Of a stretch of 64,000 nucleotides of DNA, positions 1 through 64,000 are shown piece after piece. The stretch is taken from IMG/VR virus record IMGVR_UViG_3300038463_000401; one strand, given 5' to 3'. Numbering within the stretch: the stretch's first letter is position 1; the number at the start of each line of letters is the position of its first letter. A program made the position numbers and the translations under genes. The stretch is from a virus. The notes below the pieces were generated by a model that did not search any database, was not told the DNA's origin, and saw only the letters and a list, made by a program, of their open reading frames with translations.

Positions 1-2
1 AC

Positions 3-1583
3 ATCGACAACGCCGCGGCGCCGGACATTGTCGACCGCATTGAGCATGGCGATTACCCGGACTGGTCGATGGGCACGAAGGTTCCTTACGACGTCTGCAA
101 CCTTTGCCTGAACAAGGCACCGACACGCAAGCAATACTGCGAGCACCTCAAATATTACATGGGCCGCATCCCGCCCGGCTATGACCGCGTGGCCTATGCG
201 ATCAACGACTTCCCGCGCTTCTTCGACATCAGCCAAGTGCTGATCGGCGCCGACCGCATTGCCAAGACGCATATGAAGGTCGCGCACGCGCGCAGCCCAT
301 ACCTTCATATCAGCTCCGCTGCGCTTGCCGATAAGCTCGCCGAGGCCAAGGCCGCCGCGGAGAAGAAGGTCGCAGTCATGGACAAAGAGGTGCCCGCCAA
401 TGCACCGCCTGCGTCCGTAAGCTCCCTGAGAGACCTTCTCAGCGCGATCCCGGAAGTGAAGTCCCGCGAGATGCCGCTGCCCACCGAGGTCCTCAACCGC
501 CTCGGCGCCGCCGGCATGCCGGCCGCATCGTCAACCCTTGCCTCTTTGGGGATACTCCCCAAGCCGCAGGAGTTCCAACGCATCGTCCTCATCAGCATGG
601 GCCAGCGCGCCGCGGCCGACGCTCTTGACCAGCGGAACATGTGCTTTGACCCTATGGACGGGGAGGAGTCTCCGGAAGCTGAGGCTAGGCTGGGGCTAAG
701 CGCCACGCGCTTTGACCCTGCTATCATGCAGCTTCTCTTGCCGTTTATGTCAGAGAGAAGCTATGCCGCGCCGCACCTCGGGCCGCGGCTCGTCATTATG
801 GTCAAGCGCGCCGCCGCGGCCCCGCTTCCAACTTTCATAAAATTAGGTAATGATAACGATGAACGCAAGCCAATCGGGATCCTTCCTATGCTTGCATTGG
901 CGGCGGGTATGTACGCTGTCTTTGCAAGGAAGGCCCCTCCCGAAGCAGTGAAAGGGATCGACAAACTCGTTGCGTCGCATCCTGGGTTAGCCGCTGCTTT
1001 TGGGCTTGGACTTTACGCAACTTTCAATGAGTTGGTAAAGCCTACGCAAAAAGGAAATGCAGTGCCCGGCGAGCATTATGTAAACCCCGATACTGTCGAT
1101 GTGTTCAAGCGCATCGAAGAGCAGAAATCTAAGCCGTACACCAAGGTGGCCTTTCAAGTGGGCCCCGCGGCAAAACGGCTGTTCATTGGTATTCCTGCCG
1201 CCTATATGGCATCGGGTGTTCTGCAGAAGCATAAAGAGTTCAACCCTTCAGACGAAGAAGGCCGAATGAAATCATTCGTTCGGCGCAACCCTGACGTTTT
1301 GAGCGGTGCTCTCATTGCGGATGCTCTGCTGTCTCTTCATGGCAAAGGAACCCACGGACTCGTTAAACGCTTCGCCAAAAGCGCAGCGCTTGCTAACGAG
1401 ATCATGGGTGACGACGTCCTGTCGAAAACAGCATCGGCTCAGGAGTTTCTTACCAACGCTGTGATTCCTGCACTGGCGTTAGGGAAGGTCAACTTACCTG
1501 GGAGGATCGTCGGGGGCCTCTTCGATCAAGCGGCTTTGGAAGTATCGAAGAAGTTTCTAGATAGAAATTCAGGGGCGACCTAA
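3..1583 (+). CDS. Prohead (capsid maturation) protease with long C-terminal extension, 5'-truncated
   Basis: Frame is open from base 3 (IDNAAAPDIVDRIEHGDYPDWSMGTKVPYDVC). SMG resembles the catalytic-Ser motif and FFDISQVLIGAD resembles the EVSLVxxPA motif of HK97-type proteases; CxxC insert; lies upstream of the capsid genes. Confidence 0.75.
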   Translation: MDNAAAPDIVDRIEHGDYPDWSMGTKVPYDVCNLCLNKAPTRKQYCEHLKYYMGRIPPGYDRVAYAINDFPRFFDISQVLIGADRIAKTHMKVAHARSPYLHISSAALADKLAEAKAAAEKKVAVMDKEVPANAPPASVSSLRDLLSAIPEVKSREMPLPTEVLNRLGAAGMPAASSTLASLGILPKPQEFQRIVLISMGQRAAADALDQRNMCFDPMDGEESPEAEARLGLSATRFDPAIMQLLLPFMSERSYAAPHLGPRLVIMVKRAAAAPLPTFIKLGNDNDERKPIGILPMLALAAGMYAVFARKAPPEAVKGIDKLVASHPGLAAAFGLGLYATFNELVKPTQKGNAVPGEHYVNPDTVDVFKRIEEQKSKPYTKVAFQVGPAAKRLFIGIPAAYMASGVLQKHKEFNPSDEEGRMKSFVRRNPDVLSGALIADALLSLHGKGTHGLVKRFAKSAALANEIMGDDVLSKTASAQEFLTNAVIPALALGKVNLPGRIVGGLFDQAALEVSKKFLDRNSGAT

Positions 1584-1598
1584 ACACTTTAAGGAGCT

Positions 1599-2231
1599 AT
1601 GAACATGCCTACATTGCAAGAATTGTTGATGAGCGACGTCATGGGTTCGACCCAGACCAAGACAGCGGCTGCTGCCCCGGCGCAAGCCGGTGATGATGCT
1701 AGCCTTGAGAAGATCGCGATGGAGCTCGGCCTCTTTAGCGATAGCGAAGCTGCCCCGGCGGCCAAGACCGCTGCGGCGACCACTTCGGAAGTGTTAGCTG
1801 CTGCGGAAGCGGCTGCTGCCCCTGCCGAGAAGGTTGCTTCGGAAGGCTTCGGCGGCCTGTACGAATCCCTGTTCCCCGACGACTCCCTGGGCGGATCGGT
1901 CAAGACCGCGGAAGAAGAAAAAATCGCGGCGGAAGAAGCCCTAGGCGCCCGCACCTGGGATCATTTCGCTGCGCGCTTCGACGCCCGCATCGAAAAGCTG
2001 GCATACGCCGCGTTGTCGGGCTCGGCCCACAAAGGGGACACCGAAGCCCCGAACCACATTCCGAACAACAAGGGCCAACGCGACGCCGGTGGCGGCGCGA
2101 TCAACACGACCCCGTCTGTCGAAGACTCGGTCAAGGACCTTCATCCGGAAGGCGGCGTCGGCAAGTATGAGCACGGCCACAAAACGGCCGCGGTGCGGAA
2201 GCAAATGCTTCTCGCCATGCTCGACGGCTAA
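1599..2231 (+). CDS. Acidic Ala-rich head (scaffold/internal) protein with many K-x-A motifs
   Basis: RBS TAAGGAG; low complexity; KTA/KIA/KVA/KLA repeated; between protease and capsid. Confidence 0.6.
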   Translation: MNMPTLQELLMSDVMGSTQTKTAAAAPAQAGDDASLEKIAMELGLFSDSEAAPAAKTAAATTSEVLAAAEAAAAPAEKVASEGFGGLYESLFPDDSLGGSVKTAEEEKIAAEEALGARTWDHFAARFDARIEKLAYAALSGSAHKGDTEAPNHIPNNKGQRDAGGGAINTTPSVEDSVKDLHPEGGVGKYEHGHKTAAVRKQMLLAMLDG

Positions 2232-2276
2232 ATCGCCCTGTTAGGGCAACCAAAACAAACTTTAAGGAGTTACAAC

Positions 2277-2996
2277 ATGCGTTTCGAAGATTTGAGCCCT
2301 GCCGACCAGGCGTTGGTCAACACCGATTTCGGCACCATGGACAAGGTCGCCGAAGAAATGGTGAAAGAAGCGTCTGAGTGCTACGAACGCGGCTTCGAGA
2401 AGACCGCCCTTGAAATCGCCGACGGCCTGGACAAGGCTGCTAGCGAAGAAAAAGAAGACAAGGAAGAAGAAGGCAAGCACGACGAAGAAAGCGAAAAGAA
2501 GGCGGAGCAATTGGCCTCCTTCTATGAGCGCGGCGTGTTTGACGGCCTCGCGAAGTTGGGTGCGGCGCGCCACGGCGACGAAATGCACTACTTCTGGCCG
2601 TTCGTCGAAGAGAAGGTCGCGGCTGAAGGCGCCCAAGCTGCGCTGGTCAAGCTCGGCAAAGTGATGGAATTCCTCGCGAACGCCGGCAAGAGCATGTCCC
2701 CGAAAGCCGTCTTTAGCCACGCGCGCAAGGCTGCGGTTGGCGAGCGCACCGTCGGCGCTAAGGCTGCTGGCAAAGCGGCTGAAAAGAAGATCCTCGCTAG
2801 AGCGGGCGACTCTGGCAACTTGAACGACGCCCAAGGCAAGCTCCTTGAGCGCGCGCGCAAGCTGCAAAAGACGACCCATCTGGGCAAAGGCGAGCGCGCC
2901 GCTGAAGCGGGCAAAGCTCTCGGCAAGGGTGCCGTGTATGCCGGCGCTGCCGGTGGCGCCGCGGCAGCGGCGCACCACGCTGCCAAGAAAGACTGA
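2277..2996 (+). CDS. Head/internal protein, acidic N-half, basic Ala/Gly-rich C-half
   Basis: RBS TAAGGAG; contains YERGFEKTA and other K-x-A motifs; C-terminal GAVYAGAAGGAAAA. Confidence 0.6.
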   Translation: MRFEDLSPADQALVNTDFGTMDKVAEEMVKEASECYERGFEKTALEIADGLDKAASEEKEDKEEEGKHDEESEKKAEQLASFYERGVFDGLAKLGAARHGDEMHYFWPFVEEKVAAEGAQAALVKLGKVMEFLANAGKSMSPKAVFSHARKAAVGERTVGAKAAGKAAEKKILARAGDSGNLNDAQGKLLERARKLQKTTHLGKGERAAEAGKALGKGAVYAGAAGGAAAAAHHAAKKD

Positions 2997-3002
2997 TCCA
3001 AC

Positions 3003-3032
3003 GCGGGGCGGAGCTTGTGGCTTCCGCCCCGC
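3003..3032 (+). terminator. GC-rich intergenic hairpin (attenuator or stability stem)
   Basis: GCGGGGCGGA...TCCGCCCCGC right after the stop at 2996; weak U-tract. Confidence 0.45.
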
Positions 3033-3055
3033 ACCCTCTTCTTAAGGAATCACCC

Positions 3056-3424
3056 ATGCCAACAGTGAATGATATCTTGGCCGACTTCGACCGGCTGACC
3101 GAGAAGAGAGCGGCTGCTGCCCCGCGGCGTGACCCAGCCGAGCAGGCTGACGACGTGGTCAAGCTTGCTGAGCGCTTGGTTCGCAATGACCAAGTCAAGG
3201 TAGCTGCGCCGTCTCGCGATGAGGGCTCGCTGATCGCCAAGCTCGCTAGCAGCCTTGCGCTTACCGATACCCTGCTCAACTTGGGCACCCTGTCCAAGAT
3301 CGCCGAGGTTGAGGAAAGGGCGCGTGCGGCGGGGGCCAGCGATGCCACGATCGACCAATTCTTCGAGAAGAACGCTTCGTCATTTCAGATGGTTAGCGTA
3401 CTTCAGTTAATGCCCTGGCTCTGA
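3056..3424 (+). CDS. Small head-module protein with K-x-A motifs
   Basis: ATG 3056 preferred over the track start 3017 because TAAGGA precedes it; EKRA, KVA, KLA, KIA, EKNA. Confidence 0.6.
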   Translation: MPTVNDILADFDRLTEKRAAAAPRRDPAEQADDVVKLAERLVRNDQVKVAAPSRDEGSLIAKLASSLALTDTLLNLGTLSKIAEVEERARAAGASDATIDQFFEKNASSFQMVSVLQLMPWL

Positions 3425-3431
3425 GGTATGC

Positions 3432-4349
3432 GTGGACGAGTCGCTTGAAAAAGCCGCAGTCAGTGCGGCCACCCGGACCGCATTAAGCCATGCGGCCAGA
3501 GGCGTCTCTTCCGTTCGCGCAAAGCTTCAGCGTCTTCTCAAGAAGGGGCGAACGCCGCGTCCGCTTGGCACGCCTAAGCGTCGTGCAGATGGCGTAGGTC
3601 TGAAAGTCCCCAAGCGTTTCGCCTCTGGCATTAGCGAGAAGGACAAAGAAAAGGCCTACCGCGGCTACCGGGCGCAGGCGATGCGGTCAGGGGAGGATTC
3701 CCTCGTCGGCTACTTCCCTAAGATGCTTGCCGAGAAACTCCTGGGCAAGAAGCGGGTAGGTAAGGCACTGTGGAAGGGAATACACGAGCCTGCTCTCAGG
3801 GCGGATACCGCGATCGGCGACGTTCTTGCCAAAATGCCAGGCGTCGGCGGCCTCTTTAAGTCCAAGGAACAGATCCCGTGGGGCAAGGGCCTCCACAAAG
3901 ATGTCACCCGCTCGTCGGCGCTGGGCCCCCTGACCAAGCTTCGAGATGTAGCAGAACCAATCGCTCTTGGTGTAGGATTGGAGCGTGGCATCCACAAAGT
4001 CAAAGAGATCACGGGGAGAAACCACGAGAACAGCATGGATGACTTTGAACTGCGAAAGGAAGCGGCTTCAACCATGCTCCGTCTCCATCAGGAGAATAAG
4101 GAGCATACGAAGCGGGCGCACGCTCTTCGGCTGTTGTATAAACAGGCGGAGCTCGGCCAATCAGTATTACCGCAGACCCTCAGTGAGCTCGAAGAAAAGC
4201 TTGCCTCACTAGTCAACCAAGATCTCGTAGTGTTTGAGAAGGCACTGGAATTAGCTGGCGGTTCAATGAAGCTGGGTGAGCTTAGCCGAGATGAGGCAAG
4301 GCCATTTAGCGCCGAAGAACAATTCCGGGCCTCCGTCCTTAGTGATTAA
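3432..4349 (+). CDS. Bipartite protein: basic N-domain plus helical scaffold-like C-domain
   Basis: GTG start; R/K-rich first ~200 aa; in-frame ATG 4035 begins MDDFELRKEAASTML; directly before the decoration and capsid genes. Confidence 0.55.
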   Translation: MDESLEKAAVSAATRTALSHAARGVSSVRAKLQRLLKKGRTPRPLGTPKRRADGVGLKVPKRFASGISEKDKEKAYRGYRAQAMRSGEDSLVGYFPKMLAEKLLGKKRVGKALWKGIHEPALRADTAIGDVLAKMPGVGGLFKSKEQIPWGKGLHKDVTRSSALGPLTKLRDVAEPIALGVGLERGIHKVKEITGRNHENSMDDFELRKEAASTMLRLHQENKEHTKRAHALRLLYKQAELGQSVLPQTLSELEEKLASLVNQDLVVFEKALELAGGSMKLGELSRDEARPFSAEEQFRASVLSD

Positions 4350-4372
4350 GAAAACTTTTGGAGGAAGAGAAG

Positions 4373-4855
4373 ATGACTCAGTTAGTGGTTGCGATTGGCC
4401 AAGCTTCGATCGTTCCGGTCCAACAAGACCTGACGACGCAGTATGCGCCTCTCGAGATCCTTCGCGGTTTCGAGCAGATGAAGCGGGTGGACTACCCGAT
4501 GACGCCCGGCGTCGCCTTGAACAAGGGTGAATGGGGCTGTCTCAATGACAGCGGCGTCGTTACCCGCCCGACGGGTACCGCTGTGCAGGCGACGTACCTG
4601 TGCTTTGCGGGCACGGAACAGTTTGACTCCGCCGCCACCGGCGCGGTCACCCTGCTCCCGAACTCCTTGGTGCGCATCCAAACGTCGATGTACAACACTG
4701 CTGGTACCTACCACGTCGGCACGCCGCTGACCGTGAAGGATACCGGCGGTGGAGTCGCGGTCGTCACGCCGGCCGCGGGCGGTGACCCCGTCCTGGCTCG
4801 TTGCGTGGTCGTTCCGACGAGTGGTTCGATCGTGTACGACACGGTCTGCACCTAA
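4373..4855 (+). CDS. Probable capsid decoration (cement) protein
   Basis: ATG 4373 after GGAGG; ~160 aa, beta-rich, T/G/V-rich; directly upstream of the major capsid gene. Confidence 0.65.
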   Translation: MTQLVVAIGQASIVPVQQDLTTQYAPLEILRGFEQMKRVDYPMTPGVALNKGEWGCLNDSGVVTRPTGTAVQATYLCFAGTEQFDSAATGAVTLLPNSLVRIQTSMYNTAGTYHVGTPLTVKDTGGGVAVVTPAAGGDPVLARCVVVPTSGSIVYDTVCT

Positions 4856-4899
4856 CACCTGGCTTCAAGCCTTAAACTAAAGAAAGAGGAGAGATACTC

Positions 4900-5823
4900 A
4901 TGGAAGGTTTGGACGCCCAGACATTCAACAACCTCTTCATCGAGAGGTTGGACACGACGGAAGGGATCCAGAAGACCGCGGCTGGCGGCGCTGCTTTCGT
5001 CCGTGCGAAGATTCGTGAAATTGGCTTCGGCCGGCGCATCTTGCCGCCGGAATCCGTCACCCGCGCGGACCTGACGCGCTCCACCGATCACGACACGCTG
5101 ATCAAAATCGTGGACATCGAACACGATTCGACGGCGCTCGCGGTCAACTTCGCTTCCGAAGCGAACGAGCGCTACCTGCAAGGCAAGCGCTACGCGTTGC
5201 CGTTCTTCAAGATCGAGTCGGACAAGTTCATCAAGTCCGAAGGCGAGCTCTTGGCCTATGATTACCCGATCACGAAAGTGATCGAAGAAAACTCGGTCAA
5301 GGACATCCAACGCGTTGAAGACATCCAGTTCATCAACTACGCGGACGCTGCGATTGCCGTCACCGGCAAACTGCTCGTCTCGGCCGCCACCGCGGTTGAT
5401 CGCGTCCAGATGAACAGCCTGTTCAAGATGATCGACTTTGACAAGTTGACCGTCGGCTGCGCTTTGATGAACACCGTCGACTACGACGACTGGATGGTCC
5501 AACCGGCCACCGACGTCGGCTCGCCGCTCGCTTCCGAAATGACGGTCGAAGGGTACAAGTACCAGACCATCATGAACCGTAAGCTGGTCGTGACCAACAA
5601 GACGGACATCATCATCCCGGGCGAGATCTACGCCTTCACCGAGCCCGCATATCTCGGCAACTTCTTCATCCTGAACGACGTCAAGTTCTGGATCAAGAAA
5701 GAAGCCGACCTTGTGATCTGGAAGACGTGGGAATACATTGCCGAAGGCTTCGGCAATATCAAGTCGATCGCCAAGATCGAACTGCAAGTCCCGACGCCGC
5801 TCCCGGTCAACGGCACTGTCTAA
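4900..5823 (+). CDS. Major capsid protein (probable HK97 fold)
   Basis: 307 aa; strong RBS; extreme C/G-ending codon bias; REIGFGRRILPP and NSVKDIQRVED motifs; followed by a terminator; IQKTA at residues 23-27. Confidence 0.85.
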   Translation: MEGLDAQTFNNLFIERLDTTEGIQKTAAGGAAFVRAKIREIGFGRRILPPESVTRADLTRSTDHDTLIKIVDIEHDSTALAVNFASEANERYLQGKRYALPFFKIESDKFIKSEGELLAYDYPITKVIEENSVKDIQRVEDIQFINYADAAIAVTGKLLVSAATAVDRVQMNSLFKMIDFDKLTVGCALMNTVDYDDWMVQPATDVGSPLASEMTVEGYKYQTIMNRKLVVTNKTDIIIPGEIYAFTEPAYLGNFFILNDVKFWIKKEADLVIWKTWEYIAEGFGNIKSIAKIELQVPTPLPVNGTV

Positions 5824-5835
5824 GCATTAGCTCCT

Positions 5836-5867
5836 AGCAGGGGCCCAGTGGTTGGGCCCCTGCTTTG
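5836..5867 (+). terminator. Intrinsic terminator after major capsid gene
   Basis: AGCAGGGGCCCA-gtggt-TGGGCCCCTGCT, 12-bp stem, short T run. Confidence 0.7.
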
Positions 5868-5893
5868 AGGCTTCCAGTTTCTTGGAGAACACA

Positions 5894-6451
5894 ATGGCTC
5901 AGCATCAAGACCAAAAAAAGTATCTAGTCTATAATGAGACCCGCAAAGAAGCTCCGAAGTCCGGTCGTGATACCAGGACCACGGCGCAAAAGGTCGGGCA
6001 CTCATTGTCCTTCGTCGACCATACCGGTGTGAACCGGATACTAGTCGCTGGCGGCCGCCCCGTCATGGTTGATAAGGTCCCTCCGGGCCTCTTCGCTCTG
6101 GCGATGCCAGACGAGAACGGTGACGTCCATGTGCGCATCCGCGAAGTGGACAACATCGTCGAGGCGCTCAAAGAACACGCGGCCCCGGTACGTCAAGTCC
6201 CGGTGCGCCAAAAGGCATTCCCCGAGGGAGTGCCGCCAGTGGGCGTTAACCCACGGTCGCAGCCTGTCGGAGAACGTCAGGCGAAGGCTGTTGAAATGGG
6301 CCAAGATACGCACCAACAGCGTGGAGGCTCCGAACATGAAGGTGCAGTCAACCCGGACGGGGATCCGAACTTCCTAGTTCGCGCGCCGTCCGGTAACCAA
6401 CATGGCCGCCGCAGCCGTAAAAAGGATGGGGCGGTCAACCTGCAAGGATGA
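5894..6451 (+). CDS. Hypothetical protein, head-neck region
   Basis: ATG 5894 preceded by GGAGAACAC (5884-5892). Confidence 0.55.
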   Translation: MAQHQDQKKYLVYNETRKEAPKSGRDTRTTAQKVGHSLSFVDHTGVNRILVAGGRPVMVDKVPPGLFALAMPDENGDVHVRIREVDNIVEALKEHAAPVRQVPVRQKAFPEGVPPVGVNPRSQPVGERQAKAVEMGQDTHQQRGGSEHEGAVNPDGDPNFLVRAPSGNQHGRRSRKKDGAVNLQG

Positions 6452-6454
6452 TCG

Positions 6455-6922
6455 ATGTTCCAGGATGAACATGCCCGTAAGCGCAACGAGAAGGCGAAGA
6501 GATATCTTCGCCTTTTTATGCGAGACACGCCCGCAACCAACCGACTAATCCGCAGGGAAGAGTCGGATGACGATATGATGCAGTTCGCTATCGACATGGC
6601 GATCTCCGACTGGAATGCCACGACACCGCCTATTCAACCGGTAACGATCGGCAACTTCCCCAGCCTCTACCTGCTTTTGCATGGCGCGGCCGTCCAGCTC
6701 TTAAAGAGTGAAGGCCTCGTGCAGTCGCGCAACGAGCTGAACTACTCCGCCGGCGGGTCGTCGTTCATTCGTTCGAACAAGACTAACTACTACATGCAGT
6801 GGATGACGAACTTTGCGAACGAGTGGGAGACGAAGAAGCGGAATCTCAAGATCGCGCAGAACATTGGGCGCGGCTGGGGCGGCGTGAGTTCGGAATATGA
6901 CCAGCTCGGCTATAGTTGGTGA
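6455..6922 (+). CDS. Probable head-tail adaptor (neck) protein
   Basis: 155 aa, helical; AIDMAISDWNATTPP and QSRNELNYSAGG; first conserved-looking gene after the capsid. Confidence 0.6.
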   Translation: MFQDEHARKRNEKAKRYLRLFMRDTPATNRLIRREESDDDMMQFAIDMAISDWNATTPPIQPVTIGNFPSLYLLLHGAAVQLLKSEGLVQSRNELNYSAGGSSFIRSNKTNYYMQWMTNFANEWETKKRNLKIAQNIGRGWGGVSSEYDQLGYSW

Positions 6923-6929
6923 GATATCA

Positions 6930-7538
6930 ATGAGTTATAGACAAAGAGGCAGAGCAAGTTACAACGGCCGCGGGCGCAGTCCTACGGGCTGCCCCCGCTG
7001 CGAGGGCTCTGCGCCTATGACTGAAACCTTGTATAAGGCCAATCTAGGGGTGTTAAAGCCGTGCTGCACAGAGTGCGAACCAGAAGTTTTAGCCAAGAAG
7101 CAGCGGGATGTGGCTCGGGTAGCCGCATGGCGAAAGAAGAAAGAAGATCTGAAAGAATATCGAGCCGCTGAAGCGAGAAAGTACAGGGCAGATCATCCTG
7201 AAACGGTTCAGGCTTATCAGCGGGAGTGGGCCGAGAAAAATAAAGACAAGCTGCGTGCATGCAGTCGGGACTGGCGCAAAGCCAATCCCTGGGCAGGTCG
7301 CGCAGCTGCCGCGCACCACCGCGCTCTAATCCGCCAGCGCACTGTAAAGTGGGCAGACAGGGAGGCTCTCAAAGCCTTTTACAAAGCTTGCCCCGAAGGT
7401 ATGGTTGTCGACCACATCATCCCGCTCAAAGGTAAAAATGTTTGCGGTCTCCATGTAGTCAACAACCTGCAATACTTGACCTTTGAAGATAACGGTAAGA
7501 AGAGCAACCACTTCGACCAAGAAAAGATCCGCGCATGA
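6930..7538 (+). CDS. Free-standing HNH endonuclease
   Basis: VVDHIIPLKGKNVCGLHVVNNLQYLTFEDNGKKSN HNH motif; N-terminal CxxC pairs and basic helix. Confidence 0.85.
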   Translation: MSYRQRGRASYNGRGRSPTGCPRCEGSAPMTETLYKANLGVLKPCCTECEPEVLAKKQRDVARVAAWRKKKEDLKEYRAAEARKYRADHPETVQAYQREWAEKNKDKLRACSRDWRKANPWAGRAAAAHHRALIRQRTVKWADREALKAFYKACPEGMVVDHIIPLKGKNVCGLHVVNNLQYLTFEDNGKKSNHFDQEKIRA

Positions 7539-7774
7539 CCCTCGACCTCCATTTCTGGCGCGGCTTCACCAAAAGAGCCGAGATCCTCTCGGACTTCTCC
7601 GGCGATGGCAACGACCGCTGCTCTGAGCTTAAGTCCCACCACCCCTTGACCAGCATGATGTTTCGCACCGACGACGGCCCGGATCTTGGCAAGAGGTTTG
7701 TGACAACCGGAGGGCCTAGACTGGATGCGTTGACGATCCACGACCGCGAGCACCCGACTGGAGGTATGGCATGA
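7535..7774 (+). CDS. Small protein with FWxGFxKxA leader
   Basis: MTLDLHFWRGFTKRA; ATGA overlap with the upstream gene. Confidence 0.6.
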   Translation: MTLDLHFWRGFTKRAEILSDFSGDGNDRCSELKSHHPLTSMMFRTDDGPDLGKRFVTTGGPRLDALTIHDREHPTGGMA

Positions 7775-7962
7775 GCAGCTTCTGGGCAGGCTTCGAGAAA
7801 CGCGCCGCCGAGGTCATGGACGACACCTCGTTCTCCCAAACACCGATCACTCCGCGCCAGACTACCTTCATGACCGACATGGGCACGGCTTCCAAGAAGC
7901 GCAGCAGCGAGCATATAAAGTACGAAGACAACTACAGCACCACTGGTGCTTTTGGGTACTAA
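7771..7962 (+). CDS. Small protein with FWxGFxKxA leader
   Basis: MSSFWAGFEKRAA; GGAGG upstream. Confidence 0.65.
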   Translation: MSSFWAGFEKRAAEVMDDTSFSQTPITPRQTTFMTDMGTASKKRSSEHIKYEDNYSTTGAFGY

Positions 7963-8829
7963 ATGGCGGGTAAGCTAAAAGACATTCGTTTCGAACCGCT
8001 CAGCGTGCAAGTGCTGAGCATTCAGCACGTCTCGCGTGTGCTCATCGAATGGAACATCCGCAGGACTGCCCAGAACCTGAATAATCTCGTCTATTTCATA
8101 GACAGAGGCGAGAGCCCTTCAGAGATGAAGCAGCTCAACACCGTAGGCATCGGTGGCTACGCCATCTACCAGTTCGTTGACTACACGGCACAGCTCTTCG
8201 ATCTCTCAAAGGTCTATTACTACCGCGTGCGTGCCGTGGAGATGCAGTCCGGCGTCCCCGTGCAGACGTTCTACTCGGAGCACTCCACCTGGCAGGGTAA
8301 CCTTGACCTGGTCGGCCTGTATGTGGTCGAGGAGCACCTGTTCCTTGAACGGTTCGTGGCCGGCGTCCCCGTCATGATCTTCAAGAAGCGGCGCGAGGGC
8401 GCTAAGTGCCCTGAGTGCTGGGATCCTATCCTGCATAGGGTGACCAAGAGCAGCTGCACGACCTGCTACGGCACGGGGAAGTTGGGGGGCTACTACCCGC
8501 CGATCGAAGGCTGGATGCTTGTCGAGCCGGATCCTAAGATGGCCCAGGTTGCCGAGTGGGGCCGCTCTCAGCCCAACCAGACAGATCTCCAGTTCACAAA
8601 CTACCCGCTCCTAGTGGATGATGACGTTATCGTCGAGATGAAGTCCGACAAGCGGTGGAAGATATCGAACACGCGCAAGGCGGAGAAGAACCGGTCGACG
8701 ATGCTGCAGATCTTCCGGGTGTCCGCGGTGAACCCGACGGACATTGAATACAAGGTTTATGTACCTGAGGATCGGCGCGCGGAACTGGTCAAAGAGCTTG
8801 AGGAGCGTAACCGTGAGCGGGAGTTCTAA
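7963..8829 (+). CDS. Probable neck/head-closure protein with Zn-finger insert
   Basis: CPECWDP...CTTCYGTG; beta-rich C-terminus; lies between adaptor and tail terminator. Confidence 0.6.
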   Translation: MAGKLKDIRFEPLSVQVLSIQHVSRVLIEWNIRRTAQNLNNLVYFIDRGESPSEMKQLNTVGIGGYAIYQFVDYTAQLFDLSKVYYYRVRAVEMQSGVPVQTFYSEHSTWQGNLDLVGLYVVEEHLFLERFVAGVPVMIFKKRREGAKCPECWDPILHRVTKSSCTTCYGTGKLGGYYPPIEGWMLVEPDPKMAQVAEWGRSQPNQTDLQFTNYPLLVDDDVIVEMKSDKRWKISNTRKAEKNRSTMLQIFRVSAVNPTDIEYKVYVPEDRRAELVKELEERNREREF

Positions 8830-9097
8830 CTTCTGGGCAGGCTTCGAGAAGCGCGCTGCTAGCATGTCCGGCATTCCGGGTATGCAGTCCGGCGCGTCTC
8901 GCCTGGGTACCACCACGGTGCCTAAGCCCGGGATCACGTCCGTGCCCAAGGCCGCCAAGCTAGCTCTGCCAACACCTAAGCCCATCGCGCCCACGACCAC
9001 GGCCGCCGTATTGCCGAAGGCCCCTTCCCCAACGAAGGTGCATGTCCCCAAGCCGACGGTGCAAGCTGGCGCTGGCGTGTCGAGCATGGCTATATGA
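8813..9097 (+). CDS. Pro/Thr/Lys-rich protein with FWxGFxKxA leader
   Basis: GTG 8813 after GAGGAG gives VSGSSNFWAGFEKRAA. Confidence 0.6.
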   Translation: MSGSSNFWAGFEKRAASMSGIPGMQSGASRLGTTTVPKPGITSVPKAAKLALPTPKPIAPTTTAAVLPKAPSPTKVHVPKPTVQAGAGVSSMAI

Positions 9098-9246
9098 GTA
9101 AGACCAGTGATATTGTAAAAGAATTGCCTGGGGTGGTTGTCCATAAGTCCGTCAAAGACGCGTTTCGCGCTATCTCGGGCGAGCTTGAAAAGAAACACAT
9201 TGCCGTCCTGAAGGCGAACAAGAATGGGCAAAAGCGGCGGAAGTGA
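9094..9246 (+). CDS. 50-aa basic ORF absent from the track
   Basis: ATG 9094 overlaps the previous TGA; MSKTSDIVKELPG...GQKRRK; fills the gap to the next gene. Confidence 0.45.
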   Translation: MSKTSDIVKELPGVVVHKSVKDAFRAISGELEKKHIAVLKANKNGQKRRK

Positions 9247-9889
9247 CATCGTAAACGGGGTCTATGGCGGTGGCGCCATCCGGCGGCGCTCTATAGACAA
9301 GGGCGAGCTGATCCCCAATGCCGCTATCTTTCTGAAGCGAACCACGTTAGAATTCCTCCAGATTATTTTTTCTACGAGAGCCCCCGGCTCACTCCATTAC
9401 GATGGAACGGATGACACAAGCAGCGAGATCCAGATCACCGATGTCCATGCAGTTGACCTAGACACCGCGAGTGCTAGGCCTGCAATCATCGCTGTTAGGG
9501 GTCCACTCAGTTGGCAAGGACTCGGTCTGGGGGGCGGCGCTGTAGAGCACCGCGAAATGTCAACTGGGAAGCACACTTTCAACGACCTGCTCACCGGATC
9601 AGTGGCTTTCTCTTGCATTAGTCGTGAAGGCATCGAAGCGGAACAGATTGGGCACCTAGTGTTCAACTCGTTCAAGTTCTTTCGACCCACCCTTCAAAAA
9701 GCTGGTTTCTTTACTATCAAAAGCCTAAGCATCGGTGCAGAAGCGTTGATCGAACAGGAAGGATCGGATGACCGCACAACGGTTGTACCGGTCTTTTTGA
9801 CCGCGCAGATCCAGGATCGATGGACCCTGAATGACGAGGCGGCAAAGAAGCTGAAGAACATTGTAATCTCGATCATGACCAACCCTTAG
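9224..9889 (+). CDS. Probable tail terminator/completion protein
   Basis: 221 aa directly before the sheath; RPAIIAVRGPLSW; size and synteny. Confidence 0.6.
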   Translation: MGKSGGSDIVNGVYGGGAIRRRSIDKGELIPNAAIFLKRTTLEFLQIIFSTRAPGSLHYDGTDDTSSEIQITDVHAVDLDTASARPAIIAVRGPLSWQGLGLGGGAVEHREMSTGKHTFNDLLTGSVAFSCISREGIEAEQIGHLVFNSFKFFRPTLQKAGFFTIKSLSIGAEALIEQEGSDDRTTVVPVFLTAQIQDRWTLNDEAAKKLKNIVISIMTNP

Positions 9890-9899
9890 GAGCGAACCG

Positions 9900-12365
9900 A
9901 TGGCTTACCGGAGACCCGGGGTAACTGTTACCCAACAATTTGCGAACTTGGCGCCGGCGCTTGCTGCGTTCAGCTTGCCTAGCGTTACTGTCGGCCCGGC
10001 CTACCAGCTTGTCGCTAACGACGCGATGGGCAGCTACGCCGCGGCGCTGCATACCTACGGCTACCCGTCGCTTCTCGGCGGCGCGACGGTCGACACCGCG
10101 CTGGCCAACCCGAACGAGCCATTCCCGGCCACCAAGTTGCCGATCCAAGTCACATTGGGCAATGCGGTTGCCCAGATCGTCGCCCCTGCGACCACCGGTG
10201 CTGGCAGCGGCATGGCGTTCAGCGACGCGACGTCGAACATCTTCCAGTACGTGCTGCCGGGTGACCTCGTCGTCATCACCGAGGCCACGGGCGTCTCCAT
10301 CGTGGCCGCGCAAACCAATGGCCAGTCGTTCATGACTGCGGGCCTCCAGAATCGCTTGCAAGCGGGCACGCCTGGTCAATTCGCCAACGTGCAAGTTGGT
10401 GACAGTGTCGTTGTGACTGGCGCATCGCCGGCCGTTGCTGGCACCGTCACCGTTACGGCGAAGGCGCCGAACGACCTCTTGCTGCTCAGCGCCAACATCA
10501 ATGACGGCACAGCGGATTCGTCCGCGGTCAACTATTCCATCACTGGCACGCGCGGCGCGACCAATGCCGGCTCATATACCGTTAAGACGGTGACCGACGC
10601 CAATGACCTCGTGTTCACGAGCCCGCTGCCGCAAGCGCAAGAAGCGCCGCTCAGCTACTCTGTCAACCGCAGCGTCGGCTCCGTCGTTCTGAATCCGCTG
10701 GCCTCGCCAGGCAACGGTTTTACGGCGACGACCTCCGGCGTTACACTGCCGGCCGACCTAACTGTGACGCTTGGCCTCAACACCTTCCCGCTCGTCTCCG
10801 GCGCGGTGTCCGCGAACTACCGCGCGCTCCGCACAGATATGGCCGCGAATGTGAGGGAGTACACGGACCTAGCCGACATCACGGCCGCCTTTGGCCAAAA
10901 CCAGATCACCCCGCAAAACCCGCTGGCCTACGGCTTGTCGATCATGTTGCAAAACACGGTCACGCCCGTAAACGGTCTTGGCCTTGACGCCAATGCGGTC
11001 ACGAACGAGACGCTATCCTACACGAACGCGTCGGAAGTCCTGGGCCTCACCCAGATGTACGCGATTGCGCTGCTCTCGCAAACGCCGACGGTCCACCAAC
11101 TCTTCCACACCCACGTGGACCAGTTCTCTGCCCCCGCGATGGGCCTGGAGCGGGTGGCAATCTTCAACTCGCAGCTGCAAACCATCGCCATCCTCCAAGC
11201 GGAAGAGACCACGGTCCTTACGCTCAACGGATCGCGTATCCTCGTCAACACCCAGGTTGACGGCGTGGCCGCGTTTGCCAGCCCAACGCACCTCAATGAC
11301 CCTACATCGGGCCAGTTCACCAATGTGCAACCTGGCGACTCGGTCGTGGTCCAAGCGGGCACGAATTCAATCCCCGGCACGTACACAGTGGTGACGAAGA
11401 CTGACAACAACAACTTGGTGTTGTCGGGCAGCATCATCTCGTCGGGCTCGTCGGCGGACTTCCAGTACTACATCGTCCGTCTTGACGGCCTTGGCGCCGA
11501 CGGCATAACGCTGTATGACCGCAACGCGGCATTCCTCGACAACGGCGTGGCCGCTGGTCACTATGTGACGATCGAGGCTGGCACATACAACGGCCGGTAC
11601 CCTGTCGGCTCAGTGGTGTCCAACACCGAGCTCTTGCTAGGAACCGCGATCCCCGGCGTGGCCTCGCTCGTCACGGCGGTCGACTACCAAGTTGACCGTA
11701 ACCTGCAAAAGAACGAACAAGCGGCGTTGGTCGCTGGCTATAGCTCGAGCTTCGCGGATCGCCGCATGGTCCATGTCTGGCCGGACGTCCTCCAAGTCCC
11801 GTCAGGCCAAAACATCGTGAACGTCCCCGGCTTCTATGCGGCTTGCGCAATCGCGGCGTTGACCACGGGCCTCCCGACCCAGCAGGGCTTCACGAACCTG
11901 TCGTTCTCCGGCTTCCTCGGCCTGCTGCACAGCACGGGTTATTTCAGCCCGACCGACCTCGATACGATCGCGGGCGGCGGTACGATGATCATGGCTCAAG
12001 ACGGCCCGCAGCAAGCGCTGTACGTCCGCCACGAACTCACGACCGACACCTCGTCGATCAAGTTCCAAGAGTACATGGTCACGAAGAACGTCGACTTCAT
12101 CGCGAAGTTCCTTCGCACCACGTTCAAGCCGTACATCGGCTTGTACAACATCGTCCAGTCGACGCTGGACACGCTCAAGACGACCGCGCAGGCTGCGCTC
12201 AAGTTCCTCAACGGCAACCCGTTGCCGAAGATCGGAAGCGTTATCATCAGCGGCACGCTGACGAGCATCGCCCAGGACTCAACGCAGATCGATACGGTCG
12301 ACATGGTGTTCACCTTGAACATCCCGATTCCGCTCAACGATCTTGACATCACTATCAACGTCTAA
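9900..12365 (+). CDS. Contractile tail sheath protein
   Basis: 821 aa; MAYRRPGVTVTQ start; beta-rich insert domains; C-terminal QEYMVTKNVDFIAKFLR...YIGLYNI; followed by the tube. Confidence 0.9.
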   Translation: MAYRRPGVTVTQQFANLAPALAAFSLPSVTVGPAYQLVANDAMGSYAAALHTYGYPSLLGGATVDTALANPNEPFPATKLPIQVTLGNAVAQIVAPATTGAGSGMAFSDATSNIFQYVLPGDLVVITEATGVSIVAAQTNGQSFMTAGLQNRLQAGTPGQFANVQVGDSVVVTGASPAVAGTVTVTAKAPNDLLLLSANINDGTADSSAVNYSITGTRGATNAGSYTVKTVTDANDLVFTSPLPQAQEAPLSYSVNRSVGSVVLNPLASPGNGFTATTSGVTLPADLTVTLGLNTFPLVSGAVSANYRALRTDMAANVREYTDLADITAAFGQNQITPQNPLAYGLSIMLQNTVTPVNGLGLDANAVTNETLSYTNASEVLGLTQMYAIALLSQTPTVHQLFHTHVDQFSAPAMGLERVAIFNSQLQTIAILQAEETTVLTLNGSRILVNTQVDGVAAFASPTHLNDPTSGQFTNVQPGDSVVVQAGTNSIPGTYTVVTKTDNNNLVLSGSIISSGSSADFQYYIVRLDGLGADGITLYDRNAAFLDNGVAAGHYVTIEAGTYNGRYPVGSVVSNTELLLGTAIPGVASLVTAVDYQVDRNLQKNEQAALVAGYSSSFADRRMVHVWPDVLQVPSGQNIVNVPGFYAACAIAALTTGLPTQQGFTNLSFSGFLGLLHSTGYFSPTDLDTIAGGGTMIMAQDGPQQALYVRHELTTDTSSIKFQEYMVTKNVDFIAKFLRTTFKPYIGLYNIVQSTLDTLKTTAQAALKFLNGNPLPKIGSVIISGTLTSIAQDSTQIDTVDMVFTLNIPIPLNDLDITINV

Positions 12366-12376
12366 GGGGTGAACTA

Positions 12377-13102
12377 ATGGCAGGGACAACCGACTTCACG
12401 ACGTGGGACTTTCACAACTACCACGTTCAGCAAGAGCTGACCGGCGGACAGTTTGTGAGCGCAGAAACCACGCTTATCGCGGCGGGCCCACCCGAGTTGT
12501 CCGATATCGGCGCTGGCGGCGCCGCGGGTGCTGGCACGGTTTACCCGATCGGTCTTTTGGAGTCCGTGGGCCTGCAGCAGAATAAGCAGCTCCAACGGAT
12601 CTTTGAAATCGGCTCAAGCCGCAGCTACTTCGTCCCCGGACGGAACATTGGCTCGCTGTCGATCGGCCGGACGTTTTACTTCGGCCCGTCGCTACTTCGC
12701 GTACTCTATGCCTACTATGCACAGAACGCGGCGTCGTCTCAGACCGGTGCGGACAACTTCGTCCTTGGTGGGGCGGCCGCGACGGCGATCACTGAAGACG
12801 GGAACACCCTCACCCCGAATCCTTATGACGTCCTGCTGCCTGGCTATGGTTCTGGCCTGCACACCGTCGTCCGCTCGCCAGGCGAAGGCTACTTCTGGAT
12901 CGACCTGGCGTCGGACATCTTCGCCCAGCCTACGGGTATGGCGATATACTTCAAGGACTCGAACGACCTCAGCCTTGGCGCGGTGTACCTGGAAAACTGC
13001 TATGTCCAGGGCCACCAGATGAACATCTCGAGCGGTTCTGTGCTTGTCATGGAAGGCGCGTCGATGCAGTATGATCAGCTGAGGCCGATCAAGGTCCTCT
13101 GA
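12377..13102 (+). CDS. Tail tube protein
   Basis: Follows the sheath; LQRIFEIGSSRSYFVPG and VYLENCYVQGHQMNISSG beta pattern. Confidence 0.8.
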   Translation: MAGTTDFTTWDFHNYHVQQELTGGQFVSAETTLIAAGPPELSDIGAGGAAGAGTVYPIGLLESVGLQQNKQLQRIFEIGSSRSYFVPGRNIGSLSIGRTFYFGPSLLRVLYAYYAQNAASSQTGADNFVLGGAAATAITEDGNTLTPNPYDVLLPGYGSGLHTVVRSPGEGYFWIDLASDIFAQPTGMAIYFKDSNDLSLGAVYLENCYVQGHQMNISSGSVLVMEGASMQYDQLRPIKVL

Positions 13103-13113
13103 GGTAACCCAGA

Positions 13114-13296
13114 ATGACCGGTTCTTTCTGGAATGGATTTGAGAAGCGGGCTAGTGCGGTGACAGAAGGCGTAAAAGCCTTCGGCCGCAAAGCCCGTCTT
13201 TTTAGTCAAGGAGCCCTCACCGGAGCCGCGGCGGTAGGCGCTGGCGTGGGGCTCCATCATGCTGCCCAGACGCCTACCATGCAGCCAGTGGGTTGA
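13114..13296 (+). CDS. Small Ala/Gly-rich protein with FWxGFxKxA leader
   Basis: MTGSFWNGFEKRAS; GALTGAAAVGAGVG segment. Confidence 0.6.
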   Translation: MTGSFWNGFEKRASAVTEGVKAFGRKARLFSQGALTGAAAVGAGVGLHHAAQTPTMQPVG

Positions 13297-14732
13297 CCGT
13301 GGATAGCTTCTGGTCGGGGTTTGAGAAGGCCGCGGCTCTGAGAGCTACGACGGCCCTCGAACCGCACCAGGAGCGTGTTAAGCGTCGGCTGGAGAAGAAG
13401 CCAGGGCTGCTTGTTTACCATGGGCTTGGCTCGGGCAAGACTCTATCGAGTCTGGCCGCGACGCAGGGCATGAAGACTGACGTGGTCGTTCCGGCGAGCT
13501 TGCGTAACAACTACCGCAAGGAAGTTGAGAAGCATACGACGGGCTTCAAGCCGAACGTCATGAGCTACGAAGGCGCCACCAAGACAGGGCCAACACCTGG
13601 CAGCAAGGCGCTCGTCGTGGACGAAGCGCATAACCTAGGGGATACCCAGTCCAAGAGGACACAGGCAATGCTTGCGCAGGCGCCCGCATATCAGCGGCGT
13701 ATGCTCCTGACTGGGACGCCTATCAAAAACCGGCCGAGCGAGCTCGCGCCGCTTTTGCGGATGGTTCGCGGGGACAGCGCAGTCCCGCTAGACCCTAAAG
13801 CGTTTGACGCTCGCTTCGTAGAAGAGAGAGCCCATAAGCCAGGGTTCTTCGCTAAAGTGCTGCATGGCGCAAAGCCAGGCGTTACCTACCACATGAAGAA
13901 CAAGAAGGAATTCTCAGACCTCGTCAAAGGCTATGTGGATTTTTACGAACCGGATAAAGCGCACTTCCCCTCAGTCAGCCATGAGACGATTGAGGTGCCT
14001 CTTAATAAAGAGCAAAACGAGTACAACTCGTATCTTTTAGGTAAAGCCGGGCCTGCGCTGCGGTGGAAGATCAAGTCGGGGATGCCGCCATCTAAGCGCG
14101 AGGCTGCTCAACTTAACGCCTTCCTTAGCGGTGCCCGACAAGTTGGCAACTCAACTAAAGCCTTTGGCGGTAGTGGAGTTTCCCCCAAGTTTCAGCGAGC
14201 TCTGACCGAGTTGGAAGAACGTAATAATCAAAACCCGAATTTTAGAGGCCTAGTCTATTCAAATTATTTGGGCTCAGGTGTCAAGCAGTATGCTGAGGAA
14301 CTAGACAAACGCGGCATCAGTAATCGTTTGTTCACCGGCTCTCTTTCTGACAAAGAGAGAAGGCAGGCAGTAGAAGACTATAACAATGGCAAGGTGAAAG
14401 TCCTTCTTATCTCTGGGGCAGGCGCGCATGGCTTGGACCTCAAGGGCACTCGCTTAGTCCAGCTCATGGAGAGTGCATGGCACCAACCAAAGCTAGAACA
14501 GGCCGCCGGGCGCGCGATTAGGTTCAAGTCACACGAGCATCTACCGCCAGATCAGAGGCATGTAGAAGTACAACAGTACCTGTCCTCCCAGCCAAAGACG
14601 TTGATGAACAAGTTGTTGAAGACAAAACAAGACTTGAGCGCTGATCAGTATTTGAATAGGCTTAGCCAAGAGAAAGCCCGCACCAACGAAGAGTTCCTGA
14701 GTGTGTTGCGGGCGGAGGGGCAGCGTGAGTAG
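13293..14732 (+). CDS. SNF2-like SF2 helicase/ATPase with FWxGFxKxA leader
   Basis: HGLGSGKT (motif I), DEAH (II), LTGTP (III), GAHGLDL (V), QAAGRAIR (VI); N-terminus DSFWSGFEKAAA. Confidence 0.9.
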   Translation: MTVDSFWSGFEKAAALRATTALEPHQERVKRRLEKKPGLLVYHGLGSGKTLSSLAATQGMKTDVVVPASLRNNYRKEVEKHTTGFKPNVMSYEGATKTGPTPGSKALVVDEAHNLGDTQSKRTQAMLAQAPAYQRRMLLTGTPIKNRPSELAPLLRMVRGDSAVPLDPKAFDARFVEERAHKPGFFAKVLHGAKPGVTYHMKNKKEFSDLVKGYVDFYEPDKAHFPSVSHETIEVPLNKEQNEYNSYLLGKAGPALRWKIKSGMPPSKREAAQLNAFLSGARQVGNSTKAFGGSGVSPKFQRALTELEERNNQNPNFRGLVYSNYLGSGVKQYAEELDKRGISNRLFTGSLSDKERRQAVEDYNNGKVKVLLISGAGAHGLDLKGTRLVQLMESAWHQPKLEQAAGRAIRFKSHEHLPPDQRHVEVQQYLSSQPKTLMNKLLKTKQDLSADQYLNRLSQEKARTNEEFLSVLRAEGQRE

Positions 14733-15504
14733 AGAGATTCCGCTTACGCAGGGTAAAGTCGCTATTGTAGATGATTGCGACTATCCGCGAGCATCCAAAT
14801 TTAATTGGTCTCTAGCAGAGCGACGCGGCAAGCTTTACGCTATACGCACAACAGCTGCAGAAGGAAAAACCGAACGAGTTTATCTTCACCGCTATTTATT
14901 GGACGCGGCCCAAGGCGCTCAAGTAGATCACCGAGATGGGGACGGTCTTAATAATAGACGAGACAATATTAGATTAGCCACCCCACTTCAAAACGTCCGC
15001 AATCGTCGCAAAGGCGACAGTGGCTGTACAGCCAGCAGGTATAAAGGCGTCTTTCTACAAGCAAGGCACAAGCATCTAAATAAACCATGGTTTGCTCGGA
15101 TTGGCCTGGAAGGGGGTCACCTCAATTTAGGGAGTTACCACTCCCAGGAAGAGGCAGCTCTCGCCTATAATGCTGCGGCGATCAAGTACTTTGGTGAGTT
15201 TGCCTGCCTTAACGTTGTCTACGGACCTCCCAAGCCCTACATCCCCGAAAATCTCCATATAGCCGGTATCTGGGGGCAGGGTAAACGTCGCCTTAACCAG
15301 ACCAGCTCATCCTATAAGGGTGTTTCTTTTGTAAAAATATCCAAAGCACGCCCGTGGATGAGCTATCTTAACTGCAGGGGCAAGAGATATTTACTGGGCC
15401 GATACGCTACTGAAGTTGAAGCCGCTTTAGCGTACAATGAAGCTGCTAAGAAGCATTTCGGCGAGTTTGCTCGCCTCAACATCATCGAGGGGGTGTCACC
15501 ATGA
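14725..15504 (+). CDS. HNH homing endonuclease with two AP2-type domains
   Basis: GTG 14725 gives EIPLTQGKVAIVDD; VDHRDGDGLNNRRDNIR; two YKGV...EAALAYN...FGEFA repeats. Confidence 0.9.
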   Translation: MSREIPLTQGKVAIVDDCDYPRASKFNWSLAERRGKLYAIRTTAAEGKTERVYLHRYLLDAAQGAQVDHRDGDGLNNRRDNIRLATPLQNVRNRRKGDSGCTASRYKGVFLQARHKHLNKPWFARIGLEGGHLNLGSYHSQEEAALAYNAAAIKYFGEFACLNVVYGPPKPYIPENLHIAGIWGQGKRRLNQTSSSYKGVSFVKISKARPWMSYLNCRGKRYLLGRYATEVEAALAYNEAAKKHFGEFARLNIIEGVSP

Positions 15505-15692
15505 GTTTTAAAGTTTGCTGGGACTCGACAAGAAACTGGCGCTGCGTGGCCATCCAACTGTTGGATGCCAACGCCAACGTCGTTATGCAAACACACATGT
15601 TTGCGGGCCCGTTCCTGAAATGGCACATCCCGATGCGTAAGCGCTGGATGACACGTAAGTACGCGGTGCTCGCCGCGGCGAATGCTCAATGA
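15501..15692 (+). CDS. Small hypothetical protein
   Basis: ATGA overlaps at both ends. Confidence 0.45.
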   Translation: MSFKVCWDSTRNWRCVAIQLLDANANVVMQTHMFAGPFLKWHIPMRKRWMTRKYAVLAAANAQ

Positions 15693-16750
15693 CACCTGCC
15701 TTCTGGGACGGCATAGAAAAACAGGCGCTTAACGCGGCCAAGGCGAGAGCTTTGGCCGCAAAGCATGGCCTTGTTCCGGAAGGGGCGTGGAAGTGGGGGC
15801 TACGGCAGCTGCGCAAAGGCAAGACTAAAGAGCAGCTAGGCCAGGCGCCTGCCGGTCTAATAAATGCTTCTAAGAGATTAGGGTCGGAAAATGAGGCCGG
15901 TGCTCTATGGGGCAAGGGCGTTAAGGGAACCAGAGGTAAACTCCACGTCGGCAACGAGGGCACTACAGATATCGGCGGGGAGAGAAAAGCGTTATTTGCT
16001 GCGATAAAGAAAGACTATAAAAATCAGCTTGCGCAGCACGAATCCATGAATGCAGACCCACGAGCTGCATTGAAGGCACAGGGTTATGCTAATGCACTCA
16101 ATATGCAGCTAATGAAACCAACTGCGGGTATGAATACGCTTCACACCCATCCAGCGCATATTGAGCCCCAAGTCCGTGCACAGGAAAAATCTATGATAGA
16201 GGGACTTCGCAACGTAAAACCAACTGACTATGGCAGCCATCCTCTCGCACACAGGTTAAACAAGCTGGAGGGTAGAGAGTTCTCCAATATAAGAAGAGAC
16301 CTTGATGCCCGTCAGAAAAGCAGCCATTTCTTATTGCATCCCAGTGGGTTTAGAAGCGGAATACCCAATAACCCGATGGCTACCGATGTGGGACGGTTCC
16401 TTAAATCAGACGTAGGCACCCACCACAACATAGTCTCCCCAGGGGTCGGCGTTGGTGTGCATACGATCCGTCCAGATAAACAGGGCGGGGGGAAAAAGCT
16501 CCGCTCCCTGCTCTTCAAAGATGATTCGATGCCAGAGAAAAAACAGGCTACGCTCGACCAGCTGTTTCATCGCCAGTTCAAGAAATCTGCAGCGGCAGAC
16601 TCGCCGTCGATCCTTAGCGACTGGTTCCAGGAGGGCGAAGACGAGCAGCGCAAAGCCAAAGAAGATAGTAAGGTAGACACGCGGGTCAGCCCGCGAGACC
16701 TTAGCGAATGGCAAGGCCCGGAAGCTTGGTACAGATTTGGGAGTCCGTAA
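15689..16750 (+). CDS. Basic protein with FWxGIxKxA leader; possible metal-binding (JAB-like) core
   Basis: MTPAFWDGIEKQA; LHTHP, LHPSG...D, HNIVS; acidic C-terminal module after KKSA. Confidence 0.6.
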   Translation: MTPAFWDGIEKQALNAAKARALAAKHGLVPEGAWKWGLRQLRKGKTKEQLGQAPAGLINASKRLGSENEAGALWGKGVKGTRGKLHVGNEGTTDIGGERKALFAAIKKDYKNQLAQHESMNADPRAALKAQGYANALNMQLMKPTAGMNTLHTHPAHIEPQVRAQEKSMIEGLRNVKPTDYGSHPLAHRLNKLEGREFSNIRRDLDARQKSSHFLLHPSGFRSGIPNNPMATDVGRFLKSDVGTHHNIVSPGVGVGVHTIRPDKQGGGKKLRSLLFKDDSMPEKKQATLDQLFHRQFKKSAAADSPSILSDWFQEGEDEQRKAKEDSKVDTRVSPRDLSEWQGPEAWYRFGSP

Positions 16751-17196
16751 TGAACGAGGCATTCTGGGGCGGTTTTGAGAAGCAGGCAGGCCTACTCCAA
16801 GCCGTAGGCTCCGTTGGCGGCCTCGCTCGTGGATCCGTTCAGCGGGCGGGCACTGCTCTCAGAACTGGCAGTTCGGCTGCCGGAGAGGCGATCACGCGCG
16901 GCGCCATCCAAGCGCGGCAGGGAGTATCTTCTGGATACCGCGCCGGCCAGCGCAAAGCATTGGGTATGAGCCCGAAGCAATATGGGGAAATGCGCCGCGG
17001 GCCGACGGCCGTGGCTAAGGCAGCTCCGGCGGCAGCCGCGGCGGCGCCCGCTGCCGCACCAGGACTTGCGCAGCGCGGCCTAGCTGCGGCGCGCGCTAAC
17101 CCACTTGTCACTGCAGGCGCCGTTGGCGCGGCGGGCGTTGGCGCGGGTATTCTCGCGGGTCACCGCCCACAGCCGCAACAGGGGCAAGCCATTTGA
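16750..17196 (+). CDS. Ala/Gly/Arg-rich protein with FWxGFxKxA leader and Gly-zipper tail
   Basis: ATG 16750 (TAATG overlap) gives MNEAFWGGFEKQA; LVTAGAVGAAGVGAGILAG. Confidence 0.65.
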   Translation: MNEAFWGGFEKQAGLLQAVGSVGGLARGSVQRAGTALRTGSSAAGEAITRGAIQARQGVSSGYRAGQRKALGMSPKQYGEMRRGPTAVAKAAPAAAAAAPAAAPGLAQRGLAAARANPLVTAGAVGAAGVGAGILAGHRPQPQQGQAI

Positions 17197-17885
17197 AACG
17201 GGTTGCCACAGTCGCAGTGATCTATGACGGCAAACTCCTCATGGGGAAGCGGCGCGACAACGGTCGTTGGACTTGCCCAGGCGGCCATCTTAACGAAGGG
17301 GAAGAGCCGCTTGCTGGCGGCGTGCGCGAGCTCTACGAGGAGTCTGGGATCGCGGCGCCGGCGCGCGAGCTCAAGCAGATCGGCTTCAACAAGGTGACCA
17401 AGCCAGACGGCGGGAAGCTGGAAGTCACCGCTTACAAGTACGAGCCGAAGGCCCGGCCGTCCACCTCGATGCGCGCCGACCCCGATCTGGAAGTCCACCG
17501 GTGGCGGTGGATTGATGTTTCACGTGGAACACTTCCTCCGCACATCGCAGACCATTTGCACGTGCCACTTGATCGCAACGTCCTCCTGAAAGGATTGGGT
17601 ATCAAAGCTATGGAAAAGACCGCGTTCTGGAACGGCTTCGACAAACAAGCAATGGTGCCGTCGCTCAACCCTCTAGGCGCGCTCGCCGCTGGTGCGAAGA
17701 GCTTGGTCGGTAAAGCCGTGGCTTCGCCCTTAGCAGGCAAAGCGATGAACGCTGGTGTGCGTGCCGCTGAAGTGGCAAAGGCTCACCCGAAGACTGCGCT
17801 TGGCCTCGGCGCGGCTGGTGCGGCTGGCGTGGGTTACATGGCTGGGCGGCCGTCTGCTCCTGCTGGGCCGCGCTACCCATACTAG
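17193..17885 (+). CDS. Nudix hydrolase fused to a FWxGFxKxA-leader module
   Basis: Nudix box GGHLNEGEEPLAGGVRELYEESG; from in-frame ATG 17610 MEKTAFWNGFDKQA plus Ala/Gly-rich tail. Confidence 0.85.
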   Translation: MKRVATVAVIYDGKLLMGKRRDNGRWTCPGGHLNEGEEPLAGGVRELYEESGIAAPARELKQIGFNKVTKPDGGKLEVTAYKYEPKARPSTSMRADPDLEVHRWRWIDVSRGTLPPHIADHLHVPLDRNVLLKGLGIKAMEKTAFWNGFDKQAMVPSLNPLGALAAGAKSLVGKAVASPLAGKAMNAGVRAAEVAKAHPKTALGLGAAGAAGVGYMAGRPSAPAGPRYPY

Positions 17886-17972
17886 GCACCAGTCGTGGTA
17901 AAATGTGGCATACCCTCGGTATGCCCATCCACACTAGCCTCGCGTTGCCCCACCACATTTTAGAAGACCCAC

Positions 17973-18599
17973 CTAGCGGATGCTCACGTTCACCAGATGC
18001 AACCCCGTCGTCGACTGCACCTTCACCGTAAAATAATCCTCGCCGGCGGCGCTGCGCAGCGCGGTGACCGCGGTTAGCGGATCGCTGAGGGCGACCCCGT
18101 CAATTTCCATCACGATGTCCCCGTCGTTAAGACCGACCTGGTCGAAGATGCTGCCGGGGTCGATGTCGGTCAGCCTAAAGCCCACGCCGGGCACGAGGGT
18201 GGCTGCGGCCTGCATCATGACCTTAGCGAGGCCAGGGCCGGCGATATCGTTGCGCAGGGCCGTGCTCAGCGTCACCTCGTCGTCATGCCGCTCGACCTCC
18301 GGCGCCGCCGGCGAGGGCTCAGGTGTCTCTGGGCTGTCTCCGGCCTCGAGCCAAAAGCGACGCTTACCGTCACTTACCAGAGCTCGGCGGGGCTCGACCT
18401 TAACGACCGTCCAGCCGTGGAAGGTACTACCCTCTTCAGCGGTTACCGTCGGCGGCGGGTCGTAGTCGGCGCCCGCATAATATTCGTCGTCAGTGTGATG
18501 GACCTCTCGGCCGCGGTCGGCGATCTGGAAGGTGGCGTAGCTCGTCTTCGTTGAAACGATCGTCCCGACGAGGATGAGGTTTGCTATAAGAGTAAGCAT
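17973..18599 (-). CDS. Type II secretion GspC-like protein (HR + PDZ), apparently lacking the usual N-terminal cytoplasmic/TM part
   Basis: From ATG 18599: LILVGTIV...YATFQI...GWTVVKVEPRRALV (HR-like), Pro linker, GFRLTDIDPGSIFDQVGLNDGDIVMEIDG (PDZ). Confidence 0.7.
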   Translation of the reverse strand: MLTLIANLILVGTIVSTKTSYATFQIADRGREVHHTDDEYYAGADYDPPPTVTAEEGSTFHGWTVVKVEPRRALVSDGKRRFWLEAGDSPETPEPSPAAPEVERHDDEVTLSTALRNDIAGPGLAKVMMQAAATLVPGVGFRLTDIDPGSIFDQVGLNDGDIVMEIDGVALSDPLTAVTALRSAAGEDYFTVKVQSTTGLHLVNVSIR

Positions 18600-18605
18600 C
18601 CTTCG

Positions 18606-18641
18606 ATTGTAATTGACTTTGGCTGCGCGGCCAAATATGGT
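18606..18641. promoter_or_regulatory. Overlapping divergent sigma70-like promoters
   Basis: Minus: TTGGCC (18634-18629)-N17-TACAAT (18611-18606), 6 nt before ATG 18599. Plus: TTGACT (18613-18618)-N17-TATGGT (18636-18641). Confidence 0.5.
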
Positions 18642-18712
18642 CGGGGAAACACGAACTATGTGGCGGGGCGGACGGGGTGGTAAGCTTAGGCTTACCATAT
18701 CTGGAGGTGCCC

Positions 18713-19486
18713 ATGTATCAGGCCAAGTACGCTTACGGCTGTAAACCGTCACGTCATCACGTCGGCGATATGCACTATGCCTGCGCGGGGCTTGCCCCGA
18801 CTCAGCCGGTGCTTAGCTGGCGCGCGCAGTGCTCAGCGCCGTTCAACCAGCTCCAGACTTCGTCCTGCACGGGGAACGCCTCGGCGAAAGCGCTACAGCT
18901 GCGCCGTACGCTTGAGGGCAAGCCGGCCATGGTCAGCAATCCGTCCAGGGACTTCCTCTATTATAACGGCCGCGCGCGCGAGGGCACCACTGGCCAAGAT
19001 GGCGGCGCAACGATCCGCGACGTCGGTATCGGAGCGACCGAGCAGGGTTTCTGCGACGAGACGCTTTGGGAGTTTACCGATGCCAACCTATTGGTGAAAC
19101 CCAATCAAGCCGCCTACCAGGCCGCGGTGAAGGAAGAGGGCGCGCAATTCATGTGGGTGCCACAATCGGGCGGTGCTCTTTTAATTGCATTAAAAACAGC
19201 CCTGGCCGCGAAAGACCCGATCTTCTTTGGCATTACGGTCTACGAGAGCTTTGAGTCCGCACAGACGGCAAAGACCGGCCGCGTGCCTATGCCGCAGTCG
19301 TGGGAGCAGATCCTCGGCGGCCACGCGGTTTGCATGATCGGCTGGAACGACCACATCAAATGCTTTGAGTGCGCTAACTCCTGGGGCTCTGGCTGGGGAG
19401 ACCATGGCTATTTTTGGCTACCCTACTCTTTCGTAGAAGACCAGAACCTGGCATCGGACTTCGGCGCGATCAAGGTTGTAGCCTAA
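18713..19486 (+). CDS. Papain-like C1A cysteine peptidase (xylellain-like)
   Basis: ATG 18713 after GGAGG; FNQ...SSCTGN (Q, C), GGHAV (H), ANSWGSGWGDHGYFWLPY (N). Confidence 0.9.
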   Translation: MYQAKYAYGCKPSRHHVGDMHYACAGLAPTQPVLSWRAQCSAPFNQLQTSSCTGNASAKALQLRRTLEGKPAMVSNPSRDFLYYNGRAREGTTGQDGGATIRDVGIGATEQGFCDETLWEFTDANLLVKPNQAAYQAAVKEEGAQFMWVPQSGGALLIALKTALAAKDPIFFGITVYESFESAQTAKTGRVPMPQSWEQILGGHAVCMIGWNDHIKCFECANSWGSGWGDHGYFWLPYSFVEDQNLASDFGAIKVVA

Positions 19487-19510
19487 TAGCCAACCGCGCT
19501 AGCCAATCGC

Positions 19511-19540
19511 GATAGCTAAAGAAAAGCGGCTTAGGCCGCT
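19511..19540 (-). terminator. Terminator between convergent genes
   Basis: AGCGGC-ctaa-GCCGCT then TTTCTTT on the minus strand. Confidence 0.65.
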
Positions 19541-19546
19541 CTCCTA

Positions 19547-20071
19547 TTAGGTCACCATGCGCAGATGCTTCGTACGCTTTTGCAGCGCCAACATGCTGCC
19601 TGCATGCGAAGCTGCTTCTTTCACAGCGGGTGCTGCGAGCAGAGCTGACTCTGCAAGGGCTTTGAACTCCATCAGCTCGCCGCGCAGCTGGTTGAACTCT
19701 TCGTAGCTGACGCTTTCAATCTTGGCATGCTGCTTGATGAACTGGATGAACTGCTTACGATAGCATGAGGCTGCTGGGCTCTTAGCGTGGAAAGCAAAGG
19801 TCAGCATGTCCACATCTGACCATAAGTGCATGTCCTTGCGAACACGCTTAATGCCGAATTCTACTCGATTTTGTTGAAGGAATTCCTTAGCGTCCGAATT
19901 TCCGACGCTAAGCCCACCAAACTCTAGCCGGTGCACGTTATATATCTCCCGAAACGTGCTTTCGTTGATCGCCAGCGCCTCGCAAATAGACTTACTCGTG
20001 CAGTAGAGATCCCCGCGGATATCTACCATCGGTACACATAACCCCTGAAACGACCACCTAACTAGCTTCAT
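19547..20071 (-). CDS. Phage antirepressor/KilA-like DNA-binding protein
   Basis: LYCTSKSICEALAI...HLWSDVDMLTFAF...ASCYRKQFI pattern; own GGTATAAG and GGAGAACAC signals. Confidence 0.5.
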   Translation of the reverse strand: MKLVRWSFQGLCVPMVDIRGDLYCTSKSICEALAINESTFREIYNVHRLEFGGLSVGNSDAKEFLQQNRVEFGIKRVRKDMHLWSDVDMLTFAFHAKSPAASCYRKQFIQFIKQHAKIESVSYEEFNQLRGELMEFKALAESALLAAPAVKEAASHAGSMLALQKRTKHLRMVT

Positions 20072-20104
20072 GTGTTCTCCAAATTTAGTTATCTTATAAA
20101 AGAC

Positions 20105-20431
20105 TTATACCGTTGCCTCCTCCGCCTCTTCATAATGAAAAATCCCGTCCTGGTCGATGTGATGAAGCTCGCAGCAGACCTTCTGCGGCGCGAACTCGAC
20201 GACCATTACCTGCGCAGCATCGTTACGGTCGAGTTCCATCTCAAAGAGCGATCCATCTTTGAGAAGGAACATCGCCGTGACGACGGACTTGTAGGACTTG
20301 ACCTTGCCGGCGGGTAGGGAGCCTTTGCCCTTGCAGATACCGCATTTGCGAAAATTATCGCCTACGGCGGCAAGACGGCTCGGTCCGTTATGCCCGCGAC
20401 CCTTGCAAGTTGGACACCACTTTCGCGCCAT
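20105..20431 (-). CDS. Protein with two CxxCxGxG (DnaJ-type) Zn motifs
   Basis: CPTCKGRG, CGICKGKG. Confidence 0.6.
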   Translation of the reverse strand: MARKWCPTCKGRGHNGPSRLAAVGDNFRKCGICKGKGSLPAGKVKSYKSVVTAMFLLKDGSLFEMELDRNDAAQVMVVEFAPQKVCCELHHIDQDGIFHYEEAEEATV

Positions 20432-20434
20432 CTT

Positions 20435-21169
20435 TCAACCTAAGCGAGCTTTGAGCTTCCTGATCTCGGTTTCCGCCTCGGCAGGCGCGCACGCGCCCTC
20501 ATCCAAGCTATCCAAGATGGAATGAAGTTTGACAAGAACAGGGTCCTCATTTAAAGCCTTAGCCAGGCGTGTCTTGGAGCAATGAATCATCATAGGCGAC
20601 ACGGCCTTACCAAGCCAGTCCCGCATGACTTCGCGGGTGACGTAATCAGTACGTTCCTTTACGACGGCGTACACGAGATCGTCGAGCATGCGGAGGTACC
20701 TCCTCCATCATGATACCTTAACAGGGGTCTTGATCACATTGAACGCCGGAAGAGACTTCTTTAGCTCCTGGTAATGATCTATACGAGCCTTCTGTTTAGA
20801 AATCTCACCAGTTGCTATCTTGACGAAGCCATCGAGCTTGACAGCCAGCTCCTTCTTAGCGTCCTCAACGCTGTGCCAATATTTGGTGCGAGGGCATTTA
20901 TCTCCGCCAAAGGACAGCGTCACCTCGCAACCATTAGCGCAGCGAATACGTACGTTGCGGTACTGATAGTTCACCTGTATGACTCGGTGCGCGGTTATTG
21001 AAAACTTTTGCTCGTCGAGCTCCATTTTGCTGGAATAGCGCCCATCCACAAGGTCTGTCTCATAGAGAACATCATTGAGTTGAATAGGCTGCTGCGAGGC
21101 AGACATCATCGCAGGGCCGCTTCCGATAACCGCGAGATCTTGCTTCAAGAACTGACGTGTCTTAGCCAT
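20435..21169 (-). other. Two hypothetical CDS (20435-20689, 20708-21169)
   Basis: Co-oriented, tightly packed, GGAGG-type RBS. Confidence 0.55.
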
Positions 21170-21181
21170 TTGATTAACCTT

Positions 21182-22411
21182 TCAGCTAAATAGTTTTCTG
21201 TGAAACTCCGTCACCGCCGGGTGACTCTTAATCGACGTCCTATCCCACCCCATGATGTAGAGACCCTCTGGGCTGCGCACGCGGGACAATGCCACATAGG
21301 CTTGCCCCGCGTCCCACAAATCGCTTAGGTCGACCGCCATCTTATCCAGAGTGCATCCCTGGCTTTTATGAATCGTTGTTGCCCAAGCGAGATTGATCGG
21401 AAAGTTGGTGGCCGATGCGACGTCGTCCCCGTGTCCGTCTTTCATAGTGAACGTCGTTTCCTCGATAACCACGGTGCTGCCTGTAGCCAGCTCGACTACC
21501 ACTTCGATAGCACCGAGCTGCCTCACCCAGCCTAGGCTTCCGTTCACGTAAGCAAAGTCTGGGTCGTTTGCCCGCAACATAATGAGGGAACCGGTCTTTA
21601 ACCTAAGCATCCCGGGGACTGGTGCATTCCTTTTGATCTGCTCCTCGTAAGATTCGGTTTTGCCCCAGTAGAGTGTGCGGTAGACACGTTCTTCCCCCGC
21701 TAGCTCTGCGAGCTTGCCGAGGTTGTAGCCCTCGACATCCCCGCGCCTCCCGAAGAGACGCGGCACGTCATCTGGGACAAAGAGCATTCTGCTGCGTAGG
21801 AAGGCCTCGACTTCCGATGTGACCTGCCCCACACGCACTCGGTTGAGCACTTCAAGGAAGGCGGGATCGGTCGACCGCATTGGAGTCTTCAGCATGACGG
21901 GGTAGAAGTCTGACTTCTTCCATGCCTTGCTGTTAAAGCACCAGTCCGGCGGTCCATATTGGTTGACTGGCGGCAGTTGTCGGAAGTCTCCGACAACGAC
22001 GACTTGGAGACCGCCCCACGGCTTACTCGCTCCGCGAACGAGACGGGCAATCTGCTCGGCAGCATCGAGCGCATCACCGGGGATCATCGAGATCTCGTCG
22101 ATCAGCACGCCCTTAGCCGCGCGTAGGCGGTTCACCACCTTATCCTTGGTCAAGGCCTCCGCTACTACCCGCTCGATGCTGCCCGCCATCGTCCCCAGCC
22201 CAAAGAAACTATGGAACGTCCGCCCCCCGATCAATAGCGCCGCGGCGCCGGTCGAGGCCACGACTGGGAAGGAGGATCTCCCCCTTCCTTTTAGGAAGTG
22301 CCTCGTGAGGTGAGATTTGCCCGTGCCTGCGGCACCAGTGAGGAATACATTCCTTCCGCTTGCCAAAGCGCCCATGGCCTTAGCTTGGCATTCGTTGAGT
22401 TGGTCGGCCAT
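21182..22411 (-). CDS. Pif1/RecD-like SF1B helicase
   Basis: TGAAGTGKS, LIDEISM, VGDFRQLPPV, AWATTIHKSQG, GQAYVALSR. Confidence 0.92.
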   Translation of the reverse strand: MADQLNECQAKAMGALASGRNVFLTGAAGTGKSHLTRHFLKGRGRSSFPVVASTGAAALLIGGRTFHSFFGLGTMAGSIERVVAEALTKDKVVNRLRAAKGVLIDEISMIPGDALDAAEQIARLVRGASKPWGGLQVVVVGDFRQLPPVNQYGPPDWCFNSKAWKKSDFYPVMLKTPMRSTDPAFLEVLNRVRVGQVTSEVEAFLRSRMLFVPDDVPRLFGRRGDVEGYNLGKLAELAGEERVYRTLYWGKTESYEEQIKRNAPVPGMLRLKTGSLIMLRANDPDFAYVNGSLGWVRQLGAIEVVVELATGSTVVIEETTFTMKDGHGDDVASATNFPINLAWATTIHKSQGCTLDKMAVDLSDLWDAGQAYVALSRVRSPEGLYIMGWDRTSIKSHPAVTEFHRKLFS

Positions 22412-22429
22412 TGCACTTTGTGTTCTCCG

Positions 22430-22948
22430 TTAAACAGTAATTGTAATGTCGATGTGGTTTATCGGTTGTACAGGGTGCATATCGTGGTGAACCACATCTC
22501 CCACGAAATGAACGTTGGTGACATGGCCAACCACCTTCCCGTCTAGATCTAGAAGGCGCCCATCCCGATAAATGAGCTCGTACCCCTGTGCAGCATAGAA
22601 GCGAGCCAGGGCGAACCACGCCTCCTCGCCCTTCTCTAATTTCTCGAAGATGCGGTTCAGGGCCTGTTGCCACTCCGCGTCAGGCAACCCTAGAGTTTCT
22701 CTGCCGCCCATTCTTCCCTCGCCCATCTCAGCTTAAACGGCGCCTTCTTCATTTCGAGAGAAACCTCGACGAAGCTGTTGCGCCAAGTCCGCGAGCCTAC
22801 CGGCTTTAGCTCCTCTTTGCAACGTTTAGCAAACGTCGCGACGATGTCCTTCATGGACTCTTCTGCAAGCTCAATGCGGGTTGCGCCCACAGGATGCTGA
22901 ACAAGACGATCACGCAAACGAGTGAGTTTGACCACATAGAGCTTCATC
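22430..22948 (-). other. Two small hypothetical CDS
   Basis: 22430-22726 and 22690-22948 (MKLYVVK start). Confidence 0.45.
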
Positions 22949-23447
22949 TCCCCTCCCTTATTGATCTGGCCACAAACGGCAGCCACCACCAGTATCGCCA
23001 GATGTGAAAGCCGTCTGCACGCATCCTGCTGTAGGCATCATAGACTGTTTTGTGTCTAACCCAAACATCGTAGGCCCAAAAGACAGCCCCAGATCTGTCC
23101 CGCCCCTCGGCGCAATGTACGTAAATGGGGAGCTTGCGCTCCTGCATCTCCTGTATGATGTCCACCGCGATTGTCAACGATTTATGCGAAGGCGGCCAGA
23201 TCACGCTCAGAGATTCATGGTAAAAAGCCATGTCCGGGTAGAACATACGCAGCGTCCGCACCCACGACTGCTCTAGGTCAATGTCATCATCTTCGAGGAC
23301 GTCGCTTTGCAGGCTCAGAATACACTCGATGCCGTGCTCCTTGTGCAGCCATGCGACCTCGTCTCGCGACTGCGGGCGAGGGCCGCGAAAGACGCCGGGG
23401 CTGTCTTCGATGATGTTAAGTGCCACGTAGTGGTCCTCCCTCTCCAT
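22944..23447 (-). CDS. CX5R tyrosine/dual-specificity phosphatase
   Basis: IYVHCAEGRDRSG P-loop; FRGPRP N-terminal motif. Confidence 0.88.
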   Translation of the reverse strand: MEREDHYVALNIIEDSPGVFRGPRPQSRDEVAWLHKEHGIECILSLQSDVLEDDDIDLEQSWVRTLRMFYPDMAFYHESLSVIWPPSHKSLTIAVDIIQEMQERKLPIYVHCAEGRDRSGAVFWAYDVWVRHKTVYDAYSRMRADGFHIWRYWWWLPFVARSIREGR

Positions 23448-26400
23448 GCGCTTCTTTGTACGTTTGATCGTGGAAATAGCCGCACTTGTTGCAGAAACGG
23501 TTATCTACGCTAACTTGATAGTTGCACCCTGGACGCCAAATCTTATCCTCATACTGCCCGCACAGCGCCTCGCCGACGTCATCCAACTTGATGTCCCAGA
23601 ACCTCTGAAATTCCCCGTGCAGCCACTTGCGGTGTTTGCTGTCACCATGGGCGACGTGCACGAAGAACATCCTGAGGCGTTCGCGCAGGGCGTCGTCGTT
23701 CATGCGAACTTATCCCTTAGCTTGGCAAACTTTTCGCGAAGCTTCTCCAAAGCTTTGATGTAGCCCCGGTGGTGCTCTAGCTCTTTGTCAATGTCATCAC
23801 ACATCTTGTTGAAGACCGCACTCTTGTTCAGGAAGAATATGCGGCCAAGGTCCGACCCATTGCATTGGCGCGGGTAACGATCGTCGCTGAACTTTATACG
23901 ACCCTTCGTTACTCCAGAGACCGCTCTGCCGCTAGCATCATCGTGATAGTTGCGAAAGAACACCTGCTGGCCTGGCTTAATTAACTGTGTTAAATCGATA
24001 CTCATGCTGTCCTCCGCCTCTTCGGCACCCGCACAGGTTTGTGGAGATCTTCGATCTCACCGCGCAATACGTCGATCGTCGAAAGCAGCCTCTGGGTAAT
24101 GTCCTCCCACGGCGTGTCGATGTAAACAAGGGTGCCGTTCTCGTCATTAAGTAATTCAATGGCGCGGCCCTTGACGCTTCTCTCCAATGGACTCAACGTT
24201 TGCTCCTACGTTCACGTTTAGCTATTGCTTTGGCAAGCTTTGCCTGTTCTTGCGCGGCCCAGCGAACTTTGTCCTCTTTGCTGACAACACGGGGTTCGGG
24301 TTCGGGGCGCGAGCGCCGCGGCTCGTGGGCAAAACCCGTAGCAGCTAGAGCCATGCCTGCGGCCATAGCGGCAAACGTATTGCCTCGCGCATGCTTCGCC
24401 CGACGCAGCTCCTTCGCATCCTCAAGCTCCCTGTTCAGCTTCACTGCGTCCGCGGCGAACTTAACCATGACCGCCCGGCGATCTCCTTCGCTCGGGGTTA
24501 GATGTTCTGGCACCTTCTTCAGGCCTTCGAGCATGATCCCAACATGCTTCAGGTATCTCTGACACTCCGCAGTGTTAGACGGACGGGGCAGCCGGTCGTC
24601 CATTCGTACGTAATAGCGCGGTAGCGTCAGCGCCTCCTCCGCCGGCAGCGCATACTTGTCGACGTCAGTATCTAGGGTTTCGATGTGGGCGAGGTTGCCG
24701 TCTTCGTTGGTATGGAAGAGGCCTTTGGGCAAGAACAACCGCGCGAACTTGCCGTGCCATTGGCCATCGCCGCGGGGATTGCATGCCGAGCAGTAATGTC
24801 CCCACGGTTGGCCTTCCGCGAGGCCGAGCTTGTCGCGGTAGCTCTGGTATTCGGGCTTGCCTTTTATGTACTCGTTCCCTGTCCAGTAACCTTCGGTAAG
24901 GCTCGTGTTTTCGAGGCACCCGCATTTATCGCACTGGAAGAGGCTCATAGATCACCCACCTCCTTCAGCCACTTCTTATAGCAATCCACGTAGCCATCGT
25001 CCGGCACTGCCTCGACCCCCGTCGAGTAGAACCACACGGGCACGCCAGCCTCCGCCTCCTTCACATAGACTTGATCGCCAGGTTTGTGTCCGCAGACTCG
25101 GACAGCCTGCATGGTGCTAATCGCCAGACCACTACCATTAACCGGTACAGGAGTGGGCTGGTATTGTTGATAGTTGACGCAGCCCCTCTCGTCTGCCCTG
25201 AAGGTATGCCGCTGCCGCTCCTGGGCTTCATCGGCGCGCTTTTCCTCGTCAACAATGCAGGCCTTGATGCTGTCAACGCACCTTAGCTTGCCGGCCGCAC
25301 TATAATGCCCTGTCAGGCCACAGAGAGCGATGGCTAGCTGTACGTTCATATTACCCCCAATAACTCGCAAGTTCCCACCTGGACTCTTGCCATTTGATTC
25401 CCATGAGTTCGCAGAAATCCTTTAGCTGCTTGATCTCGGCCTTAGTCGGCTCAACCAGCCTCACCTCTTCTGGGTAGCCGCGGCGCGCGCAAATCTTCGT
25501 GCGCTTCAAAGCAACGAACCACATTGAGGAGTCGATGTAGCAGTGCGTATCTATAGTACAAGGACAGGCCTCTACAGCGGCTCTGGCCTTGTCCCAATAG
25601 GCATGGTACGCCGCCTTCGTGCTGTCACTGAACTCTTCGTCCGGGGCCAAGATGCCCCCAGCGCGCGCGGCGTATACTCTCTCCCAGTTATGGTCTTCGC
25701 CCTCCAGCCAACCGGGAGCGCCTTCTCCGTCTTCCTCGCTGTAGAAGGTGAAACCGAAATATAGATAAGCGTTAGTCGAAGTGCCCATGGTTCCTCAGTA
25801 GTGATTGGGTTCCTTGGCGTTAGCCTCATGTAGCGTACGCTGCGCGTACTCAGCACTGGCGGTTCTGCCCTCCGCGATGACCCCAAGTGCGTATTCGAAG
25901 TCATCTGCAGCATTCAACTTTGCCGCTGTCTTCTGTGCCATCTCTGGCGATGGGCACACACAGATATGCTTGAGGACGGGGCCAACCCCATCGTGGTGGT
26001 CTTTGACTACGGATAGGCCCTCCGCGTGGTAGTACTTACGTGCCACTAACAAACTCCATAACCTCGCCCTTAACTGGCGAGTCCCAGGGCTCGATTTCAA
26101 ACTTCCCCTGCAATCCAGCCTCCGCGAGCGACCGCATTGCAAAGCCCAATGCGCGGGATGGTGTACGCCCATAAGCCATTAGGCCATAGTCCCCAAGCCA
26201 GATCTTGGCCGAATACCACAGCTCCCCGTGATAGGTGCACTGCTCCAGGCGGAACTCAAACCCGCCGTCGCGCATGACTACTTCGTCTGAAGACACGCGA
26301 TTGCCTCCTTCGCTATTGTTATCCAGAACGTCCTGATAGCCTCGCGGTTCTCCCAGTCGGCGTCGATCTCCACCTGATCCGCTGGCGGCCGCTTCATAAT

Positions 26401-26481
26401 CTCCGTTTGCTTGGCCCAGCCGGCTCGGTGCAGGGCGCGGGCCAGTTCTGGGGCACCCATAACTGACCTGGGTTTCTTCAT
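23416..26481 (-). other. Run of ~9 small hypothetical CDS, including a Cys-rich protein at 24193-24948
   Basis: Chained overlaps (23416, 23700, 24002, 24193, 24945, 25351, 25795-26046, 26036, 26278); 24193 has FQCDKCGC...CSACNP. Confidence 0.55.
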
Positions 26482-26515
26482 GATGGGAGTTCCTCCAGAG
26501 CGCTTATACCTAAAA

Positions 26516-27025
26516 TTAAACGAGCGCGTTGAGAACCTTGAAGAGGCTGAGGTTCAACCTGTTCAGGTCGTCCTGGGTGACGTTCCACCGCTCCTTGAGG
26601 CCGATGGCTTTGAATGTGAACACCTTGACTTCCCAGTCCGCATAGGGACGGAAGATCTTCACGAAGATGTCGTCTGGGATCACATCCTTCATCGTCTTCG
26701 CCGCGGCGTATATGGCCCGGTCTACGGAGGGGTTCCACTTGCGCTTATTGGCAGGCTCGATGTGCCAGACGTAGTCATCCCCGTCCCAGCCGTGCTGGAT
26801 TTGGATGTTGCCCGCCATCTGCGTAAGGAAAACCGCGGGCGTCATCTGGGCTGTGGCCCCTGCCCCCGCCAGGTTTTTACGCTGGCGGGAAGCGGGCGCG
26901 TCCTTTTCTGCGTTGGCAGCCATCATCCCAACGAAGTATTTAACCTCCTTCTCCGGGCGGTTAAACACATCATCGAGGAGTGACCTTACCGTGGCGTTAG
27001 GGGGCTTCTTCCGATACGACGACAT
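26516..27025 (-). CDS. Hypothetical protein
   Basis: 169-aa ORF in the operon. Confidence 0.55.
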   Translation of the reverse strand: MSSYRKKPPNATVRSLLDDVFNRPEKEVKYFVGMMAANAEKDAPASRQRKNLAGAGATAQMTPAVFLTQMAGNIQIQHGWDGDDYVWHIEPANKRKWNPSVDRAIYAAAKTMKDVIPDDIFVKIFRPYADWEVKVFTFKAIGLKERWNVTQDDLNRLNLSLFKVLNALV

Positions 27026-27480
27026 AATCCATCCTCTACTTCGTATTCGAATAAAATATCGACTAGCCCAGCGACGTCGTCGAAATCAAAAACGTGCCCA
27101 CCGGAAAACACAACGCTCTCCAGGCCAGCCGCGGTCCATGTGCCGTCTGGTGGAATTAGGTTAGCAGGCAGTAGCAACATGTCTCGAATGTCGTCCACCC
27201 CAATCAAACCGAATGCCGGAACTCCCGCGCGCATCATAGTTTGAAGGAATGTCTGCTGCGGCCCCGTAAACGGGTGCTTGAGCAGTGAGGCCTTTGATGC
27301 AGGCTTTCCGAAAGATTTGATCAGCTTCGATTCAACAACCACACTCCTGCCGCCCTTCCAGAGGCAGAAGTCCGGTATCCCAACATGGTACTTCTCCGCC
27401 ATCTTCAGTTTGGCAATCTCCGGGCTGAAGGCGTTGAGCTTCTTGCTTAGGTAGGCGTTGAACGCGTCTTCGTTACGCAT
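26986..27480 (-). CDS. PD-(D/E)xK nuclease (VRR-Nuc/Holliday junction resolvase-like)
   Basis: E...GIPDF...VVVESK; TGPQQTFL typical of VRR-Nuc. Confidence 0.7.
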   Translation of the reverse strand: MRNEDAFNAYLSKKLNAFSPEIAKLKMAEKYHVGIPDFCLWKGGRSVVVESKLIKSFGKPASKASLLKHPFTGPQQTFLQTMMRAGVPAFGLIGVDDIRDMLLLPANLIPPDGTWTAAGLESVVFSGGHVFDFDDVAGLVDILFEYEVEDGLCRRIGRSPLTPR

Positions 27481-28617
27481 GTTTCCTCCATGTTGTAAAA
27501 CTCAGGGGTACGCCCCAGTGTCTTCAATACCGCAACCCATCCTTCTTCTGGCTCCCCCAGTTCGTAGCTGGTGTTACGCGTCTTGGCGACCCGGTTGCCA
27601 ACATCAAGCATTAGTATCTTCGAGGTCACGATGCGGTGCCCATCCTCGCACTTTGGGTGGCCGGTGACCGTACCCAACAAGGATGCTGAGGACCCACTGA
27701 AATAAAGGGTAAGAGACCAGTCATCTAGTCTAGGCATGTTCAGTCCTTTGGCCAGCAAGAGGGGGCAGCCAGCGACCTCGAGTAGCAGACCGCCTCTTTA
27801 TTTTCACACCTAAACATGAAGTGCTCGTTGTTAACCTCCTCGCAGGCCATCTCCCACTTAGACGCTGGGGTCGGCGGCGGGTGCATCTCCGACTTGTCCG
27901 CTAGAGCAGGTGGGAGGTGAAAGCACACCCATAGGATAAGAGCTAGCCCGCCGAGGATAGCTACGAGGGATAAAGCTGCGGTCTTCACTTCATGGTCTCC
28001 ACATCAAATAGCGGCGCCGTCCAGTCATTGACCGCGCCAGCTGTGTTACAAAGAAACGGTTTCTGCTTCAGGTAGCTAGCGTTGGGTGTACTGGCAAAGA
28101 TCTTCATCGACGGCTCTGCCTGCTTTTCTAAGAACATGCGCTTGGCCTGAGCGGGGTATTGCCTGAGCACATGCAGCTCATCGGCGTCAAACACAACCGT
28201 CCCCTCTTGGGCCATTGCCATCCAAGGGTAGATATAGCGCGGTACCCACAGCATCGGTGTTCCCTCGACGCTCATCTTCAGATACGTCTTGCAGAACTTG
28301 AACCAGTTCGTGCCCTGCTCATCTATGAGATCCAGCAGCTGTTGGGGGCCAACCTGCTTGTAGTCCCAGAGGTGGTCAGCCACCATGGCTTCATAAAGGT
28401 GGATCATCGCCGTTTGGTGCTGGTCGACGAGCCGCCGGTAAGCCACTAGGCGCCCCTCGCGTATTGCTGCCTTGATTTCTTCTACCTTAGCCGACAGCCA
28501 GTCATACACAGGCTGCCCGTCTCGCGTGCGTATCTGCTTGGCGTACCAGCTGCCCTCATCAAGCGCATCCCGCAGTACCGATTTACGGTATGCGTCAAAG
28601 TGCTTCGCTAAGTCCAT
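27447..28617 (-). other. Three hypothetical CDS (27447-27758, 27740-27988 membrane-anchored, 27985-28617)
   Basis: Overlapping junctions; GGAGAACAC before 28617. Confidence 0.55.
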
Positions 28618-28625
28618 GTGTTCTC

Positions 28626-29036
28626 CTACGGATTAAGTAGCCGCTTCAACTCCTCCATCGCTGCGGCTTTATCCCGACTGCGCTCGAGGATCTCCAATGC
28701 CTGTTTCAGACCCTCCGCATATACGATTGACTCGTCTGATTCCTCTTTAACGATGGCGAACGTGCGTATCCGCACCAGGCCGTCGTCGCTGCGTATATAG
28801 CCCTCAATGACATAGCGGCCGCCCTCACGCACCTTGTCGCGCGCGAGCTCGGCCGCTCTACCTAAGCTTTCTATTCTAATAATGTTGGTTTTAAGGCAGG
28901 GGTGGCCAGTGCGGTTGTTGAACCGTTCATTCACGTGGAAGTCGAACGTCGTCAGGGGGGTACGTGGCGGTAGCATTGTATAAAGAGGTTGGCTCGCGGC
29001 GCGTCCACTAAGCCAAACCTTGTTGATATCGGCCAT
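28626..29036 (-). CDS. ssb: SSB-like OB-fold protein without acidic tail
   Basis: ATG 29036 after GGAGAACAC; MADINKVWLSGR...VREGGRYVIEGYIRS. Confidence 0.65.
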   Translation of the reverse strand: MADINKVWLSGRAASQPLYTMLPPRTPLTTFDFHVNERFNNRTGHPCLKTNIIRIESLGRAAELARDKVREGGRYVIEGYIRSDDGLVRIRTFAIVKEESDESIVYAEGLKQALEILERSRDKAAAMEELKRLLNP

Positions 29037-29072
29037 TGCTGTGTTCTCCGGTGGGGCAAATGACCCCACTGG

Positions 29073-30134
29073 CTAACGTAGCATAGGCCTCATCTCCCCG
29101 TGAAGCCTTAGATCGGAGTGGTGCTGGACCATTATGGCCAACTGCCCGTCCCTCGCCATGCTGGCATGCATGCCAGCCTGCCCCATGTGGGCGAAGGGGT
29201 GATGCTGACAGAGCGAGTTCTTGCAGAACTTGGTCCCGCAGTTGGCATAGCCAGCCGGCGGCATCCCCTGGTTGAGGCATGCTTCGCAGATTAGCGCCGT
29301 GGTCGCCCCCAGCATCGTGTGCTCTACACACCAGACTTGCTCCCCGCACCGGTGGCAGGACTGCGGCGGCCGGTTGTGCTTGGTGTAGTAGATCGGCGCC
29401 GTGATGGTCCCGTCTACCAGGATGCACTCACCGTACTCGAGCGCGCAGCCTATGATGTCGTGCTTCTGCCGACGATACTCGCGGCCGAGCGGCCCTGCCA
29501 GCCAGATAAACCCCGCCCAGGCTGAGAGCTCGAAGTAGGCCATCATTCGGCGGGGGTCGGGCCTATCCCCGCCAGGCGCGGTACACATCGCCCTCAAGGC
29601 CAGCTCCGTCTCAGAGTCGAGAGTATCCCATGCCTCCTCGCCATGCCCCTCTAGGACCTCGAAAATCATCTCCCCGATCATATTTGGCAGCGCCTTGAGC
29701 CCCGGCCGGGAAAGCATCTCGTGGAACTTAGCCTCGCACTGGCCTGGGATAAACCTAAAAGTTTCCATGTACTGCGGGTCCGCTTCCCGGCTTTGCGGGC
29801 TGCCGTCCGCGTCATGGATCTCGTAGGTGATCTTCGACCAATCGTCAGTCACATCCACGTCGCTTGTACCGCGGAAGAGGGCGTAGGGGTCCACCACATC
29901 CGAGTAGTAGAAGGCCGACGACGCGCCGGCGACCAGCACAGAGATCAGCTCGCTAGGCATGGGTACGTTGAACCGGGAGAACTGTTGCAGGCAGAAGTCG
30001 ATGCACTCGTCGGGTATCTCCCCGAACTCGAAGTTCATCAACCCGCCGTTGCCGTTACTCACCCAGTCCCAGATCTGGTCTTCCTTACCGTCGTCGTAAT
30101 ACTGCACGGGTTCCTTGATCGCGGCTGACCTCAT
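29073..30134 (-). CDS. Hypothetical acidic protein with Cys/His-rich C-terminus
   Basis: CHRC, CEAC, C...C...CQHH. Confidence 0.55.
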   Translation of the reverse strand: MRSAAIKEPVQYYDDGKEDQIWDWVSNGNGGLMNFEFGEIPDECIDFCLQQFSRFNVPMPSELISVLVAGASSAFYYSDVVDPYALFRGTSDVDVTDDWSKITYEIHDADGSPQSREADPQYMETFRFIPGQCEAKFHEMLSRPGLKALPNMIGEMIFEVLEGHGEEAWDTLDSETELALRAMCTAPGGDRPDPRRMMAYFELSAWAGFIWLAGPLGREYRRQKHDIIGCALEYGECILVDGTITAPIYYTKHNRPPQSCHRCGEQVWCVEHTMLGATTALICEACLNQGMPPAGYANCGTKFCKNSLCQHHPFAHMGQAGMHASMARDGQLAIMVQHHSDLRLHGEMRPMLR

Positions 30135-31889
30135 CTACTCTCCTCCAAAGTTGGCCGACTTCTAGCGGCCTGTGCGTAATACCGGCGATCCGCCCACGAC
30201 TCTTGTGCGTCTTCACCCACTTGTCGCTATAAGCGAACGTCGGCATCCCGTCCTTCGGCTTGAACCTACAAATGAAATGCAGCGGCGGCTTCTTGCCCCA
30301 CTGGGTCAATGTCCAGCTAGGTGATACGAACCGGTCCCAGCCGCGGCCGAGCCACCGCATCGACGACACCCGACCATCAGGCGTCTCAAGCGTGCGGTAT
30401 CTCGGCACGAGAAAACGAAGTTTCATTAAGCCTCCAAATGTTGTCTCATCTTAAAGGCTTATGCCAATTATTTGACGGCTACTACAAGGCAGGTCTTAGA
30501 CTCGGTATCGATTTCGACGGTGAGATACTCATCGTGCTCGAACCATGCGTTGCACAGCTCTCTGATTTTTTCCCTGCGCACCTCGGCTAAAGCAGCGTGC
30601 TCCTCCTCGTCCAGTTCGATTTTATTTAGCTCAGTGTCAACCGCGTCACTGATCGCATCATGCAGGGTGTCCGGATCCTTCATCACTACGCGGAACTTCA
30701 TAATGGGTCCTTTGTTTGGTTCGCAAAGCGAAGCTTTAAAAAGAATGCCCCGGTGGGTGGTCCACCGGGGCTAAAGGAGGTGTCACGGGACAGGAGTTAC
30801 AGGAGCTCGTAGCCGAGCCACAGGTTCCAGAAACGAATGGGTTTGACAATGAACGTGGCACCCACAGGGCAGTGCTCGTTCACCAAGTGTCTAGCAGCGT
30901 GCACGCGGTGCTTACGTACCCGGTAGGTAATAGTGTTCTTGTGGAGCTCTTCCTTGATGAGCACAGTGCTGATCTGGTGCCGAGCTAGCAGCGCCCGAAT
31001 GTTCCCTCTTGTTGGCGCCATCAGGTCAACTCGAACTTAACGATCTTCATCGACGGTGTGCCGTTCTGATCCAGCTCGTCTTCGAACTTTAGATCGAACA
31101 CGCTGGTCTGCTTCTCGAACGCCTTGTCCGTCGCAATCTCGCGCAGGAAGTACGTGATGCTCCCGCGTGCGGTGTAGTTGTTATTTTGGTACTTCTTCTT
31201 AAGAAGGTCACCCTTTTTGCTCGAAGTGAAGTCGTCGACGACGGGGTTCCCCACTACGGCGGGGCTGAACCCTTTCTCTTTGAGATGAAGCGCTAGTGCG
31301 TACTTCACCGCAATCGGAATCTTTTCGCTTGGCGCGTACTCGACGATGTTGCCGCGAACACCTTTGGCCTTGAGAACACCCTTAACTCGGCTCGATAGTG
31401 GCAGTGTCATTTCATTTCCTCGACGGTGATTGGTTTTACTGAGCCTGCCGGCACCTTGCGGACCTTCTCGTTGACATACGACTCTTGAAGTAGGTCTTGG
31501 CGACCGGTCTTCCGCAAGTGCTCCTGGTAGGCCGGGGTGTACGCTGGCTTGATCTTAGCGCACGCGGCCTTCTCCGTCGCGGGGTCAATGTCACCGCGGC
31601 CGAAGGATTCCAGGTAGTCGTACTTGGTTTTGGAAATGCGGGTGACCTTGCCATTGGGCATGCGCATCTCGTAGTAGTAGCGGCCGTTCTGCTCTCCGAG
31701 TACTTTGCCAGTCATGCCGAGTTGGATCGGCGCGAAGCCGACATATTCGGCCGGGCTGTCACATTCGTGGCAGCGTGCATCCGCGCGGATGACCTCGTCC
31801 GGCGTGCTGTGCGGCATCCGGTAGAGGCTAAGGTGGCCTTGTGCACACTGATACTTGAAGTCGCGTTCGAGTTCGTTTAGCCAGCTCAT
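30085..31889 (-). other. Five hypothetical CDS (30085, 30468, 30797, 31021, 31407)
   Basis: Co-oriented ORFs with overlaps. Confidence 0.5.
30731..30772 (-). terminator. Intrinsic terminator
   Basis: GCCCCGGTGG-accac-CCACCGGGGC then ATTCTTTTT. Confidence 0.75.
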
Positions 31890-33112
31890 GACTTGTACCC
31901 CCTAAACTCCGTTTCCCGTGTCCTCGGAAAGATCGCCGACAGTTCTTTCAGAAGAGCTTCGCTCTCGCACATCCACACCGTCTTCGAGAAGGTCTGACTG
32001 AACCCCATGAACATGCGCGGGTCGAGACCGTACTTCTCGAATATGGCATACGCCGCTGCACGGATCTCCGGCTTCTTGTTCACCTTGTCCCAGTCCACCT
32101 TCTCCTCGCCAGCGCGGAATTCAAACACCTTGCCCGGAATGGCGATGCCGGCCTGAGCGAACTTAACAAATGTCTTCAGCTCGTCCTTGCTGCGCTTAAG
32201 AATCTCCTCCATCACGTTGATGTACCCGGCCAGCTTCACTGCCTTGTTCGTATCCCCAAGGATCTTGAGGTTGTCGAACTTGACGTGGTAGTCTCCGCCC
32301 TCACTGACCTCGATCACCTCTTTCATCGCCGGGCATTGTGCTACGAACGGGCAGTACTGGCAGCCCTTGTGCGGCACTGGATCCCACGACGTCCGGTTCT
32401 CGATGATCGCTACCTTCGTCATGATGTCGTCTTCGATCGCCGCGAGCATCTCCTTCGTCCACGCGACAGGCTCGGAGTACTTGCCGTACCGGACGAAGTG
32501 CAAGACCGTGTTGATCTCGTTTAAGAACGGATGCGTCTTGGCGATTACCCATGCGTAGAAGCCCATTTGCGGCGTGTCGGCTTCCTCGATGTTTGGCTGC
32601 GTCTTATGGTCGTAAACCATAGCGCTTGTAGTGTCGTCGCTAAGAAACATGATATCCGCTCGACCTCTAAACCATGCCTCGGGGTCATCGTAATCGCATT
32701 CCTCAAAGGAGGATCCAGACCCATCGGCATTGAGCACAAGCTTAACTGCGAATCTAAGTTCCGTCTTAGCATCCGCGACAAGTACCTGCGGCGGCTTTTG
32801 CGCATATAACTTGACCATCTCCATAATGTCTGCGGTGTCTTGATAAGCCGACGGATGGCGCGTCACCGCGGCGACGACCCAGCTACGGAGCTGTGCCTCG
32901 GAGAATGTGGCACCGGCTTCGCCGGAAGCACACATCCTCTTAGTCATTTCTTCGAGGACTTCGTGCACGGCGGAGCCGCGCGCTTGTGGCAGGTTCTCTT
33001 GCTTCGCGTAGCGGTCGCTGCGCTGAGGGTCGACGTATTGTCGGTAGAAGGCATAACCGCATGTGGCGGTATCCAGCCTAGAGGGGCTGTAGGGTCCATA
33101 TTTGAGCTTCAA
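31886..33112 (-). CDS. Cas4/AddB-like PD-(D/E)xK exonuclease, likely Fe-S
   Basis: YSPSRLDTATC, GSAVHEVLE, RGRADI, YDHKT, CQYCPFVAQC. Confidence 0.8.
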   Translation of the reverse strand: MKLKYGPYSPSRLDTATCGYAFYRQYVDPQRSDRYAKQENLPQARGSAVHEVLEEMTKRMCASGEAGATFSEAQLRSWVVAAVTRHPSAYQDTADIMEMVKLYAQKPPQVLVADAKTELRFAVKLVLNADGSGSSFEECDYDDPEAWFRGRADIMFLSDDTTSAMVYDHKTQPNIEEADTPQMGFYAWVIAKTHPFLNEINTVLHFVRYGKYSEPVAWTKEMLAAIEDDIMTKVAIIENRTSWDPVPHKGCQYCPFVAQCPAMKEVIEVSEGGDYHVKFDNLKILGDTNKAVKLAGYINVMEEILKRSKDELKTFVKFAQAGIAIPGKVFEFRAGEEKVDWDKVNKKPEIRAAAYAIFEKYGLDPRMFMGFSQTFSKTVWMCESEALLKELSAIFPRTRETEFRGYKS

Positions 33113-33384
33113 TGTGTTCTCCTGGGCCGTTAGGCCTTAACCGACTTCTTGTTCTTCTTAGCCAACGCTTCCTTTGTGTTAAACAAATCCACTAACAGAT
33201 CCCTGAGAACGTCTCCTTTGATCGACTGCATTGGCTCGAATGCACCGTCTTTGCGCCGCTCCTCGTAGCGAACGATACAGTCCGCTAATCCAGCATTATC
33301 CTTTGATAGGTAGCGGTCTACAGCTACGTCAAGCAGATCACCTGCACTCATTAGTTTCGTCATTTCACTTTACCTCCTAGACGC

Positions 33385-34194
33385 TTATACCATGCCCCAG
33401 CCCATATGCCGCGCCAGTTTTTCCATTCGCTCACGAAGCTGGGGCAACGACATATCCCACTTCATTCGATTGCAGTATTTACAGCATGGCACGCAGTTGT
33501 TGTAAATGTAGCCCAAGGTACTATCTTTTCGATCTATCCCGTGATGCGTCAAGGTATTTTCAGGGTCCCGACTTCTGTAGATGCAGGTCTTTTGAGAAGG
33601 GGGGTCGCCGCAATAATGGCATGACTGGGTTATTAGTTCCTCCATTTGCTGGATAGACAACTCGAAGCAGCGACCAAGCTTTTTGGCATTGGATCTGTAG
33701 GCGTTGTACTTACGACGAACAGCAGAACTAACCCCTGGCGGGCGCTTGGCCCTGAGTGCTGCCCTAGACCTGTCCCTTGCCAGGCAGCCGCAACTTTGGG
33801 TCGTTCCCCTTCTAAGCTGAGAGACTCGGACGGTAGTGGTCTCGCCGCAGTCGCAAAGACACAGCCACAGCGCGGACGAGTCACAAGAACTAGAGAGGTC
33901 TTTCCTCTCAGCTTTTGTAATGTAACGCACAGCAACCAGTCGCCCGAATCTTTCTCCCTCCAACTTTCTGAAAAACTGCGAGCCTTCGTGGCGAAGACAG
34001 CCGCAACTTCTAGTCATGCCTTTTTGCAAATGGCTTGCACGAACTAGGAGTGACGTACCACAGTCGCAAAGACAGTCCCAGTATGCCCCGGCGCCGGGCT
34101 TAGCAAGGTCGGGGCGTTCGGCCTTAGAAACGAAGCGCTTCGCAACCAAGCGACCGAACCGCGCATCAGTTATGTTTTTACACCGTCGATCCAT
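33385..34194 (-). CDS. HNH-type homing endonuclease with duplicated N-terminal module
   Basis: Two RFGRLVA...WxCxCDCG...TxSCGCL repeats; IDRKDSTLGYIYNNCVPCCKYCNRMK. Confidence 0.8.
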   Translation of the reverse strand: MDRRCKNITDARFGRLVAKRFVSKAERPDLAKPGAGAYWDCLCDCGTSLLVRASHLQKGMTRSCGCLRHEGSQFFRKLEGERFGRLVAVRYITKAERKDLSSSCDSSALWLCLCDCGETTTVRVSQLRRGTTQSCGCLARDRSRAALRAKRPPGVSSAVRRKYNAYRSNAKKLGRCFELSIQQMEELITQSCHYCGDPPSQKTCIYRSRDPENTLTHHGIDRKDSTLGYIYNNCVPCCKYCNRMKWDMSLPQLRERMEKLARHMGWGMV

Positions 34195-34594
34195 GTGCCT
34201 TCACCAGCCACCAAATCACAAAATAATGTGTGCAATGGTGCCACGACTGATCGACTCCCAAAGCGAGCCAATACGGCTTCTGCGTTATGTCGTTGAACCG
34301 CCCAAGCCACTTCGGCCCCGCCTTGATCCTGTCCATGACGAAGTGACACACAAAGTCAAACGCGACCAGCCCGAGGACTAGACCACGTTTGCCCGGCGTG
34401 TACCACATCGCGTAGCTCGATATGGCTCCGGTACAGACTGCGTGGATGCCGCAGTGCGACGCCAGCGGCGCAAGAAAGTCCCACCCCGGCTTGAACTTGC
34501 CGAGGTGGTACTTCGTCTGTAACGGAAAGTCACAGATGAAATGCTTAGCCTGAAACGCCACCAACAGCACGAAGACTAGCTCTAGATCTGTCAT
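34178..34594 (-). CDS. DUF3307-like membrane protein
   Basis: KHFICDFPLQ, HCGIH, HFVMD, LGVDQSWH. Confidence 0.75.
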   Translation of the reverse strand: MTDLELVFVLLVAFQAKHFICDFPLQTKYHLGKFKPGWDFLAPLASHCGIHAVCTGAISSYAMWYTPGKRGLVLGLVAFDFVCHFVMDRIKAGPKWLGRFNDITQKPYWLALGVDQSWHHCTHYFVIWWLVKAHGSTV

Positions 34595-35469
34595 CCTTTT
34601 TCTTTCTGTCCTCGCGGGACATCTCCACAAACTCCCACAAGAGATGCCGCACGACGGTCGCCTGGGACACGTCGAGCGCCTCGCAGGTCTCTTTGAAGTC
34701 GACTGCTAGCTTGTTGTCGACCTCATACTTGGAGTTGCCTAATTTAATGAACTTGTTGTCCGGATCATTCTTCTTCGTCATGGCTATACGCCCCCCTTAC
34801 GGGAAGCGTAGCATCATGGCGCAGGCGTTTCCACCGGAGCTGGCACTGCTTCCGGTGCAGGCTTAGGGGTGAGGGCCGCCGTCACCGCATCGCCAAATTG
34901 GCCGAGCTCTGCCGCGAACTGGTCCATCTGCCGCCCCGCCCGATCAGCCAGAACCGACGCGGCTTCAAGGTGGCCTTGGCGAATAAGGTCAAGCATGCTG
35001 CTCATGGGGCCCTGCACCAGTCCTTCAAACCGGGCACGGATCAACCCGACTTCACTCGTCTGCATCTAAGTCCTCCTTCGAGAGTAATTCGTCATCATCC
35101 TCAAGAGCGTCAGAGCCGAAGAGCACTTCAAACGGCTCGAATGGGCTGGGGACACCGGCGGTTATCACCGGGGTATTAGGCTCGAGGGCTAGCTGGTATA
35201 GGTCCATGGGTCACCTCTTGGCCAGTCTATCACCGCTTGCCCTGAAGTTCTCTAGCTACTTGCTCCAAAGCCTTGATCACTAGGGCTTTTCGGTTGACTT
35301 GGAACGCCGCATCTAGGGCCATCGTCATCCCATCGTCGGGGGTCACGATCAGCGCCAACGCGAACTCCTTGACTACCTGGTGAATGGCCTTGGCTGTGTC
35401 GGCCTCACGTTTCTCCTTACTGGCCTGAAACCCCTTCTCCTGGGTGGATTGGCTGAAAGACATTGACAT
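34545..35469 (-). other. Small hypothetical CDS; 34545-34781 possibly ribbon-helix-helix
   Basis: FKETCEALDVSQATVVRHLLWEFV; further ORFs 34814-35065 and 35230-35469. Confidence 0.4.
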
Positions 35470-36517
35470 GCTCTCCGTCGGTTAGGATTAATGCCGCAAG
35501 CGGCCCCCGGTATTCTAATGTGATCTTGTCGGCCTCCATCTTAGTCAAGGCCTTCAATACAAACTCTGCATTGATGCGCATCCGCCCGCGAGCGGAGCCT
35601 GTCACCTCAACGCTTTCAACGCTATCGCCGACAGCCCCAGACGCCGACAGGTGCAGCATGATTTCGCTGAAGACAAAGTCTACCTGCTTGATCCCGCTGT
35701 CTCCCACGAGGATCATCGCGCGCTTGAGGGATTCTGCCAGGGCTTTGCGGTTCACCTCGCAAACTTCACTAGGGGTCTTAGGCAAGATGGACTTGTAGTT
35801 AGGGTAAGTCCCCGCCATCAGCCGTGTCGTCGTATAGATGCCCCCAGCGTTCAAATATAGGCTGGTCGAGTCCCCGCCAATCCCCGCCGGCCCATCGATC
35901 CCAGAATAGATCTTGGCGAGCCTCTCCACCAAAGGCGTGGATAGCATCATCGACACGGACTCTTCAACCACGAAGGCCCGGTTGGGGTAGTGGGACAGCC
36001 GGTAGCCGTCCGTCGATACGAAGTGCTCGCTGTTGATGCACACCGATCGACGATAGGGCTGCTCTGCCCTGTCGTCGTGACAATACACCACGCGGTCGAG
36101 TCCGCGCATGAACGAGGGCATGTTCAGCTCAGCGTATACCCTTCCCTGCATCCCGTAGTCCGGCATACTGACCACATCGTCCACAAGGTTTAGCTTGAAG
36201 TTGCTGCCCTTCGTGCGGATGTGCACATCTTTATCGTTTACGACAAACCCGAGCATAGCTTCCGCGGGAAGGGAGGCCACGACCTCTACAAGTAGTTTCA
36301 GGCCCAGCCCAAAGGCCCCGCCCGGGCTCGCGGATTCTACCGGCACAATAGCCTCGACGTTGATCGCCGGACTATAGGTGGAGATCTGGAGTCGGCCAGC
36401 GCCAGGCACAAGCTTGACCCCAGAGAATGCCGGCAGCGTTTGCTTATCGTCTGTGGCGGCAACCACCCGCTTTAGTACCCCATTAAGTACACTGCTTTTC
36501 ACAGAGAACTGAGACAT
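35417..36517 (-). CDS. dnaN: DNA polymerase III beta sliding clamp
   Basis: 366 aa; FVSTDGYRLS, GTYPNYKSILP, RINAEFVLKAL. Confidence 0.9.
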   Translation of the reverse strand: MSQFSVKSSVLNGVLKRVVAATDDKQTLPAFSGVKLVPGAGRLQISTYSPAINVEAIVPVESASPGGAFGLGLKLLVEVVASLPAEAMLGFVVNDKDVHIRTKGSNFKLNLVDDVVSMPDYGMQGRVYAELNMPSFMRGLDRVVYCHDDRAEQPYRRSVCINSEHFVSTDGYRLSHYPNRAFVVEESVSMMLSTPLVERLAKIYSGIDGPAGIGGDSTSLYLNAGGIYTTTRLMAGTYPNYKSILPKTPSEVCEVNRKALAESLKRAMILVGDSGIKQVDFVFSEIMLHLSASGAVGDSVESVEVTGSARGRMRINAEFVLKALTKMEADKITLEYRGPLAALILTDGEHVNVFQPIHPGEGVSGQ

Positions 36518-36554
36518 GTGCGTCCCTCCTTTGTTGCCTTATACCGTGATAGCT

Positions 36555-36578
36555 AAAAAAGAAGGGCGAAGGCCCTTC
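36555..36578 (-). terminator. Intrinsic terminator upstream of dnaN
   Basis: GAAGGG-ccttcg-CCCTTC plus T6. Confidence 0.75.
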
Positions 36579-36585
36579 TAAGTGG

Positions 36586-38180
36586 TCAGGCTGCCTTCGG
36601 CGCCTCGACCTTCGGGGCTTCTTCCTTAGCGAAGAAGTTTTTGATGGCATCCTTGGCACCGACTGCGATGCCCGCGGCAACCATGGAAACCAGCTTGGTT
36701 CCATTCCAGCCGATGCAGCTGCCTGCGCCAACGACCGTCGCACCAATGAACAGATTCTTAAGGGACACGTTGTTAGTATCAAACATAGACACCTCCTAGT
36801 GAATATTGCTGTTAGCGCACACCTCTAGTTGCTTATGGAGGAAGCGGCACATCCATGCGCCGCCTATAACCCTTTAGCCGTTTACCGTACGAAGCGCTTC
36901 AGCTGCTGCCGACGCGCTCTCGTGCTCTACCAAGCGGTACTTATCAGTGATCTGTTTTGTCGCGCGACGATACGCAATACGCCAAGTAACCGCACTCACA
37001 ATCGCCATGCCCAGACCAAATGCACCGATGGTCCACTTGTTCTCCGAGATCCAGCTCTTGCCGCCAACTTCAACTGCTTGCAGATTCTCCATGCTTCGCT
37101 TACTCCAAACACAAACTACGTTCTGGCTAGCCGACCACCGACTATGCCACTTTCCTAACTTCCTGTGCGTTGGACTTCATGAATGCCCAACGCTTAGGAT
37201 CTGAACCGATACTGACTCTCAAGGCGAAGCCTCCTATTGCTAGTAGGAGCCAGCTGCCTCCGACAATGAGCTCGACCATACAAAACTCCTTGTGGCCGAC
37301 CTCAGCTTCGATACCTTGCGGAGCAAGAGCATCATTTCAGCTGTTGCGATCAAGCCCGCTTTTAGGTTTAGTTCTGACCCTGCTGCTTCTCTAAGAGCTT
37401 GGATCAAATCCGTTTCTACTAGGTTTAGATCTCGACTTACGCACATGGCATCGTCGAGGCAATCCTGAACGGCTCTGTTCTTGGTTGCGTCTCTGACAGA
37501 GCAATCGAAGAACCGTTCAAATAACTTGTCTGCCTTAAGAAGCCTAACCTGTTCCCGCGGGGAGAGGTCATCTAGGATGGAGCGGAGCCCCGCCGTATAT
37601 GGCGAGTCAGATGGGCCGAACACGATGATTCTAGGTTGCCTCGGTCCAGAAATGGCCTTGGCGAAGAGAGTTATTGCACACCCGACTAACGCTACCAAAC
37701 CAGCTGCTTCCATCCTTTTTCCCCCGTCTGTAAAATTTCACAGATCCAAAACTGAGGAAAAGCATTAACCCACAAGGTTAATTCTTCTACTCAATATCCT
37801 TATACCAAAAATGGGCAGTTATTTGCAGAACTTAGGCAGGAAACAGGGCGACTAGCCCTCGTCAATTGAGACTACTTGTACATAAGGCTTATACCAAAAA
37901 CCTAGGTATTTTCAGCCTTTTCGAGGAGAGAAGCGATGCTTTCGCCGTCAGGAAGGCCGCGCCTGTGCACTGAAAGGTCAATGGCAGAGATCTCTAACAG
38001 CTTCCGGCCGGCATGGTTATAGACCCAGCCGAACTCGACGGTGCAGCCGTAGTCGGCATACCACCTAAGGAGATCCTTGTTGAACTGGATCACTGCTGAT
38101 TTCAAGTGATCCGGGGCTGTCTCCAACAGGTCCTTCACCCTGAGGGATGCCATATTTGGGGTCGAACTCTGCTCTGACAT
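36586..38180 (-). other. Four small CDS, three with hydrophobic segments (36586, 36874, 37240, 37902)
   Basis: Single TM-like stretches; RBS-preceded starts. Confidence 0.5.
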
Positions 38181-38616
38181 AGGCCCGTCCTTGTGGTGTG
38201 AAGTAACAGACCGCCACCGACTGGCCTTTGGTGGCCTTGGGCTGGTCTTTTGGGACTAACTTGATGATGCGCTGGCGGATGTAACCCCAGTTTTCAAGCT
38301 GTTTTAAGAGCTTCGGGGCTACGTGCCACTGCTTCTTTAGCTCGTTGCGGGTTACGGGCACCATGCGAACGCCTGCTTCCGCGATCTGGGACACCGCGGA
38401 GAAGAGGATTTCCATCGCGTCGCGGTGCTTGTCGGTGAAACCGACGGGCGCTTGACGCAGTTCATCCACTTCAAGAGGCACTTCCACGTGCTTCCCCTTG
38501 ATCTGGATGATCATGACCTCCCCGTGGATGGTCCTTTTCTTCGCCACTTCGCGGCCGTCGAGCTTCTTTAGCTCGTCTAGGATCTGCCTAGCGACTGGAT
38601 CGTTATTTGCGTCCAC
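38065..38616 (-). CDS. Probable winged-helix DNA-binding protein
   Basis: GTG 38616 after AGGAG; LLKQLENWGYI...CYFTPQGRAYV. Confidence 0.5.
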   Translation of the reverse strand: MDANNDPVARQILDELKKLDGREVAKKRTIHGEVMIIQIKGKHVEVPLEVDELRQAPVGFTDKHRDAMEILFSAVSQIAEAGVRMVPVTRNELKKQWHVAPKLLKQLENWGYIRQRIIKLVPKDQPKATKGQSVAVCYFTPQGRAYVRAEFDPKYGIPQGEGPVGDSPGSLEISSDPVQQGSP

Positions 38617-39181
38617 CGTCGAACCTCTCCTTAACGGCCTCAGCCACGTTTTTAACGATGTCCTCTGTGGAGAGGACGGACGTATCATACTTCGCATCGA
38701 AGACAGCACCGTCGAGAGCCGTCTCCGACGCGTGATTGGGATTCAAAGGCCAGTGCGCGCACCGTTCTTTACGAACCGATTCCGGCGCGTGCAGCTGGAT
38801 CTTGAAAGCATCAGGCCACGCGGCGAGTTGGTTAGGATGGCAGACCCGCTCAAGCAACACGATGTAGAGAAGACCCTTCTCCTCCCACAGCTTGGTGACT
38901 TGAGCGATCTTGTTCTTAGCTGCCTTGACCCATATCTCGGGGTCCTTCTTGTTGCCCCACTCGTCGCCGAGGGCCTGCAGGAGCTCGCGGTCCTTACCTC
39001 CTGCAGGCGGCTCGATACCAAAGTGTCTCCCCACCACATAAACAGCATCCGCCATCCGGTAGATCGGCTCGGCAAGGTTGCAGCAGAACACTGCGATGCC
39101 GCGAGCGCCCCAGTATTTCTGAAGCGCGCCCGTAAGCGTACTCTTGCCGCTACCCGCCTTACCGGTGACGATGATGTCCAT
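38603..39181 (-). CDS. Deoxynucleoside monophosphate kinase
   Basis: ATG 39181 (TAATG overlap); IIVTGKAGSGKST, KDRELLQALGDEWG...EIWV, HASET. Confidence 0.85.
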   Translation of the reverse strand: MDIIVTGKAGSGKSTLTGALQKYWGARGIAVFCCNLAEPIYRMADAVYVVGRHFGIEPPAGGKDRELLQALGDEWGNKKDPEIWVKAAKNKIAQVTKLWEEKGLLYIVLLERVCHPNQLAAWPDAFKIQLHAPESVRKERCAHWPLNPNHASETALDGAVFDAKYDTSVLSTEDIVKNVAEAVKERFDGGRK

Positions 39182-39383
39182 TAGGTTTTGCACTCCCCTA
39201 CTTCGTGTTCCGCGACAGCTATGCCCGCAGCAGTACCCAGCGTCACCGGCCAAACGATCGCCAGGGCCACGACCACAAGACCGTTGGCGTTGTCGTGCAC
39301 TAGTTTATCTTTGCATGGGTCAAAGTCCCGCAAAGCAGATAGGAACGACCAAGCCATAACGGCGATTACCAGGTAACGCCACA

Positions 39384-40511
39384 TCAGATCAAGCCCCCCG
39401 ACGCTTCCACTGGCGCCGGCGATTCCGATGCTGGCGGGGGTTGGTCCACAACTGCTGCCGCAGGAGGCGGTGCAGCCTTCGCAGCCTTGGCTGCCAAGTC
39501 TTTGCCCTCCTTCGCGATCATCTCAAGCAACGCCTTCTTCGGGTCAGGCTTGCCTTCGCACTTGCGCGCCTTGATCAGCCGGTCCTTCGGCGATAGCTCG
39601 CCGCCCAGGACTTGCTCGAGGCGCTTGAAGTATGCTTGGACCTCTTGGTCACCCAAGAGTGCCTCGGCTGCCGAGACTTTGACCTCAGCGTCCGCTACCG
39701 CAACATCCAAGTGCGGCACATCCGCAATCGGAGCCTCAAGAAGCTGAGGGGGCGCTTGCCACTTAACCTTGGGCGACTCAAGAAGCTGAATGCTCTTTGA
39801 CATACCCTCAAGAGCCTTTTGATCTTGGATTGGCTTGATCAACACAACCCACTGAGCAACCTTCTGCTCCCGGCCATTAGCATCGAACTTGGTGAAGGAC
39901 TTCTGCTCCTTGACTAACTTGAAGGGAATACCGCTGATCTTGCCGTCGTTCCTTTGCTGAATCCACTTAAGCTGATCGTAGATCGCCTTGATCGTTGTCC
40001 ACGAGGTCGTGCTGATCTGGTACACGCCGTACGGTGATACCTTGGGCAGGTACACGTAGATCTTCATGTTCGGCTTGCACTGGGGGTTGCCTTTCGCATC
40101 CTTCCAGTCTGAGCAGCTTTGTGCGAGGCACGGACGCGAAGGCACGATGCCTGTCGTAGGGTCGCGCTTGTCAAAGAACTGCGCTGTGCCAGGCTGGCCG
40201 TCTTCAGAGGGGCCGTTGCCTTTGCAACGCAGCACACCTGAGATCGGCTTGCCGTTCTTATCCTTAGCCCCAGGACGCCACCACATAAACCACGTTGGCA
40301 CGCACGCATCCAGGTCATCAGACGGGAACACCACGTCTAACTCTGTTGGCGCAGGGCCGTAGACTTCTTCAACGTTCGGCGCGTCATGCACTACGAAGTG
40401 ACTGGCGTTGTCCGGGCGCTCGCCGCCGCCCTGCGTCTTTACTTTCACCCCTAGGCGAACGGTTCCAAGGATAGGTGCCTGGTCTCTGGATGCGATAGTC
40501 TGAATGGCCAT
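39384..40511 (-). CDS. Phage gp3-like (recombination directionality factor family) recombination protein
   Basis: LGVKVK...GGERP...HF; VVFPSDD; CKGNG; CxxxxC...C; STTSWTTI; P/A-rich tail. Confidence 0.55.
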   Translation of the reverse strand: MAIQTIASRDQAPILGTVRLGVKVKTQGGGERPDNASHFVVHDAPNVEEVYGPAPTELDVVFPSDDLDACVPTWFMWWRPGAKDKNGKPISGVLRCKGNGPSEDGQPGTAQFFDKRDPTTGIVPSRPCLAQSCSDWKDAKGNPQCKPNMKIYVYLPKVSPYGVYQISTTSWTTIKAIYDQLKWIQQRNDGKISGIPFKLVKEQKSFTKFDANGREQKVAQWVVLIKPIQDQKALEGMSKSIQLLESPKVKWQAPPQLLEAPIADVPHLDVAVADAEVKVSAAEALLGDQEVQAYFKRLEQVLGGELSPKDRLIKARKCEGKPDPKKALLEMIAKEGKDLAAKAAKAAPPPAAAVVDQPPPASESPAPVEASGGLI

Positions 40512-40578
40512 GTGTTCTCCAAAATAATCTGTGGTGTAATCTCACCACAAGTCTTTTACCCAGTGCGCAGCACTTCTT

Positions 40579-43163
40579 TCAAGCCTTCGGTTTGTTATCC
40601 AGCTCAGAGATCCGAGCGCGCACTTGCAGAAGCCGCATGTTCGTCCTGTCCATGTCGCCCTGTTCTTCCGCCGTCTTCTCCTGCGACGACATGTAGCGGG
40701 ACATCTTGCTCATGAGCGAGTGCTCTTCGTTGATAAGGTTGTCACGGAGGGTGGCGTCGTCTTGGGAGTATTTGTCCATGGTCATGTGGGCTTGCCTCCA
40801 TTGAGAAAGCTGGTCAGTTCTTCAACTGTCGTGTATCGGGTTTCGATGGACTCGTCCTCGGCCACGGCGCGCGCCAACTGCTCAAGCGTCTGTGACGTCG
40901 CCGCGCCCATAACTAAACCTTGTTTAAGACCGTCAAACCACATCTGCGTCCCATACTCAACGAGTCTGGCCTGCAGCAGGATCTTCGTAGCCGGGTTGAG
41001 CTGCTCCCCCGCCATGGCCTCGGTAAGCGTTTGATGCGCCAACGTGCCGCCGCGGAAGTAATCCTTCAGCTCCTTGGCGTTGGCCACATACGCGCCGCCG
41101 TCGGCCTTGAACGCAAACCCGCAGGCTTTGCAGCCATACACGGCCAGGCGTTTGTCAATGATCTTCATAGGTTGGAGAAGCGCGCCGGTGGACTTGCACC
41201 GCGGACACGGCATTGACTTATCGACTTCGCTCATATCCGGTCACTCTCCCCGCCGGTGAAGGCGGAGACGCGCTTTGGGTTGATCTTGGCGCGGCCGGCG
41301 CGCGGCTTGATATCCGGGGCGGGCGGGGGCGTACCTGATGCCAGGCCGAAAGCCTCTTCAGCGGACGGAGCAAGCTGGCCCTGGCCCATCTGGTCGGCGA
41401 ACGTCGGCGCCTCGACCTTGGCTTCGTGGTCAGGGTCGGTAACGTCCATGTCATGCTCGAGGGCCTCGTCGCTGGCGTCCGCCACGAGTGCGGGCGGGGG
41501 CGTCGCGGGTCTGCGAGCTGCCTTGCGCTTGGGCGCCGGTGGCGGCTCGGGGTCACCGAGGCCGTCGGAGACGCCGGTGAGGTCGTGGAAGACAGAGCCT
41601 TCCGCCACGCGGGGTTGCGCGAGCGGGGCGATGTAGCCCAACGTCTGCACCGGGCGCGGCTGGCCGGCAGTGATGGTGTCGACGATCTTGCTAACGATCG
41701 CCTCATCCAGCATCTTGGCCAGGAGTTCTTCGACGCTGGCGGTGCCCCCTAACAAAATGTTCAGGGCCCTGAGCTTGCGGACTGTTTCATCCGGCAATTC
41801 GAGTTCTAGTTGCACTTGTGTTCTCCTTTTAGGGTCGGGGCAACTGGCTTCGCCAGCGACCCAACCCGTAAAATATAGACAGGCTGTAAAGCAAAGTCCA
41901 GCGTTGATCTGGACTTTGCTCTTGGTTACTGCGCAGCAGGCTCCTCAGCGTTCAACTTATCCTCAATCTGACCCTGCGGCGTTGCCTTATACGCCGTCAT
42001 GTCCTCGATGAAGACGTTCAGCGCCTCCTCCACCGTCTTGCCACGGCGCGGCGGCGGGCGGTCAAAGCGCATGTACTCGACGACTAATTGGCCATCGGCC
42101 AACTTATGGACTTCGATTGGCCTGCCTGCTAACTCAGCGGCCTTCTTCATTAATTCACTGATCACGATCTAGAACCTCCCTGATTCTGAACGATAGTTCA
42201 CTGCCGTCAAAGCTTATGAGGGCGCTGATCATGGTGAGCTTCTCTTCCGCCTGCTTAAGCGACTGGCGCGCGCCGTAGAGCTCGGCCGCCACGATACCGA
42301 AGTGGCTCGCCAAAACAACCTGCTGCGCAGCGGTTGGGTTGCCCTGGCTCATGCGGAGAAGACGGCCAAGCTCTTTATCGTCCATGGTTCACCAAATGAA
42401 AACTGTGACGGGGACAGCGCCTACGTCGGTGACGTCGGAATGGAGTCTCCAAGCGTCGCCGGGCACAGCATACTGGTATTCAATGTCTGCATCAAACGGT
42501 GGCTCTCCTTCCCACTCGTCCAGCCACTTTTGTTTAAAAAACTCCTTTGACACGTGGCCCAAGAGCAGGTCTGCAACCGGGGTCTCCTCGGGGCCGATCG
42601 TGACTAGCTTTGCATCACTCGCCATAAAGCCATAACCCGTCTTCCGCGCGTAGCAAGCCGACGTGCGCATTGCGGCCGGATATGAAAATGCCGTGGGTAC
42701 CGTCCGGACGCCGCTGCAGCGACGCACCCTCTACTGAGGTAACAGCCTCCGCCACCCGCCCATCCTGAAAGGACGAGACCTGGACTAGGACGCCGAAGCC
42801 AGGGATCAGCATCGCCTTGGTCGACTTCATCCACCCGCCAGCAACCGAGCTGGCCTTGCAGACCAGCTTCCACGTATCAGGATCGCCGGCGGTCTTGGTG
42901 TCCGGCACCTTGTCTGGGAACTCGTTTGACGAAGTTACATCGAGTGCTTTGTCGCTCATCTTAGTTTCCAGTCAGCTCAAGAAGTTCCCTAAAGAACCAG
43001 GCCACAATAGCCCAGCCACAGACCAAGCACACCAATGCAAAGGCGAAGCTGCAAAGCCTCTCCTTAACTGTGTAATACCTCATCATAATCCTTTCAGTAT
43101 CAAAAGGACGGCCGCTGCCAGCACTGCGGCTGCGGCCACTGCGTAAGTGAGCGTAAGCTTCAA
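40579..43163 (-). other. Run of small hypothetical CDS including two short membrane peptides near 42960-43163
   Basis: ORFs 40579, 40782, 41231, 41926, 42155, 42389, 42615; sub-60-aa MMRYYTVKERLCSFAFALVCLVCGWAIVAWFF and LKLTLTYAVAAAAVLAAAVLLIL. Confidence 0.5.
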
Positions 43164-43648
43164 AGCCACCCGGCGCCCTTTCCTGCGCGGACTGGTTCTT
43201 CTTTCTTCGAAAAGAAATCCGAAGCGTCGTGGTACTTGAGGCCGGCGCGCTTGGCCGCCTCCTCGTCGCTAGGCAAATCGCCGACCATAAATGACTTGCT
43301 CAAGTCGATACCGTGCTTCTCGGCAAGTTCATGGATCATGCCCGGGTTGGGCTTGCGCGTAGGGTGATCGCCCATGTGTGGCGAGTACGACATATCGTCG
43401 AAGACATAGCCAAGACGGTGGTCAAGATCCGCGAGCGCCTTCTTCACCTTTTCATGGGTTGTATAGCCCATGGCGATGCCGCCCTGGTTGGACACCGCGA
43501 AGATCTTGTAGCCTTGGGCTTTTAACTCTTTGAGCTTCTCCTTGCGGCCCGGCATGACGACCTGATCTTCTGGGGTATCCGGAGTGATCTTACCGGACTT
43601 GGAAACTCGAATAGTCGAGTCCAAGTCAAAAAATGCAGCCTTACTCAT
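43160..43648 (-). CDS. HAD-IIIA phosphatase (GmhB/polynucleotide 3'-phosphatase-like)
   Basis: FDLDSTI, VSNQGGIA, RKPNPGM, MVGDLPSD. Confidence 0.88.
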   Translation of the reverse strand: MSKAAFFDLDSTIRVSKSGKITPDTPEDQVVMPGRKEKLKELKAQGYKIFAVSNQGGIAMGYTTHEKVKKALADLDHRLGYVFDDMSYSPHMGDHPTRKPNPGMIHELAEKHGIDLSKSFMVGDLPSDEEAAKRAGLKYHDASDFFSKKEEPVRAGKGAGWL

Positions 43649-45792
43649 TAGTTACCTCAGCGTCGATCGTGCTGGCCTGCCGCACCTTCTGCTCAGCAGC
43701 CATGGCCACGGCCTCCTTCCGGTACTCCTCTATGTCTGCACCGACGAACTGGCAAGCCAACTGCTCCATCCGCAACTCGTCGCAGCAGATGTAGTTGATG
43801 CTCCGAAGGAACCGCATGATCGCCATCGCCGCGGCGTGCTTGGGCCTGTTCAAGACCACTGCGGCATGATGCGGATATTTGGCTTTCAGCTCTTCGTCGG
43901 TGAGCCACCGCTGCGCGGCATTGGCTAAGCCGACGAGCTGGACGATGTCTTGGACCGTCTCAAGATCCTGGCTTTGCTCCGCCATGTGCCGCCTCATATT
44001 TGTCGAAAGTTTCGTTGATGCTCCTGATGGCGTCAGCCCGCAGTGCCTTAAGCTCCTCCGGCGTGGACACTTCCAGCACCTGCAGCGGGAGGCCCACCTC
44101 ATGTGGCTTGCCATCAACCAGCATACGGCCCATGACCGCCGGGGCCCACTGGTGCGGGCCGATGCGCATAGAACGCAGTTCGTTAGTGGAGACCAGCGGC
44201 CCGTCAATTAACGTGCAGACCAGAATAACCGTGGTCATCTCTTCAGCTCCTTAATCGCAGCGGAGTGAAGTTCGAGGACGGCGGTGCGGACGCGGCTGAC
44301 CTCTCCCCGATAGTAAGCGATCTGCTCCCAGCATTTCTTGTTGGGTTCCCCTTCAAGCGAAGCCTCAGCGAGCTTCTCGTAGTGCTCAAGGCGTGCTTGG
44401 AGGGCTTTCAAATCTGTTGTAAGGCTTTTCTGCAAGGACTCGTTTACTGGCTTCGGTTCCATAGATGTGTTCTCCTCTTAAGTTTTCAAACTTAACGTAC
44501 TGGTCGTAACGCGTCGGGGCAATAAGGATCTCTAGCCAGCCTGCAGCCGTGCGCCGGGCATGCCGCGTCGGCGCCTTCGCCAGCCCGTCGGCGACGGCCA
44601 ATAAGCCCTCCGCAGCATGGGCGAAGAGCTTCATGTCCTCTCGCTGCGCCTGGCCGCCGCGCTGTGCGATCGCACGGTGGTTCAGCCAGTTGGCAAGGTT
44701 ATAGACTTCGACGTTGTTGAGGTATGCAGGAGGGGCTTGGTATGCGCCGGCGGAGGATTCCTTCCAGACGCGCCAGACTTCATGTAGCCGCCACCGGAGG
44801 CGTTTCAGCACTTGTGTTCTCCTTGAGCTGCTTCAGCTCGTATTCCAATCTACGCACGTCTTGGTGGGCGTGGCCAAGGTCGGTCATGAGGTTCTCAAAC
44901 AGCTTGTCACCGAGGACATACTTGTCAAAGCCCTTCTCACTTCCGATCTGTTTGACCGTCTTGAGCAGCAAGGCATAGCCTGCTTCGTCTAAGATCTCCA
45001 AGACGATCTTAGCGCCTTCCCTCTCGGACTCAGGGATGGCCTCGTCCTTCTCGTAAGGACGAGATAGTTGGGTGAAGACTATGCCATAAAAGGCATTTGG
45101 CGGGTCATCTTCGGGGCCACTGATGCAGATGCCCACGCCCACGTCTTTAAAGCCTAAAAGTACCTTGAACCACTTGCCGTCCTCAGAAACCGTGATCATG
45201 TGTTCTCCTTAAAGTAGGCTGCGATGGCAAACGCCACAGCAACCTACGAAACGATCGTGCCCCCCGAAAACATCGGGTAATTTAGCAAGATGTGGTAGAG
45301 GTTGTTGAGCGCCGTTGCCAGCGAAGTCGTTGTCAGCGGATCCTGGGCACCGCTCTGCGTCACGCCCTGCGTGTACATAGGCGACATGCCCGCGGCGTAG
45401 TCCGCGTACGAACCATAGCCGCAGATGGTCAGGTTTGCCACAGTGTTGACGAAGTCGATCTGAATACGGGTAACGACCCAATACGTTGCCGGCACGCCGG
45501 TGTTATTCGGGTCGATGCTTAGGCTAATCGGCATGAATTATCCTATGAAAGTGGGGGGAGTTGTCTTCACGTTCCACGTCGAATCTGTATGACACACCGG
45601 GCATTGATAAATCTCGTCACCACCTAGGATCTTCTGACGCACCCAGTCGGCATTGGTCAAGAGGTGGTCTCCCTTCGGGCACTCCATGGTGATGCCCGCG
45701 AGCGACGCACGGCGCTTGGAACGGATGTACCACACCAAGGCGATGATGCCTAGGACGCCGAGAACGATGCCACCGATGACGAGGAAAATCAT
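43641..45792 (-). other. Seven small hypothetical CDS
   Basis: 43641, 43960, 44235, 44386, 44780, 45244, 45538; three preceded by GGAGAACAC. Confidence 0.5.
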
Positions 45793-45801
45793 AGAACCCC
45801 C

Positions 45802-46074
45802 TTAGATATGTTTATGGGCTTTGAGCAAAGCCAAAGCTATCACGCCACCAATCATGTAGAATGTGAAGTCGCGAAGGTCTGAGCCGCGGATGTCCGGCTC
45901 CTGCCAGTGGGCGTCATAGGCGAACTCCTTCAGGGCCGCCACGACGATGCCAATCGGAATAGCATACTTCAGCGCGCGCTTGCCCCAAAGCGAGTGCGAA
46001 CCAAGTACGACAAGCCCGCCGCCAACAGCGTGGGCCTTCTGGGCAAGGATGTCCAGATACTCCGGGGTGATCAC
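45802..46074 (-). CDS. Small 3-TM membrane protein, paralog B
   Basis: GTG 46074 (GTGA overlap); AH...KEFAYD...DLRDFTFYMIG. Confidence 0.6.
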   Translation of the reverse strand: MITPEYLDILAQKAHAVGGGLVVLGSHSLWGKRALKYAIPIGIVVAALKEFAYDAHWQEPDIRGSDLRDFTFYMIGGVIALALLKAHKHI

Positions 46075-46352
46075 GAAAGCTTGCCTCCCGCCCACAGGAC
46101 CAGAATGGTGGTAACCATCCCCGCCATGTAGAAGCCGAAGTCCTCCCAGCCGGAAGGGCCTGCCTCTTCAGGGGTTTCGTATACGTTATCGTACCAAAAT
46201 TCCTTAAAGGCCGTCATGGCAATCCAGATCGGCACTGCGATAAGCAGCGCTTTTGGCCCGCCAAAGACGAAGGTTACTAACATAACCGTCGCGCTGGCCA
46301 GCACATGCGATGCTTGCGAGACCTCATCGAAGAATTTATCGCTAATCGACAC
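46071..46352 (-). CDS. Small 3-TM membrane protein, paralog A
   Basis: SH...KEFWYD...GWEDFGFYMAG. Confidence 0.6.
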   Translation of the reverse strand: MSISDKFFDEVSQASHVLASATVMLVTFVFGGPKALLIAVPIWIAMTAFKEFWYDNVYETPEEAGPSGWEDFGFYMAGMVTTILVLWAGGKLS

Positions 46353-46756
46353 CCAAAGCCTCCTCGCAGATCGTCATGATCTCATCATACTCCTGTCTGG
46401 GTGCAAGTTGGGAGATGGAGCGAAGCGCTCGCTCAAGCTTTTCTATAAGATCGCAGGCCTTCTTAAACGGCTTGCCCGACGGCTCAAACCGGGCTGCACT
46501 CGCTGCTCTTTTCAACTGTTCCAACTGGATCTGCATCGCGTTCATAGAGAAACCCCGTAACTGAGTTGACTAGGTCAGCCCCGTTAACGGGCGTTTCCCC
46601 GTTAACAAGGCCAGGGAAGTGCGCCTCCAAGTGAACCATCAGATTCAACGCCTTGTTGATCTTGTCGCACCAGTACGGGCCGACGAGCGCCACCGTGCTT
46701 CCGTCATTGTCGAAGATGCGGTGGGTATAGCCTTCTTTCAATGGCATAATGCCTCC

Positions 46757-47017
46757 ATGAGTAGATGTTGCCCCACCAAGGTAAAACCACCCTCGCTGCC
46801 AAAGCAAATCGGCGAGCTCGCACGCACCGCCGCAGCCGCGTTTGGTCACTTTGCTAAGACAGGACAAGTGGCCGCCGCCCCCGACTTAATCGATAAGCGA
46901 CTGGCCACTTGTAAAGGTTGCGAGAAGTTCACTGGCACGCGGTGCGTCAGCTGCGGGTGCTTTGTGCATCTGAAGGTTGTACCCTCAGTTTCCAAATGCC
47001 CTGAAGGCAAATGGTGA
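46757..47017 (+). CDS. Small Cys-rich protein (DUF6171-like), lone + strand gene
   Basis: KRLATCKGCE...RCVSCGCFVHLKV...KCPEGKW. Confidence 0.6.
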   Translation: MSRCCPTKVKPPSLPKQIGELARTAAAAFGHFAKTGQVAAAPDLIDKRLATCKGCEKFTGTRCVSCGCFVHLKVVPSVSKCPEGKW

Positions 47018-47022
47018 CTGCG

Positions 47023-48101
47023 TCAGCAGTTAAACATGGTCCGTGGACCAGTCAAGTCAACACCGGGCCTTAGGAGGTCTTCCAGAGGGGGTTTTGGGGG
47101 CTGACCAGGGGCACCACCTCCCTCGTGCAGCGCACTAAGCGCAGCTTGATGCGCCGCGTCCCCGTGCGACGGGTCGATCTCGTGCTTGAAGACCATGTTG
47201 AGGTGGTTGCGGATGCACTTCACCTGTGCCGAGGAAAGATCAAGGTTGCCCTTGTCCTCGGGGTGTTTGTTCTCTTCGCTGATCTCGAAGAACCCCTGCA
47301 ACCAATATACAAAATCCCTACTATTCACGGGCAGTTACCTCCGCGCGTATGTCAAAGTTTTCTTGGATCCAGTTGACCAGCTTCTGGAGTTCCTCGGGGC
47401 TGACTACGTTGCTAACCATTATACAGTCGCCCTCCCCACTTATCTCTGCAAGGCACCGCTCTCCGCAGCCTGCCCTTGGAGTGCAGCACGGCTTGGGCCT
47501 AGCTTGCGCGGCTGCAACACGTGCAGCATAATCACTTGCCTTGCTCATGTCTCCTCCGGCTCGTCTAGCCACGGCGCGCGTCGCCAATGTCCTGTGGACG
47601 GGTTGTTGGTGAGTGTCACCGCTCCAGTATCGTCGTTGAACCACGCCCTCAGCCTCGGCTTGGACTCGACCCATTCGGCGACGAGGTCTTGGGGGCTAGT
47701 GTCAACCTCTATCCATGATCCGTCCGTGCACCAGGTACAGGCAGACTGACTGCTCTCTACATATCCACAGACCCTCTCGTCCGAATCCACCCTGAACGGC
47801 GGCTCAATGCATGCCACATACGCCTTGCTCCCATCACGAGTCTTGTAAAACTTGCCTGCTTCTAATTTCATTGTTCGAGATACTCCTGCATATGAATAGC
47901 CGCCTTAGTATCGACTAACACAGTGCGGTCATCGTCAAGCTTTTTCTCCCACAGCCAGATGCTGCCGGGGGTGCTGCTTGTATGTTTCCAGCCTTTCTTT
48001 CTCAAATAGGCCGCAATGCGGTAATCTAGGAACTCCTTTTGAATAGCCGCGTCGACCGCGCAAACTAGATCTGGTCCGTCAGACTGTTCGTTCATTCCCA
48101 C
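47023..48101 (-). other. Four small hypothetical CDS
   Basis: 47023 (MNSRDFVYWLQGFFE), 47321, 47545, 47868. Confidence 0.5.
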
Positions 48102-49183
48102 ACCACCTTGCGCGTCGGCACTACGATGTCATTCGCCTTCATAAACTCCACGACCCAATCACACGTAATCGCCGAGACAGGACTATTTTCCGGGTTATCT
48201 CCCTTCTTGATGCCGAGGAACCACCTCTCAAGAGGGCTATCGGAATCGGCCTTGAGTACCCCGTCGAGGATCTTGTAATTGCACCCACGTGCGTTCGCGA
48301 TGGTGCCCTTAAGACAGGCACAGTCGCCCTCGTAGGCTTTGCCATCGATGTGTCCGTCGACCAAAGCCTTGTAGAGAAAAACCACTTCCTCCCGAGATGA
48401 TTCCAGTACTTTTAGAAAATCGTCGCGAATTGGGGACAGGTCGGCCCCGGACAGGTAGGCCACGGACAGGTCGGCCTCGTACAGGTTGGCCCCGGACAGG
48501 TTGGCCCTGGACAGGTCGGCCCTGGACAGGTTGGCCCCGGACAGGTTGGCCCTGGACAGGTTGGCCTCGTACAGGTTGGCCACGGACAGGTCGGCCCTGG
48601 ACAGGTTGGCCTCGTACAGGTTGGCCTCGTACAGGTAGGCCCCGGACAGGTTGGCCCCGGACAGGTAGGCCACGGACAGGTCGGCCCTGGACAGGTTGGC
48701 CTCGTACAGGTCGGCCCCGGACAGGTAGGCCACGGACAGGTTGGCCTCGTACAGGTTGGCCTCGTACAGGTAGGCCCCGGACAGGTTGGCCCCGGACAGG
48801 TTGGCCCTGGACAGGTTGGCCTCGTACAGGTTGGCCACGGACAGGTTGGCCCCGGACAGGTCGGCCCCGGACAGGTTGGCCCCGGACAGGTTGGCCCCGG
48901 ACAGGTTGGCCCTGGACAGGTTGGCCTCGTACAGGTAGGCCCCGGACAGGTTGGCCCCGGACAGGTCGGCCCTGGACAGGTTGGCCTCGTACAGGTTGGC
49001 CCCGGACAGGTTGGCCCCGGACAGGTTGGCCCCGGACAGGTTGGCCTCGTACAGGTTGGCCCCGGACAGGTCGGCCTCGTACAGGTTGGCCCCGGACAGG
49101 TTGGCCCTTGTACCACCCTCGCCCACCACCCACTTGCGATGCAGTTCCAAAATGTTCTTTAGTTCTTGTTGATCAATAGTCAT
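48092..49183 (-). CDS. Pentapeptide-repeat protein with C-terminal globular domain
   Basis: ATG 49183 after GGAGG; 45 x A[NDY]L[SY][GERV]; C-domain DGKAYEGDCACLKGTIA...PLERWF. Confidence 0.9.
   Translation of the reverse strand: MTIDQQELKNILELHRKWVVGEGGTRANLSGANLYEADLSGANLYEANLSGANLSGANLSGANLYEANLSRADLSGANLSGAYLYEANLSRANLSGANLSGANLSGADLSGANLSVANLYEANLSRANLSGANLSGAYLYEANLYEANLSVAYLSGADLYEANLSRADLSVAYLSGANLSGAYLYEANLYEANLSRADLSVANLYEANLSRANLSGANLSRADLSRANLSGANLYEADLSVAYLSGADLSPIRDDFLKVLESSREEVVFLYKALVDGHIDGKAYEGDCACLKGTIANARGCNYKILDGVLKADSDSPLERWFLGIKKGDNPENSPVSAITCDWVVEFMKANDIVVPTRKVVWE
48431..49105 (-). repeat. 45 x 15-bp tandem repeat
   Basis: GCC[AGT]ACCTGT[CA]C(GGG|AGG|GTG|GAG); last unit ends CCA. 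Confidence 0.97.
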
Positions 49184-51259
49184 CGATCTCGATCCTCCAC
49201 TTCTCAATGATATTATCAAGCAGCTTTAGCTGCTCAGTAAGTGCCTCGGCGCGCTCGCGCTCTGCATAGAGCCGTTCATCCTCTGCCATCCTCGCGCATA
49301 CCTTGTCCGTCTCCTCAACTGCTTCTAGCAGAGCCTCTCGGCTAAAGCCCGCGCGCACCATGGTAACTACGCGAGCGTTGCCTTCGTTGCGTTTGGCGTC
49401 GATGAGTTGGCTCATGGCTGAATCTTCCTCCAGAACTTTTCACGCACCAGTTGTGCCTCCTTCTCTTTCCGCTCCGGTGACAACTTCCACCATAGGTAGT
49501 CATCCCGGCTGTACACGGTCGTCCACCACTCTGTCCTAAGATGCTTATCCCCGAATTCGCATTCCCTTTCACGCACGCCAGAATGGTAGAACGAGACGTA
49601 CTGATGCTCCATGGGCCAACCGCCACGTCAAATCGCTGCGATAGCTCGGCTAGTGCTGCCTCAAGCTGATCGATAAGGTCGCACGCGGAATTAACCGTTT
49701 CTCGTGCCGCCATGCTATCGAAATATCTGGCTGCTTTGCGCCACTCGTCGGTTTTGGTGGTCATGGTTCTACCTCAAAAAATTTAACGTCACCCTTGTCA
49801 TACAGAGCATCAAGAATGTGAGGGATTGCATCAGTCAGGAACTGCGCAACTAGCACCCGGCTGGTGCATTCGTCATCCAGGTGCCAAGTGTCTTTCTCCC
49901 GGTTATATGACAGGGTAATAGCGCCAAAACCCCATCCTTTGCGGCTGACTCCAATCTCGATGCCGGTGTAGCCTTCGTTGGAAAAGAATTTGATGTTTGT
50001 GGCATCTGGGAATTTTTCTACTAGGTCTTGTAGTTTGCTGTTCATTTCAGCGCGGCCTCCACGTCTCGACGATGTTCGTATAGCTCAGCTATCTCCTTTA
50101 CCATGTCGCGCTGAATGAACCCTTTAGCGGCTTGCAAGATCTCTAGCCCTTCCGCTTGACTGCCGCGAAATTCAAATTTGCTGTCAGCGCAGCGTACAAA
50201 GCCACGAGGCAGGTGCTCCGGCGGGACAGCACGATAATTATCAGACAAAAATCCTTTCTTATCGTAATAGTCGGCGGGCGTGATGAGGAAGTGTGTGATC
50301 CGCTGGCCGCCTGAAGTAAACCAATCTGGGTATTCAGTGTCGGGAGTGTAATAGTATTTCATTTCAGCACGTCCTCCGCAGCTTGGTGAAGGGCGGTGAG
50401 GGCATCGTCTAACGCTTGATCGCCATGAGATGGATCATCGCAATAAAACTGGTGTGCTTTGGCCGCCTTCGCGACGTTGAGCAGCGGCTCGGCAAGCTGG
50501 CGCCAAATGATGATGGCGTTTAGCTCGCTGTGGTTATAAACATTCATAAGGTCATTGCCTTGGTCTTGCGACATGTCGGCAGAATATATTTCGCCATCTT
50601 CATCAGATTCCCACGGCCCCGGCATCGCCGCCCGCGTCACCACCAAAGCCTCGTCAAGTAGTTTGGATAGTTCGGTCATGGCTTCGTCAACTCCTTTTGA
50701 AATTTCCACCGCTCCCATGCTTCTAACGCGCCATCTAGCTCATCCAACTCATGGCACAGGAGCTTAGACTTGGCACGGTAAGCTTTTGCCTTCTCCGCCA
50801 CTTCGCGCAAAATCGTGATTACTTCTCCCGCCTCCGTGGCTAACTTGACTGCCATATCCATCTTGCCAAACAGCCTATCCAACGATTCGGTGATGTCGCT
50901 CAAACTTGTTTTCCTCCAATCTTCTTCACGAAGTCATCGAGCGCGCAGACCTTCTCCTTCGGCACGGAGTAGGACACCGTCTGGTGAGTTTTCGCCAGAT
51001 GAATACGTTTAAAATGTTGAACGAACGTGCCCGGTCCGGCCGCGGGCTCTTCCCCATCTGGGCCTTGCCAGCAGAAGGTGAAGTCGAGGTCTTCGAGGCG
51101 GACGATCTTACCCGGGGTTCTGGCCGCGAAGCTGCCCTCGTGGGTGTTGTAGAGCTCTTCATCGACCTCGGCAGCTTCACCCTCCATATACCAATCGCCC
51201 TCTGGCAGAGGCCAGTGATTGTTGAGCACGTCACAGATGTCGTTGATGTTGACTTTCAC
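49173..51259 (-). other. Eight small hypothetical CDS
   Basis: Chained ATGA overlaps 49173-51259. Confidence 0.5.
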
Positions 51260-52992
51260 CCAACCTCCACTTTCAAAGAAAGGTGTTCCTGCCGCACATA
51301 CGCCAGGAAATACTGCATGCCGCCCGTGACGTCGAGACTATCGACGAGGTCGGCGTTATCGACGAAAATGACCTTCGGTGCTTTCGCCCCCATGAGTTGG
51401 TTGAACTTGAGACACAGCATAATGTCTGCTTTGATCGCCGCGCCGGTGGACAGTATCCCGTAGGGAATGCCATCTCCACGGGTGACGGATGTTCCTTCTA
51501 ACGAGAAGGTATAACCGTCGATCGTGAGTTGCTCCGCGCGCAGCGAGAGCTCCTTTTGGGGGAGTCCCCCAATAGCCGCTTCGATACGTTCGTAGCGCTC
51601 GACTGCCAACGCCAGCGGCGCAGCCTTCTCAATCAACGAAGACATCGTGGCCGCGGCGCCCTCCTTCTGACGCACAGCATGTTCATACTGACCGACGGCG
51701 CGTTGGTGGGCTGCCAGTTGCTCACGTAGCCTGGATTCCTCCTCCGGAGAATACGGCGTAGTAGGCTCAACTGGTTGCGGGCCTACTTCCGGTGTCGGCC
51801 TGTCGACCAACCCAGCAATGCGAACGCGTAGCTTCTCTGCCGCAGCTGCCCTCATGGCGTTAGCCAGCTCAACAGCCCGACGCTGCTTGGTATTCTCCTC
51901 CTCTTCTTTACGAAGCAGGGCAATGCGCCCGGTGATGTCCTCGTTGGCTGCGCGAATAGCCGTCAGTTCCTCCTCGTATTTTGATTGGATCAATGCCGTG
52001 TCCGCCTTGACCTTCTCCCGATGCTTCGAGCCAACGACTTGGCCGCAGCAGGGACAGCGGTCCCCCTCGGGCAGGTTCAGTAACGCTGGCTTGGGCGGCA
52101 ACGGTTGAAGCCCCGCGGAGAGTTCGTCCTTCTTAAGACGATGGTCGACAACCGCGGGCACCGGCTGGATCTCTATCAAAGCGAGCTCCGACTCAGCCGC
52201 GGCGCGCTCCGACGCAAGGTTGTCGTTCCACGCGTTGACCTTGTCGAACTCAGCGACGGCTGCGTACCAGGCAGCGCGGCGATGCTTGTAGTCGTGCCAC
52301 AGCGCCGCGCGCTTAGAGAGGACCTCTAATTGCGCAGCAGCACCACACGGCGGCGGCGCGACGAGCTCGGCCTTCGCCATGACTTCGCACGTCGTGATCT
52401 GCCCTGCGAGCTTCGCGTACTCCGTGGCCACCGTTCTCCGCGTAGCGGATACCGCGGATGCGATAAGATCAGGCCGGCGGTTGAGGTTGCCGATCGTGAT
52501 CAGGTCGTTCTCGTCGAGTGCAAAGCCCACTAGTTCTTCGAGCAAGGCTCGACGATCTAGTGGGGGTAACACTTCGTTGAGAACCGCCCGACGCTTGTCC
52601 TCCGTCAACGTCATGAAGTACCCAGGCAGGAACGACGACAGGAACAGGTCTGGGGACGCGCCTAGGGCCTTTGAGAGCTGTTCCTGGCTGCAGGGGGTCC
52701 GAACCCCGTTGCGGATGATCGAGAGCGCAGGAGTGCCCTTTCTCTTGAGCACACGGGATATCGTCGTGCCCTTGTCCGAGGACACTTCGACCTTGAGGCC
52801 CTCGGCTCCATGAGAAATGAAGTGTGTGGGGTTTCGCGCACCGGTGGAGTCAGTTCCCGCATAGGCATAGCAGATGGCTTCCTTGATGCCGGACTTGCCC
52901 GCTTCGTTACGACCGAGTAACCTAGTTACTGGCCCAAACTTGTGCGTGGCGCTCTTTCCTCTGAAGTCTTCGATAGTTAGCTGCGTTAGCAT
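51256..52992 (-). CDS. Rad50/SbcC-like SMC ATPase
   Basis: LGRNEAGKS (Walker A), coiled coil with CPCCG hook, LSTG signature, IFVDNAD (Walker B). Confidence 0.85.
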   Translation of the reverse strand: MLTQLTIEDFRGKSATHKFGPVTRLLGRNEAGKSGIKEAICYAYAGTDSTGARNPTHFISHGAEGLKVEVSSDKGTTISRVLKRKGTPALSIIRNGVRTPCSQEQLSKALGASPDLFLSSFLPGYFMTLTEDKRRAVLNEVLPPLDRRALLEELVGFALDENDLITIGNLNRRPDLIASAVSATRRTVATEYAKLAGQITTCEVMAKAELVAPPPCGAAAQLEVLSKRAALWHDYKHRRAAWYAAVAEFDKVNAWNDNLASERAAAESELALIEIQPVPAVVDHRLKKDELSAGLQPLPPKPALLNLPEGDRCPCCGQVVGSKHREKVKADTALIQSKYEEELTAIRAANEDITGRIALLRKEEEENTKQRRAVELANAMRAAAAEKLRVRIAGLVDRPTPEVGPQPVEPTTPYSPEEESRLREQLAAHQRAVGQYEHAVRQKEGAAATMSSLIEKAAPLALAVERYERIEAAIGGLPQKELSLRAEQLTIDGYTFSLEGTSVTRGDGIPYGILSTGAAIKADIMLCLKFNQLMGAKAPKVIFVDNADLVDSLDVTGGMQYFLAYVRQEHLSLKVEVG

Positions 52993-53000
52993 CTCGTCCT

Positions 53001-53310
53001 TCCTGGTTATGGTAATTCTCCACCGGAATCCGAAAAAGACCTCACAGTGAACAAATAGGTGTATTTGCCAGTAACACTAGAGTGTTACGACAAATCCCCC
53101 GGCTCACGGCACTCCGTGGGACAGAAGGGGGGTTATGTGGAAATAAAAAATATTGATTCACGTTGAAGAAAAATATCTGAGTCTCATATGTGGGTTCTAT
53201 TCATATATATAAAAGTGAGTGTCTAAAACACTTTTATATATATATAATAACACTACTCTTTCTTGACCTCACGGCCTCACATGAGAGCCCTGTGAGTTCC
53301 GGTGGTTCCG
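53001..53310. other. Non-coding AT-rich palindromic region, candidate replication origin
   Basis: Perfect 15-bp IR at 53203-53217/53229-53243; further stems; CTCAC repeats; outer IR CCACCGGAA. Confidence 0.5.
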
Positions 53311-53320
53311 GGTGGAATGC

Positions 53321-53749
53321 CTACTTTTTAGACTCCTCGATCTTCTCAAGACTCTCGTCCAGGGTCTCAACCGCCTTCTTGAACTCCTCAGTACAGGGTT
53401 GATGCCCCGCTGCCGCTTTATTGATCAGGTCATCAGCTTGGTAATGTTTATAAAGTTGTTTGGCCATTTCACCAGACAGAACACCGGTGGCTACTAGCTG
53501 TACTACGGCGTTCACCCCGATCTCGGTCATCATCCTTCCCATGTCGTAAGGTTTGATAGCCATGACCTCGGCTGTAGCCTTTGCCGCAAGCACCTCCAGC
53601 ATCTTGATTTTGGTAAGTGTTGTGACCGCGCTGATCGCCACGTTTGGGTGCTCGTAGTGAACGGCCTTGTAACTCTCGACGATATCTGGTAGGGCGTTCT
53701 GGACGGCGGTTACTAGCAGTAATTGGATCTGTTCTGCCTTGCTCTGCAT
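53321..53749 (-). CDS. Hypothetical helical protein
   Basis: GGAGG RBS; GGTATAAG upstream. Confidence 0.55.
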   Translation of the reverse strand: MQSKAEQIQLLLVTAVQNALPDIVESYKAVHYEHPNVAISAVTTLTKIKMLEVLAAKATAEVMAIKPYDMGRMMTEIGVNAVVQLVATGVLSGEMAKQLYKHYQADDLINKAAAGHQPCTEEFKKAVETLDESLEKIEESKK

Positions 53750-53770
53750 GGTGGATTACCTCCACACGTC

Positions 53771-54373
53771 TTATACCTGATTGTTGAGGAACCGTCTGTA
53801 CTCTGGCATAGTCATGCTGAGAGACCCACCTGGGTCTTGCTTGCGTTTAGGAGCGACCTCGTCATGCCCAAGGACATTGTTGAAATCAAAAATGCCGTTG
53901 CCGTTGGCGTGAAGCCATTTGAGCAACGCCAAAAGCGACGTCTCCTGCGCAGCTGTGTAGATCTGATACGCGCCGGGCGTCTGGTTCTTCCCGTCGGGGA
54001 CGAACTGGCGGACTTGCTCAGGCGGGACGGCGACGTTGAACCAGGTTTCATGGACGCTGTTAAGTATGCCTGCGCAGGCAATTTCAATCCCGACAAGCCT
54101 GCTCGACAGCCACTCCCCGAGCCCCGGCCATGAGCTCTCCCCGCAGTGGTAGCCCCAGTGGTTGAGCGGGTGCGCCTGGTAGACGACGCCGGCAGAGTCG
54201 ATCAGCATGTAGGCGAAGTCGTTCCTGATCCCCAGCATGATGTCATCGTAGCCGGGACGCTGGACGCCAGCGGTGTAGTGAACGATCGCGCCTTCTGGGT
54301 AGCCTTTGGGGTAGGTGCCTTTGGTGGGCATCGGGGTAGCTAGACGCGTCGCGCTGGGGTACCACAATTCCAT
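53771..54373 (-). CDS. N-acetylmuramoyl-L-alanine amidase (amidase_2 type, probable endolysin)
   Basis: IVHYTAG, YHCGESSW, VGIEI, LGHDEVAP.RK.DPG. Confidence 0.88.
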   Translation of the reverse strand: MELWYPSATRLATPMPTKGTYPKGYPEGAIVHYTAGVQRPGYDDIMLGIRNDFAYMLIDSAGVVYQAHPLNHWGYHCGESSWPGLGEWLSSRLVGIEIACAGILNSVHETWFNVAVPPEQVRQFVPDGKNQTPGAYQIYTAAQETSLLALLKWLHANGNGIFDFNNVLGHDEVAPKRKQDPGGSLSMTMPEYRRFLNNQV

Positions 54374-54428
54374 GTTAGCTCCTTAACCTTTAATTTGGGT
54401 GACCAAAGTAAAGGTTATCCTAACAGCT

Positions 54429-54456
54429 AAAAAGAAACCCGGCATGTGCCGAGTTC
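54429..54456 (-). terminator. Intrinsic terminator upstream of amidase
   Basis: GAACTCGGCA-ca-TGCCGGGTTTC plus T run. Confidence 0.6.
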
Positions 54457-54470
54457 CTTTGGCGCGGCGC

Positions 54471-56315
54471 TTAACCCCAATAAGAGGTTATCCGCCACTG
54501 AACGTCTTCTTCATCGAACCCGAGCACCCTGGCGAGTTCCATCATGCGCGGGCCGGTGGCCTTTACGATCTCGATCATGTCCGTCGTCTTTACGATGAGC
54601 GACTCCCCGCGGTCGGCTTCCCAAGGTTTGTGCCCGGTGATAAGCCAGTGCACCTCGTCTTTACCGCAGGCGCTCGTGAAGTAGATGCCCTTCTTTGCCA
54701 GGTCACCCCAGTAAGGAATGACCTGATCCTCTAAGGTTTTCTCTAGTTCCTCTTCATCGACCTCGACGTCGATGATCCTCGCTAGCTCAGTCCAAACCAG
54801 CTTCGGGTTGTTGTGCTCGTCCGGCACGAAATACAGCCCGTAACCATAGATGCCATTTGTTGCAACGCCCATTACAGCCTCAAGTAAGTTGGTAGTTGGT
54901 TCCTCAAATCCTCGCATTTCTTTCTGTAGACCTCGGCCATCTTCGGATCCCCGTCGAGAATGCACCGCAGCTCATAAGATTTGTAGGTACAGAACGCTCT
55001 GAGCGTCCTGCCAATCTCTCTAAGCTCTTCGGGGTTCTTGCACTGACCGAGGCGATCTATAAACGGACGCATAGCTTTGCCCTCAGATCGTCGATCGTGC
55101 TGACCTTCGGCATCGGAGCCTTGAACGTCTTGTTCAGCCAGTACTCAGTGACCTTGATCGGTTTGAGTGTCAGTGGGTCAAGCTTGTTCGTCGTGGTGGT
55201 CAAGCACAGCCAGTGGGTCTCCGGCCGCCGCGCCATCGCGTAGCGGAAGAGGCAGCCGAGCATGATCGCCGCGTCCTTGCCAGTGCCCACGATCTTTGAG
55301 ATCGAGTCCCACAGGGCGACTACGTCTTTGTGCGGGCGCACACTGTCGTAGCCCCACATGATCCCGGCCTTGGTCCAAGCAATGCGTTCTACCAGCGCCG
55401 CGTCAATACCGGTATTGATGTGTCGCATTACATTGCGTCTGTCCGCCGGCGAGTTGTTACGCTCGTGGGCCTCGACGTAAATGTTGCTTGTAATACCAGG
55501 AGTGATGAGACGGCTGCCGCCGCCTGAAACGTCATACAGTGACATTGTTGTCTACCCCAAGTGCCCGACGGCACAGTCCTCGCATCATTGAAAGAAACCC
55601 CTCCTCGTGGCATTCCCAGTTCCACCCAACCTTCTTGGCGGTGGTGAAGAAACCGCCACCTGGGCCACCGATGCCCTTATAGCCAACGAACACGCACCAC
55701 AGAGGCCCGCCGCTCGCCGTGTTCAACTCTTGGAGTTTGAACAGGACTTGGTCGACCACCCGCCGGTCTATACCTAGTAGCTCGCGAAGGTCGTAGTACG
55801 TCACGAACTCGCGGCCACTTGCCACCTGAGCTTGGATGTACTTTTGGGTAACCTCCGCGGCAACCTTGAAGAGATCTTCTCTCATCCCCTTAAGATCGCT
55901 CATACTGCGCCGCCTCAGCTTCTCGTACATCCTGAAGTGGAGGCGAATGCTATCTACAAAAAGCGGGTCAATGCTTATTTCCATCCTTATCCCCTAAGCT
56001 CTTTAGAACGATCTTCTGAATGGCCTCGATGCTGTTCTTCATTACCTGCACCATCTGCACGTCGGCGGGGCCCACCTGGATGAACTCTAGGGCTTGACCG
56101 ACATTACCTGCCGCTGAGCGCAGGTCGTGGAAGTCCTTGCGGGACAAAAACATCCCCTCGTCAATCGCTTCGTTAACCGGGTCATCGACCTTGCACTTGA
56201 GACGCGCAAGGCGATGCTCTTCTGATGAAATTTGGCCTTGCACGTACAAGGCCGCTAACTGGTAATTGAAATCCGGCGGGGGCTTGGCGATAAGTTCTGC
56301 GAGTTCCGTGTCCAT
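54471..56315 (-). other. Five hypothetical CDS; 55532-55984 possibly winged-helix/ATL-like
   Basis: VTYYDLRELLGI...PLWCVFV...PGGGFF in 55532. Confidence 0.45.
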
Positions 56316-56412
56316 GTGTTGTCCTTTCAGACATCTAGTGTTAGCGAAAGGTCTTTATAACTCCATAATACTTATACCAAATTTGCTCTTCCCATTGGCT
56401 CAGCCAATAGGT

Positions 56413-56449
56413 AAAAGAAAACCGGTGCAGCATTGCTGCTGCACCGGTT
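56413..56449 (-). terminator. Intrinsic terminator after collagen-like gene
   Basis: AACCGGTGCAGCA-gcaa-TGCTGCACCGGTT plus TTCTTTT. Confidence 0.8.
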
Positions 56450-56463
56450 AAGGGAGAACAACC

Positions 56464-57369
56464 TTAAGGGACTTCGGCGTAGTGAAGCTTGCCGAAAGGA
56501 AATGTGGCGGGTAGCGTTGCTTGCGTGGCCATTGTCAGCGCACCAGTAATAGTGGTGGCTAAGGCCGCCTGGCAACCATTGTTGTAGTAGGAGTTGAAGG
56601 TCTTGCTCGTCGCAACAACTTCAGAGCCGGTGGTCTTCCACAGATGCGTACCATCATAGAAGCCGGTGCCAACAGGGATATCCGTAGGAGGGGCCTGCGT
56701 ACCACCGTTGCCTGAGTAGTTAGCTGCATAGCAAGTTCCAACGCAGTTGGTGGTGGTGAACATGCAAGTACCGTTATTGGAAGAGGCCCCGAAGTAAACC
56801 TCCGCGCCGTCCCACTCGCCAAGAGCCAGCTCTGTTTTGAAGTAGGTGCCGTCGGCCAGCATCATCGTGGTGTAGCCACTGTTGTCGGAGGCGTCAATCA
56901 CGTAGCCGATGAAGGTGCTGGCAGCGTTATACAGGCCGATGTAGCCGGAAGCACCAGCAGCGCCGGCCGCTCCAGTGGCACCGGCAGCGCCGTTGGTGCC
57001 GTTGGTACCAGCAGCGCCCGCAGCACCGTTGGTGCCGTTGGTACCAGCAGCGCCCGCAGCACCGTTGGTGCCATTCGTACCGTTCGTGCCCGCAACACCC
57101 TGAATACCTTGGATACCCTGAGCGCCGTTCGTACCTGCAGCACCAGTTGCGCCGGTCGGGCCAGTAGCCCCAACCGCGCCGTCGATGCCGTTCGCGCCGG
57201 TTGCACCAGTAGCGCCTTGCGCGCCCTGCGGCCCTTGCGGACCAACTGACGGAGTAGCCGACGGATCAGCAGCGCTAACCGCTGCGTTGACCACCGGGCT
57301 AGGAGTTGAATTGCTAGGAGCAGTACCACAGGCCGCCAGGAAGGCGGCAGAGAAGATGACGTTCTTCAT
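56464..57369 (-). CDS. Collagen-like lipoprotein
   Basis: MKNVIFSAAFLAAC lipobox (Cys14); ~34 Gly-X-Y triplets with a 36-bp internal repeat; beta-rich Cys-containing C-domain. Confidence 0.8.
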   Translation of the reverse strand: MKNVIFSAAFLAACGTAPSNSTPSPVVNAAVSAADPSATPSVGPQGPQGAQGATGATGANGIDGAVGATGPTGATGAAGTNGAQGIQGIQGVAGTNGTNGTNGAAGAAGTNGTNGAAGAAGTNGTNGAAGATGAAGAAGASGYIGLYNAASTFIGYVIDASDNSGYTTMMLADGTYFKTELALGEWDGAEVYFGASSNNGTCMFTTTNCVGTCYAANYSGNGGTQAPPTDIPVGTGFYDGTHLWKTTGSEVVATSKTFNSYYNNGCQAALATTITGALTMATQATLPATFPFGKLHYAEVP

Positions 57370-57622
57370 GGCGTACCTCATTTAGTTTATTGGTTTTTAA
57401 GACGATCGATTTCTTCTTGCAGAGCGGCATTGCGCTCTTCCAGGATTTTGACTGCGAACATTGCTGTATCTGCTGCGCGCTTGGCAGCATCTTTAAGCTT
57501 GGTAACCTCTGCCAGCAAAGACACTCCGCGAATATTGAGGCGGAGCTCTATCTGACGGAGCTCAACCTCGCTTAGTGTGTCGATGACGTCGAACAAATCG
57601 AGTAGAACTTGTTCGCGGCTTT

Positions 57623-58192
57623 TCATTGGCGCACCCCATGCGCAGCAAGTGTGTAACCAAGCTTCCGCTGGCACTCTTCCCGAAGTGGCTTGACTGTCTG
57701 GATCATCTGCTCAAGTGCTGTTTGGTACTTCCGCTCAGCCGCCAGCCGCTCATCCAGAAATTCTTTGGTAACCACAATCAGTGAATCGTCAACGATACCT
57801 AGTTCTTCTTGAACCTTCGTAACCGGCTTCAGGTTGTCCACTGAAGGTATTGGAGCGACCTCGCCGCTCCCACCGTTTGCAGGATCGGAGGTAGCCACCC
57901 GGCAATCGTGGAGGAAGAAGACTTCGTCACGAAGCTTTTCGGCAAAGTAATAGTTTGCCATCTCTTGCGAGCGTAGTTCGACTTCAGCACTTTTCTTGAT
58001 CTGGATGACCGCTTGGCCGTCGTCATTAATACCGATCTCGCCATAGGTGCTGTGTCCTTTTACGTTGAGGTTGGTGTCGTCGAGTTCCTTGGCTTGGTGC
58101 TGCGTGGCGCAGCCGGTTAAGTAGGCTAGGATAGGGCACAGAGCCAGGATCGTAATGGCCAGGCGAAATTGTAGGCGTTCTTGCTTGTTCAT
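57623..58192 (-). CDS. Lipoprotein with helical C-terminus
   Basis: ATG 58192 after GGAGAACAC; lipobox LTGC; CR...SDPANGGSG...KEFLDERL. Confidence 0.7.
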   Translation of the reverse strand: MNKQERLQFRLAITILALCPILAYLTGCATQHQAKELDDTNLNVKGHSTYGEIGINDDGQAVIQIKKSAEVELRSQEMANYYFAEKLRDEVFFLHDCRVATSDPANGGSGEVAPIPSVDNLKPVTKVQEELGIVDDSLIVVTKEFLDERLAAERKYQTALEQMIQTVKPLREECQRKLGYTLAAHGVRQ

Positions 58193-58242
58193 GTGTTCTC
58201 CCTTTGTTGTTAGTTCCACTAAGGCCCCGAAGGGCCTAGTGC

Positions 58243-60048
58243 TCACTTTAGGTGAGCTATCCAGACATCACCGAACTTGAATAGATGGTCTCCTGTCACA
58301 TTGTCATAGATACCTTGCCCATCCTTCCTGGCGGTGATGCCACAACTGTAACAGACGTACTTATCATCGTCCTTGGCGGAGACGCAGACGCTTTTGCAGA
58401 TGAGGCAACGGACGCCAACTCCACGTTCCACCAGACTAAGCGCCTGAGCATCGTCCGGTTCCTTAACGCCGCCGGACTGCAATAACTTACCCACCCGAAG
58501 GCTCATGGCGTAGTTGTGTTCCGGAGACAAATCCATCTTTAGTCTAAGTATGCGGTCAGTCATGTGTTCTCCCTTATGGTTTGATCATCTTAACGATATG
58601 CCCAGCACCAGGCACCAAATCGACGAGCTGCGAGAGGCCTCGTATTACGACCTCTTGCTGGTGATCGTCGAACGGTGGCGGTTGGGCGATGCCTAGCGTG
58701 GCACAGCTTGTTAGCCACATAGTCAGAGCCAACGCGATAAGAGGCCTCATGACTTGGCCTTCCGCTCCATCCGGCCCATCTCTTCAAGCAGGGCAACCGC
58801 GTACTTGGCTTGGTCTTGCCTCTTCATCAGGAGGCGGCTAAGTAGCCCTCCCACCAAACTCAGCACAAAGCTAACGCCGATCATCACCCAGAAGCCGTAG
58901 CGGTACCAGACTTCCCAGTAGACGAAGAGACTTACCGGGATCATGGCTAGCAGCGAGATTAAGTAGGCCTTCGGATAAGTACGCCACATGGCGATAAGCA
59001 CGACAAAAACCATGTTCATTGTGTTCTCCCTTATTGTTGTTTCACTAGGGGGCCCGAAGGCCCCATCGTTCAGTTACTGCTGGCGACCCGATTAGCCTTT
59101 GCAGCTATCCGAGCTTCCTTCTCCCGAGACTCCCGAAGCTTACGTTCCGTACGGCTTTCCTTACGGCGTTCCACAGCGTCACCGACGATCTCACCCATGC
59201 TGACGATGCAATGCGCCACGATCACCGAACAGACCGAGACGACCGCAATAGTCCACGCACCGGAGCAGATCTGGCTGGCCAAAGACACTTGATTGTTGTT
59301 TTCCACGACGCTCTCCCTGATAGGTTAAAATAAACAAACCCTTGTTTAGAAGAACTACCACAATGGTAATTCTTTCTTCATAGTCCTTATACCCAGAAAA
59401 GGGCTGTTTTTTCAGGATTTAGGGCTATTTGGGGCACCCCTATAATGGGTAAAAAAAGACCCCGAAGGGTCACTTTTTACCCACTAAAATGGGTCAATTT
59501 AGCTCTATTCGGGGAGTACCTGGCGGGGGTCCATAGAACAGCTTTCCGGTAGGAACCGGCCCTCCGGGCGGCAGCCTGGGGTCTTGCCCCATAACTAGCT
59601 CGCCCGGGTAGCGGGTTTTGTCCTCTAGCTGGACGATGTTGTAAACGAACTGCCAATATCTGGCGGGGTCTTGGATAGTCAGGCAGAGCGCGCGGAACGC
59701 TCCGGGGAGGGTGTTAACGTCTATCTTGCCTGACATGATGTCCGCGTATTGCGGATCACTTGGCAGGGTGTGGCGAAGAACGACCTCAGAGGTGTAGGAC
59801 ACCCGCTGAGGCCGTTTTTCCTGAACGAGGGCCTTCAGGCTATCAAGAACCGTCTCGCGGTCGGCGGCGCCCAAGGTGGGGTTTATGGTGTAAACCTCCG
59901 CCTTGGTGCCAAATACCGCCACGAACGTAGGTGGGTAGTACCCTCTCTGAATGATGGCTTTTGCCTCCTCATAGATGAAACTGATGAACTCGTCGACGTC
60001 TAGCGGCCGTTCGAACTGGATTTCCTTGCTTTCAAAATGAGACATCAT
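58243..60048 (-). other. Four hypothetical CDS (58243, 58747 2-TM, 59070 1-TM, 59494)
   Basis: RBS-preceded ORFs separated by UUCG hairpins. Confidence 0.55.
59451..59470 (-). terminator. Intrinsic terminator
   Basis: GACCC-TTCG-GGTC plus T7. Confidence 0.7.
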
Positions 60049-63000
60049 CGACTTTACCCAGCGGTAGTGGTTCTGTTCCGCCCACTACTCTGAGTGGTGT
60101 TGTGATACCGAGCTTGTGCAGGTCCATTGCCCAGTACCTCTTCTGCGCTTTGAGCGAGGAAACGTAGACTGACTCCGTTGACTCGTTCTGCTTGTTGGTC
60201 CTGAGATACCCGTCTTCGTAAAGCTGCCGGCCAATGGACTTGATCGTACCCACCAGGTTGGTGTTGCGCAGGTAATTCTTGACCGCTTCCCATGCCGCGG
60301 TTGGATGGATAAACGCAATGTGCGCCGACCCAATGTCCCGGGACTGGATAAAGCCGATCTGCGGCTTCCCTTCAGCAACATACCCCTCTAGGTCCTTGAT
60401 GGACACCTGCCTGGTATCAATCAAGTAGTATAGGGCCTCAGCAAATATCCGGCCATTCTGCTCGTTCTCGCAGTTGCCAATGGTGCCAAACGCCAACGAG
60501 ACGATGTGGTGCCAATGCTCTGCGATTAGCTCCTCCTGTTCCCTTGGCCCAACCACCCCGCTATGCAGCATGAACTCTACCCAGAGCTGCCAAGTCAGGT
60601 GGTTGATAGCCAGGTTAACCGCAACGCGCGCGGCGTTCTGCCGGCTTTGGAACTCCGTCTGAAGCTTCATCCGGATGTCGTTGAGCTTTGGCTTGAACGA
60701 CGACACGTCGGCATTCAAGATCCAGTGGATGAACCTAGCGGTCACCCCTTGGTAGTTCTGGTAGAACTCCTGGCACCGGTTGTAACTGTCGAGCGTCTTT
60801 GTCGTATCCTGCCGTTTTGTCTCGATCAGGATGGTTCTGGCAATGATGCTCGCCTCCCCGCTAATGAACTGCTCGCCGGTGCCTAGAATGGTTGCCCGAA
60901 CGGCCTTCAGCGCGCGCGGCGTCCCATCCCTGTTCAGCTTAACTGACTCTTGCCGGTCGTAGCCGTAGTGGAAGAGATCCGTTACGGCTGCGATCTGGTA
61001 CTTGTCGAGGCCCTTATAGTCGTCTAGCACCAGCAGCGCGTCCTTGCATTCGAACGCTTCGTACATCGCCCCGTTACCGGATGACTTCAGGTTCAACACC
61101 TTATCGAAGTTGCCCCAAAACCATTGCAACGCACAGGCTAGTTCCGTCTTGCCAGCTCCGGTAAGCCCCTCGAAGAAGAGCGACGGCTGCTGCTTCAGCT
61201 GGAAGATGTGTGACGTGACCGGTAACATCGCATGGGATATTCCAATCGTCGTCCACTGCCGCGGCCAGCTATTGAGCATGTCCGTCTTGATGCTCATCAT
61301 CGCCGACATAAACTCGTCGTCACCAAGGATCTTGAAGTCATACTTCCGGGCATATGCCTTGTTTGAGAGATCCAGCCGCATCTCTGTATTAGGCTTTACT
61401 CCGTCTTTGTCCACAACCACGCTCGGCATGATATAGGAATTGCCATACCAGCCCTGAGTTGTCAGGTACTCGTTGTAGGCAATCCCAGCCTTGATCGAAA
61501 AGGCCATAGCAGCCTGACGCACGCCGCCAAGGTTTTGCCGAATGATGTTGTAGCCAGAGCTTAAGAGGCGCCCGAAGTACTTCGAGAATTCGGTGTTGTC
61601 CTCCCACGTGTCCGAATCCACCTCAAACTTGCGCTCCATGCCATGGGTACGCGCCGTGCCGAGGTAGACTGTCTTAACCACCTTGCCTTCGTCGGTGTAG
61701 GACTTCACCTCCTCAATCTGGAAGTCCGTCTGCGAGATCGACTTCTGTGTCTTATCCTTGAGGTTGACCGTCGAGTAGCCATAAGGCCGATCCTTCTTGT
61801 ACGAGTTACCCTGGATGTGCAAGATGTCGTCGCGCTTGGACGTCGACTCCTTGTACTCCTTGGTGGCCTCGGCTTTGCCTTCACGGAAGGCTTTGCCGAT
61901 TTCGCCGACGCGGGAGACTTTGTTGGACTTGAGGAAGTCCTTCAGCTCTTTCTGCTGATCCTCGTCGAAGACCATTGCGCGTACAGCGAGGGCTGCGAGT
62001 GCTTTGGCCTTTGCGTCGGTGTCCTCCACATCCTTTAGCGCAAGTGCCTCCTCCATAAGACGCTTGAGGAAGTCTTCGCCTTTGCCGAAGGCGTAGCGAA
62101 CTGGTGAGGGCTGGATCCACTCACGCTCTGGGGCGTCGTGCAGCGTGACTTGTTGGCCCTCAACCGTTATAGTCGGCGGGCGTGGTTTGAAGCATTGAGT
62201 CTTCGGCAGACAAATACCATTTTCTCTCATCTTCTGGCACGTATGCGGACGATAATTTTTGTCCACCGAGTGCTCTAGCTGCTTCCAGTCTTGCTCGTTC
62301 TGTCCCCATCCAGGGACGTTCTTGCGAAACCAGTCCAGCCCATCTACCGTCGCCATGCACATGTGAAAAAGGGAAAAACCCTCTTGATGGGATACTACCT
62401 GCCCAGCTAAAGCCTTATCGCGCACACGGCGCAGTGCAGCGCAGCCATCCAACACCTTCTCTATAGAGCCTTGCAGCGGCGGCTGCCACTTAGAGTTCCT
62501 CGAGTTTCCCATGCCGGTGCTGTAAGTGCGGGAGGGGCCAGAGGTCTGCTGTTCTTCGATCAGCTCGATCCCTTCCTTCTCGATAACTGCATCGAGCTGG
62601 GCAACAGACACGAGCGGAAATGTATCTAGGAAGTTCCACTGCGCTTCGATTACGTGGTCGATGGGCACAGAGTCATCGTCCACCCCCTCGGCAATCTCTG
62701 CCAAGGGAACCAAGTGCAGATGACCCTTTTCCACTACCGGAGCTGGCACTGGCTGAAGATCTGCTTTGAAGCGTCCGATCACAATGTTTCGCTCATCGAC
62801 GAAACAATTGCGCCCAACACTAAAGCGATGCTCGACACAGGGGGGCTTAATTCCGTTTCCAATGCCTGAAGGGCTGTTGGCGCTTTGCTTGGGGAAAACC
62901 TCCGGCAATCCCTTAATGCCCATACGGAGGTTTTGCATAAAGCCAACGCGCTCGCAGAGTTCGTACATTATGGAACGAACTTTGTACGCAGGATAGAAAG

Positions 63001-63460
63001 CATCGAGGAACCCATATAAATGCCATCCCGCGGTTGTCGACCTAGCTGCCGCAGTGGGAATGCCCCATTCTTTTAGCTGCTGCTGCGCCCGCGATACCTC
63101 TGCCCAGGTATAGCGCTTCGTCACTTCCATGTGTTCCTTCGCATCGAAGTCGAGTGCGAAGAACTTCACAGTGTTGTCGAGAAGTAACGTGTAGTGGATA
63201 ATTTCGTCATCGCCGTGGATGTGGCGAAGCACAGACTCGTCGCTGACTGGAACGTACTGCTTAATCTCACAGCTATCGCAACGAGTGCCGTCGCGGAGCT
63301 TCAGGTGGCAGCGATCAGACCAGATATTGGCACATTTGGGGCTGTAGGAGCCTCGCTGCTTCCCGTCCTCCTGTTGCACATAGAACTTGACCCCGAAAAC
63401 ATCTTGCCTGCCGTAGAATTTTTGGCGGAAGATGCGTGCCTTGTCCTGGTCTGAATACAT
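60032..63460 (-). CDS. Primase-helicase: AEP (TOTE-like) + PriL-like Cys cluster + P-loop helicase
   Basis: GRQDVFG, FALDFD, RSTTAGWHLYGF, VFPKQ; LDGCAAL...FHMC...PHTCQ...C; EGLTGAGKT, LVLDDY. Confidence 0.85.
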   Translation of the reverse strand: MYSDQDKARIFRQKFYGRQDVFGVKFYVQQEDGKQRGSYSPKCANIWSDRCHLKLRDGTRCDSCEIKQYVPVSDESVLRHIHGDDEIIHYTLLLDNTVKFFALDFDAKEHMEVTKRYTWAEVSRAQQQLKEWGIPTAAARSTTAGWHLYGFLDAFYPAYKVRSIMYELCERVGFMQNLRMGIKGLPEVFPKQSANSPSGIGNGIKPPCVEHRFSVGRNCFVDERNIVIGRFKADLQPVPAPVVEKGHLHLVPLAEIAEGVDDDSVPIDHVIEAQWNFLDTFPLVSVAQLDAVIEKEGIELIEEQQTSGPSRTYSTGMGNSRNSKWQPPLQGSIEKVLDGCAALRRVRDKALAGQVVSHQEGFSLFHMCMATVDGLDWFRKNVPGWGQNEQDWKQLEHSVDKNYRPHTCQKMRENGICLPKTQCFKPRPPTITVEGQQVTLHDAPEREWIQPSPVRYAFGKGEDFLKRLMEEALALKDVEDTDAKAKALAALAVRAMVFDEDQQKELKDFLKSNKVSRVGEIGKAFREGKAEATKEYKESTSKRDDILHIQGNSYKKDRPYGYSTVNLKDKTQKSISQTDFQIEEVKSYTDEGKVVKTVYLGTARTHGMERKFEVDSDTWEDNTEFSKYFGRLLSSGYNIIRQNLGGVRQAAMAFSIKAGIAYNEYLTTQGWYGNSYIMPSVVVDKDGVKPNTEMRLDLSNKAYARKYDFKILGDDEFMSAMMSIKTDMLNSWPRQWTTIGISHAMLPVTSHIFQLKQQPSLFFEGLTGAGKTELACALQWFWGNFDKVLNLKSSGNGAMYEAFECKDALLVLDDYKGLDKYQIAAVTDLFHYGYDRQESVKLNRDGTPRALKAVRATILGTGEQFISGEASIIARTILIETKRQDTTKTLDSYNRCQEFYQNYQGVTARFIHWILNADVSSFKPKLNDIRMKLQTEFQSRQNAARVAVNLAINHLTWQLWVEFMLHSGVVGPREQEELIAEHWHHIVSLAFGTIGNCENEQNGRIFAEALYYLIDTRQVSIKDLEGYVAEGKPQIGFIQSRDIGSAHIAFIHPTAAWEAVKNYLRNTNLVGTIKSIGRQLYEDGYLRTNKQNESTESVYVSSLKAQKRYWAMDLHKLGITTPLRVVGGTEPLPLGKVDDVSF

Positions 63461-63463
63461 AAC

Positions 63464-64000
63464 TCACTCCCTGATGTTAAGTTCCCGCGCCCGACGCGCT
63501 TCCCACATACGCTTATACTTATCGTTGCCAATAGCCCCTGACGGCGTGAACACAGCACGCTCTTCGCTCCACCCCTTGGACAGGCGAGTGCAGATGCAAG
63601 ATGTAGATAGGCCCACCTCTGCGGCCCAATCCACCAGTAATTGGGTTCTGCCGTTAAGGGTGATGGGGTGCAGACCCGCACGGTTTCTTGCTTGTTCAGT
63701 AGGCGTGGCCCACCGGCAAAGACCGGGGCCATAGTTACCGCCCTTCATTCGATCCAGGCTTGTACCCGGCGGTCTCTTCCCCATGTCAGCAAGAAAATTT
63801 TCAAAAGTGTGCCAACGTAGGTCAACCGTCACCCCCTTAGCCCCATAGCTCTGGTAGCTTTTGCGCGCAGGATTGTAGCATCGGTCCATCATGGCACCCC
63901 AAGACTGATACTCTCGGGAACATCTTCCTGTTGGATGGTGTCCGTGGGTTGTGTTGGCAGTTACTCTGGTTTCTTTCTGCAGGCACCCACAGGATTTGGT
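63464..64000 (-). CDS. HNH-type homing endonuclease, 5'-truncated by the window edge
   Basis: Frame is open to the edge (TKSCGCL...YQSWGAMMDRC); FENFLADMG.RP...SLDR...YGPGLCRWAT...Q.RN. Confidence 0.85.
   Translation of the reverse strand, partial: TKSCGCLQKETRVTANTTHGHHPTGRCSREYQSWGAMMDRCYNPARKSYQSYGAKGVTVDLRWHTFENFLADMGKRPPGTSLDRMKGGNYGPGLCRWATPTEQARNRAGLHPITLNGRTQLLVDWAAEVGLSTSCICTRLSKGWSEERAVFTPSGAIGNDKYKRMWEARRARELNIRE

Follow-up and report, generated by a model that had tools for sequence, protein, structure and literature searches.

Eight unrelated late proteins of an uncultured phage share a nine-residue tag with the consensus F-W-x-G-F-E-K-x-A. The phage has a genome of about 177 kb, of which one stretch of 64 kb, here called the window, was analyzed. 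We infer, with slightly more confidence than doubt, that this sequence is a portable tag for loading proteins into the head, with prohead-protease sites on its flanks, a reading which comprises packaging, docking, cleavage and the register of the cut. No earlier description of the motif, of K-x-A protease sites or of shared leaders was found in the literature, and the query with the motif itself gave only noise.

The tag and its copies in the window

A six-frame search of the window with F-W-x-G-[F/I]-x-K-x-A yielded eight sites, all on the plus strand between 7553 and 17651, and the more permissive strict pattern F-W-x-G-[FILVM]-x-K-x-A has exactly eight matches as well. In seven of the eight copies, a start codon lies 3–6 codons ahead of the tag. 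The features are listed below; each tag begins with the first base of its first Phe codon.

7553..7579, plus strand: tag copy 1, the most diverged, Thr for Glu; 28.6 bits
7535-7774, plus strand: ORF of tag copy 1, 79 aa; tag 6 codons after ATG 7535
7780..7806, plus strand: tag copy 2; 34.8 bits
7771-7962, plus strand: ORF of tag copy 2, 63 aa, acidic; tag 3 codons after ATG 7771
8831..8857, plus strand: tag copy 3, in a Pro-rich ORF ending at 9097; start GTG 8813 or TTG 8744
9900-12365, plus strand: sheath-like protein, 821 aa, no tag, no K-x-A; homologous to Arash gp236
12377-13102, plus strand: tube-like protein, 241 aa, no tag, no K-x-A; homologous to Arash gp237
13126..13152, plus strand: tag copy 4; 35.8 bits
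ATG 13114, plus strand: ORF of tag copy 4, 60 aa, Gly/Ala-rich, directly 3' of the tube-like gene; tag 4 codons in
13308..13334, plus strand: tag copy 5, leader of the SNF2 helicase (13293-14732)
15701..15727, plus strand: tag copy 6, with Ile as second aromatic-core residue instead of Phe; at the start of a 353-aa protein with unknown fold (15689-16750)
16762..16788, plus strand: tag copy 7, 4 codons after ATG 16750; 148-aa Ala/Gly-rich protein, to 17196
17625..17651, plus strand: tag copy 8, internal, at residue 145 of the 230-aa Nudix ORF 17193-17885

The preliminary description had placed eight copies on unrelated bodies, and this was confirmed: one body is an SNF2 helicase, another a NUDIX protein, and the remaining ones match no Pfam or PHROG family, the small tagged proteins being without a PHROG match throughout. 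For the 353-aa protein there is no usable Atlas match, and its Atlas model has a pLDDT of 0.39. The third ORF had been described as starting at 8813; its tag stands, and the start is uncertain between the two codons given above. Its orthologue on contig L006 has an M-D-P start directly ahead of the tag. Copy 8 follows the folded NUDIX core (residues 1–145) and precedes an 86-aa Gly/Ala-rich tail. Since E-K-T-A directly precedes it, this copy has a K-x-A on both sides. AF2 models the tag of the Nudix protein as a short helix (142–153) that borders the confidently predicted domain; downstream of it, the pLDDT is below 50.

A position matrix trained solely on the tag copies of relatives retrieved the same eight sites with 26–36 bits and no other site above 12 bits, whereas 0–1 matches with a maximum of 18.5 bits were obtained when the residues of the six frames were shuffled twenty times. 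At the conserved positions codon use varies synonymously: Gly is encoded by four codons, the second Phe by TTC or TTT, Lys by AAA or AAG and Ala by four codons. The first Phe is TTC in every copy of the window and either TTT or TTC in relatives. Chance and nucleotide-level signals are excluded as the source of the tag, and the claim that the signal acts at protein level holds.

Neither the strict pattern nor the matrix found the tag in the major capsid protein (MCP), the sheath-like or the tube-like protein of the window, and the matrix scan found none in its 46 kb of minus-strand replication genes. The absence from sheath and tube proteins and from minus-strand genes noted previously is therefore borne out within the 64 kb. 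The names "neck", "sheath" and "tube" used at that time are provisional. The sheath-like and tube-like proteins have the Arash homologues gp236 and gp237, both detected in virions by mass spectrometry (PMC10585845).

Distribution and portability among relatives

In about 35–40 related IMG/VR contigs, 122 distinct copies of the tag are present, 99 of them at most 5 codons from a start; the usual distance from the start codon is 2–5 residues. Another feature is seen in 20 of the 122, some of them at the extreme C-terminus, which directly follow K-x-[A/G/S]; internal or C-terminal copies in relatives stand directly behind a K-x-A triplet. Two kinds of IMG/VR matches to the strict DNA pattern were excluded as unrelated: a short ORF family with R-F before the motif and a stop 14 codons later, and a tandem repeat with F-D before F-W-P-G-F (L044, L049, L075).

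The tag is kept across contigs with only 60–80% protein identity. Orthologues of the Nudix protein differ in its placement, which may be N-terminal, C-terminal, at both ends or internal, and this shuffling suggests that the tag is modular. Taken together, a protein-level, portable module on unrelated proteins of the late operon is supported.

Two complete relatives, G001 and G003, were scanned for the tag. In G001, all eight copies lie beside genes for the baseplate-J wedge, portal, terminase or neck/sheath/tube. A profile scan for restriction to one module had been proposed, and it found the tag in virion-gene neighborhoods only, so that this restriction is supported for the window and the two complete relatives. 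Within these neighborhoods, the tagged genes have neck, tail and baseplate genes as neighbors and none lies between protease and MCP, which speaks against a function in the prohead. All tag-bearing members of the clade are metagenomic. The phage L004, with 57% MCP identity, has no tag; its contig lacks the head-scaffold genes, and no SNF2 or Nudix genes follow its tube gene.

The head protease and the K-x-A bias

The order of the head genes is protease, scaffold-like genes, MCP:

3..1583, plus strand: head maturation protease, C-terminal ~526 aa; N-terminus upstream of the window
1599-2231, 2277-2996, 3017-3424 and 3432-4349, plus strand: four scaffold-like proteins, rich in [L/I/F]-E-K-x-A-[A/S]
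4900..5823, plus strand: major capsid protein, invariant K-x-A at residues 25–27

The protease segment in the window starts at the catalytic S-M-G region and has a long conserved helical C-terminal extension. It matches phrog_18299, head maturation protease, and 345 homologues of the clade are present in metagenomes. A PDB search with the protease sequence gave nothing useful, and with the whole 652-aa model Foldseek gave only weak E-values. The model is confident solely for residues 35–225 and 270–400. Aligned with VIA-align, the AF2 model of the G002 orthologue superimposes on T4 gp21 (5jbl_B) with a Z-score of 10.0 and an rmsd of 2.8 Å over 129 aa, and on herpes assemblins with Z-scores of 7–8. 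Judged by these models, the protease encoded upstream of the scaffold-like genes is of the T4 gp21/assemblin fold.

The end of the tag, [L/I/F]-E-K-x-A-[A/S], is common to the scaffold-like proteins between protease and MCP. Compared with the expectation from composition-matched shuffles, K-x-A is enriched 2.19-fold (29/13.2) in the scaffold block of the window and 1.84-fold in that of G001; in all other genes the ratio is 0.95–1.10. The flanks of the scaffold sites match those of the tag, with a hydrophobic residue at −2 enriched 4.6-fold, Glu at −1 3.9-fold and Ser at +1 3.7-fold, and one scaffold-like protein contains G-F-E-K-T-A. Within a divergent scaffold family, the K-x-A positions are conserved islands; the F-W-x-G-F core is absent from them. 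Conversely, the bodies of the cargo proteins are depleted about twofold (24 observed vs. 45.5 expected, with non-independent orthologues counted), and this avoidance implies exposure to the head protease. Such patterns support the view that the K-x-A unit of the tag behaves like a head-protease site. The K-x-A of the MCP aligns with a K-x-A of the Arash MCP. Here, however, the N-terminus is conserved throughout, residues 25–27 included, with no visible propeptide boundary, and therefore this site is not independent evidence of cleavage.

All characterized gp21-type proteases (T4, phiKZ, SPN3US) cut after Glu (PMC5694885). The tag, too, contains G-F-E, so that its cut might lie after this Glu or after the Ala of K-x-A. 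Among the 122 tags, Lys is present in 119 and Ala in 110, making them the best-conserved positions after F-W-G-F, whereas Glu at position 6 is found in only 83. This argues for K-x-A, rather than Glu, as the probable cleavage determinant.

Arash, an untagged relative with known virion proteins

Arash is an isolated phage with a protease of the same family and with the same K-x-A bias; no copy of the tag motif was found in it. Homology of the SNF2 helicase to its untagged gp217 begins at residue 22, right behind the leader; gp217 is thus the helicase orthologue without exactly the leader. In purified Arash virions, Gp217 was detected with 38 unique peptides and 1148 spectra, compared to 1333 for the MCP; the MCP was covered by peptides to 86.6%, which fits N-terminal removal or retention alike (PMC10585845). 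Since Arash packages the helicase orthologue and has no motif, the tag is not the sole route into the virion in this lineage. For the same reason, the earlier statement that the tag defines the injected proteome is too strong. What persists of the capsid-tag reading is the portable module, its restriction to virion-gene neighborhoods, a K-x-A end resembling a protease site and the abundance of the SNF2 orthologue in Arash virions.

Proposed mechanism and alternative explanations

For a head-loading tag, the following sequence of events can be envisaged. The aromatic half, F-W-x-G-F, would dock the cargo to some part of the prohead core during assembly; candidate receptors are the inner surface of the MCP, one of the scaffold-like proteins, or the gp21-fold protease, which has a long C-terminal extension. 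The E-K-x-A half, usually followed by a small residue, would be the site of the prohead protease, which presumably also reads the E-K-x-A sites scattered through the scaffold-like proteins it must degrade. After closure of the shell, the protease would cut on the cargo side of the tag and free the SNF2 helicase, the Nudix hydrolase and the small Gly/Ala-rich proteins, which would remain inside the head and later reach the host along with the DNA. For an internal or C-terminal tag, the second K-x-A directly in front would free the upstream domain.

In a bolder and tentative extension, the tag might be one variant of a more general "aromatic leader plus K-x-A" code for loading and clipping in many uncultured large phages, whose gp21-fold proteases would have switched from Glu to Lys-x-Ala. 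Here, the protease itself, via an exosite or its conserved C-terminal domain, might be the receptor that both recruits and releases the cargo.

Alternatively, the tag could be a processing signal only, either an extended high-affinity protease site or a propeptide keeping enzymes inactive, and the cargo would enter by other means. This fits a K-x-A half common to the scaffold-like proteins, the conservation of Lys and Ala next to that of F-W-G-F, and the packaging of a leaderless helicase orthologue by Arash. Nevertheless, a bare cleavage site needs no invariant F-W-x-G-F core, and the scaffold sites do without one. Furthermore, C-terminal copies ending a few residues past the tag would be useless as propeptides, and cleavage inside a closed head still needs entry of the substrate. 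We regard this explanation as unlikely.

The interleaving of tagged genes with neck-, sheath-, tube- and baseplate-like genes could also mean that the tag docks to neck, tail lumen, baseplate or a dedicated chaperone instead of the prohead core, the K-x-A likeness being coincidental or a matter of helix composition. Several cargos are small, Gly/Ala-rich and membrane-like and could serve in envelope penetration. Against this, K-x-A remains enriched when shuffles of matched composition serve as the reference, and it is so only in the block beside the protease, the avoidance of K-x-A in cargo bodies points to the head protease, and helicases of 54 and 95 kDa are, on general grounds, improbable passengers of a tail lumen. 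A destination outside the head appears quite unlikely.

With still lower probability, the tag acts in the infected cell as a membrane or localization anchor, as a peptide binding a hub protein of host or phage or as a conditional N-degron, the latter because an upstream K-x-A cut would expose an N-terminal Phe. Being aromatic and amphipathic, the tag is reminiscent of interfacial anchors, hydrophobic tails like Gly-zippers are frequent among the cargos, and a conserved membrane-anchored PDZ protein is encoded beside the cargo island. However, the tag is found only in late, virion-gene neighborhoods, it is carried by soluble nucleic-acid enzymes, the virions of Arash contain the helicase orthologue, and inspection of the tag reveals no hydrophobic signal-peptide core. 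The PDZ protein was rejected as receptor of the tag, as it is membrane-anchored and encoded on the opposite strand and no link was found. Also rejected were a Sec/Tat signal peptide, which would need that hydrophobic core, and a WXG100/T7SS motif, whose W-x-G lies in the central hairpin of ~100-aa proteins and not at residue 5.

Finally, a non-functional motif (chance, recent paralogy of gene starts, or a translation-initiation or recombination element in the nucleotides), for which the copies at gene starts of one operon and the constant TTC in the window could be quoted, has a negligible probability and is effectively refuted by the synonymous variation at four conserved positions, TTT/TTC in relatives and matrix scores far beyond the shuffles, with the conservation between diverged contigs and the internal and C-terminal copies also standing against it.

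Implications

If the head-loading reading is right, the carried-in proteins of an abundant uncultured clade of 150–186-kb phages could be listed from sequence alone. For the window, this list would comprise the SNF2 helicase, the Nudix hydrolase and six functionally uncharacterized proteins, all candidates for early take-over of the host or anti-defense. It would add a second packaging tag to that of T4, very compact with its nine residues and independent of position, and it would imply a gp21-family protease that reads Lys-x-Ala and not x-x-Glu. Should the wider code exist, the injected proteome of such phages would be readable directly. With Arash, an isolated phage that has a protease of this family and the K-x-A bias is already available for the protease part.

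Comparison with known systems

Cargo-loading peptides of encapsulins are short and portable, are located at the N- or C-terminus and direct unrelated enzymes into an HK97-fold shell. The tag resembles them as a short portable peptide on unrelated enzymes at either end; in contrast, the encapsulin peptide binds the shell protein directly and stays uncleaved.

The maturation and release sites of herpesvirus assemblins are cut between Ala and Ser and have a hydrophobic P3 residue. Common to both systems are the fold of the protease, the long scaffold-like C-terminal region fused to it and the small P1 and P1' residues, as in K-x-A followed by A, S or G. In the tag, P3 would be Lys, and the assemblins have no portable cargo tag.

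For phage P1, targeting of DarB to the capsid needs no more than its first 30 residues, and this N-terminal segment sends a large helicase-containing enzyme, or a reporter, into the capsid (PMC9024508). In contrast to the tag, this concerns one protein and about 30 residues with no consensus across cargos, and the available part of that source reports no protease-site logic (PMC9024508). The phages phiKZ and SPN3US are likewise large, with many head-internal ejection proteins and a gp21-type protease; the propeptides of these proteins are processed at (S/A/G)-x-E and were inferred to target the prohead (PMC5694885). However, they are 80–130 residues long, family-specific and cut after Glu, whereas here one consensus of nine residues serves all cargos.

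The reading given above is modeled on the capsid targeting sequence (CTS) of T4. There, IPI-III and Alt, which are otherwise unrelated, have such a leader, which brings them into the scaffolding core and is taken off by gp21, and the cargo includes enzymes delivered to the host (PMC5694885, PMC3012670). Both systems have a short leader (10–20 residues) on otherwise unrelated proteins and a gp21-fold protease, encoded here beside the scaffold-like and MCP genes. By their descriptions, the two sequences seem unlike: the conserved end is K-x-A in the tag and hydrophobic-x-Glu in T4. Furthermore, the tag also occurs internally and C-terminally, flanked by a second K-x-A, and would serve at least eight cargos per genome, helicases and Nudix hydrolases included. 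The CTS has been used for loading foreign proteins into capsids. On balance, it seems somewhat probable that the tag works like the T4 CTS, with another sequence, another probable cut site and free placement within its cargo.

Distribution of the tag in the window and the late operon

The window derives from an uncultured phage, one of whose proteins is also listed for a contig of 177,025 bp. Its plus strand from 3 to 17885 forms the late operon, and the minus strand between 18 and 64 kb carries replication and recombination genes (AEP primase, PIF1 helicase, PD-(D/E)XK nuclease and sliding clamp).

Features of the late operon, all on the plus strand (tag copies from a six-frame pattern search, given by the first base of F)
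3-1583, +, head maturation protease, C-terminal ~526 residues
1599-4349, +, four scaffold-like proteins
4358-4855, +, small beta-rich protein
4900-5823, +, major capsid protein (MCP), phrog_2522
6897-7538, +, HNH-like homing-type endonuclease
7553, +, tag copy
7780, +, tag copy
8831, +, tag copy
13126, +, tag copy
13308, +, tag copy
14701-15504, +, HNH_3 + AP2 homing-type endonuclease, between two tagged cargo genes
15701, +, tag copy
16762, +, tag copy
17625, +, tag copy
late operon, +, 821-aa and 241-aa proteins, homologous to gp236 and gp237 of phage Arash

The eight copies of the nine-residue tag noted in the preliminary description were confirmed in two ways. In a six-frame translation of the whole window F-W-x-G-[FILVM]-x-K-x-A matches exactly eight times, always on the plus strand, and relaxed versions of the pattern gave no further genuine copies there. 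Furthermore, a position matrix trained solely on copies from related contigs scores these sites at 26-36 bits and every other 10-mer of the window at ≤12 bits; residue shuffles (n=20) gave ≤1 match each, with a top score of 18.5 bits. Seven copies begin 3-6 codons past the start codon, and the eighth is internal, at residue 145 of the Nudix ORF (17193-17885). The codons at conserved positions vary between copies (four for Gly, four for Ala, TTC/TTT, AAA/AAG), and TTT for the first Phe is also found in relatives. Therefore, selection acts on the peptide, as had been proposed.

Five of the seven ORFs in the 'cargo island' 3' of the tube-like gene (13114-17885) are tagged, and pattern and matrix scans found no copy in the minus-strand replication block (18-64 kb). 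This block also encodes a pentapeptide-repeat protein (48092-49219, -), a collagen-repeat protein (56464-57381, -) and a TOTE-type AEP primase fusion of 1142 aa (60032-63460, -). The cargo island is adjoined by a membrane-anchored PDZ-domain protein (17973-18752, -), kept in the related locus L006 too, which is followed by a papain-family (Peptidase_C1) protein (18677-19486, +). No connection of these two neighbors to the tag was found.

The tag in related phages

Related loci, reached via the tube-like protein and via one cargo, contain 4-9 tag copies each. A strict DNA pattern matched ~45 IMG/VR contigs, roughly 35-40 of which belong to this tag system; a look-alike was rejected, the F-D-F-W-P-G-F-[E/G]-K-S-A tandem repeats (L044, L049, L075; IMGVR_UViG_3300033149_003004) in a repeat protein of an unrelated contig. 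After pooling, the 122 distinct copies read F, W, x, G, F (118), E (83), K (119), R/Q/K, A (110), followed mostly by A/G/S. The position rule is strict: 99 of the 122 copies are found no more than five codons from a start codon. Outside the near-start class, K-x-[A/G/S] directly precedes ten copies; ten more within that class are preceded likewise, the N-terminus reading M-x-K-x-A and then the tag. Extreme C-terminal copies exist as well, also preceded by K-x-A, with the ORF stopping within ~10 residues. In the sister lineage L004 (IMGVR_UViG_3300044819_000079), whose MCP is 57% identical and which shares the sheath-like and tube-like genes, the tag is absent, and there are no SNF2 or Nudix genes 3' of the tube gene.

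G001 is a complete relative of 152 kb whose eight copies all lie on the late strand: four among the neck/sheath/tube genes, two immediately 3' of a baseplate-J wedge gene, and one each a short distance upstream of the portal gene and of the large terminase. A second complete relative, G003, has the same two clusters. Thus, the tag is neither genome-wide nor limited to a single module but follows virion genes in general. In baseplate-adjacent genes (L007:7758-8715 in G001, L010:5269-6750 in G003) the tag is internal: one gene has it after an N-terminal K-S-K-[A/S]-Q-R-R-K-F-Y-A domain that is conserved, another between a WYL-like domain and a repeated hydrophobic E-L-A-G-L-G-x-L-A-x-P-S unit.

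Portability

Among Nudix orthologues the tag solely follows the domain in the window and L006, is solely N-terminal in L055 and occupies both ends in L023, L050 and L051, and L076 has a diverged copy after the core and a full copy after an inserted DUF5661 domain. The SNF2 helicase of the window (13293-14732) shares 38% identity with gp217 of Arash (E = 2e-97) in an alignment beginning at window residue 22 and Arash residue 6, so that the untagged orthologue lacks the leader only. Both comparisons show that the tag is an extra module able to move without its cargo, in line with the portability originally suggested. Across the clade, cargo domains comprise two SNF2 architectures, NUDIX, DUF5661, DUF6582 and many unknowns.

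The head protease and the K-x-A bias

Upstream of the scaffold-like block lies a gene that matches the PHROG 'head maturation protease'; the metagenome protein set contains 345 homologues, many with a LAGLIDADG intein. This intein lies inside the catalytic domain (L019:5153-8230 in G001, L083:498-3635 in G003 and many further homologues), the proteins being about 1025-1074 aa long with it vs. about 650 aa. An AlphaFold2 model of the intein-free protease of a further relative (36-sequence alignment) is confident at residues 35-225 (pLDDT 83-94) and 270-400. The best structural match of the modeled N-domain is T4 gp21 (5jbl_B; Z 10.0, rmsd 2.8 Å, 129/164 residues), followed by herpesvirus assemblins (Z 7-8). 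Assemblins cut after Ala. His100/His101 and Ser152, the latter in S-M-G, are invariant; the window fragment starts just before this Ser, the 5' part lying upstream of the window.

Against composition-matched shuffles, K-x-A, the C-terminal triplet of the tag, occurs 29 times vs. 13.2 expected (2.19x) in the scaffold-like block of the window and at 1.84x in that of G001; the remaining genes on either strand lie at 0.95-1.10x. The G001 genes with the highest K-x-A enrichment adjoin portal, protease and a tagged ORF. The context of the scaffold sites in five genomes, with hydrophobic residues at -2 (4.6x for I and F), Glu at -1 (3.9x) and Ser or Ala at +1, matches the G-F-E-K-x-A-[A/G/S] of the tag. 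G-F-E-K-x-A itself is found again in the scaffold-like 2277 family, and the conserved islands of the divergent 3017 family are its K-x-A positions. Cargo bodies with masked tags are depleted (24 vs. 45.5 expected; SNF2 10 vs. 21.0, Nudix 6 vs. 9.2, other 8 vs. 15.3), the P values being optimistic since orthologues are not independent. Such a distribution, with K-x-A overrepresented where proteins would be degraded, underrepresented where they would be retained and neutral elsewhere, is what a protease site encountered by both scaffold-like and cargo proteins should produce.

Comparison with Arash

Arash (L082, OQ632216.1), a Salmonella myovirus that has been isolated, is distantly related (MCP 33%, helicase 38%, protease gp222 32%, E = 3e-44) and has no copy of the tag. 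Its head module is nevertheless enriched 2.7-4.4x in K-x-A (14518-19475; gp220 10 vs. 3.0 expected, gp223 8 vs. 3.0, gp225 7 vs. 1.6), and its MCP carries a K-x-A aligned with that of the window MCP. Mass spectrometry detected gp236 and gp237 in Arash virions, and the helicase Gp217 is represented there by 38 unique peptides and 1148 spectra, compared with 1333 for the MCP (PMC10585845). Therefore, the type of enzyme that bears the leader in the window is a genuine part of the particle in the closest relative in culture, and the tag is not the sole way in.

Proposed mechanism and relation to known systems

The best explanation, held with moderate confidence, is a portable two-part tag that would load virion cargo and be clipped by the prohead protease. 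Here, F-W-x-G-F would be the docking determinant and E-K-x-A, on the cargo side, the protease site, with a second K-x-A in front of the tag when the upstream part also needs release. In the model of the Nudix protein the tag forms a short helix (142-153) just past the confidently modeled domain, with sequence of low confidence behind it, as would fit an exposed, cleavable linker. A cut after the Ala of K-x-A, as in assemblins, is favored, because Glu is far less conserved than Lys and Ala and no spacer separates internal copies from the adjoining K-x-A. Characterized gp21-type enzymes cut after Glu (PMC5694885), and the tag also contains G-F-E. Of the address tag first envisaged, portability, virion association and the link to a protease site are supported by the present tests, whereas packaging, cleavage and an 'injected proteome' are inferred.

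No description of the motif or of a K-x-A prohead protease was found in the literature searched. Precedents for such a leader are the capsid targeting sequence (CTS) of T4 internal proteins (PMC5694885, PMC3012670) and the N-terminal signal of P1 DarB (PMC9024508). The T4 CTS would be functionally the closest, although the tag differs from it in sequence, in probable protease specificity, in its cargo and in its free position (N-terminal, internal, C-terminal or doubled).
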